From Candidatus Saccharimonadota bacterium (lineage in GTDB: Bacteria; Patescibacteriota; Saccharimonadia; Saccharimonadales; JAXHMH01): a DNA stretch of 64,000 nucleotides. A program made the translations under genes and the position numbers. The stretch lies in contig JAXHMH010000002.1 of NCBI GenBank assembly GCA_034521515.1, positions 152,379 to 216,378 on the forward strand, written 5' to 3'. This document shows positions 1 through 64,000 of the stretch, in pieces (position 1 is the first letter of the stretch; every line of letters starts with the position of its first letter). A model generated the notes under the pieces. It was not told the origin of the DNA, did no database searches, and worked only from the letters and a program-made list of their open reading frames with translations.

Positions 1-3000
1 CGTCCGGTTGTCGTGTCGTAGTACATTGAGCCGAGATACGTATCGTTACCGTCATCTACTGGTGGGGTTGATGATCGGTCAAGTGTAAACAGGGTGACTG
101 AACCACCGGTGATACCGCCACCAATTTGGACATGGGATGGGGTTGTGGTGCTATCATTGCGCTGGAAGCTGAGGTTATCAATCCAGAAAGTACGCGCTGT
201 GGCATCTGTCTGGCGGATGATGAGGTCTGGGTTGGTTGCTGTAGTGCCGTCGGTAGTAATCGTGCAGGTAACCTTGGTCCAATCAGATGTCACGATAGTT
301 TGTGTGCTGTACGTATCACAAGCAACTGTGTTGCTACCGCCATCTCGTGAATACAAGACTTCGAGTGTATTGAATGTGCCAGAGTCTAGCCGCGCCGTGA
401 ACGATACCTGGTATGTGGTATTGACCACTGGGTTGCCAGATAGGTTGTTGCGGACGCCATGGTTGGCACTAGCCCCGGTTGTAACCTCGACACCTGCCTG
501 GCCTGTGACGTATTCGTCTGTTGTGGTTGTACGGCTAATTGTGCCTCCAGCTGGTGCGGCGGTCCAGTTTGTACTGAATGTACCGGCGGTTTCTGCGCCA
601 CCGTTGGCGGCCAGCTCTATACCGTAGTTATTTACACTAAATAGGTTGGTGCCGATTGATGTCTGGACCTCGAGAACGCCGCCCTCAATTGGGTTATCTG
701 GGTTGTTCCTGATTGTCAGACCATCGGCGCTGCCACCGACTCCGTTAAGCACAAGCTCTGCGCCACCTGCGCTGGTGAGGGTGTTATCATAGGCAGCTTG
801 TAGGGTTGTTGAGCTTGATGCTCCGGCCGCCGTCCAGTCAGAACCGTTCCAAATCATGGTGGCGGTTGTATTAGCACGCATGCCGATCTCATCGCCCACA
901 CCACCGCCATTTACGATCAAAGTAAAGTCATTGGAGCCGTTAGCTGCAGTAACATACACGACACGTCCGGCGGTTGTATTAGTTGGGTCGGGCAAGTCAA
1001 CATCCAGACCAGAAGCCGTGGCATCTACAACCACTACTCCGGTGCCGTCAACATTGGCTTGGGTAATTGTACAGTTGCTTGCGCAGTTTTGTGTGGCCGA
1101 AGTAGTGAAGCTCGGTGTACTAATCACGACTAGACCTTTGGCTCCCGTGCCAACTCCATCACCGCCACTCAGCAAGATATCACCGCCATTGGCATTACCT
1201 GTACCGGCTGCGTTACCGCCCTGCAACACCAGGTCGCCGCCACCGAACGCACTACCACCCGATCCAGCCGCACCGGCACTAACTGTTAGGTCATTGCCTA
1301 TTGTATTTGTGGTACGAGTTTCAACACTGATAGCTCGACCAGACCCTTCAGCTAATACAATGTTGCCGCCTGTATATGTATTGCCGTTAACAGCAAGTTT
1401 GTAAGTACCCGGTGACGAATAACCGATTGCAACGTTGCCGCTTGTGTCTATCAAGAATCTTTGGGCAACGCCAGATTGTGTCAAAGAGAACCTGTCGCTT
1501 GAGTCATTTTCAATATGCCAGTTTGTTGAGCCTTCTCGCCCAAGCATGAGAAGCGCCGCTCCAGTTGCGTCTGAATCAAGTAACAGACCAGCGTTGCCAG
1601 AATCATTACGTATGTGAAGTCCGGTACCGCCAAATGGCTGAAGAGGACTAGAAGTGCCAATACCTAACCTGCCATCATCCCGTACAAATAGAAGTGGGTC
1701 ACCGTCAGAGTTATCAGCTCTAAGTGACTGTGTTGCTGATGTGTTACCCGAGCTTCTAACATAAAGCTGTGCATCCGTAACGTAACCACCGCCAATTGAT
1801 ACGTTGCCATTTTGCTCAATAACCATCCGTGTCGCAAGTGACGTCGTACCTGAAGCAGTTGTATAGAAACGGATTCTTGAACCTTGTGCAGTATCTGACC
1901 AAGCTTCCGTTGCCTGCAACACCATGGCAGCCCGCGTGCCCGAGAAGCCCGTACCGTCATAACCTCGTCCGCTAAACTGAGCAAACGTGTCGTTTGCTTG
2001 TAAGGCTGTCGGGCTACCGATCGTTCCACCTGCTCGTCGACCTTGTATAAGCGGAATACCCCCGTACGCATCGTTAGATATATAGTTAGACCCTTCGCCT
2101 ACAACATGTAGGCTAAACTCTGGACTATCCGTACCTATACCAATGCGGCTGTTGGTGGTGTCGGCAGTAAATAGATTAGATGTGCCGGCGCTATCCTGGA
2201 TCTGGAAAGCGGTGGTAGAGTCGGTGGTGTTTTGGAAGAGTTGATCGTTGCCGGTGAAGGTTTGGTTGTTGCGGTCAAGTAGCGCCACGTTGCTAGTGAG
2301 GCGGGCATCTGCCAGGGTGCCGGTAGTGATATTGGTAGCGTTGAGGTCGGTGAGGAGTGAGCCGTCGCCGCTGAAGGATCCAGCGACGATGGTGCCAGAG
2401 ATATTAATGTTGCCGGTTTGTTGTGTGCCTGGTGTTGCACCTTGCAGAGCAACACAGTCCGTACAGCTGTTAGCTTGAGTAGCATCAACCCAGGTTGGGA
2501 GAGCACTCGCACCATTAGACTGGAGGACTTGACCGGTTGTACCGGTACCGGCGTTCTGGAAGGCACCGGTACTGGTTGTGCCGCCAGTTAGTAAGCCGTA
2601 GGCGGTGGTGGTGGCGATACCGGTGCCACCACGTTCTACGGTAAGTGTACCGGCAGTGAAGAAATTACCGGCATCAGCGTGAGAGACGTTTTGGAGGACA
2701 CCGGTACTAGTAATGCGGGTAGTGCCGCCAGTCATTAGGCTGCCAGATGTATTAATGTCGCCGCCTTGGACGTCCAAACGTTCGCCTGGACTGTCCGTGC
2801 CTATACCAATCCGTTCATTAGTAGTATCAACATTGAAGATTGGCGTGCCGCCATCCTGGTCAAGAATTTGGAAGCCAGTGGTCGAATCAGTGGTGTTTTG
2901 GAAGAGAGCTGAACCGGTGCTCAAATCACCGCGCAGAACATTACCAATGTTAAGTTCGTTATTAACTCCAACTGCGGAGGCATCAAGATCGTAACCGATA

Positions 3001-4616
3001 ATTATATTGTTGCTTCCGGTAGTAATGTTGTCTCCGGCCTGGTAACCAAACAGTATGTTGTTACTGCCCGTTACCAAGTTGCCGGCATTGTACCCAACGG
3101 CCGTGTTGCCGCTGTTCACAGAAACAGACGCGAGCGCCCCAGAACCCAGCGTCGTATTCGCTGTCCCCGTCGAGACAGCGCCCAGAGCGCTCGCGCCTAT
3201 TCCTGTGTTATTTGCACCTGAAGCGGTCGACCCACCAGCTCCATTACCGAAGAACAAACTACTTGTTGTCGCGTTAATACGCGCCAGTTCTGACCCAGAA
3301 GAATCCTGGAGCAGAACAAGCGGATTACTCATCGACTGCGTGCTGTGAGCACGGACAAGCAGCTGAGTCTGATCGGCACCGCCGACCACACTCAGACGCG
3401 CGTCTATATTCGCTGTTGATCCAACCTGCACTCTATTGTTTACTGCATCAACAAATAATGTATCGGTGTCAAATGCAACATTGCCATTACTGGCAATTTC
3501 TACACGTGTAATACCATTGGTTATCAAGTTTAAGGGGTGTGTATCATTGCTACCAATGACCATATCGGTACCAAACGTGTTGCCACCCTGTAGTACATTG
3601 CCTGCGGTATTAAACGATATAGTCTGCGACCAGCTGCTACCGTTCCAAATGAACGAACTACTACTACCCACAGAAACGGGGTTGCCATACATAGTAAATT
3701 CTGCACTGCCAACGTTGTTAACATATATAATCCGCCCGGAAGTAGTGTCGGTAGGTGTTGGCAATGTTAACGATTGGCTGGCAGTTGTCTGATTTACGTT
3801 AAACGTAGTCGCGACGTCAACGGTTGTTGCAGCGGATCCAATATTACCACCTGTGGCCCGATCGCTAATTGATATAGCGGTCAATAAAGTACTCGATGCA
3901 TTAGTAAAGGTACCGCCGGCACTAACGGTTAATCCTCCGTCAAATGTCCCCGAACCCTCAACGGTGAGATTACCGGTCTTAGACAATGTAAGTACATTTG
4001 ATCCATCGCCCTGAAGTTGTAATAAATTACCCGCACCGGTTTGATTTATGCGTAGTGCGGTGTTAGCAGAGTTAACTGCCTGTATTAAGCTCGGCGCCAG
4101 TTGTGCAAATTCATCAGCTGTCCGACCTTCAAGCCTGCCAGAGTCGAATGCATAAGGTACGGCGGTTAGTTTGATGCGCGGCGTCATCTCGCCGTCGCTT
4201 TCGACGTTCATGGTCAGCCACTTTTCTTCGCTCCAATCAATCGAACTACCAAAGCTAGTGACCGAACCAAGATTGGTGCTGAAGTAACCGTTACGGACTG
4301 TGACGCTTTGAGTTTCATTCCATATAGAGGTGCCAGTAGTAGCATCTTCGTATAAGTTAAATGCTATAGAGTAGCTACCATCAGAAACGACGTTACCGGA
4401 GTTATTGTATAAACGAGCTTGAAAATTCAGGGTATCAGAAAGCGCCGCATCAACCGTACTGGTGGCGGGCATGACAAGAAGCCCTGTTCCGAGGAGTGGA
4501 AGCAAGAGCATAAACACAGCAATAAATACGCTAATAAAGCTTAGCGGTATATGCCGAATGATTGTACAGAAACGCGAAAAAGCGTACCTGCCGACGCTGG
4601 GAATTGTCTTTGGCAT
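1..4616 (-). CDS. Giant secreted fibre-like surface protein, paralogue A (C-terminal part lies beyond the left window edge; >1538 codons visible)
   Basis: Absent from the supplied ORF track because it has no in-window stop. Manual reverse-complement translation from ATG 4616-4614 stays open to position 1. It begins MPKTIPSVGRYAFSRFCTIIRHIPLSFISVFIAVFMLLLPLLGTGLLVMPATS (N-terminal TM/signal anchor). Next comes LNFQARLYNNSGNVVSDGSYSIAFNLY..VTVRNGYFSTNLGSVT..EMTPRIKLTAVPYA, the same module that opens the genes at 10638-19385 and 51881-54343. Fibre motifs recur (TTAFQIQDSAGTSNLFTADTTNSRIGIGT; GTLADARLTSNVAL). A CBM4/9-like beta-sandwich (..TTYQVSFTARLDSGTFNTLEVLYSRDGG..WTKVTCTITT..FWIDNLSFQ) lies at about 100-620. 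The listed minus ORFs 386-601, 1664-2071, 2135-2566 and 3530-3724 are in a different frame. Confidence 0.85.
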   Translation of the reverse strand, partial: MPKTIPSVGRYAFSRFCTIIRHIPLSFISVFIAVFMLLLPLLGTGLLVMPATSTVDAALSDTLNFQARLYNNSGNVVSDGSYSIAFNLYEDATTGTSIWNETQSVTVRNGYFSTNLGSVTSFGSSIDWSEEKWLTMNVESDGEMTPRIKLTAVPYAFDSGRLEGRTADEFAQLAPSLIQAVNSANTALRINQTGAGNLLQLQGDGSNVLTLSKTGNLTVEGSGTFDGGLTVSAGGTFTNASSTLLTAISISDRATGGNIGSAATTVDVATTFNVNQTTASQSLTLPTPTDTTSGRIIYVNNVGSAEFTMYGNPVSVGSSSSFIWNGSSWSQTISFNTAGNVLQGGNTFGTDMVIGSNDTHPLNLITNGITRVEIASNGNVAFDTDTLFVDAVNNRVQVGSTANIDARLSVVGGADQTQLLVRAHSTQSMSNPLVLLQDSSGSELARINATTSSLFFGNGAGGSTASGANNTGIGASALGAVSTGTANTTLGSGALASVSVNSGNTAVGYNAGNLVTGSNNILFGYQAGDNITTGSNNIIIGYDLDASAVGVNNELNIGNVLRGDLSTGSALFQNTTDSTTGFQILDQDGGTPIFNVDTTNERIGIGTDSPGERLDVQGGDINTSGSLMTGGTTRITSTGVLQNVSHADAGNFFTAGTLTVERGGTGIATTTAYGLLTGGTTSTGAFQNAGTGTTGQVLQSNGASALPTWVDATQANSCTDCVALQGATPGTQQTGNINISGTIVAGSFSGDGSLLTDLNATNITTGTLADARLTSNVALLDRNNQTFTGNDQLFQNTTDSTTAFQIQDSAGTSNLFTADTTNSRIGIGTDSPEFSLHVVGEGSNYISNDAYGGIPLIQGRRAGGTIGSPTALQANDTFAQFSGRGYDGTGFSGTRAAMVLQATEAWSDTAQGSRIRFYTTASGTTSLATRMVIEQNGNVSIGGGYVTDAQLYVRSSGNTSATQSLRADNSDGDPLLFVRDDGRLGIGTSSPLQPFGGTGLHIRNDSGNAGLLLDSDATGAALLMLGREGSTNWHIENDSSDRFSLTQSGVAQRFLIDTSGNVAIGYSSPGTYKLAVNGNTYTGGNIVLAEGSGRAISVETRTTNTIGNDLTVSAGAAGSGGSAFGGGDLVLQGGNAAGTGNANGGDILLSGGDGVGTGAKGLVVISTPSFTTSATQNCASNCTITQANVDGTGVVVVDATASGLDVDLPDPTNTTAGRVVYVTAANGSNDFTLIVNGGGVGDEIGMRANTTATMIWNGSDWTAAGASSSTTLQAAYDNTLTSAGGAELVLNGVGGSADGLTIRNNPDNPIEGGVLEVQTSIGTNLFSVNNYGIELAANGGAETAGTFSTNWTAAPAGGTISRTTTTDEYVTGQAGVEVTTGASANHGVRNNLSGNPVVNTTYQVSFTARLDSGTFNTLEVLYSRDGGSNTVACDTYSTQTIVTSDWTKVTCTITTDGTTATNPDLIIRQTDATARTFWIDNLSFQRNDSTTTPSHVQIGGGITGGSVTLFTLDRSSTPPVDDGNDTYLGSMYYDTTTG

Positions 4617-4665
4617 TGTTTGCTTTTTGTTTGGTTTGAATTGTTTGTGTTGATTTTCGTTTTGG
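4617..4665 (-). promoter_or_regulatory. CA-rich 5' leader without a Shine-Dalgarno motif, directly upstream of the gene A start
   Basis: The minus strand reads ..ACACAAACAATTCAAACCAAACAAAAAGCAAACA-ATG. Equivalent CA-rich tracts precede ATG 19385 (..TAGATCAAAAACAAAACAAAAACAA-ATG) and ATG 54343 (..CCAAAACAAACCAAAAAACAAAAACAA-ATG). None has a GGAGG-like motif. Confidence 0.4.
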
Positions 4666-4977
4666 TGCCTTTACGACGAGGCATGTTTTGTTTTGAAAAT
4701 CATTTTTGTGTTCCAGCCCGGGTTACGAATCCGCGCTTTTTGGATCACGCCTTCAGTATCACCGAGCATCGGTATTGATACAACCCCTTTTCTATAAAAA
4801 ATTTGCTCATTTTTTAAGGCAATGTTTTGCAATATTTTGCAGCAATTTTTGTTGTGTTAATTATTACAGTTTTTTATACGGCCTGTGTTCTTAACACCTA
4901 CAACCTATTGTATTAACTATTACATCCAAAATAATACTGTTGTGTAAATCACAAATTTCTAAAATTTGCCCCAAAAG

Positions 4978-4986
4978 TTATCCACA
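4978..4986 (+). promoter_or_regulatory. TTATCCACA motif (perfect DnaA-box consensus 9-mer), copy 1, about 360 nt upstream of the gene A start
   Basis: aaaGTTATCCACAGcc read directly. It has the same orientation and a similar distal-upstream position as the copies at 19712-19720 and 54630-54638. Confidence 0.5.
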
Positions 4987-5066
4987 GCCATTTTTAAAAA
5001 TGTCTCAACCATTCTCGCATCTCTTACATTTTTTAAACAAAGTGCCCATAAAGCATTCGCTTGTCC

Positions 5067-8000
5067 TTAAAGTGCATAGTTTCCTGTGTATGTGTTGCGA
5101 TCATCTGTAATGCTTTCTTGCGTTCTTGTATCTAGCAAACTCCAATCTGTTCCATTATCGCTGCCGTAGATGTTCCACGTTATCGGATCTCTGTCTGGTA
5201 CATCATTTGCGGTTGCCCATCTATACCCATCAAAGGTTAACGTACTACCGGCTCCAGCATCGATATCAAGAATTGAGTTGCCTTCAGTTGAAGTGTCGTC
5301 ATTACTGAAGTTAAAGTCGAGCCATTTGGTGCCTGTGTTGCCGTCAATCGCATATTCGGGACCCTCGCTAGCTGGATTGCTGCCCCCCGGGTTTGTAGCA
5401 ATGGTTCCGCCTGGCCATATAACCGGACTACCATTTAATAACAACTCAAATTCCGATGCTTGAATTGCGATATCTGGCCCCTTGCGTTCTGTAATTTCCC
5501 AACGAACATAACGGTAGTTCTCGGTCGAAACCGGACTACAGCTACCGCCACCTGAGCCGCCTCCCTCGGGGGTTGTATCAAGCGGTTGTTTTACATTGTT
5601 TTGAAAGTGATTACCTAGACGCATACGGATGTCTGGACTGGGGTGACCCGACGAATATGTCAGGTTAATACTATTTAAAACACTTCCGCCATTATCTGGA
5701 AAAGTAGCGTTATAAGAATCATTAACAGAAACATGCGCCCAGGCGTATCGAGCACCCGCGTTTACCTCGTGTTCAACGCCGGACTGGATGTTGGCAATGC
5801 TCGTACTCGTGCCAAACTCAGCGGAACAAGCCACTTTATAATCCAGTCTGTAGTCAGCTAAGCCACTGCTGTCGATACTTATCCCCGTTAGATTGCGCGC
5901 CGAACCAAGGTCAATTAACTTAGAGTAGCTGGCCTCTCGCGGAACCGATTCAGTTCCAGCAAGATAGACATCATCTAGTTCATTATCACCACCATCACGC
6001 CCCCCTAGTACATATATCTTCCCTTGATCAGACGCTGGCGTGAGATATGCCCTGACTGATGGCAAATCAGTAGATTTACTCCATGCCCCAACACTGCCAT
6101 CCGCATGTATAGGCGCTCTATGAACATCATCAATCAAGCTAGAGCCATTCCCCTCTTGACCACCAATAACATACAGATTGCCGTTCACAGCCACAGACGC
6201 ATGCGCATTCCGAGCAATTGGAAAGCTTGTGGTGGTCTCCCAACTCCCTAGACTGCCAGCTTGGTTTATTGGTGCATATATAACCTCGTTAGTGCTATCA
6301 CTACCGTCCCAGCCACCAGTTATATAAACATGATCGTTGTATATGACTGCTTGGTGATTCCGTTGCGGAGCAGCAAAAGTATCACCTGTAGCCGTCCAGC
6401 TACCGAGTGATCCGTCGCCGTTGATCGGCGCACGATAAACGGTATCAAGATAAGTTGAATTATACCCGCCAAACACATACATATACCCATTGTGAGCAGC
6501 CACGGGCATCCTTTCTCTTGCAGAAGGTAAACTTGTAGTAGTACTCCAACTACCGAGTGACCCATCTGGACTAATCGGCGCGTACTGTACGTCGTCTAGA
6601 AAGGTACTACCCGACCAGCCCCCCGTTACATATAGGTACCCATTATAAACCGTAGAAGCATGTGAGTGACGTGTGTTGCTAAAACTAGTTGTTGTTTCCC
6701 ATTTACCAATGTTGCCGTTTTCATCAATTGGAGCAAACTTAACGTCATTCAATAAAGTATCAAAACCTCCGGCACCGCCCCTGGCTCCACCCGCAACATA
6801 TATATAACCATCATGAACGGTGGTCGTATGCAACCACCTCTCATCCATGGAGCTGCCAACGGCATGCATCTGTTGTATCTCATCCTCAGCTAATGCCCTG
6901 TTATATATACGGACATCGTCAACAGAGCCGGTCATAAAATCGTTTGAGCAATTAGGGCCATTACCCCCGAATCTGACCACTCCGTCTTCAACAGTACGCA
7001 GGGTGTATCCATCAGTCGTTACGGTTCCTGCAATCTCTCCATTTACAAACAAGGTTATCGTTTCTTCTGACTTATTGTAACTTGCTGCCAAATGATACCA
7101 CTGGTTCGTATCTAAAGTTGCACCAACTGCTCTTATGCCATCCGGGGAAGAATGACGGTACTGAAGATAATTAGTACTTCCGGGAGTTGTTCCTATAAAC
7201 TCCCAATTCCCGTTAGTGTATGGGTAACCAGCGGTTTTACTTACAATAGAAACCCGGTCATCTCCACAATTACTAGCCAAATTCTCAAAACTTTCAAGAT
7301 TCGCCCATACTGAAATCGTATAATCAGTTGTAAAATCTAATTCTGTGTTATTTAAGTCGTTTGTATAAATGTACTGATCCGTACCATCAAAGTAGTACGC
7401 GCTATTCGAGTTTCCGTAACGATCGGCCGTCAATGACGCACCGTTCACGACGGTACCGTGATTGTTATTAGCGGTACTGTCGTTGGCGTTGCCGTTCATC
7501 TCCCAATGCCCCTCAATTGACTGCTCAAGATTTTCTGCGTCAGCATTATTTTGCCACGCATTAATCGCACCCGAGCCACCATTGTTTATCTTTGCAGCCT
7601 GCACATCGTTATAACTTGTTGAGCCATTCCATCCACCCGCTATATACAAACGCTCTCCGTACAGCTCCATAGTGTGACCTTCTCTAGGGTTACTGAAACT
7701 ACTTGTTTCTTCCCATGACTCGATTGAGCCGTCTGGATTTATAGCAACGAGCTCTGTGGTGTCTAATTGAGTTCCGTCGTTTCCTCCGGCTGTGTACAAA
7801 AATCCTTTATACGCTACAACACCTGGGTCAAAACGCGCAGAACTTAAATTCGTACCTGATGTCCAGTTGTTAGTAATATCACCGTTGCTATCTATAGATG
7901 CGTATTGAACATCATCTAGGTTGGTTGCTCCATCATAGCCACCGATGATGTACATAGTTCCATTATAAATAAGTGATGCGTGCTGACGACGATCTGTAGC

Positions 8001-10634
8001 AAAGCCACTGGAGACTGTCGACCACGAGCCGATAGTGCCATCATTGTTTATTGATGCATATTCGACGTTGAAATAGTTATTTGATGAAGTCATACCCCCA
8101 GTGACATACATAAAACCTTGGTAAGCGTGCATATTATGGAAAGCTCTTGCCCCATTAAGACCTGTAGTCAGCGACCACGAGCCTATAGTGCCATCATTGT
8201 TTATTGACGAGTAATAAACGTTATTAGTATATCCCCCAACAAGTCCCCCTGATATGTACATGTACCCGTTGTATGCAACGGCTGCGTGCCAATTTTGTGA
8301 GACCGGTAAAGATGCGCTATTCCAACTACCGAAAGTTCCGTCTTCTCCAATCGTAGCCCACCGTATTGTATTGGAGCCGTTTGCGCCGCCCATTATATAA
8401 AGATTGTTGTCGTGCACCACACTAGTATGCCCAAAGCGTGCGTCTGTGAATGTACCTACATTTTGATAGCTCTCTATAACCCCAGCGGGGTTTATTTTGG
8501 TGTATTGTACATCATTAAATGCCGGTACGGTTCCGCCACCTGTAGAACCGCCGCCAACTATGTATATATTCCCGTTATCTACAACACTCGTATGCCCACC
8601 ACGAGCAGTCGTAAAGGAAGAACTATCATCTATCCACTCTCCAAGTGATCCGTCGCTTTTAATCTGCGCGTACTCCGTGCTATCAAGGTTTGAGTTTCCT
8701 CCCGTAACGTATAGATATCCGCCATCGGCAGCCATACTATGGAAACTTCTAGCAGTTACTAAACTAGCTGTATCTCTCCAAGCATTAATGGTTCCGTCTT
8801 GATTAATAGAGGCGTACTGAACATTGTTCGTTAACCCACCACTCGTACTACCACCGGCTATATATAAATGATCATTATAAGCGACAGCGGTATGTACATG
8901 GCGCGCATTAGTAAACTTCGCGCCCGCTCCTGCCCAAGCCCCAAGTGTTCCATCAGCCTGAATCTCAGCATATTGCACGTCATTTAGGCGCGTATTGCTT
9001 GCGTTCTGACCTCCTAAAACATATATGTACCCATTGTGAGCAACCGCTTCGTGATAACGACGAGGGGTCGTAAGTGATTCCGTTGCGGACCAGCTGCCAA
9101 GCGTACCATCACCGTTTATTAAAACGTAATACACATCGCCAAACGTGCTACTGCCATCCCAACCACCTAATATATACATATAGCCGTTATATACCACGGC
9201 ACTGAGACCGTTATTTATATTAGGTAAACTTGTGGTTGTAGCCCAAGCACCAAGCGTTCCGTCACCATTAATTGGCGCGTATTCAACGCTGTCAAATCTC
9301 GTAATTGTACCGTTGTCATCATATCCACCAAATACATACATGTAACCGTTGTACACAGCTGAGGCATGTGTCTGACGAGCGGTACCCAAACTCGTTGTAG
9401 AGCTCCAGGCTCCAGTTGAGCCTCCGCTAGGACTACTACGACTTATAGTATCCTGGTCAAAACTAACGCCACCCTCGTTATTACCAGTAGCAAAGTCGTC
9501 ACTGCTGGTAACCACTACACTTGGGTCAATACTTACAGGGTAACTTAGCTTATCTAGGCGGCTGGAGCGAACTGTTAAAGTGCCGTCCTGATACGTAAAG
9601 TGGGCGCGCCCTTCACTTGCTTCACGAACATTACCATCAACGGTCTCAAATATGACTGGACGAGGTATTACGAACGCCAGATGAGTTTTTTCACCGTTAG
9701 TGCGCGCTGCCAATACCTGCTCCTTATCAGCATCCGATCCAAAGCTAACATCACCAAACAGTGCTGGGTCTGCAGAATATACTCCAAGAGAACCATCCTC
9801 TAACAAACGTGCCTCTAGGGCTTCACCAAGATCTAAATCATAATTAAACACCAGCTCATCACCAACTGGTTCGGACAACACTATGTCTTCCTTAACACCG
9901 TTACTTTTGAGTGTATACGCAAGATATGCGTCCCTGTACTCCCGTAATGGAAACACTACGTGCCCATCATCTTGCTTACCAGTATTGGTTTCAAACAAAG
10001 GCGTCATAGTAAAGCCAGTTTCTAACTGTGTGTCATAAAACTTCATACCGCGCTCGCTGTCTCGGGCAATACTTGCCCCATAAAGTGGCAACGAACTTTC
10101 ATTCCCAGCACCAACCTTGCTAATTAGTTGTTCGATCGGGTCACCACTCATTTTATTTAAGGCTTGCTGGTTAAATACATAGGCATCGTCCTTGGAGTCA
10201 TAAGACATTTGTTTACCATAGCCCTTTGTTGGGCTTCCCAATAGAGCGTAAAGGTCATCGGCAAGATTGTAGCTACTCGATCTATCAAATATATAAAACG
10301 CCGGCACAGCTAATGTCGCGAACAACACAACAGCAATCGCTACCGCATTCACGCGTTGCCAGAGCTTCAGGCTTCCGGTCTGTGTTTGCTGACGCTTAAT
10401 CTGTTCTGGGCGTTTCCATCGGCTAACAATACTATAAATTGTATGTTTTACAACAGCAGTATTTTTTACATTTTTAACCCTGTTATATCCAGATCCATAC
10501 AAAGCAGTTTTGCCAAGATTTACACCTCGCCCACCCTTTGCAAGGTTAGACCTTGCAAAGGTGTTGTTAAGACTGCTTTTAAGGTTAGACAGGTAGAGTT
10601 TTCGGATAAGTGTTGTAAATTTATACATCTTCAT
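5067..10634 (-). CDS. Membrane-anchored protein with 18 Kelch repeats, a LamG (concanavalin A-like lectin) domain and a C-terminal discoidin (F5/8 type C) domain, 1855 aa
   Basis: ORF-track protein. TM helix VNAVAIAVVLFATLAVPAFYIF near aa 95-117. Twelve Kelch units of the form H.AV.YNGY.Y..GG....(about 50 aa) at about 9.35-7.55 kb. LamG_3-like block (..NNHGTVVNGASLTADRYGNSNSAYYFDG..VRIYNRALAEDEIQQMH) at about 7.46-6.86 kb. Six more Kelch units at about 6.83-5.96 kb. C-terminal discoidin-like block (YRYVRWEITERKG..ASEFELLLNG..YAIDGNTGTKWLDFNF) at about 5.54-5.07 kb. ATG 10634 lies 3 nt after the stop of the upstream gene. Confidence 0.9.
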   Translation of the reverse strand: MKMYKFTTLIRKLYLSNLKSSLNNTFARSNLAKGGRGVNLGKTALYGSGYNRVKNVKNTAVVKHTIYSIVSRWKRPEQIKRQQTQTGSLKLWQRVNAVAIAVVLFATLAVPAFYIFDRSSSYNLADDLYALLGSPTKGYGKQMSYDSKDDAYVFNQQALNKMSGDPIEQLISKVGAGNESSLPLYGASIARDSERGMKFYDTQLETGFTMTPLFETNTGKQDDGHVVFPLREYRDAYLAYTLKSNGVKEDIVLSEPVGDELVFNYDLDLGEALEARLLEDGSLGVYSADPALFGDVSFGSDADKEQVLAARTNGEKTHLAFVIPRPVIFETVDGNVREASEGRAHFTYQDGTLTVRSSRLDKLSYPVSIDPSVVVTSSDDFATGNNEGGVSFDQDTISRSSPSGGSTGAWSSTTSLGTARQTHASAVYNGYMYVFGGYDDNGTITRFDSVEYAPINGDGTLGAWATTTSLPNINNGLSAVVYNGYMYILGGWDGSSTFGDVYYVLINGDGTLGSWSATESLTTPRRYHEAVAHNGYIYVLGGQNASNTRLNDVQYAEIQADGTLGAWAGAGAKFTNARHVHTAVAYNDHLYIAGGSTSGGLTNNVQYASINQDGTINAWRDTASLVTARSFHSMAADGGYLYVTGGNSNLDSTEYAQIKSDGSLGEWIDDSSSFTTARGGHTSVVDNGNIYIVGGGSTGGGTVPAFNDVQYTKINPAGVIESYQNVGTFTDARFGHTSVVHDNNLYIMGGANGSNTIRWATIGEDGTFGSWNSASLPVSQNWHAAVAYNGYMYISGGLVGGYTNNVYYSSINNDGTIGSWSLTTGLNGARAFHNMHAYQGFMYVTGGMTSSNNYFNVEYASINNDGTIGSWSTVSSGFATDRRQHASLIYNGTMYIIGGYDGATNLDDVQYASIDSNGDITNNWTSGTNLSSARFDPGVVAYKGFLYTAGGNDGTQLDTTELVAINPDGSIESWEETSSFSNPREGHTMELYGERLYIAGGWNGSTSYNDVQAAKINNGGSGAINAWQNNADAENLEQSIEGHWEMNGNANDSTANNNHGTVVNGASLTADRYGNSNSAYYFDGTDQYIYTNDLNNTELDFTTDYTISVWANLESFENLASNCGDDRVSIVSKTAGYPYTNGNWEFIGTTPGSTNYLQYRHSSPDGIRAVGATLDTNQWYHLAASYNKSEETITLFVNGEIAGTVTTDGYTLRTVEDGVVRFGGNGPNCSNDFMTGSVDDVRIYNRALAEDEIQQMHAVGSSMDERWLHTTTVHDGYIYVAGGARGGAGGFDTLLNDVKFAPIDENGNIGKWETTTSFSNTRHSHASTVYNGYLYVTGGWSGSTFLDDVQYAPISPDGSLGSWSTTTSLPSARERMPVAAHNGYMYVFGGYNSTYLDTVYRAPINGDGSLGSWTATGDTFAAPQRNHQAVIYNDHVYITGGWDGSDSTNEVIYAPINQAGSLGSWETTTSFPIARNAHASVAVNGNLYVIGGQEGNGSSLIDDVHRAPIHADGSVGAWSKSTDLPSVRAYLTPASDQGKIYVLGGRDGGDNELDDVYLAGTESVPREASYSKLIDLGSARNLTGISIDSSGLADYRLDYKVACSAEFGTSTSIANIQSGVEHEVNAGARYAWAHVSVNDSYNATFPDNGGSVLNSINLTYSSGHPSPDIRMRLGNHFQNNVKQPLDTTPEGGGSGGGSCSPVSTENYRYVRWEITERKGPDIAIQASEFELLLNGSPVIWPGGTIATNPGGSNPASEGPEYAIDGNTGTKWLDFNFSNDDTSTEGNSILDIDAGAGSTLTFDGYRWATANDVPDRDPITWNIYGSDNGTDWSLLDTRTQESITDDRNTYTGNYAL

Positions 10635-10637
10635 AGC

Positions 10638-13600
10638 TTAGTACCTCGCCCTGTACTGGAAGCTTATATCCCCTACCCGGGCATAATTACCGTCAGTTGC
10701 AGTTAATCGAACTCTAAATACCACGACATCTCCGGCGGCTATATTACAGTCTTTTTCGTTTGCATTTAGTGCTGTTAGCGTCCAACTTCCATCCGCTGTC
10801 GCCGCGTTAGTCGTCGAACCACACTGTGTGCCATCTGCACCGAACAATGCCAGCTCCACTGAATCATTAACGGTGCTGCGCCAACCATACATCTTAATCG
10901 TGTCGTTTGAGATAAACCCGTCAAAGTTGCTCGGCATCTGATGTCGCACATAAATATCATAGTCCTGTGCAGTGCCTTGATCCGTAGTCCAGCTGTAATA
11001 GCTATGTTCGTCATTTGCATCTGCGCATACACCCAGGTTGGTGCTCCGTAGCGCACTGCCAGAACAGAAGTCGCTGGTCATCGTGCCCAGGTTGCTAGAA
11101 CCATCTGCCGTAATAGTAACTCCTGGATATTCTGGTGTTAATGTTGCTCTACCCGTAACTCCCGATTTTACGCTGCGGCTCCCCAGGCCAGCCCGTGGGG
11201 TGTACTCGGTGGTATCGTCGGCTATGCCGTTGAAGCTGATCCAGCCGTAGTTCTCGCTCCAGGCGTAGCCGGTGTATTCACCGGTGTCTGGGTCGTGTGT
11301 AACACCACCATCGGTTGGATCAAAGTTAATCCAGCCAGTGGAGGTGTTCCAGGCAAAGCCGGATAGCTCGCCAGTAGCTGGGTTACGGTTGACACCGTAG
11401 TCTGTTTCATCAGTGTTTAGGTAGGTGTGTTCACCGCCTCCTGTGTAGGTGCCAAAGCTAATCCAGCCGGTGGTTTCGCCCCAGGCCATGCCCTCTAAGT
11501 GGTCTGGGTAGACCCGTACGTCATAGATGGTGCCAGGCTCTAGGTTAATCCAGCCGGTGGCAGCGCTCCAGACATAGTGGTGTTCGCCATCTGAGGTTGG
11601 AGATACATCAAGTTCACCGCCAGTGAACTTCGGTGCATGAATAGTAGTGGTGCTTTGTAATTCTTGTTTGTCCTCATCATAACTAATCACACTTTGGTCA
11701 CCCGACCCAATACTTATACTACCCGACACGGTTATGTTTCCAGTAAAATTGCTGTGACCAGCAACCTTTAGTGCATCACCGTGCACAACCTCTTTAACAG
11801 CAACTCTATCATCGCCATCTTTAGCTACAGCTACAAATTTATTATTACCGTAAGTGATAGACTTCCATTCATTCCACGCCAAATCATCAACGTATTCGTA
11901 AGACCAGTTTATACCATCTAGGCTTGTAACAAAATTTGCATCCCAACGCGATACAGCAACAAACTTGCCTCCCCCGTAAGTGATAGACGAGAAGTCCATC
12001 ATGTAAGAAAATATAGCCTGTGACTGCTCCCAGTTAACCCCGTCACTAGAGACCAGTGCGTAAGGATGGTTGTACCCGCTTCTAAGTGCCACAAAGACAC
12101 CGTTACCATATGTTATTTTGTTAACTAAAGGGAGATCCGATGGAGTATTGTCTGTCCAACTCACTCCGTCTGTGGATACCATAATGCCATTATAAGCCAC
12201 CGCTACGAAGCGGCCGTTACCGTAGCTGACGGATCCCCAGGAGTTTTGTTCGGCAGCTGTTTGGGCGGTCCAGGTTTCGCCGTCAGGACTGGTCATAACG
12301 CGGTTGGTGCCATCACTGGAAACTGCCACAAACTGGTTATTACCATAGGTGACGGATCCCCAGGAGTTTTGTTCGGCAGCTGTTTGGGCGGTCCAGGTTT
12401 CGCCGTCAGGACTGGTCATGACGCGGTTGGTGCCGTTATCTGCAACTGCTACAAATGTGCCGTTTCCGTAGGTAACGGACTGCCAACCATTAGCTTCAGC
12501 GGCGGCGTGGGCGGTCCAAGTTTCGCCGTCAGGACTGGTCATGACGCGGTTGGTGCCGTTATCTGCAACTGCTACAAATGTGCCGTTTCCGTAGGTAACG
12601 GATTCCCAGTAGTTCTGTTCGGCGGCGGTATGCAGCGTCCAGTTGGTTTTGTCCACAGGTACTCCCTGAACCAACAACTTAGAGTTAGACGTATTGATAC
12701 CTCCTACACCAACATTCATTGCCGATGTGTCGGCACTTAACAAAGGAACGTTACTGGCATCTTGCACGATTAGCGCATTTTTTGAGGTAGCAGCAATAGT
12801 GTTACTTCCCTTAAATCTATTGTTGCCATTAAACTCACTACTGCCCTGTATATGCAGCGCCTTACCTTCAGCACTGCTGACCATAGTTTTACCCTTAGAA
12901 GATACTGCCACAAATGTGCCGTTACCGTAGGTGACGGACTGCCAAAAGTGTAGTTCAGGCGGGGCGTGGGCGGTCCAAGTTTCGCCATCTGGGCTGGTCA
13001 TAACGCGGTTGGTGCCGTCATAAGAAACCGCCACAAATTGGTTGTTGCCATATGTAACAGATTGCCAGGAGTTCTGTTCGGCAGCTGTTTGGGCGGTCCA
13101 AGTTTTGCCATCTGGGCTGGTCATAACGCGGTTGGTGCCGTTGGCTGCTACGGCTACGAATTGGTTGTTGGCGTAGGTGACGGAACGCCAACTGTTAGCT
13201 TCGGCAGCTGTTTGGGCGGTCCAAGTTTCGCCATCTGGGCTGGTCATAACGCGGTTGGTGCCGTTGGCTGCTACGGCTACGAATTGGTTGTTGGCGTAGG
13301 TGACGGAACGCCAACTGTTAGCTTCGGCAGCTGTTTGGGCGGTCCAAGTTTCGCCATCTAGGCTGGTCATAACGCGGTTGGTGCCGTCATAAGAAACCGC
13401 CACAAATTGGTTGTTGCCATATGTAACAGATTGCCAGGAGTTCTGTTCGGCAGCTGTTTGGGCGGTCCAAGTTTCGCCATCTGGCGATGTCATGACGCGG
13501 TTGGTGCCGCTGTTGGCAACTGCCACAAACTGGTCATTACCGTAGGTGACGGAACGCCAAAAGTTCTGTTCAGCGGCGGCGTGGGCGGTCCAAGTTTCGC

Positions 13601-16600
13601 CATCTGGGCTGGTCATAACGCGGTTGGTGCCGTCACTGGAAACTGCCACGTAGATGCCGTTTCCGTAGGTGACGGAATTCCAGAAATTTACTTCTGTGGA
13701 AGCGTGAGTAGTCCAGGTTTCACCACCTGATCCATATGTAAAGCCCGTTGCATCTACGTTTAGCCGTACTGAGGAGTTCCTACCACCAATGCCGACACTA
13801 CCTTTACCTTCTCCATACGAATTGACAAGTACATCCAGTTGGTGAAGTAACGGTGTAACAGATGTATCAGACGTGGATAAATTGGCTCGTACCTGTAGTT
13901 GACCGTCGGAGAGGTCAATACCATTTGTAATACCGGGTAATGAGCCGCCGCTGGTGAGGCTTTGCCAGCCACTGCCCCAGCTAACACCACCGTCAACCGA
14001 TACACGTGCCTCTAGCTCGAGCGTCGTATTAGCAGGTACAGTATCGACCCAGGTAACAGTGGAGCCACTAGCAATATCTACACCAGATAAGTCATAGGTC
14101 TCGGAAGTCCAACTACCAGTGCTCTCATATATTGGCTGGTTGGTATTGACCACCACAGCATCCAGCGCCATATCACTATCAAAACTGCTACCGGTCACGC
14201 CCTTAAACCGAATTTTTGTTGTACCCGCCGGAAAACTGACGTTAGCACTGTTCCAAACATCTGTACCTTGGTCTCCGATCACACTCCACTGCTCGCTCCA
14301 ACTGACACCATTATAACTTTCCAGCGACAATTCCATTGTCGTGTTGTCGTACATATTATAATTAAAATCAACGCTACCCCCGCCATGACTATCCATAGTG
14401 TACTCGATTAGAGCGGTTTGGGTCGGATAGTTGGAACCTGACGATTCAGTGTAGATGTACCAACTTCCATCGTAAGCTGCTGTCGGTCCAGTACCGGAAC
14501 TACCGGTGCCACCGCTATTACGGCTCCAGTCGAAATCATCGCCTGAAACATTAGTCCAGTTACCAAAGCCAGACTCAAAGCTTTCGCTATCCTCAATAGC
14601 TGGTGCTCCATAGGAGTTTACCGCCAGATTGACGCTACCGCCTACTGCATCCGTATTGGTTAGCGTACCTGTTTCCCACTCTGGCTGAGTAGTTTCAGTA
14701 ACATTAAAGTTGGAACTAGCGTTAACAGTTAAGTTGTTATTAAACAAGGATAGTTCTTGATCAACCGTGTCCTGGTTGAACAAATTAACACCTGAGGCGT
14801 TTTGGATTTGGAAGGCGGTTGGGGAGTTAGTGGTGTTTTGGATATTAACACCACCAGAGCTAGACCCTAGTACCAAGTTATTTTCTGTAGTGTCATAACT
14901 AATGACACCTTCGTTGCCTGCCGTACCTATATGTAGCGAGCCGGGACCAACAAACAGGTCTTGCCAGCGGGCAGTACTAGAGCCAAGACTGTAGGTGTTG
15001 TCAGTGCCGGGGAGTAGGTTGCCGTGTAGCACAGTGTCGCCCTGGGCGTTAACGGTTAGAGCATCGACAGTTGTGGTCGAGGTGTCCGTAGCCACAATAT
15101 TTGTGACTGTGGAAGTTGGGGAGTTGGCGGTGGATGCTGGGGAGCTGGTGCTGGAGGTTGGGGAGTTGGCGGTGGATGCTGGGGAGCTGGTGCTGGAGGT
15201 TGGGGAGTTGGCGGTGGAGGTTGGACTAGTGCATTCGCTTGTGCAGCCAGTAATATTGCCGGCTGCGTCGTATTTAGCCAAATAGGCATCAGCGGTACCG
15301 GCTCCATAACTATTGGTATATCCACCAGCTATGTAGCCGTCGTCATCAGTTTTAGCAACACTATAGAACCGGTCATTGGCGGTACCGCCAGCGGTACGGG
15401 ACCACTCTATACTGCCGCTATCGTCGTATTTAATAAGGTAGCCACTTTGGTTACCGGCACCGAAGCTATCGGTGTATCCAGCTGCCAGATAACTGCCGTC
15501 ATCGGCTTGAACGACGGAGTAGAGTGCATCAAAACCGGTGTCGCCGGCAGTGCGGGACCATTCTATGGTGCCGCTGCTGTCGTATTTGACTAGGTAAGCG
15601 TCATTACCACCAGCACCGAAGCTGTCAGTTCTTCCGGCTGCCAGGTAGCCGCCGTCGCTGGTTTGGATGACCTCAAGGAATCGGTCATTGCCGGTATCGC
15701 CGGCAGTGCGGGACCATTCTATGGTGCCGCTGCTGTCGTATTTGACTAGGTAGGCGTCATCGGCGCCGGCGCCGAAGCTCTCGGTTTCACCTGCTGCCAG
15801 GTAACCGCCATCATCAGTCTGAATAACGCTGAAGAATTGATCGTGCTGGGTGTCGCCAGCGGTACGTGACCACTCGATAGTACCGCTGCTGTCGTATTTG
15901 ACTAGGTAGGCGTTGTAGTTACTGGCGCCAAAGCTGATTGTGCTGCCGGCTGCCAGGTAGCCGCCGTCAGTAGTTTGTATAGCACTATAGAAGTAGTCCA
16001 AGCCTGTACCACCAGCGGTACGTGACCACTCGATAGCGCCGCTGTCATCGTATTTAATAATATAGGCGTCATTACTACCGGCACCAAAACTATCGGTTGA
16101 GCCTACAGCCAGGTAGCCGCCGTCGCTGGCTTGGATAACATGTTCAAAATAGTCTACTCCGGTATCACCAGCAGTACGGGACCACTCGATGCTACCGCTA
16201 TCGTCATATTTGACCATATAGCCGTCCAAACCGCCGGCACCGAAGCTATCAGTTCTTCCGGCTGCCAGGTAGCCGCCGTCGCTGGTTTGGATCACGCTGT
16301 GGAAACGATCATCTGTGGTATCGCCAGTAGCGAGCATAAAGGTTGTGGTCGCCACGGTTTGGTTGATACGTAAGGCATTTTGGTTTTGGTCGGTGTTTAT
16401 GATGGTAAGTTTGTCGGTTGGGGTGTTGGTGCCAATACCGATGCGTTGGTTGGTCGTATCGGCGGTGAGGATACTGGTGCCGGCGGCGTTTTGGATCTGG
16501 AAGGCGGTGGTGGAGTTGGAGGTGTTTTGGAATAGGGCTTGGCCGGTATTAGACAGGCTTAAGACTGTTTGGTTGTTGGCGAGGAGTTCTACGCCGTAAT

Positions 16601-19385
16601 TGTCCTGGGCGCCTATGACTACATTTGCACCGAATGTGTCACCACCTTGACTGATGTTGCCACTGGTATCTGTCACACAATCTAGCCAGGCACCGTTTTC
16701 GTAGCAACGGAAGGTGTTGGACGTGGTGTCGTAGTACATAGCACCGTTGACGCCGGTTGGGGAAGAAGAGTCAGAGCCAAGCACAAGGGCAGTGCCAGAA
16801 CCAAGAGATATGCGGTTATTAGTAGTGTTAGCGGTCAAGAGATTGGTAGTACCTGCGGCGTTTTGGATTTGGAAGGCAGTTGTAGAGTCTGTTTGGTTCT
16901 GGAATAGAGCCTGGCCTGTGACATCTAAGCCGGCATCTATAGTAACGGATGAGCCTGATTGGCTTATCATTGAATCTATTATGGTGTTGTTGTCATCAAA
17001 CACTGGGATAGTGCCGGCCGTGCCTGCATCTTCCACCCAAGAAATATGGATACTGCCATCACCTTCATTGCCTACCGAAGCCGTACCTCCAGCTGGCATA
17101 AGCGATGAGCCACCACCGCCAGCACCACCGCCACCGCAGCACGTTCCCGTACCCCCACCGGCGCCGCCGCCGTAATAGCCGCCGCCGCCGCCGCCGCCAG
17201 AATAGTAGTGATTAACAGCGTCACCACCCTGACCAAGGCTACCCGAACCGCCATCACCGCCACCGGCACCTCCGGCAGACTGCGTGCCGCCGCTACCACC
17301 AGGTTCACCACCTGCAGTTTGGCCATCATAACCATTGATGTCACCGCCATCACCGCCCAGTTTAGTACCATACGAACCACGACCGCCACCACCGCCAGCG
17401 ACCACCACACGATCTGTTAGGTCAGTCCCTCCTCGTCGTATGTCTGATGCGCCACCACCGCCACCACCGGCAGAAAGAGCACCACCAGCTGAACTACCAC
17501 CACCGTTCCAACCACCGTCTTTTACATCCGAACTACCCCCTTGTTCTCCAACATACATGTAGATTGTTTCCCCGGGAGTGACCTCGATAGTGCTAGTGAT
17601 AATTGCACCTGTACCACCGTTACTTGTAGCACCAGCAGCTCCCCTAACGTCCACGAACAATTCTGTTATACCCGCTGGTACGACAAACGGCTGTCCGTAT
17701 TTTTCGTGCTCAAAGGTTTGACTACCAGCCTCTCCCGGAGTTAATACAAATGTACCTGTCGTGTTGGGGAGTAAGTAGGCTTGATCCGCAGTCAATGTAG
17801 CCGATTGTATGGTCGCGCCGTAATTACTATAGCTACCGTCACCCAGCGTCAACAGGCCTTGCGTAACTGTGCCGCTGCTGGCGATCCTGCCTAGTGTCAA
17901 CCGTGCACCTGTTTCATTAAACGACGCGTTGACATTACCGTTGCTATCTTGCAGTTGTAATAAATCGGCGGTTTGTCCTGATGTGCCCTGAACAAGCAAA
18001 CCAGTATTGGCGCTTCCGCCTGTGGCAAGCGCGGTCTGAGCCGAGCTGTCAGCAGTGGAAAGCGTGTTTACACTGAGCGTGTTTGCCGGAGCAACGTTAT
18101 TTATGCCTACCTGCCCGGTGTTTGAGACGGTCATACGGATGGTGTCGTTTGTCTTGAAATTAACGTCACCGTCATTAACGGTACCGAGTACCATGGCAAC
18201 GCTGCCGCCAAGATCATTGCCACCTTGCAATATATCGCCGTAGCCTGCGGTACCCCCGATACAGTTGCCGGCAAACGTACAGACATTGTCACCGCTTTGC
18301 TGCAAGGTGCCGGTAAAGTTGGCCGTGGTGGCGTCATACAGTGCCACGTTCGAGCTTAGTCTGGCATCGGCCAGGGTGCCGGTGGTGATGTTGTCGGCGT
18401 TGAGGTTAGTAAGGAGTGAGCCGTCGCCGCTGAAGCTACCGGCGATGATGGTGCCGGTAAGGTTGATGTGGCCGGTTTGGGCGGTACCAGGAGTGGTACT
18501 TTGTAGCTCCACAAAGTCACCACCGCTGCCTCCCCCGTCATTAGCACAGAGTAAGACTCCAGAACTGTTGGTGGTTAGCTTACCGCCATTGTCGTAGGTG
18601 GAGCAGTCGAAGTCTTGCAGGGTGATGGAAGTGCCGTTAATAAGCAGGGTGTCGGCGGCGTCGTTGCCGAGGATGGTGTTACCGTTGACGGTTAGGTTGC
18701 CGCCTACAGTGGTGTTGTTGGTGACGTTCAGAGCCGTACCACTCGCACTGAGGGTGAGTTGGCCGGTGAAGGTTTGGTCACCTTGCAGTAAGGCTATGGT
18801 ACCACTGGCATCAGGTAGCAGGATTGATGGGTCGTTGGTGATGGAGCTGAAGTTGAGGGTGCCGCGGTTGGTGCCGTCGTCTTGGTTGAGTTGGCCGGCA
18901 CTGAGGGCGTGGGGTATGGCGGTTAGTTTGATTCTGGGAGTCATCTCACCATCCCAGGTGGGAGAGCCAGTACCGCCAATGTTCATACTGAGCCACAGGT
19001 CTTGATCCCAGTTGATATCTGGCAGGCTGGTGACGGAACCCAGGTTGACGCTGAAGTAGCCGTTGCGGACGGTGACTTGGTCAGTGCTGGTGCGGGTTTC
19101 GCGCCAAGCACAGCTGCCGGAACAGCTGCCTTGGGCGCCACCAGTGTTGGTGGCATGGTCGTGTAGTTTGAATTCTAGGTTGTAGGTACCGTCAGGCACT
19201 ATGTTGCCGGTACTGTTGTACAGACGGGCTTGGAAGTTGAGGTATTCACTGGTGGCGGCAGAGGTGGATTGCAGGGGTGGAATTAGGATAGACCAAACAA
19301 ACAAAAACAGCACAAACAATAGCCCTGATAGCCAGAGCTTGGCTGTGTTGAAAGGTAGGCGGTGTGACCGCTGTTTTTGGAACAT
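10638..19385 (-). CDS. Giant multidomain surface protein, paralogue C (about 2915 aa from the proposed start; the ORF extends to 19532)
   Basis: The start is placed at ATG 19385 (MFQKQRSHRLPF..) because the paralogues start at the equivalent point after the same CA-rich leader. Domain map, N to C, approximate nt: TM anchor LWLSGLLFVLFLFVWSILIPPL; shared N-terminal module (19.25-18.85 kb); fibre repeats; Gly-rich domain GAAG..GGWNGGG..GGGGGGASDIRRGGT..RVVVAGGGGG (17.70-17.04 kb); 7 x 52-aa SBBP-like blades (16.33-15.24 kb); Ser/Thr/Pro linker; MAM domain FESGFGNW..DDFDWSRNSGGTGSSGTGP..DMALDAVVV (14.60-14.14 kb); 7+7 blades W.SVTYGNG.FVAV..GTNRVMTSPDGETW (13.73-11.80 kb); four GW repeats (11.59-11.23 kb); C-terminal beta-sandwich. 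Confidence 0.9.
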   Translation of the reverse strand: MFQKQRSHRLPFNTAKLWLSGLLFVLFLFVWSILIPPLQSTSAATSEYLNFQARLYNSTGNIVPDGTYNLEFKLHDHATNTGGAQGSCSGSCAWRETRTSTDQVTVRNGYFSVNLGSVTSLPDINWDQDLWLSMNIGGTGSPTWDGEMTPRIKLTAIPHALSAGQLNQDDGTNRGTLNFSSITNDPSILLPDASGTIALLQGDQTFTGQLTLSASGTALNVTNNTTVGGNLTVNGNTILGNDAADTLLINGTSITLQDFDCSTYDNGGKLTTNSSGVLLCANDGGGSGGDFVELQSTTPGTAQTGHINLTGTIIAGSFSGDGSLLTNLNADNITTGTLADARLSSNVALYDATTANFTGTLQQSGDNVCTFAGNCIGGTAGYGDILQGGNDLGGSVAMVLGTVNDGDVNFKTNDTIRMTVSNTGQVGINNVAPANTLSVNTLSTADSSAQTALATGGSANTGLLVQGTSGQTADLLQLQDSNGNVNASFNETGARLTLGRIASSGTVTQGLLTLGDGSYSNYGATIQSATLTADQAYLLPNTTGTFVLTPGEAGSQTFEHEKYGQPFVVPAGITELFVDVRGAAGATSNGGTGAIITSTIEVTPGETIYMYVGEQGGSSDVKDGGWNGGGSSAGGALSAGGGGGGASDIRRGGTDLTDRVVVAGGGGGRGSYGTKLGGDGGDINGYDGQTAGGEPGGSGGTQSAGGAGGGDGGSGSLGQGGDAVNHYYSGGGGGGGYYGGGAGGGTGTCCGGGGAGGGGSSLMPAGGTASVGNEGDGSIHISWVEDAGTAGTIPVFDDNNTIIDSMISQSGSSVTIDAGLDVTGQALFQNQTDSTTAFQIQNAAGTTNLLTANTTNNRISLGSGTALVLGSDSSSPTGVNGAMYYDTTSNTFRCYENGAWLDCVTDTSGNISQGGDTFGANVVIGAQDNYGVELLANNQTVLSLSNTGQALFQNTSNSTTAFQIQNAAGTSILTADTTNQRIGIGTNTPTDKLTIINTDQNQNALRINQTVATTTFMLATGDTTDDRFHSVIQTSDGGYLAAGRTDSFGAGGLDGYMVKYDDSGSIEWSRTAGDTGVDYFEHVIQASDGGYLAVGSTDSFGAGSNDAYIIKYDDSGAIEWSRTAGGTGLDYFYSAIQTTDGGYLAAGSTISFGASNYNAYLVKYDSSGTIEWSRTAGDTQHDQFFSVIQTDDGGYLAAGETESFGAGADDAYLVKYDSSGTIEWSRTAGDTGNDRFLEVIQTSDGGYLAAGRTDSFGAGGNDAYLVKYDSSGTIEWSRTAGDTGFDALYSVVQADDGSYLAAGYTDSFGAGNQSGYLIKYDDSGSIEWSRTAGGTANDRFYSVAKTDDDGYIAGGYTNSYGAGTADAYLAKYDAAGNITGCTSECTSPTSTANSPTSSTSSPASTANSPTSSTSSPASTANSPTSTVTNIVATDTSTTTVDALTVNAQGDTVLHGNLLPGTDNTYSLGSSTARWQDLFVGPGSLHIGTAGNEGVISYDTTENNLVLGSSSGGVNIQNTTNSPTAFQIQNASGVNLFNQDTVDQELSLFNNNLTVNASSNFNVTETTQPEWETGTLTNTDAVGGSVNLAVNSYGAPAIEDSESFESGFGNWTNVSGDDFDWSRNSGGTGSSGTGPTAAYDGSWYIYTESSGSNYPTQTALIEYTMDSHGGGSVDFNYNMYDNTTMELSLESYNGVSWSEQWSVIGDQGTDVWNSANVSFPAGTTKIRFKGVTGSSFDSDMALDAVVVNTNQPIYESTGSWTSETYDLSGVDIASGSTVTWVDTVPANTTLELEARVSVDGGVSWGSGWQSLTSGGSLPGITNGIDLSDGQLQVRANLSTSDTSVTPLLHQLDVLVNSYGEGKGSVGIGGRNSSVRLNVDATGFTYGSGGETWTTHASTEVNFWNSVTYGNGIYVAVSSDGTNRVMTSPDGETWTAHAAAEQNFWRSVTYGNDQFVAVANSGTNRVMTSPDGETWTAQTAAEQNSWQSVTYGNNQFVAVSYDGTNRVMTSLDGETWTAQTAAEANSWRSVTYANNQFVAVAANGTNRVMTSPDGETWTAQTAAEANSWRSVTYANNQFVAVAANGTNRVMTSPDGKTWTAQTAAEQNSWQSVTYGNNQFVAVSYDGTNRVMTSPDGETWTAHAPPELHFWQSVTYGNGTFVAVSSKGKTMVSSAEGKALHIQGSSEFNGNNRFKGSNTIAATSKNALIVQDASNVPLLSADTSAMNVGVGGINTSNSKLLVQGVPVDKTNWTLHTAAEQNYWESVTYGNGTFVAVADNGTNRVMTSPDGETWTAHAAAEANGWQSVTYGNGTFVAVADNGTNRVMTSPDGETWTAQTAAEQNSWGSVTYGNNQFVAVSSDGTNRVMTSPDGETWTAQTAAEQNSWGSVSYGNGRFVAVAYNGIMVSTDGVSWTDNTPSDLPLVNKITYGNGVFVALRSGYNHPYALVSSDGVNWEQSQAIFSYMMDFSSITYGGGKFVAVSRWDANFVTSLDGINWSYEYVDDLAWNEWKSITYGNNKFVAVAKDGDDRVAVKEVVHGDALKVAGHSNFTGNITVSGSISIGSGDQSVISYDEDKQELQSTTTIHAPKFTGGELDVSPTSDGEHHYVWSAATGWINLEPGTIYDVRVYPDHLEGMAWGETTGWISFGTYTGGGEHTYLNTDETDYGVNRNPATGELSGFAWNTSTGWINFDPTDGGVTHDPDTGEYTGYAWSENYGWISFNGIADDTTEYTPRAGLGSRSVKSGVTGRATLTPEYPGVTITADGSSNLGTMTSDFCSGSALRSTNLGVCADANDEHSYYSWTTDQGTAQDYDIYVRHQMPSNFDGFISNDTIKMYGWRSTVNDSVELALFGADGTQCGSTTNAATADGSWTLTALNANEKDCNIAAGDVVVFRVRLTATDGNYARVGDISFQYRARY
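11225..11590 (-). repeat. Coding GW repeats (4 units: YVWSAATGWINL, GMAWGETTGWISF, GFAWNTSTGWINF, GYAWSENYGWISF)
   Basis: Read from the ORF translation. An almost identical block occurs in the decayed paralogue at about 50475-50895. Confidence 0.7.
11800..13735 (-). repeat. Two arrays of seven 41-aa (123-bp) Asp-box-like blades (W.SVTYGNG.FVAV...GTNRVMTSPDGETWTA..AAE.N.), separated by a fibre segment at about 12.65-12.88 kb
   Basis: Seven units counted in each array from the translation. The adjacent units 13119-13241 and 13242-13364 are identical apart from one base seen by eye (ctgggct vs ctaggct). Confidence 0.8.
15111..15224 (-). repeat. 42-bp tandem repeat (about 2.7 copies) encoding the Ser/Thr/Pro linker ..STANSPTSSTSSPA..
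   Basis: On the plus strand, ggaRgttggggagttggcggtggatgctggggagctggtgct is repeated head to tail (units at 15111, 15153 and a partial one at 15195). Confidence 0.85.
15240..16335 (-). repeat. Seven 52-aa (156-bp) SBBP-like beta-propeller repeats (D.F..VIQT.DGGYLAAG.TDSFGAG..DAYLVKYD.SG.IEWSRTAG.TG.)
   Basis: Seven units counted in the translation. The motif resembles the Pfam SBBP (seven-bladed beta-propeller) repeat, recalled from memory. Confidence 0.7.
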
Positions 19386-19711
19386 TTGTTTTTGTTTTGT
19401 TTTTGATCTACACGTTTTTTGTATTTTTGTTTTGGTAGATCTAGGGTTTAGTATGGCGGAATCTGGGTTGTATGACAAGAGGTATTCAAGGGAAAGCAAA
19501 GTCAGGTCTACGACAGCCGACAGACAGTGCAAATATACTGGTTCTTTGTGACATTATAGTTGTGATTTTTACATCCTTAGTTTCCAGATAACGGGGTTAA
19601 ACTGCAGGTTTAAATTAGTGTAGTAGCAAATATAAGATGACATGATATGGATGGGGTCGGTAGCACGCAAACAATGCACTAGCGCCCAAAATTGAACACA
19701 TAATGTATAAG

Positions 19712-19720
19712 TTATCCACA
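19712..19720 (+). promoter_or_regulatory. TTATCCACA motif, copy 2, about 330 nt upstream of ATG 19385 and just downstream of the rplU terminator
   Basis: taaGTTATCCACAGga. On the minus strand it sits between TTGATT and TATACA (TTGATTtttccTGTGGATAActTATACA, 16-nt spacing), a possible promoter. Confidence 0.5.
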
Positions 19721-19735
19721 GGAAAAATCAACAAT

Positions 19736-19766
19736 TTATAAAAAACACCGCAGGAACGCGGTGTTT
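19736..19766 (-). terminator. Rho-independent terminator after rplU
   Basis: The minus strand reads AACACCGC-gttcct-GCGGTGTT followed by TTTTTATAAA. The stems are at 19744-19751 and 19758-19765. Confidence 0.75.
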
Positions 19767-19793
19767 TCGTGAATCTTAGGTTCGTAGCTTGAG

Positions 19794-20102
19794 CTAAGCT
19801 ATTTTTGTCACCTTAATAACACTATGGCGCTGCCGGTGGCCGCGTGTTTTATGTACACGTTTTTTAGCTTTATATCTAATAGCTGTCACTTTGTCTGCTT
19901 TTACTTCCGGCTCAACCACCTCAGTTGTCACCTTAGACCCAGTTACCTCTGGCGTGCCAACAGTTGTTTTGTCGCCATCAATAACAAGAAGGGGTGTAAA
20001 CGTCGCAGTTTTGCCTTCTTGTTTGAGCAGCTCCACCTCAAGGGTTTCCCCTTCTACGACTAGGTACTGCTTGCCACCTGTCGCAATGATTGCTTTTTTC
20101 AT
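19794..20102 (-). CDS. rplU: 50S ribosomal protein L21
   Basis: MKKAIIATGGKQYLVVEGETLEVELL.. 102 aa, typical L21 N-terminus and size. Confidence 0.95.
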   Translation of the reverse strand: MKKAIIATGGKQYLVVEGETLEVELLKQEGKTATFTPLLVIDGDKTTVGTPEVTGSKVTTEVVEPEVKADKVTAIRYKAKKRVHKTRGHRQRHSVIKVTKIA

Positions 20103-20171
20103 ACAATTACTCTTACCTTTTGAAATGTTACCGATTGAGTCTAACAGAGAAGGGTATACTTGTCAAAAGTG

Positions 20172-23063
20172 TTAATCTTTGCTGATTTTAATAGCTAGCT
20201 CGATACCATCTACCTTCGCAATCGATTCAACCCCTCCTGCGCCATCCTTTGTGAGATGATTTGCAAGTGTCTCATGCTTAATGATATGGCTCTGTTCTTG
20301 TATCGATTGCTTGAGCTCGTCGTCATCTGTAGACAAACTGAGGGATATCCGATCATCCACCTCAAGTCCTGCCTGTTTACGTGCACTCTGTACGTGCCTT
20401 ATTACTTCACGCGCTAAACCTTCACGCTTAAGTTCGGGTGTGATATTGGTTTCAAGCTCGACCTTCATGTCTGTTTTCCCGCTTCCTTCACTTACCCACT
20501 CTTTTACGTTCAATTCTTCGGTGATTATTGCAGCTAGCTCTTGCACATTATCGCCAAGAAAAGCTTCCGCGCCGTCAACCCGAACTGTCTTCAACGGCTG
20601 GCGGACTTTGATACCGGCAGCAGCTCTCTGAGAAAGCCCTTCATTGATAACCCTTCTGGTATACGCCATCTGATCAATGATTACCTCATCTACTTTACCA
20701 ATTTGTGGCCAGTCAAGCAGATGTACAGATTCACCTTCGGTAAGCTTCTGATACAACTCTTCTGCTAAAAACGGTGTGAATGGAGCCAACACTATGCTTA
20801 AACGCACTAGAATATAATGCAGCGTCCTGTAGGCGTCAGACTTATCGGTATCGTCTTCGCTTTTCCAAAATCGCTTACGACTACGGCGAACATACCAGTT
20901 ACTAGCGTCATCAATAAACGGCAATATTGGTTTTACCGCATCAGCAAGCTCGTAGCGCTGCAAATTGGTCGCTATTTCTTGGGTTAATTGATGCACCCGA
21001 CTAATAACCCACACATCAAGCGGGTTCTTTAAGTCACCTAACGGATCTTTTAGCTCTCCGTTAAACTCCCATCCATCAACCTCAGCATACAGCGTAAAGA
21101 AATCATACATGTTCCAGATCATGCCAAGTTTACGAGCCATGTTACCAACATCTTTATCGCTTAACGCAAAATCCTCACCGTTGGTGAGCGGACTGGAAAG
21201 CATAAGCATCCTAAACGCGTCCGCGGAAAATTTATCCATTAACTCTACTGGATCAGTGTAGTTTTTAAGCTTTTTGCTCATCTTTTTTCCGTCGGCAGCA
21301 TTAATAAATCCGGTACAGATAAGATTTCTATATGGAGACTTGCCAAAAAGTGCCACATTCACAGCAGTTAAGCTGTAAAACCAGCCACGAGTTTGATCAA
21401 TTGCTTCGGTAATAAAGTCTGCTGGATAACCTTTCTCAAATTTTTCTTTGTTCTCAAACGGATAATGAAATTGAGCAAAGGGCATAGAACCGCTTTCAAA
21501 CCAACAATCCAGCACTTTACCGATGTGATGCATCTTAACCCCGTCACATTCAAACGTGATATCCATAACCATGGGCAAGTGATAGTCATCAAGCTTTTTA
21601 CCTGTTAACTGCTCGAATTCCTCATAGCTGCCGATTATTTTAACAACCTCTGTTCCATCATTCCGGATACCTTTCCAAACCGGTATAGGGGTTGCCCAAT
21701 AACGATCTCTGGATATATTCCAATCAGGGGCAGATTCTATAATGTTTTTAAAACGCCCTTCTTGAAGATGGCGCGGAACCCATCTTGTCTTATCGGTCGC
21801 CTCCTGCATTTCATGTTTTTGCGCCTGAATATCCATAAACCAACTTGGATGCGCCCGGTACATCAGTTTACTGCCGCAGCGATGACAGTGTGGATACTCA
21901 TGCTGTATGTAATCCACCTTTAACGCTTTGCCTTCTCGAACCAGTGTCTTGGCAATCTCTTTATTTACCTCCCAAATATTCTGAGCAAGCCAACGGCCTT
22001 CGGTATAATTTCCATTTTCATCTACTATAGAAACCATCGGCACATTTTCTTGCTTGCACAGTTCGTAATCCTCTTCACCGTAAGCTGGCGCTTCGTGAAC
22101 AATACCAGTTCCTTCTTCTGTGGTAACAAAGTCTGCCGCCAGCACCCTATGAGCATCCGGTCCACGATTTTCGAACAATGGACTATACTTACGTCCGATA
22201 AGTTCTCTGCCTTGTAGAGTTTTGAGTGTCTTATATGTTAACGGTTGATGCTTTTCGTCCGTCATGACTTTTGCAATAGTATCGCTGGCAATATAAAATT
22301 TCTTTCCTTGGTGCTCGATAAGCGAGTATTCAATACCGGGATTAAGCGCAATGGCAATATTTGCCGGTAGCGTCCATGGAGTAGTCGTCCATGTAAGCAA
22401 GTACTCATCGTCATCCTCCAACTGAAAGTAAACGTAAACGCTCGGATCGGTATCAAGCTGATAGCTGTTCTCCATAGCTACTTCTGATTTAGATATAGGT
22501 GTCGCGTCTTTCGTGCAGTATATAAGGATTTTTTCACCTTCGTAGATTTTCCCCTCTTGATGGAGTTTTTTAAATGCCCACCAGACCGATTCCATAAACT
22601 CATTGTCCATGGTTTTGTAAGCGCCTTCGAATTCCACCCACCGACCAATGCGATCGATTGTATCCTCCCACTCTGTGCCAGTTTTTACCATAGCTGCTCG
22701 GCAAGCTTGGACATAATCGTGAATACTGATTTTATCGCCAATTTCTTTTTTATTTTTTATACCTAGTTGATCCTCGACAAAAACTTCGGCAGGAAGCCCA
22801 TGACAATCCCAGCCCCACACCCGCTCTACGCGATAACCGTTCATGGCTTGGTACCGAGCGACCGTATCTTTAATAGTAGAAACAAGCAGGTGCCCATGAT
22901 GCGGACTACCTGTCAAAAACGGCGGGCCGTCATAAAACACAAAAGCATTGTCGGCCGGACGTTGCTCTACCGATTTTTCAAATGTCTTATTGTGCTTCCA
23001 TTGCCTAATGAGAGCTTTTTCGTATTCTGCTGCTTTGCGCCGTGTTCCATGCTTGAATTTCAT
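20172..23063 (-). CDS. ileS: Isoleucyl-tRNA synthetase (eukaryote-like type 2)
   Basis: FVFYDGPPFLTGSPHHGHLL (HIGH region), WGWDCHGLPAE and KMSKKLKNY (KMSKS). 963 aa. Confidence 0.93.
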   Translation of the reverse strand: MKFKHGTRRKAAEYEKALIRQWKHNKTFEKSVEQRPADNAFVFYDGPPFLTGSPHHGHLLVSTIKDTVARYQAMNGYRVERVWGWDCHGLPAEVFVEDQLGIKNKKEIGDKISIHDYVQACRAAMVKTGTEWEDTIDRIGRWVEFEGAYKTMDNEFMESVWWAFKKLHQEGKIYEGEKILIYCTKDATPISKSEVAMENSYQLDTDPSVYVYFQLEDDDEYLLTWTTTPWTLPANIAIALNPGIEYSLIEHQGKKFYIASDTIAKVMTDEKHQPLTYKTLKTLQGRELIGRKYSPLFENRGPDAHRVLAADFVTTEEGTGIVHEAPAYGEEDYELCKQENVPMVSIVDENGNYTEGRWLAQNIWEVNKEIAKTLVREGKALKVDYIQHEYPHCHRCGSKLMYRAHPSWFMDIQAQKHEMQEATDKTRWVPRHLQEGRFKNIIESAPDWNISRDRYWATPIPVWKGIRNDGTEVVKIIGSYEEFEQLTGKKLDDYHLPMVMDITFECDGVKMHHIGKVLDCWFESGSMPFAQFHYPFENKEKFEKGYPADFITEAIDQTRGWFYSLTAVNVALFGKSPYRNLICTGFINAADGKKMSKKLKNYTDPVELMDKFSADAFRMLMLSSPLTNGEDFALSDKDVGNMARKLGMIWNMYDFFTLYAEVDGWEFNGELKDPLGDLKNPLDVWVISRVHQLTQEIATNLQRYELADAVKPILPFIDDASNWYVRRSRKRFWKSEDDTDKSDAYRTLHYILVRLSIVLAPFTPFLAEELYQKLTEGESVHLLDWPQIGKVDEVIIDQMAYTRRVINEGLSQRAAAGIKVRQPLKTVRVDGAEAFLGDNVQELAAIITEELNVKEWVSEGSGKTDMKVELETNITPELKREGLAREVIRHVQSARKQAGLEVDDRISLSLSTDDDELKQSIQEQSHIIKHETLANHLTKDGAGGVESIAKVDGIELAIKISKD

Positions 23064-23324
23064 ATCTTTACCTCTTTATAAAACAAAAAGCCCCTACTGC
23101 TGCAGGAGCCGGCATGCGTGCCGTCGGTTCCATCCTGCTTGGGACTTTATTACCAGCTATAACGGGCTACGTGCCGTCGAGTTCTACTAGCTGCTTGCCC
23201 TTCGTAGCCTTGGGCGAAGTAGGGTTCTTCTCGCTCCCCTTCGCTACGATAGCGAAATTGTGGGTGATAACCACTATCCACCAGTTGGCGGAGGGATTTG
23301 CTCCAGTACTGCTATTTCAGTTTA
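23064..23324 (-). promoter_or_regulatory. Structured ileS 5' leader, T-box-like transcription attenuator (candidate)
   Basis: The 286-nt gap contains a possible promoter (TTGTCC, 17 nt, TAAACT at 23347-23319). A T-box-like sequence cAGGATGGAACCGACGG (rc of 23118-23145) compares with the canonical AGGGTGGTACCGCGG. An ATC-A lies in GGTTATCACCC. A terminator hairpin plus U-run ends 17 nt before the SD AAAGAGG. Caveat: the UGGA bulge does not match the A discriminator of the tRNA-Ile seen at 61457-61533. Confidence 0.4.
23081..23109 (-). terminator. Intrinsic terminator inside the ileS leader
   Basis: The minus strand reads GCTCCTGC-AGCA-GTAGGGGC (8 bp including two G-U pairs) followed by TTTTTGTTTT. 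Confidence 0.6.
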
Positions 23325-23349
23325 GCCTAAATAACCAAAGTGGACAAGT

Positions 23350-23610
23350 CTACAGATACGACGCCACCTCATCCATGAGGGGCAAATCTTCACCTTGCCA
23401 GACCTTCAGCGTTGATCCGTCATCTCGAAGTGCCAGAAGTGCTGGATATTGAACTATATCGTATATGCTCGCTGTTGCGCTACCCTCACGAGTATCAAGA
23501 CTTACCATCTCTATCTTTGTCTGTGGATGAAGTCGTTTAAACATCCCCACAAACTCATCAACTTTGCGGGCATATTCTGATACCGGTCGGTAAATAACCA
23601 AAAGTTTCAT
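23350..23610 (-). CDS. Small conserved hypothetical protein (86 aa; possibly a thioredoxin-like fold without CxxC)
   Basis: ORF MKLLVIYRPVSEYARKVDEFVGMFKRLHP.. preceded by a CA-rich leader (CCAAAAACCAAAAACC). No motif recognised with certainty. Confidence 0.6.
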   Translation of the reverse strand: MKLLVIYRPVSEYARKVDEFVGMFKRLHPQTKIEMVSLDTREGSATASIYDIVQYPALLALRDDGSTLKVWQGEDLPLMDEVASYL

Positions 23611-23765
23611 GTTGCTTAGTGTATAGGTTTTTGGTTTTTGGTTCCAGTAGATTGTCTTGATTTTTGGAACACATACTTCGCCACAGTCACTGTGGGGTGC
23701 GGCGAAGCAATGTTTTTAACGACACTTACTTTTTTAGGGTTTTGATGACCTGTGAGCAATAGGTA

Positions 23766-26573
23766 TTACGAACAACCGGTTGTCGATCCGCAAGATGTGC
23801 AAACATAGCAACTGCCGGATCTTTGTGTCTGATTACCGCAGTTATAGCACATAGGGGCTGCATCGTCTTGTTTGAGGGAGGTTTCTTGATCGCTGCCCGC
23901 GCTTACCGATGAACTCGGGGTTCTAGATATTTCTTCTGTTGGTGTCATCTGTCTAGGAGTAGACTCTGATGATTTAGCGTCTGGCAAGTCGGTCGTCTCT
24001 GAATCTTCACTGAGCAAACTGGTCTGCTCATCGCTTGGCATATCGTCGATTGACGCTAAGCCAAGCTCTAGACGATCATCAAATGACATATAGCTAAGTG
24101 CCATTCGCCTAAAAATGTAGTCTACCAGTGACGAAGCTGTCCGGATTTCTGGATCATCGGTTATACCGGCTGGTGCAAAACTGGTGCTCATGAATGTCTT
24201 TACGTAAGTCTTAAGCGGAACTCCATACTGAAGACCATGGCTCACCGATATAGCAAACGCATCCATGATGCCGCGCAACGTAGAGCCGTGTTTGGCAAAA
24301 TTAATGAAGACCTCGCCCGGCGTCCCATCTTCGTATTCTCCAATTGTGACATATCCTTTGGAGTCCGCAACCTTAAAGGAAAACGTCTTAGAGTTCCGAA
24401 CTTTTGGCATTTCGCGGCGAACAGCGCCTTTTAGTATAAACTTGTCGTTTACACCTTCTGTAGTTGTAATATTCTCATCAGTCTTGGCACTTTCTTTCTT
24501 GGCCATAGAAAGTGGCTGAGCAACTTTACAGTTATCACGGTAAATAGCTACCGCTTTAAGTCCTAGTTTCCATGCATCAATGTGCAATTGCTCAACGTCC
24601 TCAACCGAGACATCCTCCGGCATGTTGACTGTCTTACTGATAGCACCAGATATGAACGGCTGCACTGCACCCATCATCCTCACATGTCCGGAATAGTGAA
24701 TAGCGTTATCTCCCATGGAACAAGCAAAGACGTTTTTGTGTTCTTCCTTTAGATGCGGAGCACCTATTATTGTTTTTTCGACATCAATATAGTCGACAAT
24801 GTCGTCAATCTGCTTCTTGCTATAACCCATCGTTTTGAGTGCTCGTGGCACTGTGTGGTTCACGATACTCATGGTACCGCCACCAACCAGCTTTTTGAGT
24901 TTCACTAGACCAAGGTCTGGCTCAACACCCGTAGTATCACAGTCCATCATGAGACCAATTGTCCCAGTCGGTGCCAAAACACTAGCCTGAGAGTTACGTA
25001 CTCCATACAGTTGACCGAGTTCCACTGCTTCATCCCAAGCGCCAGCCGCAGCGCTCAATAGTTCTTCTCTAACTAGTCCGGCGTCAATTTTTGAAACCTC
25101 TTCACGGTGCATCTTAAGAACATTGAGCATTGCTTCGCGATCCTTATGAAAGCCTGCAAACGGTCCAACACGATTAGCTATCTTCGCGCTTGTAGCATAC
25201 GCCTGACCAGTCATAAGAGCTGTAATCGCAGCTGCTTGAGCACGACCATCATCTGAGTCATACGGAAGCCCTTGAGCCATCAATAAAGCTCCTAGGTTAG
25301 CATAGCCAAGGCCAAGCTCACGATACGCTCGAGCGTTTTTAGCGATGCTATCAGTCGGGTACTCACTGTAACCGACTAAAATTTCTTGGGCGGTAAACAC
25401 AAGCTCTACCGTGTGAATAAATGACTTAATATCAAAGGTACTGTCTTCGTTTAAGTACTTCAACAGATTGATGCTCGCTAGATTACAGGCTGAGTTGTCA
25501 AGATGCATGTATTCACTACACGGGTTACTTCCATTAATCCGACCCGCATTTGGAGCTGTGTGCCACTTGTTGACCGTCGTATCAAACTGCATTCCTGGAT
25601 CTGCGCATTCCCAAGCAGCCTTAGACATTTGCCTAAATAGCGTGCGAGCCTTTACAGTTTTTACTGTCTTTCCGGTGGTGACAGCCTTAAGATTCCAGTC
25701 ATCATCATTTTCAACTGCCTGCATAAACTCATCAGTTACACGAACTGAGTTGTTGGCGTTTTGGTATTGCACCGAGTGAATATCTTTACCATCTAGACTC
25801 ATGTCCCAGCCGGCAGCTTCGAGATCACGCGCTTTACGCTCTTCAAGTGCTTTACACCAGACAAATTCTTCTACGTCTGGATGATCAACATTCAAAATAA
25901 CCATTTTGGCAGCACGACGGGTCTTGCCGCCACTTTTAATTGCACCGGCTGAAGCATCAGCCCCCCGCATGAAACTAAGCGGTCCAGATGCAGAACCAGC
26001 ACTCTTACCCAAGGCTTCGGCAGAGGAACGCAAAGTACTAATATTAATACCTGAACCTGACCCGCCCTTGAAGATCATTCCTTCTTCTTTGTACCAGTTA
26101 AGAATCGAAGGCATTGTGTCTTCGACTGCCAAAATGAAACAAGCACTAGCCTGCTGCGAACGCTCCGGCGCACCAATATTAAACCAGACCGGTGAGTTAA
26201 ACGCCGCTCTTTGTGTAGCGAGGACATACTTTAACTCCTCTTGGAAATCTTCGGCTTCTGCATCATCGGTAAAGTAGCCCTCTTGGATACCATGCCGGGT
26301 TATCGTATCGACAACTCGATCGATTAAGTCACGCAAAGAAGCTTCACGGTCTTGAGTACCCGGAGTACCTGTAAAATATTTTTGAGCAACAATGTTTATT
26401 GCGTTTAGCGACCAGCCCTCCGGGAACGCCACGCCCTTTTGCTCGAAAACCGGCTTATTGGTCATCGGGTTCATGATTACAGAATCACGTTTAACCCAGT
26501 TTAATTGATCGTAAGCTTTGCTGTTTTGGGGTGTAAAAAGTCGCCTGTGCCCCAGGATTGTTGTTTGTCCCAT
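23766..26573 (-). CDS. nrdJ: Class II (adenosylcobalamin-dependent) ribonucleotide reductase with a C-terminal Cys4 zinc ribbon
   Basis: NPCSEYMHLDNSACNLASINL active-site region, the N-terminal ..AINIVAQKYF.. motif, and the C-terminus CYNCGNQTQRSGSCYVCTSCG. Confidence 0.92.
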   Translation of the reverse strand: MGQTTILGHRRLFTPQNSKAYDQLNWVKRDSVIMNPMTNKPVFEQKGVAFPEGWSLNAINIVAQKYFTGTPGTQDREASLRDLIDRVVDTITRHGIQEGYFTDDAEAEDFQEELKYVLATQRAAFNSPVWFNIGAPERSQQASACFILAVEDTMPSILNWYKEEGMIFKGGSGSGINISTLRSSAEALGKSAGSASGPLSFMRGADASAGAIKSGGKTRRAAKMVILNVDHPDVEEFVWCKALEERKARDLEAAGWDMSLDGKDIHSVQYQNANNSVRVTDEFMQAVENDDDWNLKAVTTGKTVKTVKARTLFRQMSKAAWECADPGMQFDTTVNKWHTAPNAGRINGSNPCSEYMHLDNSACNLASINLLKYLNEDSTFDIKSFIHTVELVFTAQEILVGYSEYPTDSIAKNARAYRELGLGYANLGALLMAQGLPYDSDDGRAQAAAITALMTGQAYATSAKIANRVGPFAGFHKDREAMLNVLKMHREEVSKIDAGLVREELLSAAAGAWDEAVELGQLYGVRNSQASVLAPTGTIGLMMDCDTTGVEPDLGLVKLKKLVGGGTMSIVNHTVPRALKTMGYSKKQIDDIVDYIDVEKTIIGAPHLKEEHKNVFACSMGDNAIHYSGHVRMMGAVQPFISGAISKTVNMPEDVSVEDVEQLHIDAWKLGLKAVAIYRDNCKVAQPLSMAKKESAKTDENITTTEGVNDKFILKGAVRREMPKVRNSKTFSFKVADSKGYVTIGEYEDGTPGEVFINFAKHGSTLRGIMDAFAISVSHGLQYGVPLKTYVKTFMSTSFAPAGITDDPEIRTASSLVDYIFRRMALSYMSFDDRLELGLASIDDMPSDEQTSLLSEDSETTDLPDAKSSESTPRQMTPTEEISRTPSSSVSAGSDQETSLKQDDAAPMCYNCGNQTQRSGSCYVCTSCGSTTGCS

Positions 26574-26757
26574 AATACCCTCACTTTTTTATGTCAGAGT
26601 GCCGTATATCACTCTAACGCTCTTATTAATGTTATTTTAAATTTTTATTTAGAGTTGATCGTCGCTCTCAAGACGATACCAGCTCCCCTCGAGCCTTTTT
26701 AGTTGACTTGTGCCAAAACTACAAGGCGCGCGGGCAACTGTTAAGTCACCCCTTGTG

Positions 26758-27231
26758 TTACTTAACGGTGCGGTTTGTTTTTTTCTCCTTGATTTGTAGG
26801 AGCTCTTTTTCGAAACCGGCTATATCTTTAAACCGACGATATACACTTGCGAATCGCACATACGCAACCTCATTTAGTCGTGCCAGTCCGTCCATTACCA
26901 TGTCACCTATTTTTCGACTTGATATCTCCGGATCACCACAGGCATAAATTTGCTGCTCTATGTCTGCTACAAGCCGCTCTAGCTGCAAACTGTTCACCGA
27001 TGTTTTTTCACATGCCCGATAAAGACCGGCCAGTAATTTATCACGACTAAACAGTTCTCTTGTGCCGTTACTCTTTACAACGATAATCTGTGGGCGCTCT
27101 ACCCGTTCATACGTTGTAAAACGATAGTGACAGCTGATGCATGCACGACGGCGACGAATTGATTCGCCTTCTGCCACGTCTCTAGATTCGATAACTTTTG
27201 TATCGACTTGTTGACACTGGCTGCATTTCAT
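26758..27231 (-). CDS. nrdR: Transcriptional repressor NrdR (zinc ribbon plus ATP-cone)
   Basis: MKCSQCQQVDTKVIESRDVAEGESIRRRRACISCHYRFTTYERVE.. 157 aa. Confidence 0.95.
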   Translation of the reverse strand: MKCSQCQQVDTKVIESRDVAEGESIRRRRACISCHYRFTTYERVERPQIIVVKSNGTRELFSRDKLLAGLYRACEKTSVNSLQLERLVADIEQQIYACGDPEISSRKIGDMVMDGLARLNEVAYVRFASVYRRFKDIAGFEKELLQIKEKKTNRTVK

Positions 27232-27280
27232 ATTGCATACCTCCTTTGTTCAAACTGAACGTACTATCACTATATTCTAA

Positions 27281-27296
27281 TCGCTATATATAGTGC
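27281..27296. promoter_or_regulatory. NrdR box upstream of nrdR(-nrdJ)
   Basis: tcgCTATATATAGTGc matches the published 16-bp palindrome consensus acaCwAtATaTwGtgt at all ten core positions. It lies 50-65 nt upstream of the nrdR ATG (27231) and overlaps AT-rich -10-like hexamers. Confidence 0.65.
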
Positions 27297-27351
27297 CTAT
27301 ACACCCCAGCATAACCCCACGAATAGCGGTTTGCAAGAAAATAACGTCGTA

Positions 27352-28698
27352 TTATTTACTAGATTTTTTGCCAGAATCATTATCCTGGGATTTTTGGGCT
27401 TTTTTCTTGAGGCGTCGCAAAAAAGAAGGTTTTTCAAGCTCCTCATCGTCTTCACCAGAATCCGAAAAGGTGTCCGGTTTTGAATTACTTTTTTCTTCAG
27501 AGTCGGTTTGTTTAGCCTCTTGATCAAGTGCCCAGATATTCGGCATGGGAGAATCTTTGTGAAAGTCATCGTGCTTATTTTCATCGTTATTAAGATCCAT
27601 ATTGATATCTTTGATATCTCCGTCTTCGGCCTTAACGTCTCCAGTCTGTGCTGAAGAAGGTTGCACGGAATCATCACGTTCTGCCTCATCCCCGTTGTCT
27701 TCTTCTGCTAAACCTTGGCGTAAGTGTGTTCGGTTGGTAAAGTAGGTTGCGTCAAACCCAGTTGCAACCACCGTAATTATGATCTCACCTTCAATCTCCG
27801 GACTAATGGTGGCTCCGAAAATAATGTTTGCGTCAGGATCGGCAGCTGCGGTAATCGTCTCGGCAGCAGTATTAATCTCGTGCATTGACATATCGCTGCC
27901 ACCTATAACGTTGAAAAGAATGCCACGTGCCCCATCAATGGAGACTTCCAGTAACGGTGATTCAATTGCCTGCTGAGCAGCTTGCGGTGCTCGGTTCTCT
28001 CCACTGGCACGTCCTATACCCATGAGAGCAGAACCTGCGTTGCTCATGACTGCTTTAACGTCAGCAAAATCCAAGTTTATAAGACCATGTACTGTAATAA
28101 GGTCGGATATTCCTTGGACGCCTTGCCTCAGAACGTCATCAGCCACTCTAAAGGCTTCTAGAAGCGGTGTTTGTCGATCGATTGTCTGCAGAAGTCGATC
28201 ATTCGGTATAACAATCAATGTGTCAACCGCCTCTCTGAGCTTATCAACTGCGGTTTCTGCGTTTCTGCGTCGCTTCTCACCTTCAAAAGCAAACGGCTTA
28301 GTAGCAAACCCGACAACGAGTGCTCCAGCATCACGGGCAGCATGCGCCACAACGTGACCGGCACCGCTACCTGTACCGCCGCCAGCACCTATGGTTATAA
28401 ATACCATATCCGAGTTACTTAACGCCTGGGTAATCTCATCCTTTGACTCTTGGGCAGCTTCTTCGCCAACCTTGGGGTCGGCTCCCGCTCCAAGTCCGCG
28501 TGTCGTATCTTTACCAATATGAATTTTTGTTTGTGCTTTAGAGTGATGAAGTGCTTGCGCGTCAGTATTAACTGCGATAAATTCGACACCCTCTATACCG
28601 GCGTCAACCATCCGATTAATGGCAGCCCCACCGGCACCACCAACACCGACTACTTTAATACGGGCGTAGGTTTCGATAGCAGGAGCAACTTGTGGCAT
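27352..28698 (-). CDS. ftsZ: Cell division GTPase FtsZ
   Basis: [26 protein letters not shown], a long acidic linker and the C-terminal peptide [10 protein letters not shown]. Confidence 0.96.
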
Positions 28699-28809
28699 AC
28701 GTGGTTAACCTCTTCCTCTAGATGTTATATCAGGAGTATACCCGAACAGCTCCAAGTGTTCAATAATACCCACCTGACCTTTTTTGAACATCGGGATATA
28801 TTTAACCAT

Positions 28810-30045
28810 CTAACTGCGACGGAACTTCTTGATAATGCCTTCAACGAAACCAAATACCCGAGAGTTCGGTTCACCGGATACGTTAGAATCATGGGGCAAT
28901 AAAAACATATCAAGCAACATAAGACCGACCGTAGTGGCGTATGTTGGGCTTTCCACTGTATCAACCAGACCATTTAATGGTTGCAAGCGACCAACTCTAG
29001 CCGATAGTTGCAGTTTTTCCTTGGTAAAGTCAGCGATTCCTGGCATATTTGATGTTCCGCCTACAACAACTACTCCACCAGGAAGCTTTCTGGAGCGTTG
29101 TATCTTTTTCAACTCTTTTTCAACCATCTCTAGTAATTCCTCTACTCGTGCTTCTGTAATGTCGTACACATCCTCGACCGGAAAGTAGTGTTGTTTGTTT
29201 TCAAAATCAACTTTTACGTTTTTTAAACCCCCGGAAGGTTTGTTTAGTGTGGCGTGTTTTACCTTTACGAGCTCTGCAATTTCTAGGTCAGTCTTTAGCC
29301 CTATCGCCAAATCGTTAGTGATATGTAAACCACCAACCGGTATAACCGCTACATGGTGTACTTCTCCGTCTTCTATGACTGCTAGATTAGTCGTTCCTGC
29401 ACCAATATCAAGAACCAGGGTGCCTGCCTCTTTTTGCTGCCTGTTAAGTACAGCTTCTGCCGCTGCAAGACTGGAAACCGTATAGTTTGAAGCAGTCAAG
29501 TTAGTTTTTTCTAACACCATGTCCAAACTTTTTAGATTTGGAGCTATCGCTGTCACAATATGTGTATCAACCTCTAGCCGCACTCCGTGCATACCCACTG
29601 GATCTTTGATGTTGTCCTGCCCGTCCAATCTGTAGTTTTTGGCAAAAACTTGAATAATCTCTCTGTTTGGCGGTAATTGAACAATTGTTGCAGCTTCTTC
29701 TGCTCTAAGCCTGTCTTCAGCTGTAATTTCTTTATTAGCTGCACTAATCGCCACGACACCTCTGGAGTTCATGCCAGCCACATGGGCACCGTTAATATTA
29801 GCCGTAGCGTGACGTATCTGTACACCAGATACACGTTCTGCCTCTGTAACAGCTTTTGTGACAGCATCAGCGACTTCCTCAACATGAACAGTCACTCCTT
29901 TACGCATACCGGTATTTATTGCACTGCCGTGCCCGATGATCGTAGGTTTAGATGCATCTTGCTGATCCACCATACCAACAACACAGCGAACAGTATGTGT
30001 TCCTATGTCGAGACCTATAAAATGATTGGGCGATTGTTCGCGCAT
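28810..30045 (-). CDS. ftsA: Cell division protein FtsA
   Basis: Actin-fold motifs IGLDIGTHTVRCVVG and LDIGAGTTNLAVI, located upstream of ftsZ. Confidence 0.92.
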   Translation of the reverse strand: MREQSPNHFIGLDIGTHTVRCVVGMVDQQDASKPTIIGHGSAINTGMRKGVTVHVEEVADAVTKAVTEAERVSGVQIRHATANINGAHVAGMNSRGVVAISAANKEITAEDRLRAEEAATIVQLPPNREIIQVFAKNYRLDGQDNIKDPVGMHGVRLEVDTHIVTAIAPNLKSLDMVLEKTNLTASNYTVSSLAAAEAVLNRQQKEAGTLVLDIGAGTTNLAVIEDGEVHHVAVIPVGGLHITNDLAIGLKTDLEIAELVKVKHATLNKPSGGLKNVKVDFENKQHYFPVEDVYDITEARVEELLEMVEKELKKIQRSRKLPGGVVVVGGTSNMPGIADFTKEKLQLSARVGRLQPLNGLVDTVESPTYATTVGLMLLDMFLLPHDSNVSGEPNSRVFGFVEGIIKKFRRS

Positions 30046-30108
30046 GCTGGCAGTATAGCAACCACTTGTCGATTCTTCTAGCGGTTAGTGTCAACCTGAG
30101 TACAGATT

Positions 30109-30879
30109 TTATGAAAGAGTCGTTAGAATTTCGTAACCATCGTCCGTGATTAATACGCTGTGTTCAAAATGGGCAGCCAGCGAACCGTCCGCAGTTACAA
30201 CTGTCCAACCGTCTTCTGCCATCACAACGTGATGCGCGCCAAGAGTCGCCATAGGCTCGATCGCAATAGTCATGCCAGCCTGTAGAGTAGGTCCGGTGTT
30301 TTGGAGCCCATAATTAGGAATATTCGGCTCTTCGTGGAGTTTGTGTCCGACTCCGTGGCCAACCAAATCCCGCACTATACCGTATCCTCCTCGTTCTAGG
30401 CTTTGTTGTACAGCGAAACCGATATCACCCACTCTCACGCCATCGCGCACCACATCAATACCGGCCAGCAGTGATGCTTCGGTGTCTTTTATGAGCCGGG
30501 TAACTGATGGTTTTTTAGCGTTCCCTGCGATAACACTGATGGCAGAATCAGTGATCATGCCTTTATACGTCACACCGAAATCCATACTTACAATATCGCC
30601 TTCTTCAATTACTCGGTTTGCTCGCGGGATACCGTGAACAACCTCTTCATTAATCGAAACACACAGAACGTCAGGAAAGCTATCAGATCCCCCGGGGTAG
30701 CCAAGAAAGCTTGGTTTACCGCCAAGCCGTTTTAGTTCATCTCGAGCAATATCAGCAAGCTGTTTAGTCGAAACACCTGGAGCCACTTTATTACGTAGTA
30801 ACTGATGCACGGTTGCAAGTATTTTACCTGACTCACGCATATGTTTGATTTCTGTATCTGTCTTGACTTGCGTAAACAT
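30109..30879 (-). CDS. map: Methionine aminopeptidase type I
   Basis: 256 aa with HGIP.., ..D.G....G...D.. and HGVGHKLHEEP metal-ligand motifs. Confidence 0.93.
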   Translation of the reverse strand: MFTQVKTDTEIKHMRESGKILATVHQLLRNKVAPGVSTKQLADIARDELKRLGGKPSFLGYPGGSDSFPDVLCVSINEEVVHGIPRANRVIEEGDIVSMDFGVTYKGMITDSAISVIAGNAKKPSVTRLIKDTEASLLAGIDVVRDGVRVGDIGFAVQQSLERGGYGIVRDLVGHGVGHKLHEEPNIPNYGLQNTGPTLQAGMTIAIEPMATLGAHHVVMAEDGWTVVTADGSLAAHFEHSVLITDDGYEILTTLS

Positions 30880-30888
30880 GCTAATAGT

Positions 30889-31425
30889 CTAGCCCTGTTT
30901 TATTGTCTGCACGATTTCACTATGTACTGTCTGTATTGGACGCTCTCCGTTTATAGTATGCACCGTTACACCTGCATCCTTAAATTCCTCGAGTATCGGC
31001 AAAATTGACTCCTTATATTCAGAAAACCGCTCACTTATAGCATCGTGATGGTCATCCTGTCGACCACGCTCTATAAGCCTGCTCCTCACCACTTCTTCCG
31101 TAGCAGTCAGATGTACAACGTGGGTTATTTTAAGTTGACCATGCTTGGCTTGGCTCAACAGCCAATCGGCTTGCTTAATCGTCCGCGGGAACCCATCAAG
31201 TACAAACTCTTGTTTTATATCTATCAGGCTAAAAATTTTATTCACCAGTGCAATTATCTCTTTGTCGGCTAACAATTGGCCGGCTAACATCTCTTTGCGT
31301 CTTTCGCCCGCTATCAACATTCTCAAGAATTCACCGGTAGACAACCATGGCAGCCCAAGTTCATCAGCCAACATCCTGCCCTGCATACTCTTACCTGAAC
31401 CGGCCACTCCCATAAATATAATCAT
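30889..31425 (-). CDS. adk: Adenylate kinase (short form)
   Basis: P-loop GVAGSGKS and VLDGFPRT. 178 aa. 4-nt overlap with the upstream gene. Confidence 0.85.
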   Translation of the reverse strand: MIIFMGVAGSGKSMQGRMLADELGLPWLSTGEFLRMLIAGERRKEMLAGQLLADKEIIALVNKIFSLIDIKQEFVLDGFPRTIKQADWLLSQAKHGQLKITHVVHLTATEEVVRSRLIERGRQDDHHDAISERFSEYKESILPILEEFKDAGVTVHTINGERPIQTVHSEIVQTIKQG

Positions 31426-31898
31426 GTGTTGAGCTTTCCTTTCACAACTTTTGCTATACGTCCACCATCAGCAGAAACACCAACTCGGTCTTTCACAGCC
31501 TTTATCACCCGACCCATGTCTTTGACGTCTTTTGCTTCAGTAGAAGCAATCACTTCGTCGACGATAGCTTGTAGTTCACTATCTGTGATTTGCTTAGGCA
31601 AATATTTTTCTATGGCGGATTTCTCGGCTAGCTCCGCTTCAGCATTTTGGGTGTTTCCGCCATCTTTATACATGTCTGCACTTTCCTGGCGACGTTTCAC
31701 TTCTTTTTGTAATACTTGAATGACTTCCTCATCCGGCAAACCCTTATCGCGCGCCGCTTTTTCGATTTCAGCATCTAAAATAACGCTCTTCAAGCCTTGA
31801 AGCGTAACTGTCAGCGTCTTATCACCAGCCAGCATAGCAGTTTTTAAGTCTTGGTTAATTTGTTCTTTTACGCTCATATTTCTCCGAAAGTGTATCAA
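31422..31898 (-). CDS. yqeY: GatB/YqeY domain protein
   Basis: KEQINQDLKTAMLAGDK..LQGLKS..YLPKQITDSELQAIVDEVI, typical YqeY pattern. Confidence 0.85.
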   Translation of the reverse strand: MIHFRRNMSVKEQINQDLKTAMLAGDKTLTVTLQGLKSVILDAEIEKAARDKGLPDEEVIQVLQKEVKRRQESADMYKDGGNTQNAEAELAEKSAIEKYLPKQITDSELQAIVDEVIASTEAKDVKDMGRVIKAVKDRVGVSADGGRIAKVVKGKLNT

Positions 31899-32067
31899 AG
31901 ATTCCCTGTATTTAATACGGACTCAATTAATTTTACAGCACTTACCCGGATGCGTCGCTTGCACGCAAGCATGAGCAATACCTAAATAACAACAAAATAA
32001 CTAAACATCACGCGGCCAATTAGCATATCCGAGAAAATGTCATATTACGCTGATAGATTACCTAGTT

Positions 32068-32283
32068 TTAGCGCTGGCCAAGTTTTAGTTTTTTAACTTT
32101 ATCAGCTTTACGAGCGCGTCGAACAATAGCTTTTTGGCGACGATCTCGTTTGCTCATAGGCTTCTCATAATATTGCGATTGTTTCGCAACGAGGATAATC
32201 CCGGACTGCTGCACTTTACGTGTAAAACGTCGCAGCATATTTTCCAGTGGCTCTTTAGAATCTTTACGTGTTACTTGAATCAT
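32068..32283 (-). CDS. rpsU: 30S ribosomal protein S21
   Basis: ..LENMLRRFTRKVQQSGI..YYEKPMSKRDRRQKA.. 71 aa. Confidence 0.92.
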   Translation of the reverse strand: MIQVTRKDSKEPLENMLRRFTRKVQQSGIILVAKQSQYYEKPMSKRDRRQKAIVRRARKADKVKKLKLGQR

Positions 32284-32321
32284 GTGATGTATTGTAGTCT
32301 AACAGAGGAAGAATTGCAACC

Positions 32322-32615
32322 CTACAGCGTGTTTTGTTGCCTTTTTTGATTATGACGTTGCGATTTTAACACTATACTTTGTAACTCTTTGAATATAGTG
32401 AAGTGTTTATTGGTGTGATATATCTTGGTATTGCCTTGTTTTTCTGATATCAGAAAGCCTATTTTCTCAAGACGTTTGAGCTCACGTTGTATATTACCTG
32501 CATCTTCCTTAATAAGTTTTGCAAGCCCTCTCACGTGCGTTTTGAAGTCGGGGTACTTGGCGTACACCACGATTATCTTTCGCCTAACTCTGGATGTAAT
32601 GAATACGTCTAACAT
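32322..32615 (-). CDS. Small winged-helix transcriptional regulator (ArsR/MarR-like)
   Basis: 97 aa. HVRGLAKLIKEDAGNIQRELKRLEKIGFLISEKQGNTKIY fits an HTH-plus-wing pattern. Confidence 0.6.
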   Translation of the reverse strand: MLDVFITSRVRRKIIVVYAKYPDFKTHVRGLAKLIKEDAGNIQRELKRLEKIGFLISEKQGNTKIYHTNKHFTIFKELQSIVLKSQRHNQKRQQNTL

Positions 32616-32704
32616 AAGCTTTTATTGTCATTAGAACAACGTGACTGTAGTATACCTCCCACTTTCTCACATTTCAACAGCTTTTCATCAGACTGACCAA
32701 TATA

Positions 32705-34669
32705 ATGAACTATACTGGGTGTATGTATTATTACGAAGTCTGGGTGGCAAGCCAGCGATTCCACGGCGACAAACCGTTAACCTATGCTTCAAAGATGAAT
32801 CTTGCTCGAGGTACTTTGGTTGTCGTTCCATTACAGCAACAACCAGTTATCGGTATTGTCATTGAGCAAAGTAACGAGCCAAGTTTTAAAACTAAAGAAA
32901 TTTCCCGACAAATAGGATCAAACTCTTTACCTGACCCATTGATTAAACTTATCGATTGGCTGCGGCTATACTATCCTGCTTCGCTTGGAGGCTTATTGCA
33001 GGCTTTCCTTCCAAGTACGCTACTTAAAACAAGTCGACTCAAAGAAACCACAGACCGGGCAGTCAAATCGTTCCAGCCGAAAATCGAATTACCTAAACTT
33101 ACTGCCGAACAAGAATCGGCAATCTCAACCATAGAATCTTCGAACCAAACAACTACTCTTATACATGGCGACACTGGTAGCGGTAAAACACGAGTATACA
33201 TTGAACTGGTTCGTAAAGCTTTTGCAAAACAACAGTCATCAATTATCCTGACCCCCGAGATCGGGCTTACGCCACAACTTGCTCAGACTTTTCTAGATAC
33301 GTTTGGCGACCGGGTTGTAGTGCTGCACTCCGGACTCACTGCAGCACAAAGACGAGATATTTGGCTCCGTGTACTCGAAAGCGATGAACCATTAATTGTC
33401 GTCGGTACGCGCTCGGCATTGTTCGCCCCAATCAAAAAAGTTGGCTTAATCGTTATCGACGAAATGCATGACCAAGCATATAAACAAGAATCCGCACCAT
33501 ATTATCAAGCCACCCGTGTTGCTGGGCAACTAGCAAAACTACATCAATCTAAACTCATAATGGGCTCCGCGACTCCTCCTGCTGCTGATTATTATTTACT
33601 CCAGAAAAAAGGCGTTCCGATTGTTCGCATGTCAGAATCCGCTATAGGCAGAATCCGTCCGGCAGACATAGAAACAGTAAAACTAGAAAATCGGGAGCAC
33701 TTTACAAGATCGGCTCACCTTTCCAATCAGTTAATAAAACACGTTGAAACGGCACTGGCAAACAACGAACAATCAATCATATTCTTAAACCGCCGCGGAA
33801 CAGCTCGTGTCGTGCTGTGCCAACGGTGTGGGTGGCAATCACTTTGCCCTCGGTGTGACATAACCCTTACATACCACGGGGACTCGCACCGAGTTCTGTG
33901 CCATACATGCGGTCACAATACGGTTGCACCTCCAGTTTGCCCAAGCTGCAATAACCACGACATTAGTTTTAAAAGTATTGGCACGAAATACCTTGTAGAC
34001 GAACTCATGCGCATATTCCCAAAAGCTCGCGTTCAACGATTTGATACCGATAGTACGAAATCAGAAAGGTTAGAACAGCAATACAAACAGGTTAAGTCCG
34101 GCAAAATTGATATACTGGTTGGAACGCAGTTACTTAGCAAAGGTCTTGATTTGCCGCAATTGAGTGTTATTGGTGTTGTTCTAGCAGATACCGGTTTGCT
34201 TATTCCCGATTTCACGGCTAACGAGCTCACATATCAACAACTAACTCAGATTATGGGTCGTGTTGGACGCGGGCACCGCCACGGACATATCGTTATTCAG
34301 AGTTATCACCCAGACAACCCTGCCATCAAAACGGCCATCCAACGAGACTACCAGGCGTTTTATGAGCAAGAGATCGCCGAACGGAAACAATACAACTTCC
34401 CGCCCTTTGTGTTCCTCCTTAAGCTAGCTTGTATGCGAGCGAACAACACAAGTGCTCAAAATGCTTGTAACAGCTTGGCGGAAAGCCTAGGTCGGCAACA
34501 TCCAAAATTGGAAATTATTGGACCAACCCCAGCATTCCATGCCAAACAGAACAATAAATTTCGTTGGCAGCTTATCGTTAAATCATCCAGCCGCCAAGTG
34601 CTAACAGAGATTATTAGAGAACTACCGACAAATTGGTCGTATGATATTGATCCAGCAAATTTATTATAG
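32705..34669 (+). CDS. priA: Primosomal protein N' (replication restart helicase PriA)
   Basis: LTAEQESAI, HGDTGSGKTRVY (Walker A), DEMHD and the Cys-rich CQRCGW..CPRCD..CHTCGH..CPSC region. The true start may be a few codons downstream (MYYYEVWV). Confidence 0.92.
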   Translation: MNYTGCMYYYEVWVASQRFHGDKPLTYASKMNLARGTLVVVPLQQQPVIGIVIEQSNEPSFKTKEISRQIGSNSLPDPLIKLIDWLRLYYPASLGGLLQAFLPSTLLKTSRLKETTDRAVKSFQPKIELPKLTAEQESAISTIESSNQTTTLIHGDTGSGKTRVYIELVRKAFAKQQSSIILTPEIGLTPQLAQTFLDTFGDRVVVLHSGLTAAQRRDIWLRVLESDEPLIVVGTRSALFAPIKKVGLIVIDEMHDQAYKQESAPYYQATRVAGQLAKLHQSKLIMGSATPPAADYYLLQKKGVPIVRMSESAIGRIRPADIETVKLENREHFTRSAHLSNQLIKHVETALANNEQSIIFLNRRGTARVVLCQRCGWQSLCPRCDITLTYHGDSHRVLCHTCGHNTVAPPVCPSCNNHDISFKSIGTKYLVDELMRIFPKARVQRFDTDSTKSERLEQQYKQVKSGKIDILVGTQLLSKGLDLPQLSVIGVVLADTGLLIPDFTANELTYQQLTQIMGRVGRGHRHGHIVIQSYHPDNPAIKTAIQRDYQAFYEQEIAERKQYNFPPFVFLLKLACMRANNTSAQNACNSLAESLGRQHPKLEIIGPTPAFHAKQNNKFRWQLIVKSSSRQVLTEIIRELPTNWSYDIDPANLL

Positions 34670-34714
34670 TAAAAGTTCCTCTGTTAACCTGTTTGCGATA
34701 TACTAAATAGCAAG

Positions 34715-35290
34715 ATGAATAAAAATAGTATAATTGCCTTACCGAATCGACATCTACGTGAGCGCTCTAAGCGAGTTGGTTACATAAGCTCTGAGGTTAA
34801 ACAACTAATTGACGATATGAAGGCTGCAACACTCGACTGGGAGGACAGCCGAGAACATGAGGTCGGAGTTGCACTTGCAGCAGCACAGGTTGAGCAGCTT
34901 CTACGCATCATAATTGTGCGTGATAATTTTGACGATAAAAACAATCGTGAATTTAGCGTATTTATCAATCCGCAAATCAGTAAATACGAAGGCATCATTG
35001 AGGAAGATTATGAGGGCTGTTTAAGCGTAAAAGATATTTATGGCAAAGTGCCGCGTCATACAAAGGTGAAAGTCAAAGCACTTGATGAAACCGGTCAACC
35101 TATAAGAGTAACGGCTGAGGGCTTTTTGGCTCGCGTCTTTCAGCACGAAATCGACCACAATAACGGCATAATGTTCATCGACCACATAAAAGACGATCCT
35201 AGCGCCTTTTTCAGACTCGAATCTGACGGTAAATTAATCAAACTTGATTATGATAAAGACATCAAAGACAACCCTAAACTCTGGCAGTAA
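34715..35290 (+). CDS. def: Peptide deformylase
   Basis: EGCLSV and HEIDH motifs. Confidence 0.93.
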   Translation: MNKNSIIALPNRHLRERSKRVGYISSEVKQLIDDMKAATLDWEDSREHEVGVALAAAQVEQLLRIIIVRDNFDDKNNREFSVFINPQISKYEGIIEEDYEGCLSVKDIYGKVPRHTKVKVKALDETGQPIRVTAEGFLARVFQHEIDHNNGIMFIDHIKDDPSAFFRLESDGKLIKLDYDKDIKDNPKLWQ

Positions 35291-36215
35291 AATTGTTTTC
35301 TTCGGAAACGAACGGTTGGCAACCGGAGTCTCTACCGAAGCACCAGTTTTAACTGATCTAATAGAAGCAGGTTATGACGTGACTGCCATTGTAGCCAATT
35401 ACGAGATGGGGTGTTCTCGCAAGACTCAGACTTTAGAAGTTCAAAAAATCTCAGAAGAACACAATATCCCAATTTTATTCCCAGATAAGCCGACCCGAAT
35501 AAAAGATCAGCTGATTAATTTTCATGCCGAGATTGCGGTACTAGCAGCCTATGGCAAGATTATCCCCCAAAGCATCATAGATGTTTTCCCTAAAGGTATT
35601 GTCAATATCCACCCTTCACTATTACCGCTCCATCGTGGATCAACCCCAATTGAAAGTGTAATTTTAGCCGGAGAGGAGAAAACCGGTGTATCACTCATGA
35701 GTCTGGTTAGCGCTATGGATGCCGGTCCTGTGTACAGCCAGTCTGAGGTAGAGCTCAGTGGCACGGAGACAAAGCAAGAGCTGGCAGACTCTCTAGGCAG
35801 TATTGGCGGATCAATGCTTCGTGAATTATTACCAGACATATTAAACGACAGTGTAGTCGCACTGCCCCAAGACGCAGATAGCGCAACCTACGACAGCCTT
35901 ATTCAAAAAAGTGATGGGGTTATTGACTGGCATAAATCAGCAGTTCAGCTTGAAAGAGAAATTCGAGCATTTTCCGCCTGGCCTGGTAGCCGTACAGAAA
36001 TTGCCGAAAAAGATGTCATCATCACAAAAGCACAAACCAAACCAAAGAAACCAGGATCCGCACCTGGTTCTGTCTCAGTAACCGATGACAACGCTCTGCT
36101 TGTACAAACATCAGACGGCTCGTTGTGTATAGAGCGCCTAAAACCTGCCGGTAAACGCGAGATGTCCGCAAAAGAATTCTTGCTAGGTTACGGAAACCAA
36201 ATTTTTACAAAATAG
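35244..36215 (+). CDS. fmt: Methionyl-tRNA formyltransferase
   Basis: KIVFFGNERLA.., NIHPSLLPLHRGSTPIE. Overlaps the def 3' end; the exact start is uncertain. Confidence 0.9.
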   Translation: MIMIKTSKTTLNSGSKIVFFGNERLATGVSTEAPVLTDLIEAGYDVTAIVANYEMGCSRKTQTLEVQKISEEHNIPILFPDKPTRIKDQLINFHAEIAVLAAYGKIIPQSIIDVFPKGIVNIHPSLLPLHRGSTPIESVILAGEEKTGVSLMSLVSAMDAGPVYSQSEVELSGTETKQELADSLGSIGGSMLRELLPDILNDSVVALPQDADSATYDSLIQKSDGVIDWHKSAVQLEREIRAFSAWPGSRTEIAEKDVIITKAQTKPKKPGSAPGSVSVTDDNALLVQTSDGSLCIERLKPAGKREMSAKEFLLGYGNQIFTK

Positions 36216-36228
36216 GGGTTATAATTGA

Positions 36229-36570
36229 CTATTGAGACGGTTGATCGTGCTGAGCACTATCTTCAGCAGCAGCTACAATTTGTGGAGCACTGGCTTTGAC
36301 TTCAGCTTTTAGCTTTTCCAGCTCCTCGGCGACAACTTTTTTATAGTCAGGGAAATTGCTTTCTAACCACTTTAAGGCGCCTGTTTCGTCACTGCTGTCA
36401 ATAAAGCTTTCAAACTCGTCAAGTTGCTCATTGCTCATCTGTTCAGCTAGCCGTACACCGACACGCATCTCTAATGTTTCATAAATATGAGCCAGCATTT
36501 TATTCTTCTCTTCATTTGGCAGAGATCCTAAGCCAAGTTCTACAAGTAAGTTATTATCAAGTTTAAACAT
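36229..36570 (-). CDS. Conserved hypothetical protein (113 aa, helical, acidic)
   Basis: ORF MFKLDNNLLVELGLGSLPNEEKNKMLAHIYE.. No family assigned with confidence. Confidence 0.6.
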   Translation of the reverse strand: MFKLDNNLLVELGLGSLPNEEKNKMLAHIYETLEMRVGVRLAEQMSNEQLDEFESFIDSSDETGALKWLESNFPDYKKVVAEELEKLKAEVKASAPQIVAAAEDSAQHDQPSQ

Positions 36571-36604
36571 GTATCTCCTTCCTTAATGGTACTATTCTAC
36601 CATT

Positions 36605-38029
36605 TTAAACCAACACGTAGGCAATAAGCAGTAATACGAGTATAAAAATTGCGCCCATGAAACCTTGTTGAGCTGCTTGTTTATATAGTTCTGATTGCTG
36701 CTCGTCCTGAGTTTTATTGTTTAATTTACTACTATTAACAGTATCCTGTCTAACACTTAAAGAACCCGGTGTTTGTTGTAATATTGACCCTACTGATACC
36801 GCTCCAGGTTGCGATTTATTGGTAGCCTCGTCACGGACTTCGTGGCTACGTTCATAGACACGCTCTACTGGTGCATCCACCTCAGCGGCGGCAAGCATTT
36901 CCTTAAGAACTTTTTCCGGATTTTCATGCTTATTCTCGTACTCGCGGACTTTTTCAGCAAACCGCCTTGCAACCGTTTCTGTCTTTGATGCTTTTTCAGC
37001 TTCTTGGTACTGCGGCACACGACGCTCCGGTGTGTCAACCGTTTGGCTTTTTGGTGGTGATTTCTCAAACGCTGATGGATGATATTGCTTGTATTCTGGG
37101 GTTGTACTAGGATGCGGCCGCTCGCTAATTTTATTCTCTATCGGCTTACCCTTATACTCGGTCTGCATCTGTTCTGCCATGGATTCATACCGAGCAACTT
37201 GTTGACGTAATGCATCGGTCTGTTCTTTAGCCTCACGTGCTTGTTTTTCTTGTTGCCGGTTCTGTTTATGTACACGCTCAAGCTCATCACCCTGTTTGTG
37301 CGTGCGCTTCTTTAGACGCCGATCGGCACGCTTTCTGGCCACTTTTTCGGTACGTAGATCAGCTTCTGTTGCACCCCTAAAAACTTCGCGTTTTGCTGGC
37401 GCATCTGTCTCGTACCCTTCTGCTTGCAGCTCTGTGACCGTATCTGTAGTATCTACCTCTAAATCGTTTTTCTCATCCTCATATCGACGTTGCATCTCTT
37501 CTACCGGAAACGCCGGATACGGTGTAAACTCCTCGTCGTCAACTGATAATGACGACTCATGCGTTTCATCGGCGTTAACAACAGACTCCTGTTTAGGATA
37601 CTTACCCGGCTCATGACTTGCCGCAACACTGTCTTCTTGCGAGTCCAGAAAGTCTTCATGAGAAGTCTCGGCAGATTTATTTCCGACGAAATATTGTTCA
37701 CTTCCGATAAATTGTCCGCTTTCACTATAATAATCGTCTAAATTCTTGGCGGGCAACGATTCACGCTCATCGCTAGGTATAGCCTCACTGTTTTCATTTC
37801 TTACAACGTCCAAACCGACAAACTTACCAAAAAAACGCCGTAAAACACCTTTTTTATTGTCAGGCTCCTCTGGCTGATCTTCTTTTTGTTCAGATCGAGC
37901 AAGCCAGGATGCTACAAAACTTGGCCACTTGCGTGTCTTCTTTTTACCGAGCCGCTTTTCTTCATCAGTTTCGTCCGTTGAATCTTCATAATATTGCGAA
38001 CGCTCAAAATTCTCCATAACAGCGTACAA
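36605..38029 (-). CDS. Tail-anchored, highly charged low-complexity protein (474 aa)
   Basis: E/K/Q-rich sequence with a coiled-coil-like stretch (KQNRQQEKQAREAKEQTDALRQQVARYE). A single TM helix sits at the extreme C-terminus (GFMGAIFILVLLLIAYVLV). Confidence 0.65.
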   Translation of the reverse strand: MYAVMENFERSQYYEDSTDETDEEKRLGKKKTRKWPSFVASWLARSEQKEDQPEEPDNKKGVLRRFFGKFVGLDVVRNENSEAIPSDERESLPAKNLDDYYSESGQFIGSEQYFVGNKSAETSHEDFLDSQEDSVAASHEPGKYPKQESVVNADETHESSLSVDDEEFTPYPAFPVEEMQRRYEDEKNDLEVDTTDTVTELQAEGYETDAPAKREVFRGATEADLRTEKVARKRADRRLKKRTHKQGDELERVHKQNRQQEKQAREAKEQTDALRQQVARYESMAEQMQTEYKGKPIENKISERPHPSTTPEYKQYHPSAFEKSPPKSQTVDTPERRVPQYQEAEKASKTETVARRFAEKVREYENKHENPEKVLKEMLAAAEVDAPVERVYERSHEVRDEATNKSQPGAVSVGSILQQTPGSLSVRQDTVNSSKLNNKTQDEQQSELYKQAAQQGFMGAIFILVLLLIAYVLV

Positions 38030-38077
38030 TTATACAATTTTTACTCGTGATATTCAAATTACAAACTGCAGCATTGT

Positions 38078-39835
38078 TTATAACGTCCGGGCAACCGCTT
38101 CACGCGTGAACAACTCTACTCTGTCGCCTTCTTGTAAATCTATTTTTGACTTGGTTGCTAAACTCATGCCGCACATTTCACCCTCAATAATCTCTTTGGC
38201 ATCCTGAGGGCCACGCTTAAGATTAGTCACCTCTACTTCTGTCAACTCTTCACCGTCACGTATAATTCGAGCAAGAGCTGGAACGGTTAGCTTCCCTTTA
38301 GTTACCTCACCGCCACAGATAATTTCCGTTTTTGTTGTTTTAAATACACCTTTTATGAGAAGTCTGCCTAGGTCGGTTTCGACAATTTTTGGTGCAAGTA
38401 GCTTTGTGAGCTCTTCTTTTACATCATCTATCAATTCATAAATTATACTGTACAAACGAATCGGCAACTTGTCCCTGTTAGCCAACCGTTTAACATCCGG
38501 AGGTACTGCCACATTAAAACCATAAATAATAGCACCACTCGTCTGAGCAACATGGACATCATTCTTATTGACAGCACCGACACCGGAACTGACAATCCGC
38601 ACCGCCACTTCACTAGTATCAAGCGCCCTTAGGCTGTCTAGTACCGATGTTAAAGAGCCCTGAACATCAGCCTTAACAATAACATTTAGCTCAGTGAGCT
38701 CATTGGCCCGGTTAATCATACGAATCATCTCTGAACTATTGATATCTAGCAGACCGCCAGATGATTGTCGTTTTGCACCCTCATTGGCTGCAGCTTGCCT
38801 TGCTGTTTTTTCATCTTTTTTAGCTTCAAATTCGTCGCCAAACTCTGGCAACGACTTAAAGCCGGTAATTATAACTGGAGTTGAAGGAGTTGCCTCTTTG
38901 ATTGGCTTGCCAGTGGTGGTCTCTAGATTACGCACGCGCGCATAAGCTGATCCGGCAGTGACGTAGTCCCCGGGATGTAAAACACCGGCCTCCACCAACG
39001 CTATAGCTACCGGTCCGCGACCCTGCTCCATATGAGATTCGATGACCAGACCGCGCGCTGGAACATCAACATCAGCACGCAAATCCTCGACATCTGCCAC
39101 AAGTAGCACCATATCAAGTAACTTATCAATGCCGGTCTTCTGCAAAGCACTCACTTCAACGGTTATGGTTTCGCCGCCCCACTCCTCAACCAGAAGGTCA
39201 TGTTCAGACAATTGTTGCTTAATCCGATTAGCATCAGCTTCCGGCTTATCAATCTTATTTATGGCAACAACAATCTTTACACCGGCTTTGCGGGCATAGC
39301 GAATTGCCTCGATTGTCTGTGGCTTAATACCATCATCTGCTGCCACGACCAATATAACTACGTCGGTTAGCTGTGCTCCATGCTCCCTGAGCGCTGCAAA
39401 AGCTTCATGACCCGGTGTATCCAAAAACGTGATGTCGCGATCGCTGTGCCGTATCTGATAGGCAGAAATATGCTGAGTGATACCACCGGCTTCACCCTTA
39501 ACTTCATCGCTCTCACGGATAGCGTCCAGTAAGCTAGTTTTGCCGTGATCAACATGACCCATAACAGCCACAACCGGTGGCCGTCCAGTAGCTTTATCGC
39601 TCATTTTTTGCTTGGTTCGGCCTTGTGACTCCTCTGCTACCTTATGTGTTAACTCCACATCAAGGTCAAGTTCACCGACGATAATCTGCGCGGTATCAAA
39701 ATCAATGCGCTCATTAAGAGTCGCCATGATACCGTTTTTCATTAGCTCAGTAATCAGCTGCGTTACCGGTATCTTTAGCCGTTCAGCCAGCGAGCCGACG
39801 GTAATCATGTCTTCGACTTCAATTTTTGTTGCCAT
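38078..39835 (-). CDS. infB: Translation initiation factor IF-2 (short N-terminus)
   Basis: VMGHVDHGKTSLLDAIR, DTPGHEAF and NKID motifs. Confidence 0.95.
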   Translation of the reverse strand: MATKIEVEDMITVGSLAERLKIPVTQLITELMKNGIMATLNERIDFDTAQIIVGELDLDVELTHKVAEESQGRTKQKMSDKATGRPPVVAVMGHVDHGKTSLLDAIRESDEVKGEAGGITQHISAYQIRHSDRDITFLDTPGHEAFAALREHGAQLTDVVILVVAADDGIKPQTIEAIRYARKAGVKIVVAINKIDKPEADANRIKQQLSEHDLLVEEWGGETITVEVSALQKTGIDKLLDMVLLVADVEDLRADVDVPARGLVIESHMEQGRGPVAIALVEAGVLHPGDYVTAGSAYARVRNLETTTGKPIKEATPSTPVIITGFKSLPEFGDEFEAKKDEKTARQAAANEGAKRQSSGGLLDINSSEMIRMINRANELTELNVIVKADVQGSLTSVLDSLRALDTSEVAVRIVSSGVGAVNKNDVHVAQTSGAIIYGFNVAVPPDVKRLANRDKLPIRLYSIIYELIDDVKEELTKLLAPKIVETDLGRLLIKGVFKTTKTEIICGGEVTKGKLTVPALARIIRDGEELTEVEVTNLKRGPQDAKEIIEGEMCGMSLATKSKIDLQEGDRVELFTREAVARTL

Positions 39836-39886
39836 GCCCGTCTCTCCTTTCTGACTATTACACCGCTACATGTTATTTATTCTGCC

Positions 39887-40951
39887 TTATTTTGTGTCCT
39901 TGAGACTCAAGGCTATTTTGCGAGCCTCGGTATCAATATCCAGCACCTTGAATTTCTTCTTTTCATTGAGCTGGAATATTTTTTCCGGATCAACGCCGTC
40001 GTCATCGCTCATTTCTGAGACATGTACCAACGCTTCTACTGATGGGCTTAGCTGCACAAACGCACCAAATGGTGTTATGCGCGTAACTTTACCTTCTACC
40101 GTCTCACCCTTTTTGAAGGCTTTCACTTCATTAAGCCATGGATCCTCTTGCATCTGCTTAAGACTCAAACTTAGGCGATCTTTATCAATAGAGATAATCT
40201 TGGCTTCTACCGTATCACCTACCTTAAGGTAATCCCTTGGGTCTTCTACTCGTTCCCAGGATATTTCTGAGATGTGAATTAGCCCTTCAATGCCATCGAC
40301 GTTCACAAATGCTCCGAAGTCAATCACGCCAGTTATAACGCCTTCTACTTTGTCGCCGACTTTCAGTTTAGCAAAGCGGTCTTGCATATCGTCCTTGATT
40401 GCCTCTTTTTCAGAAAATATAAGCTTGTTGTCCTTACGGCTTATGTCAAGTATACGTACCCTGATTGGTTTATTGACCAATTGGTTGAGCTTCTGGAGTA
40501 TCTCATCTTTATCTGCTCCTGATACGCGCGGATAATGACCGGCAGCCAGTTGTGACACCGGCAAGAACCCTCGTAAGCCTTCAAGCTCCACAAGCAATCC
40601 GCCTCGGTTAGCATCATAAGCTGTCACCTCAATAATCTCCTGATTATCGAACACCTTCTGCAGCTCATCCCAACCGCGATCCTTTGCAGCTCGGCGCATG
40701 CTTAGTAACGCAAAACCTTCTTCCATTTCTGGGTCGATCACACTGGTAGTAACCGTCTGACCTTCCTCTAGTTGTTGACCGTGGCTTATTTCGCGTCGCA
40801 GAATAACTCCGACGCCATTGGGCCCCAAATCAACCCATACCTCGTGCTTGCGCACTGAGGTCACCTTTCCTTCTACGACATCTCCAGTTTTTAGCTGGGG
40901 AATATCCATGGACGCTAGCAACTCGTCCATTGTAATGCTAGATTTTGACAT
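39887..40951 (-). CDS. rpsA: 30S ribosomal protein S1 (four S1 domains)
   Basis: Repeated S1 motifs (G.VV.GKV..V....V.VDLG, G.I.G.ITGVIDFGAFV). The start is moved to ATG 40951 (MSKSSITMDE..), about 10 nt after AAAGGAGG. The ORF-track start 41050 adds 33 implausible residues. Confidence 0.88.
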   Translation of the reverse strand: MSKSSITMDELLASMDIPQLKTGDVVEGKVTSVRKHEVWVDLGPNGVGVILRREISHGQQLEEGQTVTTSVIDPEMEEGFALLSMRRAAKDRGWDELQKVFDNQEIIEVTAYDANRGGLLVELEGLRGFLPVSQLAAGHYPRVSGADKDEILQKLNQLVNKPIRVRILDISRKDNKLIFSEKEAIKDDMQDRFAKLKVGDKVEGVITGVIDFGAFVNVDGIEGLIHISEISWERVEDPRDYLKVGDTVEAKIISIDKDRLSLSLKQMQEDPWLNEVKAFKKGETVEGKVTRITPFGAFVQLSPSVEALVHVSEMSDDDGVDPEKIFQLNEKKKFKVLDIDTEARKIALSLKDTK

Positions 40952-41124
40952 GTATCCCATGCCTCCTTTATAAGTATTTCCACCAAGCACGACGCAACAT
41001 CGTGCTTGAAAGATTGATACCAGTATATCTGTTCCACCCCTAGAAGTCAAAGCTTTGTACGTAAAATGGACTTTACCCTACTTGAGCTTTGCAGATTAAG
41101 ACTAAAACCTTATACTTCACGTAT

Positions 41125-41949
41125 ATGTATCTAGCGATTGATATTGGAGGGACAAAGACACTTCTGGCGGTATTTTCCGCTGATGGCAAGGTGGTTGAAT
41201 CTTTAAAGTTCCCCACCCCACCCGCCTATCAAGACTTCTTAACAGAGCTTGAGGTAACATTCAATAAACTAAAGAAACGTACATACAAAGGCGCGGCGAT
41301 GGCGATTCCTGGACGGATAAACCGCCAAACCGGAGTCGCTGAGGCGTTTGGCAACTTAGCCTGGAAGGACGTACCCCTAAAACACGATATCGAAGGTATT
41401 ATTGGCTGCAAACTTATAATTGAAAACGACGCCAAAGTGGCCGGGTTGTCGGAAGCACGGCTACTGCCGGATTTTAAGCGAGTTTTATACATAACCATCA
41501 GCACCGGGATTGGTGGCGCGCTCATAACTAAAGGTAAGATTGACCAAGGACTTAAAGATGCTGAAATCGGGCAAATTATTATGGAGCACGATGGCGAACT
41601 GATGCGCTGGGAAGAATTCGCCTCTGGCAAAGCTATTGTGGCAAAGTTTGGCAAGCGAGCCAGCGACATTGCAGCCGATGATAATTCCACCTGGTATATT
41701 GTAGCCCGCAATATTGCAATCGGCCTGATTGACGTGATTGCCATGCTCACTCCTGACGCGATTGTAATTGGCGGCGGTGTTGGCAGCCATCTACCAAAGT
41801 TCCAGAACCGCCTTGAAGCAGAGCTTAGAGTTTATGAAAACGATCTTTTGCACGTACCACCGATATTTCAAGCCAAACACCCCGAAGAAGCGGTTGTTTA
41901 TGGCTGTTATGAGCTCGTTAAGGACGCTAATTATGAAACAGTTAGTTGA
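41125..41949 (+). CDS. ROK-family sugar kinase (glucokinase-like)
   Basis: MYLAIDIGGTKTLLAVF.. and ..ENDAKVAGLSE.. motifs. Start chosen at the Met preceding the DIGGT motif. Confidence 0.75.
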   Translation: MYLAIDIGGTKTLLAVFSADGKVVESLKFPTPPAYQDFLTELEVTFNKLKKRTYKGAAMAIPGRINRQTGVAEAFGNLAWKDVPLKHDIEGIIGCKLIIENDAKVAGLSEARLLPDFKRVLYITISTGIGGALITKGKIDQGLKDAEIGQIIMEHDGELMRWEEFASGKAIVAKFGKRASDIAADDNSTWYIVARNIAIGLIDVIAMLTPDAIVIGGGVGSHLPKFQNRLEAELRVYENDLLHVPPIFQAKHPEEAVVYGCYELVKDANYETVS

Positions 41950-42436
41950 GTCGCTGCGCAAAGACTTTCCTCATTTAAGCTTTCGGCAAGCTTCAACTTC
42001 TTGTTGGTCCCCAGCAAAGAAAGAAGTTAGCTACACCATTAAAGGTGACCAGACTATAGGTGCCTGGGGATTGTTACATGAGCTCGGTCACGCGTTACTG
42101 GAGCACGACACCTACCGATCAGATGTAGAGCTAGTCCTCAAAGAAGTAGACGCCTGGGATAAAGCCTTAGAAATTGCGCCAATCTATAATCAGCAAATCG
42201 ATGACGAACACGTACAAGACTGCCTTGACACATATCGTGATTGGCTAAATCAACGCAGCACCTGCCCGGAGTGTGGTATGAACGGTTTGCAGCATACACC
42301 CAGGCTTTACAGGTGCATTAACTGTGTAGCTTCATGGGAAGTGTCGCCTTCACGTTTTTGCCGACCCTACAGGCAAAAGAAAAGGGTTAAAAATAAAACA
42401 TCGCTTGCAGCTAAACCACAAGTGATGTTTCAGTAG
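41933..42436 (+). CDS. Small HExxH protein with a C-terminal zinc ribbon (putative metallopeptidase-like)
   Basis: The in-frame ATG at 41933 gives MKQLVESLRK.. with LHELGHALLEH and CPECG..CINC. It overlaps the ROK gene stop by 17 nt. The upstream part of ORF 41768-42436 overlaps the ROK gene and is discounted. Confidence 0.6.
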   Translation: MKQLVESLRKDFPHLSFRQASTSCWSPAKKEVSYTIKGDQTIGAWGLLHELGHALLEHDTYRSDVELVLKEVDAWDKALEIAPIYNQQIDDEHVQDCLDTYRDWLNQRSTCPECGMNGLQHTPRLYRCINCVASWEVSPSRFCRPYRQKKRVKNKTSLAAKPQVMFQ

Positions 42437-42611
42437 ATAACTAGCAGACCCCAGGTACTCAAACTTCATCGCACTTACCGGCTTAAAGGTAGGAGTAATT
42501 TTGCTAGGATTTACTGTAGTGGCGGGGCGGGTGCGAGAAGCGACCGGAAGCGTACTTTTCGTTGTACGCTGAGGACGTATCACAGCAAGCCAACTCGGCA
42601 ATACAGTGAAT

Positions 42612-42655
42612 AGAAAAAGAAAAACCACTTGGTTTACCCAAGTGGTTCTCTTTTG
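42612..42655. terminator. Bidirectional intrinsic terminator (stronger on the minus strand, after the KGG gene)
   Basis: AACCACTTGG-tttac-CCAAGTGGTT (42623-42647), flanked by AAAAAGAAAAA on one side and CTCTTTT on the other. Confidence 0.8.
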
Positions 42656-42667
42656 CGCCTAGTAAAA

Positions 42668-42865
42668 TTAGGCGGCTTTTTTGGTTCGGCGGCTTATACG
42701 ACCACCCTTTGCGCCAGCCAATCGGGCTAGATCACGGTCGGCATAAAAGCCACCAGTTTTGCCTTTTTTACCGCCTGCGGCACCGATTTTTGCATAAAAA
42801 TCTGCACCGTATTTAGTCTTGTTAGTTGTTGCGGCTGCTTGACCACCTGCTTTAGTTCCTGCCAT
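42668..42865 (-). CDS. Small KGG-repeat/YciG-like stress-induced protein (65 aa)
   Basis: MAGTKAGGQAAATTNKTKYGADFYAKIGAAGGKKGKTGGFYADRDLARLAGAKGGRISRR.. preceded by AAGGAG 7 nt upstream. The longer ORF-track version (to 43090) lacks an RBS and has an implausible N-terminus. Confidence 0.7.
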   Translation of the reverse strand: MAGTKAGGQAAATTNKTKYGADFYAKIGAAGGKKGKTGGFYADRDLARLAGAKGGRISRRTKKAA

Positions 42866-43132
42866 TTTTTGCTCCTTCTCGTGCGCGCTTATGTGGACGG
42901 CACATCTTGGGCGTAAACTTCCGGTTCGTGGCGCCACCGTACCAAAAAGTACGCTTCTGCTCCGATCCTCAGTCTCCATCCCAAGCTGCCCTCGCCCACA
43001 AAACCGCTTCACAGTGGTTAATGGTTGATTTATAATTGTCTCCCTCACTTGTGAGGCTCCCGAGAGAAATAAAAAGAGTCCGCCCGCCAAACATATGGTG
43101 GATGAACCCTCTTATCCCTATCGAATGCGCTT

Positions 43133-43161
43133 ATACTAACACTTCATTGCGGTAATGTCAA
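43133..43161 (-). promoter_or_regulatory. Sigma-70-like promoter (TTGACA, 17 nt, TAGTAT) giving a ~260-nt leader for the KGG gene
   Basis: The minus strand reads ttataaTTGACAttaccgcaatgaagtgtTAGTATaagcg. The -35 is rc of 43156-43161 and the -10 is rc of 43133-43138. Confidence 0.55.
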
Positions 43162-43188
43162 TTATAAAATGTGCTATAGAGTACCCTC

Positions 43189-43222
43189 GACTAAACGCGC
43201 CAGTCGAGTGGCGCGTTTAGTC
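43189..43222. repeat. REP-like palindrome type 1, copy 1 (GACTAAACGCGCCA-gtcgag-TGGCGCGTTTAGTC)
   Basis: 14-bp perfect stem. The core TAAACGCGCCAGTCGAGTGGCGCGTTTA recurs at 54775-54802 with one base difference. Confidence 0.85.
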
Positions 43223-43277
43223 AGATATGTCCTTTTTTACTACACAGAGGGATATAGCCTTATCCCGATTATTTCTT

Positions 43278-43977
43278 GCAAAGGTCTGACCTTTGCGAGT
43301 GTTATGTGTCCGCTAGTAAAACTTTTATGCTTTCTAGTTGATGTTTGTGGTCTTCGTAATCCTCAATAAAGTTTTCGTAACTTTCAGTGCCGTCAAAAAG
43401 TTCTAAGATACGTCCTGGCTTCACCCAATCACTACGCCATCCGTTAATGTAATATGGTAAACTCGAGAATTCCCAACTTTTATATGATTCAGGATTAAGG
43501 TGTATGTATCGCGAGATGTGTAAAAGGTATGCATCTTCAAGAATATGAGAAGCCTTATAAACACCTTGGAGCAAATGCCCTACTCTAACGTGCCGCTTAT
43601 TGAAGTATGTTGTATATGAGCTCGTCACTTTTTGCATCATTTTAGCTATAGCTTTTGGATCGGAGTTTAGGTAAAACAACAGGTGGAAATGATTTGGCAT
43701 CAAGCAAAACGCTAACAGCTCAACCCTTTCAGCGTAGCTTTCGTATATATTTCCGCGATCGTCTTTGTGCTCTTCTGGGCTAAGATAACGCTTTAGCAAA
43801 TTCAGAAATACTGCGTAATCTTGATCGTCTATAAAAATATTCCGCTTCTCTACGCCACGGTTGTAAACATGATAAAAAGACTGTTCTACGTACTGCTTTA
43901 CAGCATTCTTCGATGGCATACGTGTAATATACTTGATTCCTACCCCTCTTGCAAAGGTCAGACCTTTGCAAGAGGGG
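43278..43977 (-). mobile_element. RAYT/IS200-like unit: Y1 transposase gene flanked by inverted copies of a type 2 palindrome
   Basis: GCAAAGGTC-t-GACCTTTGC at 43278-43296 lies 6 nt past the stop. CCCCTCTTGCAAAGGTC-a-GACCTTTGCAAGAGGGG at 43943-43977 lies 24 nt upstream of the start. The central t/a difference shows the two copies are mutually inverted. Confidence 0.75.
43302..43919 (-). CDS. REP-associated tyrosine transposase (RAYT) / IS200-like HUH Y1 transposase, 205 aa
   Basis: YHVYNRGVEKRNIFIDDQDYAVFLNLL.., HUH motif in LMPNHFHLLF, and catalytic Tyr context ISRYIHLNP. Confidence 0.85.
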   Translation of the reverse strand: MPSKNAVKQYVEQSFYHVYNRGVEKRNIFIDDQDYAVFLNLLKRYLSPEEHKDDRGNIYESYAERVELLAFCLMPNHFHLLFYLNSDPKAIAKMMQKVTSSYTTYFNKRHVRVGHLLQGVYKASHILEDAYLLHISRYIHLNPESYKSWEFSSLPYYINGWRSDWVKPGRILELFDGTESYENFIEDYEDHKHQLESIKVLLADT

Positions 43978-45864
43978 TAAGGGTTGCTCGGTAGTAGGTT
44001 TTGTTTGCTTTTACTGCTGTTAACAACAGTGTGAGGGGTTAGTTGGTGGTGGTTATGGTGATGTAGTCAAAACGGTAGGTTTTGTTAGGTTCAAGAGGGG
44101 TGTTGGAACCGACTTTAAAGCCGTCGGCTGTGCGTTCTATGTACAGATCTAGCCCGGTACTACCGGCACCTACCGGCATAAGATTGACCCGTGGTATGGC
44201 GTCATCTACCGATTCTGCAAAGAGTACTTTTGCAAGTATTCCCTTCTCTATCTCAACGCCCTCGTTAGTCGTAAAGGTAATTGTTCCGGCCATGTCAGTA
44301 CCCTCTAGATCGACAGAGCCCTTATCGCCCTGCAGTACCCCACCAAGCTCTATAGCTGGTGTCTCGGTTGTGTGGCTGAGTATACGTCCGCCAACGGTTA
44401 GGTTGCTGGTAACGGTGGCGGTTTTAACGGTAAGATTGTTCTCTACCGTTAGGTTGCCTTGGACGGTGGCGTTGCCAGTGACGGTTAGATTAGAGATGAC
44501 GGCTGGGCCAGATACGTTGAGCATCGGCACGCTCAGGGCGTTGCCTTGTAGGTCGCTTACGTCGGTGTCTTGTATGCCTGGTAGGTAGGTTTCTGGTTGC
44601 ATGAACAGTTCAATGGTGCCAATCTCGGTTGGGTCAGTGTTGGTGTAATCTTCCAGAGCATAACCGATGATACGGGTGGCGCTGGTGGCTTTGCGGCCAA
44701 CACCAGGGTGCTCTAGGCTAATGGTTATAGGATCGCCTGCCTTGATGTTGCCGTTCTCGGTGGTGACTTTAACTGGCACACGACCAGCCAGTGCCACCTC
44801 TACTGAATGAGGCGCGTCAGCAAGATCCGGGTTATCTTTCCAGCCCAGGACAAATCCAGGGTCTGTAGAGACAACTCCCATAAGTGGTGCACTGCCGTCA
44901 GCAACCGTTGTATAACGGCTATGGTTAGTATCTGCTGATACGATAGTACCTGGCTCAATCATTTCTGTGGCGCCGTAGAGTTCTGCAATATCAAAGGCGT
45001 TGGCGGTAATTGAACCGTCTGCACGGATTGTACCAGCCGCAGTACTGCAGTCGTCCGCACTGTCGTCACTGACACAGAGCCCGCCCTGCACTTCTAGCGT
45101 GGTGTCGGCACTGGCAGTACCAATACCGACGTAGCCGGTTAAATTATTCACATGCAGTAGTGAGCTCATATTTAGCTCGTGTATTTCTATCTCATCTAAG
45201 GCCATGTCACCTGTAAAGCTAGAGCCTCGGATACCTACAAAGCGGATATCAACAACACCAGAGAGTTCGGATAGGTCTACTGTCTCCTCAAACCACTCAT
45301 CGCCCTGGTCACCACTCATTGACCACTGTTCTTCCCACAGACCGCCGTCTTCCGAGGTTTCTAGACGGAGTTCACCCATACTCGCCCCGTACATATGATA
45401 GTAGAAGCTAATATCAAAGCCGTCAGGATACAAGCTGGTATCAATATTACTGGCGTAGTCAAGAATGGCTTGATCGTCTTGTGCAACTGGATCTGAAGTT
45501 TCGTAGTAAACATACCAGCTCGTGCCGTCCGCGCCACTCGACGGGCCGGTACCAGAGCTTGTTGTGGTGCCACTATTACGTGTCCAGTCCTGGTCATCAC
45601 CGGCAGCGTTCACCCAATCATCAAAACTGGCCTCAAAAGTAGAGTTGCTAATAGTGCTTGCGACAAGCCGGTCAGCTACGTTTAATCCGCCTAACACATC
45701 AAGCTTAGACTGCGGGTTAGCCACACCGATGCCGACGTTGCCGCTATTTGGTTGTAGTAGCAGGTTTTGACCGGACTGGATCTTTGGAACTTCTAGCATG
45801 CCTTGGATGGAAGCGTTAGTAACAACATTCGCAGTCGAGTCAGGTCTGTCTGGTTGTCGAGGAA

Positions 45865-47830
45865 TTTCATGTCGATGGCGGTGAGAGTCGGCGTCGTCAC
45901 TTGCCACGTAAGCATAGGTACCGTCGATGTGGACGCTGCGGGCGCCGTTCAGGTTGGTGGAGGTGTGGCTGCCCAGTTCGGTCAGATTGGCGGGGTCGGA
46001 GATGTCGATGGCGGTCAGGGAGCCGGCATTTCCACTGGCCACGTAGGCGTATGAGCCGTCGATGTGGACGCTGCGGGCGCCGTTCAGGTTGGCGGAGGTG
46101 TGGCTGTCCAGTTCCACCAGGTTATTCGGGTCGGAGATGTCGATGACGGTCAGGGAGTCGGCATACCAGCTGGCCACGTAGGCGTATGAGCCGTCGATGT
46201 GGACGCTGTAGGCGCCGTTCAGGTTGGCGGAGAGTGCGGCCGTCCAGCTCGACCAGGTTGATTCGGGTCGGAGACGCTCGATGACGGCCAGGGAGTCGGC
46301 ATAACAGCTTGCCACGTAGGCGTACGAGGCGGTCGACGTGGACGCTGCGGGCGCCGTCCAGGTTGGCGGAGGTGTGGCTGTCCAGTTCTACCAGGTTATT
46401 CGGGTCGGAGATGTCGATGGCGGTCAGGGAGTCGGCATCCCTGCTGGTCACGTAGGGCGTATGAGCCGTCGATGTGGACGCTGCGGGCGCCGTTCAGGTT
46501 GGCGGAGGTGTGGCTGTCCAGTTCCACCAGGTTACTCGGGTCGGAGATGTCGATGGCGGTCAGGGAGCCGGCAGAATAGCTTGCCACGTAGGCGTATGAG
46601 CCGTCGATGTGGACGCTGTTGGCACCGCCCAGGTTGGCGGAGGTGTGGCTGTCCAGTTCCACCAGGTTACTCGGGTCGGAGATGTCGATGGCGGTCAGGG
46701 AGGCGGCGTATTCGCTGGCCACGTAGGCGTACTGAGCCGTCGATGTGGACGCTGTTGGCGCGGTTCAGGTTGGCGGTGCTGAGGGAGTTTAGTTGTGCGA
46801 ATGAGTTCTGGCGGATCGAGCCGTTGACGTTCAATCGGTTCTGAAACGGTCACTTGACCCCGGGTATGTTTACTGGTGACTCGCGTGATGTCGATGGCGG
46901 TCAGGGAGTCGGCAGTTTCACTGGCCACGTAGGCGTATGAGCCGTCGATGTGGACGCTTTGGGCGTCTTCCAGGTTGGCGGAGGTGTGGCTGCCGAGTTC
47001 GGTCAGGTTACTCGGGTCGGAGATGTCGATGGCGGTCAGGGAGTCGGCGTATTCGCTGGCGACGTAGGCGGTGGTGCCGTCGATGGGACGCTGCGAGCAT
47101 AGTACAGGTTGGCGGAGGTGTGGCTGTCTAGTTCGACCAGGTTATTCGGGTCGGAGATGTCGATGACGGTCAGGGAGTCGGCATTCCTGCTGGCGACGTA
47201 GGCGTATGAGCCGTCGATATAGACGCTGTTAGCACCGTTCAGGTTGGTGGTGCTGATGCTATCCAGCTCTACCAGGTTGGACGGGTCGGAGATGTCGATG
47301 GCGGTCAGGGAGTCGGCATAAAAGCTTACCACGTAGGCGTATGAGCCGTCGATATAGACGCTGTTGGCGCCTTCCAGGTTGGCGGAAGTGTAGCTGTCCA
47401 GCTCTACCAGGTTGGACGGGTCGGAGATGTCGATGGTGGTCAGGGAGTCGGCGTATTCGCTGGCGACGTAGGCGGTGGTGCCGTCGATGTGGACGCTGTT
47501 GGCGCGGTTCAGGTTGGCGGAGGTGTGGCTGTCTGAGCTCGACCAGGTTGGATTCGGGTCGGAGATGTCGATGGCGGTCAGGGAGTCGGCATCCCTGCTC
47601 GCGACGTAGGCGGTATGAGCCGCTCGACTGTGGACGTCGGAGGCGGCGTCCAGGTTGGCGGAGGTGTGGCTGTCTAGCTCGACCAGGTTATTCGGGTCGG
47701 AGATGTCGATGGCGGTCAGGGAGTCGGCATCCCTGCTCGCCACGTAGGCGTATGAGCCGTCGATGTGGACGTCGGAGGCGGCGTCCAGGTTGGCGGAGGT
47801 GTGGCTGTCTAGTTCGGTCATATCGTACCC
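45865..47830 (-). repeat. About 14 tandem 135-bp (45-aa) LVIVD-type beta-propeller repeats (DSLTAIDISDPNNLVELDSHTSANLNGARSVHIDGSYAYVAS..A), several with frameshifts
   Basis: Head-to-tail units read on the plus strand (..cacgtaggcgtatgagccgtcgatgtggacgctg..ggtcggagatgtcgatggcggtcaggg..). Examples of lesions are cacgtagggcg (extra g near 46450) and gtcgatgggacgctg (1-nt loss near 47085). The array is visibly more G+C-rich than the neighbouring core genes (not computed). Confidence 0.8.
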
Positions 47831-48419
47831 CGAACCCTGTGTGTCCACACGGAGAATGTCTGTACTAGTGCTGTTTTGTACGCGCAGGGCGTTGGCGTTA
47901 GGGGTACTAGATTTGAATAACACATCACCGTCAACATCAAGGCTCGCTTGTGGGCTAGAGGTGTTAACCCCAACGCGATTATTCTGCGTATCAGCCGTGA
48001 ATAGATTATCCCCGGCGGCGTTTTGAATTTGGAAGGCGGTGGCGCTGTCTGTTTTCGCTCTGGAACAATACATCGCCTGCTACATGCAGTTTAGCCTGTG
48101 GGTTATCTGTGCCGATTCCCATGTCGCCAGTAAGAGTCATATTGCCAATGAATTCGCTGTCTCCGGCAACCTTTAGTGCGTTCCCTGGTGCGACTTGGCT
48201 GACCATAGCATGGTTACGGTTGTCGCCAAAGTCGCTATCAGAGATTGCTACAAATCTTCCATTTCCATATACAACACCCAGCCACGTACTGGCATCTGCT
48301 GTCACCGTCTCCCACGTAATACCATCAACAGATGTCGCAACATGGGCAGGGGTGCCACCAATTGCATCACCGCTAGCTATCGCAACGAAAGTATTATTCC
48401 CATGGGTTATGGTTAACCA

Positions 48420-50170
48420 GTAAAGCGTGTTAAGTGAAGTGTCTTGGACTGATGTCCAGGTTTCGCCGTCGGAGCTTGTCATAACGCGGTTGGTGCCACT
48501 ATATGCTACGGCTACAAACGTACCGTTGCCGTAGGTGACAGAGCGCCAGCTGTTAGCTTCGGCGGCGGCGTGAGCGGCCAGGTTTCGCCGTCGCTGGAAG
48601 TCATGACACGGTTGGTACCGTCATCAGCTACGGCTACAAACGTACCGTTGCCGTAGGTGACAGAGCGCCAGCTGTCAGCTTCGGCGGCGGCGTGAGCGGT
48701 CCAGGTTTCGCCGTCGGAGCTTGTCATAACGCGGTTGGTGCCACCTACACGCTACGGCTACAAACGTACCGTTGCCGTAGGTGACAGAGCGCCAGCTGTT
48801 AGCTTCGGCGGCGGCGTGAGCGGTCCAGGTTTCGCCGTCGCTGGAAGTCATGACACGGTTGGTACCGTCATCAGCTACGGCTACAAACGTACCGTTGCCG
48901 TAGGTGACAGAGCGCCAGCTGTTAGCTTCGGCGGCGGCGTGAGCGGTCCAGGTTTCGCCGTCGGAGCTTGTCATAACGCGGTTGGTGCCATCGTGAGCAA
49001 CCGCAACAAATGTACTATTACCATAAGCAACGTCACTCCAATCCGCAGGGATGCCTGTATATGGTACCCACGCGGTGCTTGTCATTTCGGCAGCCACATA
49101 CAATCTTGCGTCTGTGGTCTCAGCCGACCCTACTGATAGACTCATGGAGCTTGTGTTCGCGTTAAGTAGCGTACTGTTCCCCGCGGCATTCTGCACGGTG
49201 AAGCTACTCGTAGAGTCTGCTTTTACATTAACGCTGCCATTCAAGCTCGTTCTGCCCTGGACATTCAATGCTAAACCTTCTGAAATGTCACTCGTCATGA
49301 CGCGGTTGGTGCCACTGCTTGCAACAGCGACGAAGCGACCGTTGCCGTACGTAAATGAGTTCCACCAGTTGGCCTCAACAGCGGAATATGGAGTCCAGAG
49401 TAAGGCCGTCTGGGGAGGTCATAACGATACTTTTCGCGGCAATTGCTATAAATGTACCATTTCCATACGCCACATTATCCCACGCATCAAGTTTGCTATC
49501 TGGCGTATTCGCAAACCAGGTTACGCCGTCGGTACTCGTCATAACACGGTCGCTTGACTCACTGCTGCCACCATTCCCTGCTACTGCAACAAAGAGACCA
49601 TCGCCATAGGTGACCGACTGCCAATCATTGTCTACCACGGCAGTCTGAGTAACCCAGCTAACACCGTCAGAACTGGTCATAACGTGATTAGTGCCATCGC
49701 CTGTCACAGCCACATAAACACCATTGCCATAGGTAACTGAGCTCCAGTAGTTGGCTTCAGCGGCGGTACGGGTGGCCGACGTTTCGCCGTCTGGGAGGTC
49801 ATGACGTGGTTGGTGCCACTGCTTGCCACCGCCACAAACTGGCCGTTGCCATAGGTGACGGATTGCCAGCGCCAGCTTCGGCGGCGGTGACGGGGGTGGC
49901 CCAGGTTATGCCGTCTGGGGAGGTCATGACGCGGTGCTGGGGTGCCTTCCCAGGAAACTGCGACGAAGGTGCCGTTGCCGTAGGTGACAGAGCGCCAGCT
50001 GTTAGCTTCGGCGGCGGTACGGGCAGTCCATGTTTCGCCGTCTGGGGAGGTCATGACGCGGTTGGTGCCACTGCTTGCGACGGCCACGAAGATGCCGTTG
50101 CCATAGGTGACGGATTGCCAGCTGTTAGCTTCGGCGGCGGTACGGTGGTCCCCACGTTTCGCCACCGGTA
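48420..50170 (-). repeat. About 14 tandem 123-bp Asp-box-like blade repeats, the same family as 11800-13735, interrupted by frameshifts
   Basis: Fragments translate to ..WRSVTYGNGTFVAVADDGTNRVMTSSDGETWTAHAAAEANS.. across four or more different ORF pieces. Confidence 0.8.
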
Positions 50171-53100
50171 CCATACGTAAAGCTTGTTGCATCTACGTTT
50201 AATCGTGCTATCGGATTATTGCTGCCAATCCCAACACTCATATTCTGAGTATCGGCAGTAAACAGGCTGGAACCAGAAGTATTTTGAATCTGGAAAGCTT
50301 CTGTGGTATCAGTGCCGTTCTGAATCACTACACCGCCGGTTGTACTCCCTAATACAAGGTTGTTGGTCTGGTTATCAAAGTGCATGGTGCCGTAGTTAGT
50401 GCTGTCTGTGCCTACCTTGATGGTGGATGAGGCTTCGAGGACACCGGTCTTAACACTGCGGCTACCCAGGCCAGCTCGTGGGGTGTACTCAGTCGTGTCA
50501 TCGGCTATGCCGTTAAAGCTGACCCAGCCGTAGTTCTCGCTCCAGGCGTAGCCGGTGTATTCACCGGTGTCTGGGTCGTGAGTGACACCACCGTCGGTTG
50601 GGTCCAGGTTAATCCAACCAGTAGCGGTGTTCCAGGCAAAGCCGGATAGTTCACCGGTGGTTGGGTTACGGTTGACACCGTAGTCTGTTTCATCTGTGTT
50701 GGCGTAGGTGTGCTCACCGCCTCCTGTGTATGTACCAAAGCTAATCCAGCCGGTGGTTTCGCCCCAGGCCATGCCTTCTAGGTGGTCTGGGTAGACGCGG
50801 ACGTCATACATCGTGCCAGGCTCTAGGTTAATCCAGCCAGTTGCAGCACTCCAGACGTAGTGATGTTCGCCGTCTGAGGTTGGGGAGACGTCTACTTCCC
50901 CACCAGTGAACTTTGGTGCGTGAACGGTTGTGGTGACTCTGCACCTCTTCTTTGGTGGTGTCGTAGCCGAGGGTAGGCGTCGTTGCCATGACTGTGCCAA
51001 TGTTGCATGGAGTTTGGCACGGACGTAGACGTCTTGCCGACGGTTGGTGCTCGGAGCCAAGGTCGTAGGTGTCATCCGCGCTTGGTCGTAGGATTAGAGT
51101 TAATACCGGCGTTTACTGTCAGTGTGTTAGATGAGTTGGTGCCAAGTACCGTATTACCGTCTACGTCTACGTTGGTAGTAAAGCTGCCTCCGGCCGGTTA
51201 CATCAAGATCACCGCCGGCTAGAATAAGATCGTTGCTGGTGTCTAGGGTAAGTGTGCCGGTGCCTTGGAGGAGTGTGGAGTCAACCACGTTCTGAGCAGC
51301 GTCGAACATAGCTAGACGGTTGGCGGTGCCAAGAGCCGGTGACTAGGCTACCACCGTCACTCGAAGTCACCCGTAGTTATTTGTGTGCCGTTAACCCGGT
51401 AGACGCCGGTTGTGTTTACATCTCCGTCGACATCCAGGGTGTATTGTGGGCTGATGACTGGAGCCATGGTCGACTCTGAGGTGTGGGCGTTGGTGGTGCC
51501 GACTCGCATCGTAGACTGTGGGGCGTGCTGGTGCCGAACTGGTGGTGTACCAGGGGAGTACCAGCGTGAGGCGCCGTCAACTGGTGGTACCGGGCCGACT
51601 TAGCTGCATTGGTGGGGAGATGGAGCCGTTTGAGCGTCGTTGGAGCCGGATCGTTATAGCGGACAGCTGACTGCTGGTGCCATGATGGTAGCAGTCGGCA
51701 GCATCAGCCATCAGGCGAGCCTGCACGCCTGCGGCGTTTTGGATTTGGAAGGCGGTGGTGGAGTTGGAGGGTGTCGAGTAGGGCTTCGCCGGTATTCAAC
51801 GGCTTAAGACTGTATGGTCTGTGGCGAGGAGTTCTAGCCGTAATTGTCCTGGGCGCTGTGACTCGTTTGCACCGAATGTGTCACCACCTTGACTGATGTT
51901 GCCACTGGTATCTGTGACACAATCTAGCCAGGCACCGTTTTCGTAGCAACGGAAGGTGTTGGACGTGGTATCGTAGTACGTGGCGCCGTTGACGCCGGTT
52001 GGGAGAAGAGTCAGAACCAAGCACAAGGGCAGTGCCAAACAATCGATATACGATTATTAGTGGTGTTAGCGGTAAGAGATTGGTAGTACCTGCGGCGTTT
52101 TGGATTTGGAAGGCAGTTGTAGAGTCTGTTTGGTTCTGGAATAGAGCTTGGCCGGCGACATCTAAGCCAGCATCTATAGCAACGGTTGAACCTGATTGGC
52201 TTATCAATGAGTCTATAACGGTGTTGTTATCATCAAACACTGGGATAGTGCCGGCAGTACCTGTGCCTACTGCCCAAGAAACATGAATACTGCCATCGCC
52301 CTCATTTCCTACCTCCACACCCATACCGGCGGGTACAAGCGATGACCCGCCGCCACCGCCGCCGCCACTATAAGTGCTTCCACCAGAGTCACCGGCACCG
52401 CCACCGTAATAACCGCCGCCACCGCCGCCACCGGCTGTATAACTAGTACATGTTGGGCAAGCATCGCCACCTACACCAAGTACACCATCTTCGCCATCGC
52501 CGTTGCCGGCACCACCTTCAGTTTGCGTACCTCCCTCGCCAGGATAACCACCATTCTGGCCAGCTTGTCCATTATGGTCACCGCCATGTCCGCCGTATTT
52601 ATTACCGTACCAGCCACTACCGCCGCCGCCGCCACCAGCAACCACGATACGATCGGTTAAGCCCGTACCTCCGCGACGTATATCGGTTGCACCACCACCG
52701 CCACCGCCAGTACGAAAATCGCTGTAACTATCTCCTCCACCGTTCCAGCCACCTGTAGGCGTACCTCCCGCGCCTCCTACGTAAAAATACAACGTCTCTC
52801 CTGGCGTAACATCCATGGTGCCAGATACAATTGCACCATCGCCGCCTCCAGTACCACTTTCAGCTGATACACCCCCTTCAGCACCTCGTAATTCAACAAA
52901 AATCTCGGTAACGCCAGCTGGTACGGTAAACTGTTGCATAGCCGACACGGACTCAAAAGTTTGACTACCAGCCTCTCCCGGAGTTAATACAAACGTACCT
53001 GTCGTATTGGGTAGTAAGTATGCCTGATCTGCAGTCAATGTAGCCGATTGTATGGTCGCACCGTTATTACTGAACCCGTCACCCAGCGTCAACAGGCCTT

Positions 53101-54629
53101 GCGTAACTGTGCCACTACTAGCAATTCTACCTAGTGTCAACCGTGCACCTGTTTCATTAAACGACGCGTTGACATTGCCGTCGCTATCTTGCAGCTGTAA
53201 TAAATCGGCGGTTTGTCCTGATGTGCCCTGCACAAGCAGGCCAGTATTGGTGCTTCCGCCTGTGGCAAGCGCGGTCTGAGCCGAGCTGTCAGCAGTGGAA
53301 AGCGTGTTTACACTGAGCGTGTTTGCCGGAGCAACGTTATTTATGCCTACCTGCCCGGTGTTTGAGACGGTCATACGGATGGTGTCGTTCGTCTTGATAT
53401 TCACATCACCGTCATTAACGGTACCGAGTACCATGGCAACGCTGCCGCCAAGATCATTGCCCCCTTGCAATATATCGCCGTAGCCTGCGGTGCCCCCTAT
53501 ACAATTGCCGGCAAACGTACAGACATTGTCACCGCTTTGCTGCAAGGTGCCGGTAAAGTTGGCCGTGGTGGCGTCATACAGTGCCACGTTCGAGCTTAGT
53601 CTGGCATCGGCCAGGGTGCCGGTGGTGATGTTTGTCGCGTGAAGGTCGGTCAGGCCGGAGCCGTCGCCCTCAAAGCTGCCGGCAATGATGGTGCCGGTGA
53701 GGTTGATGTGGCCGGTTTGGGGAGTGCCTGGAGTGGAGGCTTGTAGTAAAGCAAGCGTCCCACTGGCATCAGGTAGCAGAATTGATGGGTCGTTGGTGAT
53801 GGAGCTGAAGTTGAGGCTGCCGCGGTTGGTGCCGTCGTCTTGGTTGAGCTGGCCGGCACTTAGGGCGTGGGGTATGGCGGTTAGTTTGATTCTGGGGGTC
53901 ATCTCACCATCCCAGGTGGGAGAGCCAGTACCGCCGATGTTCATACTGAGCCATAGGTCTTGGTCCCAGTTGATGTCTGGCAGGCTGGTGACGGAACCCA
54001 GGTTGACGCTGAAGTAGCCGTTTCTAACCGTGACTTGGTCAGTGCTGGTGCGGGTTTCGCGCCAGGCACAGCTGCCGGAACAGCTGCCTTGGGCGCCACC
54101 AGTGTTGGTGGCATGATCGTGTAGTTTGAATTCTAGGTTGTAGGTGCCGTCAGGGACTATGTTGCCGGCACTGTTGTACAGACGGGCTTGGAAGTTGAGG
54201 TATTCACTAGTGGCGGCAGAGGTGGATTGCAGGGGTGGAATTAGGATTGACCAAACAAACAAAAACAGCACAAACAATAGCCCTGAGAGCCAGAGCTTGG
54301 CTGTGTTGAAAGGTAGGCGGTGTGACCGCTGTTTTTGGAACATTTGTTTTTGTTTTTTGGTTTGTTTTGGTTTTTTGTTTAAAAACCGTGACTTCATTAT
54401 CCTTCACTTAACAGATAGTATCAAGGGTGAATGTACACATAATTAACTCAATTATAAATCAATTATTTTTATCAAATTAATATAATTATATGTTGTTATT
54501 AGTACTACTACATCGACCTTTCTTACCTGTTTTTGTATAAAATATACTGTACGTATAATTGTTTTTATATATAAAATATTGATGTATTTATAACTACTAC
54601 ACTATAATTTCATAGAATTATTGTAATGG

Positions 54630-54638
54630 TTATCCACA
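54630..54638 (+). promoter_or_regulatory. TTATCCACA motif, copy 3, about 290 nt upstream of ATG 54343
   Basis: atgGTTATCCACAAgc. On the minus strand TTGTTGgctTGTGGATAAccatTACAAT (16-nt spacing) resembles a promoter with the motif in its spacer. It sits at the edge of a ~250-bp strongly AT-rich tract (54400-54660). Confidence 0.5.
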
Positions 54639-54689
54639 AGCCAACAAGACAAACTATCCATTTTTAAAGCAGTTTTAAGCCATCACCCT

Positions 54690-54730
54690 CTAACCCGACT
54701 GACAAGGTCAAACCTTGTCAGTCGGGTTAG
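54690..54730. repeat. REP-like palindrome (CTAACCCGACTGACAAGGT-caa-ACCTTGTCAGTCGGGTTAG), related to type 2 through its AAGGT/ACCTT core
   Basis: 19-bp perfect stem read directly. Confidence 0.8.
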
Positions 54731-54774
54731 GGTTTATCATTTAAGTTTAATATCCAAGTGTAGTACGTCTTATC

Positions 54775-54802
54775 TAAACGCGCCAGTCGACTGGCGCGTT
54801 TA
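54775..54802. repeat. REP-like palindrome type 1, copy 2 (TAAACGCGCCAGTC|GACTGGCGCGTTTA)
   Basis: Perfect 28-bp palindrome, identical to 43192-43219 except for one central base. Confidence 0.85.
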
Positions 54803-55066
54803 CTGTACGCAAGCAAACCTACTCGGTTGCTTCATATGAGCCACTTTGCATTAAAAAATATGGGCGGTTCTGCGCACTACTGTATGAGTCCTCACAAGGG
54901 CTTTGTACCATAGGAAACAAATAAAACAGACAGGATTTAAACCCACTGGGTTAAGTTATATTGTCGATCCCTACTACAAAAAATACTTTACTTAACTAAG
55001 TTTATTAGTTTTTGGAGCATGTGTTCCATTTTGTTAAGGGTGTATCTAACTTCGGTTTTGGTATGC

Positions 55067-55081
55067 CAAGGTCTGACCTTG
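55067..55081. repeat. Short type 2-like palindrome CAAGGTC-t-GACCTTG
   Basis: Read directly. It shares the AAGGTCnGACCTT core with 43278-43296 and 43951-43969. Confidence 0.6.
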
Positions 55082-55131
55082 TCAGTAGATACGATCATTT
55101 TCCTTCCGGGAAAATAGCACGGTCCGCAAAG

Positions 55132-55162
55132 AAAAAAGACCTCCTGTTCGGAGGTCTTTTTT
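55132..55162. terminator. Bidirectional terminator-like hairpin (A6-GACCTCC-tgttc-GGAGGTC-T6)
   Basis: Stems at 55138-55144 and 55150-55156, flanked by A and T runs. Confidence 0.65.
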
Positions 55163-55257
55163 ATAATTTGGCGCCCCAAGGTCAAGCCTAAAGTTTTAGG
55201 CTTGACCGGCTATTTTCGATTATTTTCTTCTTGGGAAAATAGCACGGCGCATATGCC

Positions 55258-55291
55258 TTTAAAAGAGAAAAGCCATCCTATTCGGATGGCT
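55258..55291 (-). terminator. Rho-independent terminator immediately after 5S rRNA
   Basis: The minus strand reads AAGCCATCC-gaata-GGATGGCTT followed by TTCTCTTTT. Confidence 0.8.
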
Positions 55292-55301
55292 TATTCTATA
55301 A

Positions 55302-55413
55302 TTTGGCGCCGTGCTATTTTCCCAGGGGTGAACCCCAAGTATTGTAACCGCTGCGAGGCTTAACTGCTGTGTTCGGCATGGGAACAGGTGTCTCCCTCGC
55401 GCTATGGGCACCA
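55302..55413 (-). rRNA. rrf: 5S ribosomal RNA (about 112 nt)
   Basis: The minus strand reads TTGGTGCCCATAGCGCGAGGGAGACACCTGTTCCCATGCCGAACACAGCAGTTAAGCC..GGGAAAATAGCACGGCGCCAA. It has the conserved CCCATGCCGAAC..GTTAAGC core, and helix I pairs the two ends. Confidence 0.93.
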
Positions 55414-55428
55414 ACGACGACAGTCGTT

Positions 55429-55490
55429 GAGTTAAAAGTGAAAAGTAACAAGTTAAAAGTCTTTATACCTTAAAACTTTAACACTTTGTA
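55429..55490 (-). repeat. AU-rich hairpin element, family 2, in the 23S-5S spacer
   Basis: agttaaaagtgaaaagtaacaagttaaaagtctttataccttaaaactttaac.. is homologous by eye to the 23S insertion at 59797-59868 (shared aagttaaaag..ctttata..ttaaaacttta). Confidence 0.6.
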
Positions 55491-55654
55491 CTCGCGCCGA
55501 CAGGCGCTTGTTGATGTCCATTTATATCATTTGTGATAATACGGCAATTTAGCCGTATATCATTCGTGATGTATCGCACGTCTGATGTGAAATGTTAAAG
55601 CCCTTCGACAATGCTCAGGGCAGGCAAACCCAGCTAAAATTCTTGAGACTCCGT

Positions 55655-55794
55655 AATCTGATTACAGACTACTTCGCTCAGGAATTTCTACTGGACAGGC
55701 ATGGTGTGTGATACACACCAACAACTAGTCAATCCCCGCACCAAAGTCTTGATGCTACACAATCTGGTTACAGACTGCTTCGCTACAGGATTTT
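55655..55794 (-). repeat. Two ~33-nt direct repeats in the 23S-5S spacer
   Basis: aatctgattacagactacttcgctcaggaattt (55655-55687) and aatctggttacagactgcttcgctacaggatttt (55761-55794). Confidence 0.7.
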
Positions 55795-55964
55795 GTGCGG
55801 GATAAATGCACTTTCCTCCATAACGATCAGGCTTATGCAGATAAACTGCGACCTGATTGTTATGGTCGTAAAAAGTCAATGGGACTATTAGTACTTCTCA
55901 CCTCAATGCGTCACCGCACTTTCAGTTAAAGCCTATCAAACTGATCGTCTTTCAGTGTCCTCTA

Positions 55965-56131
55965 GGAGCCTGCCTGCAAAACTTACTCTGGCTAAAACCA
56001 GTATATTTTGGGCTGCAAAATATAAAATGTTCGTCAACGTACCTTATAGGTATGCATCCTCGCATTTTAACTTTTTCGCTCCAAAATCTACCAAGTTTTA
56101 CCTTGATAAGTAAGCCTTACAGGCAGGCTCC
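55965..56131 (-). other. 167-nt hairpin insertion in 23S at the helix-98-equivalent site, closed by 12-bp perfect inverted repeats
   Basis: GGAGCCTGCCTG (55965-55976) and CAGGCAGGCTCC (56120-56131). The flanks align by eye with E. coli ..TCCCTGAC..|..GAAGACGACGACGTTGATAGGC. Confidence 0.7.
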
Positions 56132-56245
56132 AGGGAAATCTAATCTTGGGTGAGGCTTCGCGCTTAATATGCTTTCAGCGCTTATCCTTTCCGCACATAG
56201 CTACCCAACCATGCCATTGGTATGACAATTGGTACACCAGCGGTG

Positions 56246-56277
<32 letters not shown>

Positions 56278-56330
56278 CTCCCCTCAAATTTCCTATCGTC
56301 CACAGCGGATATAAACCGAACTGTCTCACG

Positions 56331-57133
56331 CGTGTACATCTTAAGGTGTTCATGTCTTAAGACTTATCCTCCATTACTGAAGGCACGGACTATATCTTCA
56401 CCCTTCTTTATGTATTAAAGTTAGGGGCTGACGTATTATAGGTCACTGGTTGTGAGTCCTATCTCTCTGTCTGGTCTAGTGACAGATCAGTCTCTACGGG
56501 GACAAGTAAGCCACGCTCCTGCAAAAAAGTGATGACTTGTGCGTATCCGTTAGTGCGTTTCTTTGAATAGTTAAATGTAGCGGTCTTATCGACCAGCTCA
56601 CTTAACCGCACCAACCTTCTGGCGGTCATTTTTCGTTGCTCGGGATGTTGTTTGATTAATCTCAAGACATCTCTAGCGAGCACTTTTTTGAGTCGAAGAA
56701 AGGGATACAGAAGCAACAATACATGTTCTACTTCTCTTAAGCCGACTATGGTGTATTCGCTCATCCCGTCAGGGCGTCGGCGAACATATCCGTAGCCTAG
56801 CTGCTCCTTCAGCCAAAGGAGAAAATCTTGATGGTTTGTTTTCTGGTAGAAAACAACACTAACTCTAATCTGAAAACCCAATCGATAATCCTTGCGGCTT
56901 ATCAATTGCGCCATAATTGAGCCATCTCCATCTAAGAATCCAGCTATGTAGGCCTTTTCTTCATCTTGCATGGTCATTACTGTCTTCCCTCGGTATTGCC
57001 CTCTGGATCGTTCGTTTATCCAGGTGGGGTTTCACCGATATTAGTCAGATTTAGTGTTTTTTTCGCTATAAAGCGAAGATGCGATGTACATCAACACATT
57101 ACCACTTTTCAGTGGTAGAACGCAATGTAATTT
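56331..57133 (-). mobile_element. Group I intron (about 803 nt) in 23S inserted after the U2593 equivalent (the I-CreI-type site)
   Basis: The conserved exon GGGTTCAGAACGT ends at 57134 and resumes as CGTGAGACAGTTCGG at 56330. The 5' exon ends in U and the insert ends in G, as expected for group I. The insert contains a LAGLIDADG ORF. Confidence 0.8.
56459..56977 (-). CDS. Single-motif LAGLIDADG homing endonuclease (I-CreI-like), 172 aa, intron-encoded
   Basis: KAYIAGFLDGDGSIMAQL.., size and context. This is the only convincing ORF within the rRNA genes. Confidence 0.88.
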   Translation of the reverse strand: MTMQDEEKAYIAGFLDGDGSIMAQLISRKDYRLGFQIRVSVVFYQKTNHQDFLLWLKEQLGYGYVRRRPDGMSEYTIVGLREVEHVLLLLYPFLRLKKVLARDVLRLIKQHPEQRKMTARRLVRLSELVDKTATFNYSKKRTNGYAQVITFLQERGLLVPVETDLSLDQTER

Positions 57134-57141
57134 ACGTTCTG

Positions 57142-57188
<47 letters not shown>

Positions 57189-57202
57189 AAGATGCTCCAC
57201 CT

Positions 57203-57237
<35 letters not shown>

Positions 57238-57269
57238 AGCGCCGTCTATGTGAACTATTGGGCGCTATA

Positions 57270-57301
<32 letters not shown>

Positions 57302-57519
57302 GTGCGTCGTCGATCCCACGTTCATGTACAAATGTACGTACGACGGGTCACTAGCTCCCACTTTCGTGTCTGTTTGGCTCGTAGGCCTCACAGTCAAGCT
57401 GGCTTATGCGCTTGCACTATCAGTTCGATTTCCATCCGAACTTAGCCAACCTTTGAACGCCTCCGCTACTCTTTAGGAGGCAACCGCCCCAGTTAAACTA
57501 CCCACCAGACACTGTTCCC

Positions 57520-57650
57520 GAACCGGAAATTACCAACAATTTCCGGTTCAGTTAACGGCTGACAGTATACAGACAACAGTCTTTAAACTGTTTACTGTTA
57601 ACCATCTACTGTTAACCTGCGGAAAATTGTTAACAATTTTCGGCTCAGGT
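57520..57650 (-). other. ~130-nt insertion in 23S domain V built from hairpins
   Basis: AACCGGAAATTaccaacAATTTCCGGTT and CGGAAAATTGTTAACAATTTTCGG hairpins lie between conserved GAAATACCACCC and GGAACAGTGTCTGGTGGGTAGTTT. Confidence 0.6.
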
Positions 57651-57769
57651 GAGTACAAGATCGTAACAAGGGTGGTATTTCACCGGTGGCTCCACCTACG
57701 CTAGCGCGTAGGCTTCAAAGCCTCCCACCTATCCTACACATGTTACGACCCGGCACAATGTCAAGCTGT

Positions 57770-57801
<32 letters not shown>

Positions 57802-58771
57802 GCGGACAGACGGCATCTTTACCGTCAATGCACTTTCACCGAGCTCTTCGTCGAGACAGTGCCCAAATCATTACTCCATTCGTGCGGGTCAGAACTTACC
57901 TGACAAGGAATTTCGCTACCTTAGGACGGTTATAGTTACCGCCGCCGTTCACTGGGGCTTCAGTTCGCACCGTGAAGCGCTCCCCTTAACCTTCCAGCAC
58001 CGGGCAGGAGTCAGCCCCTATACATCCACTTTCGTGTTAGCAGAGACCTGTGTTTTTGGTAAACAGTTGCTTGGGCTCCTTAGCTGCGGCCCCGTCACAC
58101 TATCTACCACGATAGTGCCCTTTTGTAGGGGTCAGCTTCCTTCTGATTTGTTTGTCTCGAGTATTACTCGTTTATACAGGTCCTTGCAAGAAGTTAAAAA
58201 CTTGCATGAACTACTGTTTTGATCTCGTTTTCAAAAGAAAACTGGCTTTACATGTCACACGTGATAAACACTGTGACGGGGCAGACCTTATCCCGAAGTT
58301 ACGGTCGCTGTATTGCCGAGTTCCTTGACGAAGATTCACTCGTACGCCTTGGTCTTCTCGACCTGAGCACCTGTGTCGGTTTGCGGTACGGATAGCCATG
58401 CACATAAGTTTGGAAGCTTTTCTGGTCAGCACTCTCACAAGAATCAGCCTGTTAAGGCCTCTCATTCGTGGTTGTTACGCCACTTAGACGGGTATAACCA
58501 TGAACCCGCTCCTGCTAACATGCCGCGCACTCCAAACAATACAAGACTAGTACGGGAATATTAACCCGTTGTCCATCGCCTACGCTACGCGCCTCGGCTT
58601 AGGACCGACTAACCCTGGGACGATTACCGTGGCCCAGGAAACCTTGCTCTTTCGGCGGGCAGGATTCTCACCTGCCTTATGGTTACTCATTCCAACATTC
58701 TCACTTGATACCGCTCCACCAGACCTTACGATCTAACTTCAGCGCAATATCAACGCTCCTCTACCGCTCGC

Positions 58772-58901
58772 GCGATGCGCAAGAAACTCCAGAAACCAAA
58801 AACCAAAATTCAGAGAAAGACCAAAAATCAAAGATTTGAAAATTGAAGTTGAGACTTATCTGAAATTTGAAGTTTGAGGTTTGAAATTTCTTGCGCATCG
58901 C
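58772..58901 (-). other. 130-nt IVS-like hairpin in 23S (helix-45-like site) closed by 15-bp perfect inverted repeats
   Basis: GCGATGCGCAAGAAA (58772-58786) and TTTCTTGCGCATCGC (58887-58901). The interior consists of CAAA/TTTG-rich complementary arms. Confidence 0.7.
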
Positions 58902-59518
58902 ACAAGCCCATATCTTCGGTGCTATGCTTTAGCCCCGTTACATTTTCCGCGCGAGATCTCTTGACGAGTGAGCTGTTACGCACTCTTTAAATGAATGGCT
59001 GCTTCTAAGCCAACATCCTCGTTGTTTAAGAAATCTCACCTCGTTTCCCACTTAGCATAGACTTGGGGACCTTAGATGATGGTCTGGGCTGTTTCCCTTT
59101 CGAGCGCCGAGCTTAGCCCCGGCGTTCTGACTGCTGTAGTTCCACTGATGGTATTCGTAGTTTGTCAAGGGTGGGTACGATCACTCGCCCCAGTCCGAAA
59201 CAGAGCTCTACCCCCATCAGCTACCGTACAACGCTAGCCCTAAAGCTATTTCGAGGAGAACCAGCTATCTCCAGGTTCGATTGGCATTTCACCGCTAACC
59301 ACAGGTCATCCGAGCATGTTGCAATATGCGACGGTTCGGTCCTCCACGTAGTTTTACCCACGCTTCAACCTGCCCATGGTTAGGTCACCTGGTTTCGGGT
59401 CTACTCCGCATAACTAAATCGGCCTATTCAGCCTCGCTTTCACTACGCCTCCGTCAAATGACTTAGGCTTGCTATGCAGAGTAACTCGTTGGATCGTTCT
59501 ACAAAAAGCACGCCGTCA

Positions 59519-59602
59519 CCCTGCAGTAGACTTTCGATCAGTTTTGCTACGCAAAACCGTATCCATTCGCAAAGCGAATGGCATCGAAAGCTCACTGCAG
59601 GG
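59519..59602 (-). other. ~84-nt extension of the helix-25-equivalent hairpin of 23S
   Basis: CCCTGCAGT (59519-59527) and ACTGCAGGG (59594-59602) close an extra hairpin where E. coli has a short helix (GGGAGCACGCTTAGGCGTGTGACTGCG). Confidence 0.55.
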
Positions 59603-59665
59603 CTCCGACTCCTTGTACGCACACAATTTCAGGTTCTATTTCACTCCCCTTCCGGGGTTCTTTTA

Positions 59666-59696
<31 letters not shown>

Positions 59697-59789
59697 ATCG
59701 TAAGATATATTTAGCCTTGGGACGTGGTCGTCCCGGATTCAGTCAGGGTTTCACGTGTCCCGACCTACTCGACATACGGCTCGCGCTTT

Positions 59790-59878
59790 GCACGAGCAAG
59801 TTAAAAGCCGAAAGTTAAAAGTTAAAAGCCCTAAGACTTTATACTTTAAAACTTTATATACTTTTCACTCGCTTGTGC
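59790..59878 (-). repeat. AU-rich hairpin insertion, family 2, in 23S domain I
   Basis: gcacgagcaagttaaaagccgaaagttaaaagttaaaagccctaagactttatactttaaaactttatatacttttcactcgcttgtgc. It is homologous to the spacer element 55429-55490 and lies just 5' of the conserved ..GAGTAGGTCGGGACACGTG. Confidence 0.65.
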
Positions 59879-60134
59879 TCCGCACAAGCCCTACAAATAT
59901 AAGGTTAGCGAGACTTGGCATACCGGGCTTTCACCGTCTCTGGCGGAACTTTCCAATTCCTTCTGCTCGCCTCGCTAATTTCTGACCTTATGCAGACTAA
60001 TGGTAGCGTCTGCAGCCTTATGCAAAGACTGAATAAATTCAGTTCCTGCAAAAGGTTGTTTGTAGTGTCACAACCCCCATTATGCATTAGCCTACCAGCC
60101 TTACCGGCTGCATCTCGCTTCGCTCGAGCTAATG

Positions 60135-60209
60135 CAATAGATGATAGTTGATAGATGATAGTTGATAACAAATGTCATTAACTATTAACTATTTTCCTAT
60201 TAACTATTG
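60135..60209 (-). repeat. AU-rich hairpin insertion, family 1, in 23S domain I
   Basis: caatagatgatagttgatagatgatagttgataacaaatgtcattaactattaactattttcctattaactattg. The ends CAATAG../..CTATTG are complementary. It is homologous to the 16S insertion at 63829-63904. Confidence 0.7.
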
Positions 60210-61141
60210 CTCTAGCTTGTCGAACAAAGTGAGACACAGCTGGAGCATAAAAGGTTTGGGCTCTTCCGCGTTCGCTCGCCACTACTAACGGAATCGTTGT
60301 TTACTTTCTCTTCCTCGAGGTACTAAGATGTTTCAGTTCCCCCGCTTACCGCCATATAGCCTATGAATTCAACTATAGGTGACTAGACATGACTCTAGCC
60401 GGGTTTCCCCATTCGGAAATCTTCGGTTCAAAGCTTAGTCAGCAGCTCCCCGAAGCTTATCGCAGCTCCTCGCGTCCTTCATCGGTATCTTACGTCAAGG
60501 CATCCTTTGTGTGCGCTTGTGTAACTTTTTACGATTCCACAACTTGTAACACTTTAGCCTACCGTCCAGCAAAGCTGGCCGCACTGCTAAAGCTCTTGAG
60601 GTATTGCTTTGTCAGAAACTGTGCTACTCCTTCACCGTATTAATATACGGCACAGTCCGTTGCTTGTTTCTTCCGTGCACTGCACTCAAGTACGAAGTTA
60701 TGGGTCATTAAGTGCAATCCTTCTTCGCTTCCAAAGGAAGCTACGAAGGACCGTTCATAGCCTAAAAGGCGACGAACGGTTGACTAGTTGTTGGTAATTA
60801 CCAACTACTCACAACTTCGCATCGCGCTGACTGCTCGCCAGCAGAGCTGCCGATCTGTCATCACTTTTGGCGCATCACTGCGTCAGTTACTCCGATACTC
60901 GCTCACCGTACTATTAGTACGACTCGCTCCGTTTCTCATAACTTCCTTGTGCTGCATCCAAATGCAATAGTTGTGTTGCCGTTTGCCTTATTTCTCATTT
61001 CTTTACATCAGATTGTTAAGATACAAACTCAAGACATCCCCACTGTAAGAATATATCTTGCTGCGTATAGAACTTGAGTTTACGTTTCTGGCTTGGCGGT
61101 TTAGACGTCAAACAAATGACCTAAACTCAAGCAGCCAGAAC

Positions 61142-61170
61142 ATCTTATCACCATTAACAGAGGCGGTCAA
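61142..61170 (-). promoter_or_regulatory. Possible sigma-70-like promoter for 23S-5S (TTGACC, 17 nt, TAAGAT)
   Basis: The minus strand reads gggTTGACCgcctctgttaatggtgaTAAGATgttctg. It would give a ~600-nt hairpin-rich leader. Weak evidence. Confidence 0.25.
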
Positions 61171-61291
61171 CCCTATTCTGCTGTAAAACTTCCTACAACT
61201 TAACTCCTAAAACAGTGTGTTTACTCGCACAAAGACGGTTGGCTTGTCTTATTCCTCCGTTTACGCTAGAATTACCGGAGTAATTTTGCAT

Positions 61292-61368
61292 GGGGCAATA
61301 GCTCAGTTGGCTAGAGCACCTGCTTTGCAAGCAGGGGGTCCGGGGTTCGAGTCCCCGTTGCTCCACCA
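61292..61368 (+). tRNA. tRNA-Ala (anticodon UGC), CCA encoded
   Basis: GGGGCAATAGCTCAGTTGGCTAGAGCACCTGCTTTGCAAGCAGGGGGTCCGGGGTTCGAGTCCCCGTTGCTCCACCA. It has the G3:U70 pair, anticodon loop tTTGCAa and GTTCGAGTC T-loop. Confidence 0.95.
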
Positions 61369-61456
61369 AAAATTACACTCAAACAAGGCCGGTCGGCTAA
61401 GTTGGCCGGAGAGCGTTACCGAGGATATACTTTTACAAACATTGAGTTTTTCTGAT

Positions 61457-61533
61457 GGGGCTATAGCTCAGTTGGTTAGAGCGCGTCACTGATAATGACG
61501 AGGTCGATGGTTCGAGTCCACCTAGCCCCACCA
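61457..61533 (+). tRNA. tRNA-Ile (anticodon GAU), CCA encoded
   Basis: GGGGCTATAGCTCAGTTGGTTAGAGCGCGTCACTGATAATGACGAGGTCGATGGTTCGAGTCCACCTAGCCCCACCA. Confidence 0.95.
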
Positions 61534-61562
61534 AAAATATTCAATATATTGACTTCAAGCGT

Positions 61563-61593
61563 AGCGCCTAATGACGAGGTCGATGGTTCGAGT
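61563..61593 (+). other. Truncated duplicate of the tRNA-Ile 3' half (pseudo-tRNA fragment)
   Basis: agcgccTAATGACGAGGTCGATGGTTCGAGTaactc. 25 nt (61569-61593) are identical to tRNA-Ile positions from the 3' anticodon stem to the T-loop. The 3' T-stem and acceptor are missing. Confidence 0.8.
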
Positions 61594-61616
61594 AACTCAT
61601 TTGCCCACAAATTAAA

Positions 61617-61640
61617 ACATCCTATATAGGGTGTTTTTTA
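61617..61640 (+). terminator. Rho-independent terminator after the tRNA pair
   Basis: ACATCC-tatata-GGGTGT followed by TTTTTT. Confidence 0.7.
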
Positions 61641-61647
61641 ACTACAG

Positions 61648-61992
61648 CTAGATAACAGTTACTACAACTATAAAAATCACTGCTATATGCAGTGCTTGAT
61701 CAACATGAATACCGTATAGCCCCTCTTCCTTGCCTAATTTTTTGTGCAGCCACTTTGATGCTTTGCCAAAATCAATTAACCAGTGAGCCGACCCAATGAT
61801 AGCTGCTGCCAAAATACTGCCTGATAATAGTCCCGCAATTATCGCGTGAATAAACGCATGAGAGGTCAAAGCATGTATGCCCATAGGGTCAAGGAATATG
61901 AGTTGCTTTTTGGCTGCCATATGCTGACTCTGTAGACCAAAGTCCGCTAGGTAGTGCCCTGCGATCAACGTAAGTAGTAGTACAAAATCCAT
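61648..61992 (-). CDS. Small integral membrane protein (114 aa), DUF3307-like
   Basis: MDFVLLLTLIAGHYLADFGLQSQ.. (H.LADF.LQ motif recalled for DUF3307), with 3-4 hydrophobic helices. Confidence 0.6.
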   Translation of the reverse strand: MDFVLLLTLIAGHYLADFGLQSQHMAAKKQLIFLDPMGIHALTSHAFIHAIIAGLLSGSILAAAIIGSAHWLIDFGKASKWLHKKLGKEEGLYGIHVDQALHIAVIFIVVVTVI

Positions 61993-62032
61993 AAAGCCCC
62001 CATTGCCTGTCCGTCTAAGTATACACCGGAAC

Positions 62033-62072
62033 TAAAAAGAGCCCATCTCGCAATGTTGGGCTCTTTTCTTTT
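62033..62072. terminator. Bidirectional terminator between the 16S trailer and the membrane-protein gene
   Basis: AGAGCCCA-tctcgcaatgt-TGGGCTCT (62038-62064), with AAAAA on the left and TTTCTTTT on the right. Confidence 0.65.
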
Positions 62073-62262
62073 CGCTATACAGCGAACGGCTTCTCGTCTC
62101 ATTTTACTGAGAATTTGGTCTCTTCCTCGGGAAGAGCAGCCGGAGCGTCGGATTTATTCCGCGCGCCACGCGATGAGAAACCCTGAAAGGGTGTCTCATA
62201 CCCGTTAAAAACCTAAGTAGTGCAAATCGAACGTCATATTCGGGTACAGAACTGCTATCTTG

Positions 62263-62361
62263 CCCCTCACCACTTCCGTTGACAATCCTTCGCTTTTGAA
62301 AGTATGGCCATAAGGACATATCTTCCAAGCATTTAAGATTTTCACTAGAAGTGGTGAGGGG
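62263..62361. other. 14-bp perfect long-range inverted repeat enclosing 71 nt in the 16S trailer (candidate structured RNA)
   Basis: CCCCTCACCACTTC (62263-62276) and GAAGTGGTGAGGGG (62348-62361). Confidence 0.4.
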
Positions 62362-62520
62362 AAACGTACATTGCCAGTACTGTGTTTACAATGTACCAAG
62401 ATCGACCTAGCTAAAGCCTATCGGCTAGTCGTTAGTCGCCGGTCGCTAGTAGCTAGAAAAACTAGTGACTAGAGACTTTTGACTAGAGACTAACCAAGCT
62501 TCGCTTGGTTTTCTCCCTAG

Positions 62521-64000
<1,480 letters not shown>

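Follow-up and report, generated by a model that had tools for sequence, protein, structure and literature searches.

Seven hairpins in the rRNA operon of the window (the whole 64,000-nt stretch of Saccharibacteria DNA analysed here) are built from a 7-nt tandem array facing a roughly complementary one on the other arm, and four of them form two pairs of closely similar sequences at unrelated sites in the 16S rRNA gene, the 23S rRNA gene and the 23S-5S spacer. With moderate confidence, these structures are interpreted as extensions of helix tips and spacers, comparable to intervening sequences (IVS) or expansion segments, that would have grown by compensatory slippage of heptanucleotides, with ectopic copying inside the operon giving rise to the two pairs. 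Slippage combined with occasional copying between hairpins fits the data better than a transposon does.

All rRNA genes of the window are on the minus strand, and the operon appears to be the only copy in the organism. It is organized as follows.

62521 to 64000, minus strand: 16S rRNA gene, from Rfam SSU alignment; truncated at the window end, with ~100 nt at the 5' end outside the window
About 55862-60531, minus strand: 23S rRNA gene
56331-57133, minus strand: 803-nt intron in the 23S rRNA gene, inserted after E. coli position 2593
56459-56977: LAGLIDADG ORF within the 803-nt intron
55301-55415, minus strand: 5S rRNA gene
55292..55270: terminator-like hairpin 3' of the 5S rRNA gene

The hairpins and inserts of the operon are the following.

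60135..60209, minus strand: F1-23S, an AU-rich heptad hairpin with a 5' arm of (AAUAGUU)n and a 3' arm of (AUCAWCU)n
63829..63904, minus strand: F1-16S, the distal section of a 100-nt insertion at 63815-63914
59797..59868, minus strand: F2-23S, a heptad hairpin with an (AAAGUNU)n arm facing a (CUUUUAA)n arm
55429..55490, minus strand: F2-spacer, in the 23S-5S spacer; the 5S 5' end follows 14 nt downstream of it
58766..58907, minus strand: H45 extension, with a GC-rich, near-perfect basal stem and distal heptads AAAYYUC and UGRUUUU on opposite arms
57520..57650, minus strand: H79 extension, with a heptad hairpin of GUUAACA-type units at its centre
62433..62492, minus strand: post-16S spacer heptad hairpin, immediately downstream of the 16S 3' end, with an ACTAGAG-type unit (plus strand)
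59519..59602, minus strand: H25 insertion, a branched, GC-rich hairpin
55965..56131, minus strand: H98 insertion, present only in the window genome among the eight operons compared
58072..58283, minus strand: H63 expansion, seen in variable form in all Saccharibacteria operons examined

The F1 pair spans the two large rRNA genes. F1-23S is the distal section of a 163-nt insertion (60083-60245), which Rfam covariance-model alignment places in the loop of an H15-like hairpin of domain I, after GCCCAAAC (model positions 274-296). The isolated domain I piece gave no Rfam match because it contains too much inserted sequence; a longer slice did align. In the 16S rRNA gene, the same type of alignment showed the 100-nt insertion taking the place of the loop of helix h9. 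The window contains just two exact copies of CAATAGATGATA, at 60135 and 63829 (shuffle expectation 0.25), together with an internal one-mismatch copy at 63850, and TATTAACTATTG and its one-mismatch variants are confined to both F1 elements save for one stray at 4911. Local alignment of the two elements gave a score of 75, whereas dinucleotide shuffles scored 16.5 +/- 3.1 (z = 19), and MAFFT alignment revealed nearly unbroken identity from CAAUAG through CUAUUGC. Both copies share the closing sequence GCAAUAG...CUAUUGC, which provides perfect inverted termini of 6-7 bp, a trivial property true of any hairpin. They also share the order of the four units on each arm (regular, an irregular unit 2, then regular), and this common order with its irregular unit supports paralogy within the window. 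The flanks (GCGAGA and CGCUCUCGC in 16S; CUAGAG and CAUUAG in 23S) are mutually complementary and prolong the stem. Promoter-like hexamers inside F1 were dismissed, as they occur at the background rate (12 seen and 11.3 expected).

Folding in the sense orientation gave -17.1 kcal/mol for F1-23S (z = -4.3) and -11.7 kcal/mol for F1-16S (z = -2.5). Both copies fold more strongly in antisense (-24.2 vs -17.1 kcal/mol in 23S; -13.7 vs -11.7 kcal/mol in 16S), which is unexpected for a helix under rRNA selection. The asymmetry raised the idea that F1 had been inserted backwards; this was dropped when the F1-like hairpin of a related operon (L004) proved to fold better in sense, and strand asymmetry is therefore not a property of the F1 family. 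The F1 and F1-like hairpins have a common consensus structure of 22 pairs, two of them compensatory.

The F2 pair links the 23S rRNA gene to the spacer. F2-23S forms the distal section of a clade-specific extra helix (59775-59895; E. coli ~360-368), and F2-spacer sits where every relative examined has a pre-5S hairpin. Within the window, AAGTTAAAAG is present in both F2 elements only. Their alignment scored 56, compared with 18.5 +/- 3.5 for shuffles (z = 10.7), and the aligned block takes in a common 5' flank, GCGAGU. The order of units in F2-23S (AAAGUAUAU, AAAGUUUU, AAAGUAU, AAAGUC) is near-identical in the spacer copy. F2-23S folds at -17.0 kcal/mol (z = -2.9); the spacer copy reaches only -10.7 kcal/mol (z = -0.8) and, given this weak fold, is a degenerate hairpin. 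The similarity across unrelated rRNA sites that the sequence-only reading had pointed out is therefore real in both families, and alignment placed both pairs far above shuffles when AT-rich low complexity was considered as its cause. Judging from the alignments, the members of each pair are most likely descendants of one sequence that now occupy non-homologous sites.

What the sequence-only reading missed is that the hairpins are tandem heptad arrays paired with complementary arrays, the signature of in-place slippage growth. The best self-match lag is 7 in all seven hairpins (F1 and F2 in two copies each, H45, H79 and the post-16S spacer), a result obtained in 0/1000 shuffles; the lag-7 self-match is 0.63 in F1-23S and 0.54 in F1-16S, values that 0/1000 shuffles reached in either case. 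In F1, F2 and H45, TRF detected arrays of period 7 on each of the two arms, and it found another in the post-16S hairpin (62433-62492; 4.6 copies). In F1-23S, it additionally reported a period of 14 at 100% identity (2.2 copies). Pairing along the hairpins is periodic and the rungs have a regular geometry of 4-6 bp with 2x2 or 3x3 internal loops. The units vary with the site and with the genome, and one motif common to all seven hairpins is absent. The arrays prolong pre-existing hairpins: 16S h9, the H15-like hairpin, H45 and H79 of 23S, and the pre-5S hairpin. Period-7 arrays outside the rRNA operon were absent from the window, from the L004 flanks and from ~100 kb of other Saccharibacteria loci.

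MAFFT alignment with E. coli located inserts at H25, H45, H79 and H98. The additional inserts that had been proposed as bounded by inverted repeats are real hairpins, and the arms at 55965-56131 (23 nt, 87% complementary) and in H45 (52 nt) are longer than the 12 and 15 bp originally claimed for them. The predicted folding energies are -64.3 kcal/mol for the H45 extension (z = -10.6), -51.8 kcal/mol for the H79 extension and -49.6 kcal/mol for the H25 insertion. The H25 insertion has no 7-nt periodicity (lag-7 self-match of 0.26, not significant), lag self-match detected none in the H98 insertion, and the H63 expansion gave no lag-7 signal. The basal stems are predicted to extend over about 30 bp in H45 and about 27 pairs in h9, with 2-3 mismatches per 7 nt in the AU-rich distal parts. 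These long basal stems resemble RNase III substrates, and excision in the manner of an IVS is therefore slightly favoured over retention as the putative fate of the RNA. A candidate motif, GCUUGUGCG, found beside three inserts was set aside; repetition of an 11-mer in 9 kb is near chance expectation.

Occupancy of these sites was compared in eight Saccharibacteria operons, with the window as one of the eight and all relatives having at most 90% 23S identity to it. Insertions proved to be variable in presence and different in sequence. Large inserts at E. coli ~368, H25, H45 and H79 are found in the window and L004 only, and none of them is present in L002, the sister of L004 (94% 23S identity). 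The same two of the eight operons carry period-7 arrays. Those of L004 are 100% perfect and are made of units different from the units in the window. In its H79 hairpin, one arm carries 4.3 copies and the other 4.4, in both cases at 100% identity, so the number of units matches between arms as it does in F1 (4 + 4). The units of these arms are only partly complementary, and each arm therefore would have grown as an array of its own. The corresponding slices of the window and L004 are equal in length at H79 (143 nt) and H45 (151 nt) and have unrelated sequences. H25 of L004 is a third rRNA site for an F1-like hairpin, with the unit pair AAUAGUU/AUCAWCU. Within L004, similarity between sites is weaker than in the window pairs (z = 5.8 for H25 and H79; z = 3.8 for H45 and 16S h6), and the null behind these scores is too lenient when sequences are periodic. 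The F1-23S element is absent in 7/7 relatives covering the region. At the F1 and F2 sites, the relatives have native hairpins of different length and sequence, and a short hairpin is found at the H15-like and pre-5S positions in every relative; precise empty sites were found in none of them. The neighbouring DUF3307 gene, used as a handle on related loci, is linked to rRNA only in its three closest homologues (L002, L004 and L005). More distant DUF3307 homologues do not lie beside rRNA, and one is on a phage-like contig.

The search was extended beyond Saccharibacteria. The exact F1 termini (CAATAGATGATA N35-65 TTAACTATTG) gave eight matches in 185,579 species genomes, among which the source genome was evidently absent; all eight are fortuitous and lie in coding sequence from unrelated taxa. 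In viral contigs, the F1 pattern had 0 matches and an F2 20-mer had three chance matches in AT-rich phage genes. Hairpins composed of AAUAGUU/AUCAWCU units were found in ~20 intergenic regions of non-CPR bacteria from a metagenome collection. These loci include one from Chitinophagaceae, according to a protein search (L032), one with thrABC (L039) and one with BamA (L049), and tblastn of proteins from the metagenome loci against the Saccharibacteria loci revealed no taxonomic link. F1-23S scored 69 against the Chitinophagaceae intergenic hairpin, vs 75 against F1-16S. Because unrelated bacteria possess hairpins of the F1 unit, sequence similarity alone overstates homology, and the sharing of units on its own is weak evidence for copying. 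The Bacteroidota intergenic hairpins probably belong with the heptanucleotide LSSR/STRR phenomenon.

We infer the following route for the growth of the hairpins and the origin of the pairs. Replication slippage would multiply a 7-nt unit within one arm of a pre-existing hairpin, and a roughly complementary 7-nt unit would be multiplied on the opposite arm, with selection for a continuous helix keeping the arm lengths equal ("compensatory slippage"). The product would be a long hairpin in which the native, GC-richer stem is basal and the distal, AU-rich part consists of rungs of 4-6 bp between small symmetric internal loops. The latest step in F1-23S may have been the amplification of a 14-nt unit; this unit and the perfect H79 arrays of L004 would record slippage that is still fresh. 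In rare events, the distal section of a hairpin would be duplicated into a different hairpin "slot" within the operon, through either ectopic gene conversion or template switching between stretches that form hairpins. Such events could have generated the F1 pair (16S h9 and the H15-like hairpin of 23S) and the F2 pair (the extra helix of 23S and the pre-5S hairpin), and the copies would subsequently have diverged through slippage and compensatory substitution. A larger copied unit, namely the whole ~130-nt hairpin with its GC-rich base, was considered and rejected; outside the AU-rich tip, the flanks are only marginally similar (P = 0.05, 0.014 and 0.05). Slippage alone does not account for the confinement of the arrays to the rRNA operon or for their presence in only two of eight lineages.

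The sequence-only reading had proposed a mobile or copy-paste hairpin, either MITE-like or recombinational. Recombinational copying is a reasonable part of that proposal because the pairs are real and the sites are variably occupied. MITEs are flanked by target-site duplications, are dispersed in tens to hundreds of copies and have a partner transposase. A MITE-like, non-autonomous element that targets hairpin loops would explain homologous sequences at unrelated 16S, 23S and spacer sites, the perfect inverted termini of the F1 copies, and the sporadic occupancy among relatives together with the F1-like hairpin elsewhere in L004. We nevertheless consider it very improbable for F1 and F2. Target-site duplications are absent, and the flanks are instead inverted and prolong the stem; the relatives offer no clean relation of filled to empty sites; each family is limited to two copies within the rRNA operon, with none in the remaining 55 kb of the window; the genome and viral searches for exact termini returned nothing beyond chance matches; and a body formed by a tandem array with a recent, perfect 14-nt duplication is atypical of MITEs. 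The heptad hairpins are probably neither autonomous nor transposable elements. A more serious competitor is convergence, under which every hairpin would have expanded at its own site from a separate seed, no sequence would have moved between sites, and the likeness would reflect a small or mutationally favoured set of units. Its appeal lies in the recurrence of AAUAGUU/AUCAWCU hairpins at the third rRNA site and in the non-CPR intergenic regions, where scores against F1-23S approach that of the within-window pair; in the small space of AU-rich heptads with one G, estimated at roughly 64; and in the multi-hairpin loci (L039, L032, L031 and L004), in which hairpins as a rule grow in place, each from distinct units. 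Those metagenome matches, however, were picked for the F1 unit from a very large collection and are not an unbiased null, and units are diverse among unselected hairpins. The window pairs also agree in the order of variants, the position of the irregular unit, the number of units, the closing sequences and, for F2, the GCGAGU flank. Two such coincidences among ~36 hairpin pairs of one operon are unlikely (<1e-2 by rough estimate), and convergence is accordingly judged unlikely, though it deserves weight.

Similarity between sites could also be upheld or reached by selection, if the heptads were binding or processing sites of one protein, such as an RNase III-type enzyme, an assembly factor or a ribosomal-protein extension. 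The restriction of arrays to the transcribed operon including its spacers, the regular rungs, and the equal slice lengths of the window and L004 at H79 and H45 despite unrelated sequences are consistent with such a signal. It is hard to reconcile with units that differ by site and genome and leave the seven hairpins without a common motif, with the complete lack of arrays in six of eight related operons, with an F2-spacer that barely folds, and with window F1 copies that fold better in antisense, and we regard this explanation as improbable. A further suggestion is that a dedicated process seeds and spreads heptad hairpins at hairpin tips, in rRNA operons of some Saccharibacteria and at gene ends of Bacteroidota; it might be tied to replication, repair, an RNA-templated activity or an unrecognised class of hairpin-targeting elements. 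Such a process would explain why AAUAGUU/AUCAWCU hairpins recur at three rRNA sites of two genomes as well as in unrelated phyla, why both arms expand together step by step, and why the arrays are confined to hairpins of transcribed rRNA; it is put forward as a long shot. Heptad slippage followed by occasional copying within the operon remains the interpretation adopted here.

Under this interpretation, a close parallel is with the cryptically simple eukaryotic expansion segments, which grow by compensatory slippage and evolve in concert with each other (Hancock & Dover 1988, 1990; PMC1888808). There, as in the window, a short motif is amplified on one strand of a peripheral helix and its complement on the other, and motifs recur across segments of one genome in both SSU and LSU rRNA. 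We take the affected helices to correspond to h9 = es3S, H15 = ES5L, H25 = ES7L, H45 = ES15L, H63 = ES27L, H79 = ES31L and H98 = ES39L. The window differs in being bacterial (CPR) with an apparently single operon, so that unequal crossing-over among rDNA copies cannot homogenise its sequences, and in using a strict AU-rich heptanucleotide rather than GC-rich simple sequence. Compensatory slippage is described in PMC1888808, citing Hancock & Dover 1990, as the accepted way in which these eukaryotic segments grow. The copying step between hairpins could be supplied by template switching (Monttinen & Loytynoja; PMC8794818). It predicts perfectly complementary arms, whereas in the window the mismatches repeat from rung to rung, a pattern that agrees better with a separate array on each arm than with template switching.

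The inserts also resemble bacterial IVS, in that the loop of a variable helix is replaced and occurrence among relatives is sporadic; a long stem with a near-perfect dsRNA base, as in IVS, is predicted for H45 and h9. Classical IVS families are, to our knowledge, site-specific and not built of tandem heptads; in the window, unlike these, related sequences span different helices, different genes and a spacer. Bacterial IVS are known from 23S H25, H45 and H9, with few in 16S, and are excised by RNase III without religation (PMC4990558, PMC2801512, PMC11270868); both H25 and H45 are occupied in the window. Inserts in the rRNA of Saccharibacteria are mostly short and lack ORFs (PMC11270868). According to PMC4679880 (citing Mrazek 2007) and PMC4692102, heptanucleotides are the commonest class of bacterial long simple-sequence repeats, and their proposed cause is polymerase slippage; the examples include the cyanobacterial STRR and the TAACTGA repeats of Beggiatoaceae, Cyanobacteria and Bacteroidetes (PMC4679880, PMC4692102). 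The window arrays have in common with these LSSR a 7-nt unit, 3-8 copies, presumed slippage and a patchy phylogenetic distribution. LSSR are mostly direct arrays in intergenic regions genome-wide, whereas those in the window are complementary pairs forming hairpins and, in the Saccharibacteria examined, are restricted to the rRNA operon. MITEs and other small palindromic repeats (Correia, RUP, ERIC, REP) are likewise small and AT-rich with inverted ends and can form RNA hairpins; unlike MITEs, F1 and F2 have neither target-site duplications nor dispersed copies in the 64-kb window.

The origin and growth of expansion segments are usually read from old, eroded eukaryotic sequences. The window presents a bacterial, apparently single operon in which several helices bear fresh 7-nt arrays, even perfect ones, on each of their arms, and with distal hairpins that have apparently been exchanged between 16S, 23S and spacer. 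The inserts lengthen the 16S V2 region and 23S domain I, and so affect primers, chimera filters and length filters applied to Saccharibacteria. If the interpretation is true, this operon would offer a tractable, caught-in-the-act model of expansion-segment growth and of "molecular co-evolution" without multi-copy rDNA, and would clarify the nature of the many short, unexplained inserts in CPR rRNA.

Several of the AU-rich hairpins in the rRNA operon are built from tandem 7-nt units (heptads), a feature overlooked by the sequence-only reading. TRF detected period-7 arrays on both arms of the two F1 copies (F1-23S, 60135-60209; F1-16S, 63829-63904), the two F2 copies (F2-23S, 59797-59868; F2-spacer, 55429-55490, between 23S and 5S) and the insert at 23S helix H45, and also in the hairpin just downstream of 16S. 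The arm of F1-23S comprises 2.2 copies of a 14-nt unit at 100% identity. The best self-match lag was 7 for both F1 copies, both F2 copies, H45, H79, and the post-16S hairpin (0 of 1,000 shuffles equaled it); the same test gave no lag-7 periodicity for H25, H98, or H63. The arms bear different units, and their imperfect pairing is identical in each rung of the predicted structures, which are ladders of 4-6 bp rungs separated by 2x2 or 3x3 internal loops. Arrays of at least three heptads were absent outside these hairpins in the 64 kb scanned.

Rfam placed a complete rRNA operon on the - strand of the 64-kb window, with the following features:

62521 to beyond 64000, - strand, 16S rRNA (Rfam)
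61569-61593, 25-nt exact copy of the tRNA-Ile 3' half, 36 nt downstream of the tRNA-Ile gene
61457-61533, + strand (opposite to the rRNAs), tRNA-Ile(gat), between 16S and 23S
61292-61368, + strand (opposite to the rRNAs), tRNA-Ala(tgc), between 16S and 23S
from 60531 downwards, - strand, 23S rRNA (Rfam)
56331-57133, - strand, 803-nt intron after E. coli 23S position 2593
56459-56977, - strand, LAGLIDADG ORF (single-domain protein) within the intron
55301-55415, - strand, 5S rRNA (Rfam)

Aligned to E. coli rRNA, and with the 803-nt intron excluded, 23S is ~980 nt longer, the extra sequence lying in domain I (E. coli ~275-290 and ~360-368) and at H25, H45, H63, H79, and H98; 16S carries ~100 nt extra around position 185-195. 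Arm searches and folding showed the additional hairpin inserts proposed from sequence to be real, with arms longer than first stated. The F1 copies were placed using covariance-model alignments. F1-16S lies within a 100-nt insertion in place of the 3-nt loop of helix h9, and the native h9 stem supplies its GC-rich flanks (GUGCGUCUCG/CGAGGCGCAU). F1-23S lies within a 163-nt insertion in the loop of the hairpin following GCCCAAAC, an H15-like hairpin that is already enlarged in every Saccharibacteria operon examined. F2-23S makes up the distal portion of an additional helix confined to the clade of the window and the related operons L002, L004, and L005, and F2-spacer occupies a hairpin found directly upstream of 5S in every relative. 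The whole insertions are each predicted to fold into one long hairpin, richer in GC at the base and AU-rich distally; together with their location in existing hairpin loops, these continuous folds indicate extensions of existing hairpins and not insertions into arbitrary sequence. The antisense strand folds better for both F1 copies and the post-16S hairpin, unlike all other hairpins.

The coordinates and shared strings previously reported for the F1 and F2 pairs were borne out by motif counts and alignments. CAATAGATGATA has exact matches at 60135 and 63829 alone, along with one internal one-mismatch copy (0.25 expected from shuffles); the F1 3' motif is distributed similarly, and AAGTTAAAAG is restricted to the two F2 elements. 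When the four elements were aligned, similarity within pairs was far above shuffle level: local alignment scores were 75 for F1 (z = 19) and 56 for F2 (z = 10.7), compared to ~17 ± 3 for dinucleotide shuffles, and MAFFT gave near-continuous alignments over the whole length of each pair. Outside the AU-rich part, similarity within pairs is marginal. Every element except F2-spacer folds significantly better than shuffles. The F2 copies contain unequal units in matching order (AAAGUAUAU, AAAGUUUU, AAAGUAU, AAAGUC in F2-23S; AAAGUGUU, AAAGUUUU, AAGGUAU, AAAGAC in F2-spacer) and have a GCGAGU flank in common. Each F1 copy comprises four units per arm; the two share the closing sequence GCAAUAG...CUAUUGC and an irregular unit 2 with purines in place of UU, and their 3' arms align gap-free over 34 nt with 4 mismatches. 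Because the copies share information beyond periodicity (unit order, closing sequence, and flank), common descent is supported, and each pair is probably a true copy.

Eight related operons were collected: L002, L004, and L005 were found via a DUF3307 gene located between 16S and 23S, and L050-L054 via a spurious ORF antisense to 23S, predicted by metagenome gene callers. Their 23S cores share 86-90% identity with that of the window, and a neighbor-joining tree gave (window,(L002,L004)) with the remaining operons outside. Insertion occupancy among these operons proved sporadic. Large inserts at E. coli ~368, H25, H45, and H79, as well as the intron, occur only in the window and L004; the insert at H98 and the additional 116 nt with F1-23S are confined to the window. 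L002, whose 23S core shares 94% identity with that of L004, lacks all of these inserts. At sites occupied in both the window and L004, sequences and units are unrelated, even where slices are the same length (143 nt at H79, 151 nt at H45). In the L004 16S, h9 carries an unrelated insert of 140 nt and h6 a heptad hairpin. Period-7 arrays occur solely in the rRNA operons of two of eight lineages (the window and L004), with none in the other operons or in ~100 kb of flanking Saccharibacteria DNA. The heptad hairpins of L004 include:

4687-4775, 23S H79
2955-3045, pre-5S
14129-14238, 16S h6

The H79 hairpin has one array per arm (4.3 and 4.4 copies, 100% identity), and its units, UAGUAAU and UUUCUAC, are only partially complementary; this is a recent, coordinated expansion of two separate arrays. 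A perfect GGAAUAU x4 array lies upstream of the L004 5S, and CAUUUNN-type units occur in the L004 H45 and 16S h6 hairpins.

The locus has other variable features. DUF3307, tRNAs, and rRNAs differ in their relative strand orientation among the window, L002, and L004, suggesting local inversions, and 16S and 23S may be transcribed separately in the window. The DUF3307 membrane protein encoded within the operon (window ORF 61648-61992) has a homologue, P0009, whose gene lies beside terminase and portal genes on a phage-like metagenome contig. At the window's intron site, a 792-nt insertion in L004 contains a LAGLIDADG ORF (L004 3643-4116); all Rfam group I models scored below their gathering scores. 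A 21-nt repeat (90% identity) containing a small hairpin, TTCGCTATA(A/C)AGCGAA, is found once at the 5' end of the intron (57057-57077) and once in the 16S-DUF3307 spacer (62066-62086). A 16-nt perfect complement flanking 23S (60780-60795, ~250 nt upstream; 55717-55732, ~130 nt downstream) is probably a 23S processing stem. The 23S-5S spacer contains a 51-nt direct repeat (76% identity; 55637-55687 and 55743-55793). Beyond the 5S terminator hairpin (55292..55270), within the interval 55092-55324, the 5S 3' end recurs in inverted form, as a perfect 19-nt copy (55232-55250 vs 55306-55324) and a 15-nt copy (55108-55122), both inside two tandem ~130-nt units that each contain a terminator-like hairpin. 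Tandem repeats of 123, 135, and 156 nt (12213-13677, 15386-16327, 45869-47816, and 48454-50163) lie within very large ORFs that probably encode repetitive surface proteins; a Gly-rich 838-aa ORF occupies 51881-54397. One window protein is identical to a "MAG: Candidatus Saccharibacteria bacterium" protein from a 706-kb contig.

Heptad hairpins elsewhere call for caution on homology. The L004 H25 hairpin aligns with both F1 copies (score 57-60), has AAAUAGUUAAUAG and AUCUAUUAUCU in common with them, and folds into the same ladder of 22 pairs, two of them compensatory. A pattern built to fit these three copies identified 28 metagenome loci, ~20 of them clearly hairpins of F1 units and none in an rRNA gene. 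The hairpins sit in short intergenic gaps, either following a stop codon or between two convergent genes, in non-CPR hosts (thrA-thrB-thrC on L039, BamA on L049); L032 belongs to Chitinophagaceae, with 87% identity to a protein from that family. One scored 69 against F1-23S, nearly equal to F1-16S, in a set selected for the F1 unit from an enormous collection. Sharing of a unit alone is therefore no proof of copying. The set of AU-rich heptads is small and heptad hairpins evidently arise repeatedly; the F1-type unit in L004 and Bacteroidota may reflect a preferred unit, convergence, or transfer. Intergenic hairpins of a tandem heptamer array and a complementary array were seen on non-CPR contigs L022, L025, L029, L031, L032, L034, L035, L039, L044, L046, and L049, often several per contig with different units; L039, L032, L031, and L004 mostly have a separate unit for each hairpin. 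On L039, such hairpins lie between thrA, thrB, and thrC. Such hairpins at terminator positions may form a widespread class, as yet undescribed and related to heptamer SSRs.

The sequence-only reading had proposed a "MITE-like or recombinational" element. The recombinational part, copying, is reasonable; transposition is disfavored because no target-site duplication, clean empty site, or dispersed copy was found. In the window, the flanks prolong the stem and dispersed copies are absent; relatives show no clean empty sites, a species-genome scan returned chance matches only, and viral contigs held no real copies. The best-supported reading has two layers, slippage growth in place and rare ectopic copying. 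Heptanucleotide arrays on both arms would lengthen by slippage, with selection holding the arms in register, a process resembling the "compensatory slippage" of eukaryotic expansion segments as outlined in PMC1888808 (citing Hancock & Dover 1990). The arrays also fit the over-representation of heptanucleotides among long simple-sequence repeats in bacteria, which PMC4679880 (citing Mrazek 2007) and PMC4692102 put down to polymerase slippage. If one arm had been made from the other purely by template switching (PMC8794818), the complements would be perfect; the mismatches recurring in each rung argue against this. In the second layer, gene conversion or template switching would, in rare events, place an ectopic copy of a distal hairpin in a different hairpin slot within the operon. 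Hancock and Dover reportedly described motif sharing between eukaryotic expansion segments in 1988, which such copying would parallel.

H25 and H45 are the classical IVS (intervening sequence) sites. The predicted basal stems of H45 (~30 bp) and h9 (~27 pairs) would suit RNase III, whereas the mismatched AU-rich ladders would not, and excision is slightly favored at least for these two. Tsurumaki et al. (PMC11270868) found 64 of 66 Saccharibacteria rRNA inserts to be short and without introns or homing-endonuclease genes; for CPR in general, they noted many short inserts at two 23S sites that match known IVS positions and suggested that these are RNase III-type IVS.

Short ORF-less Saccharibacteria rRNA inserts (PMC11270868), IVS (PMC4990558, PMC2801512), and heptamer repeats (PMC4679880) were known already. 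Within the incomplete literature searched, no description was found of bacterial rRNA helix extensions made of paired heptad arrays, or of related inserts common to 16S, 23S, and a spacer. The window hairpins are best classed as expansion segments or IVS that lengthened through compensatory slippage, and not as a new class of mobile element. The mechanism behind them is most likely ordinary, and they offer a good natural model for expansion-segment growth.
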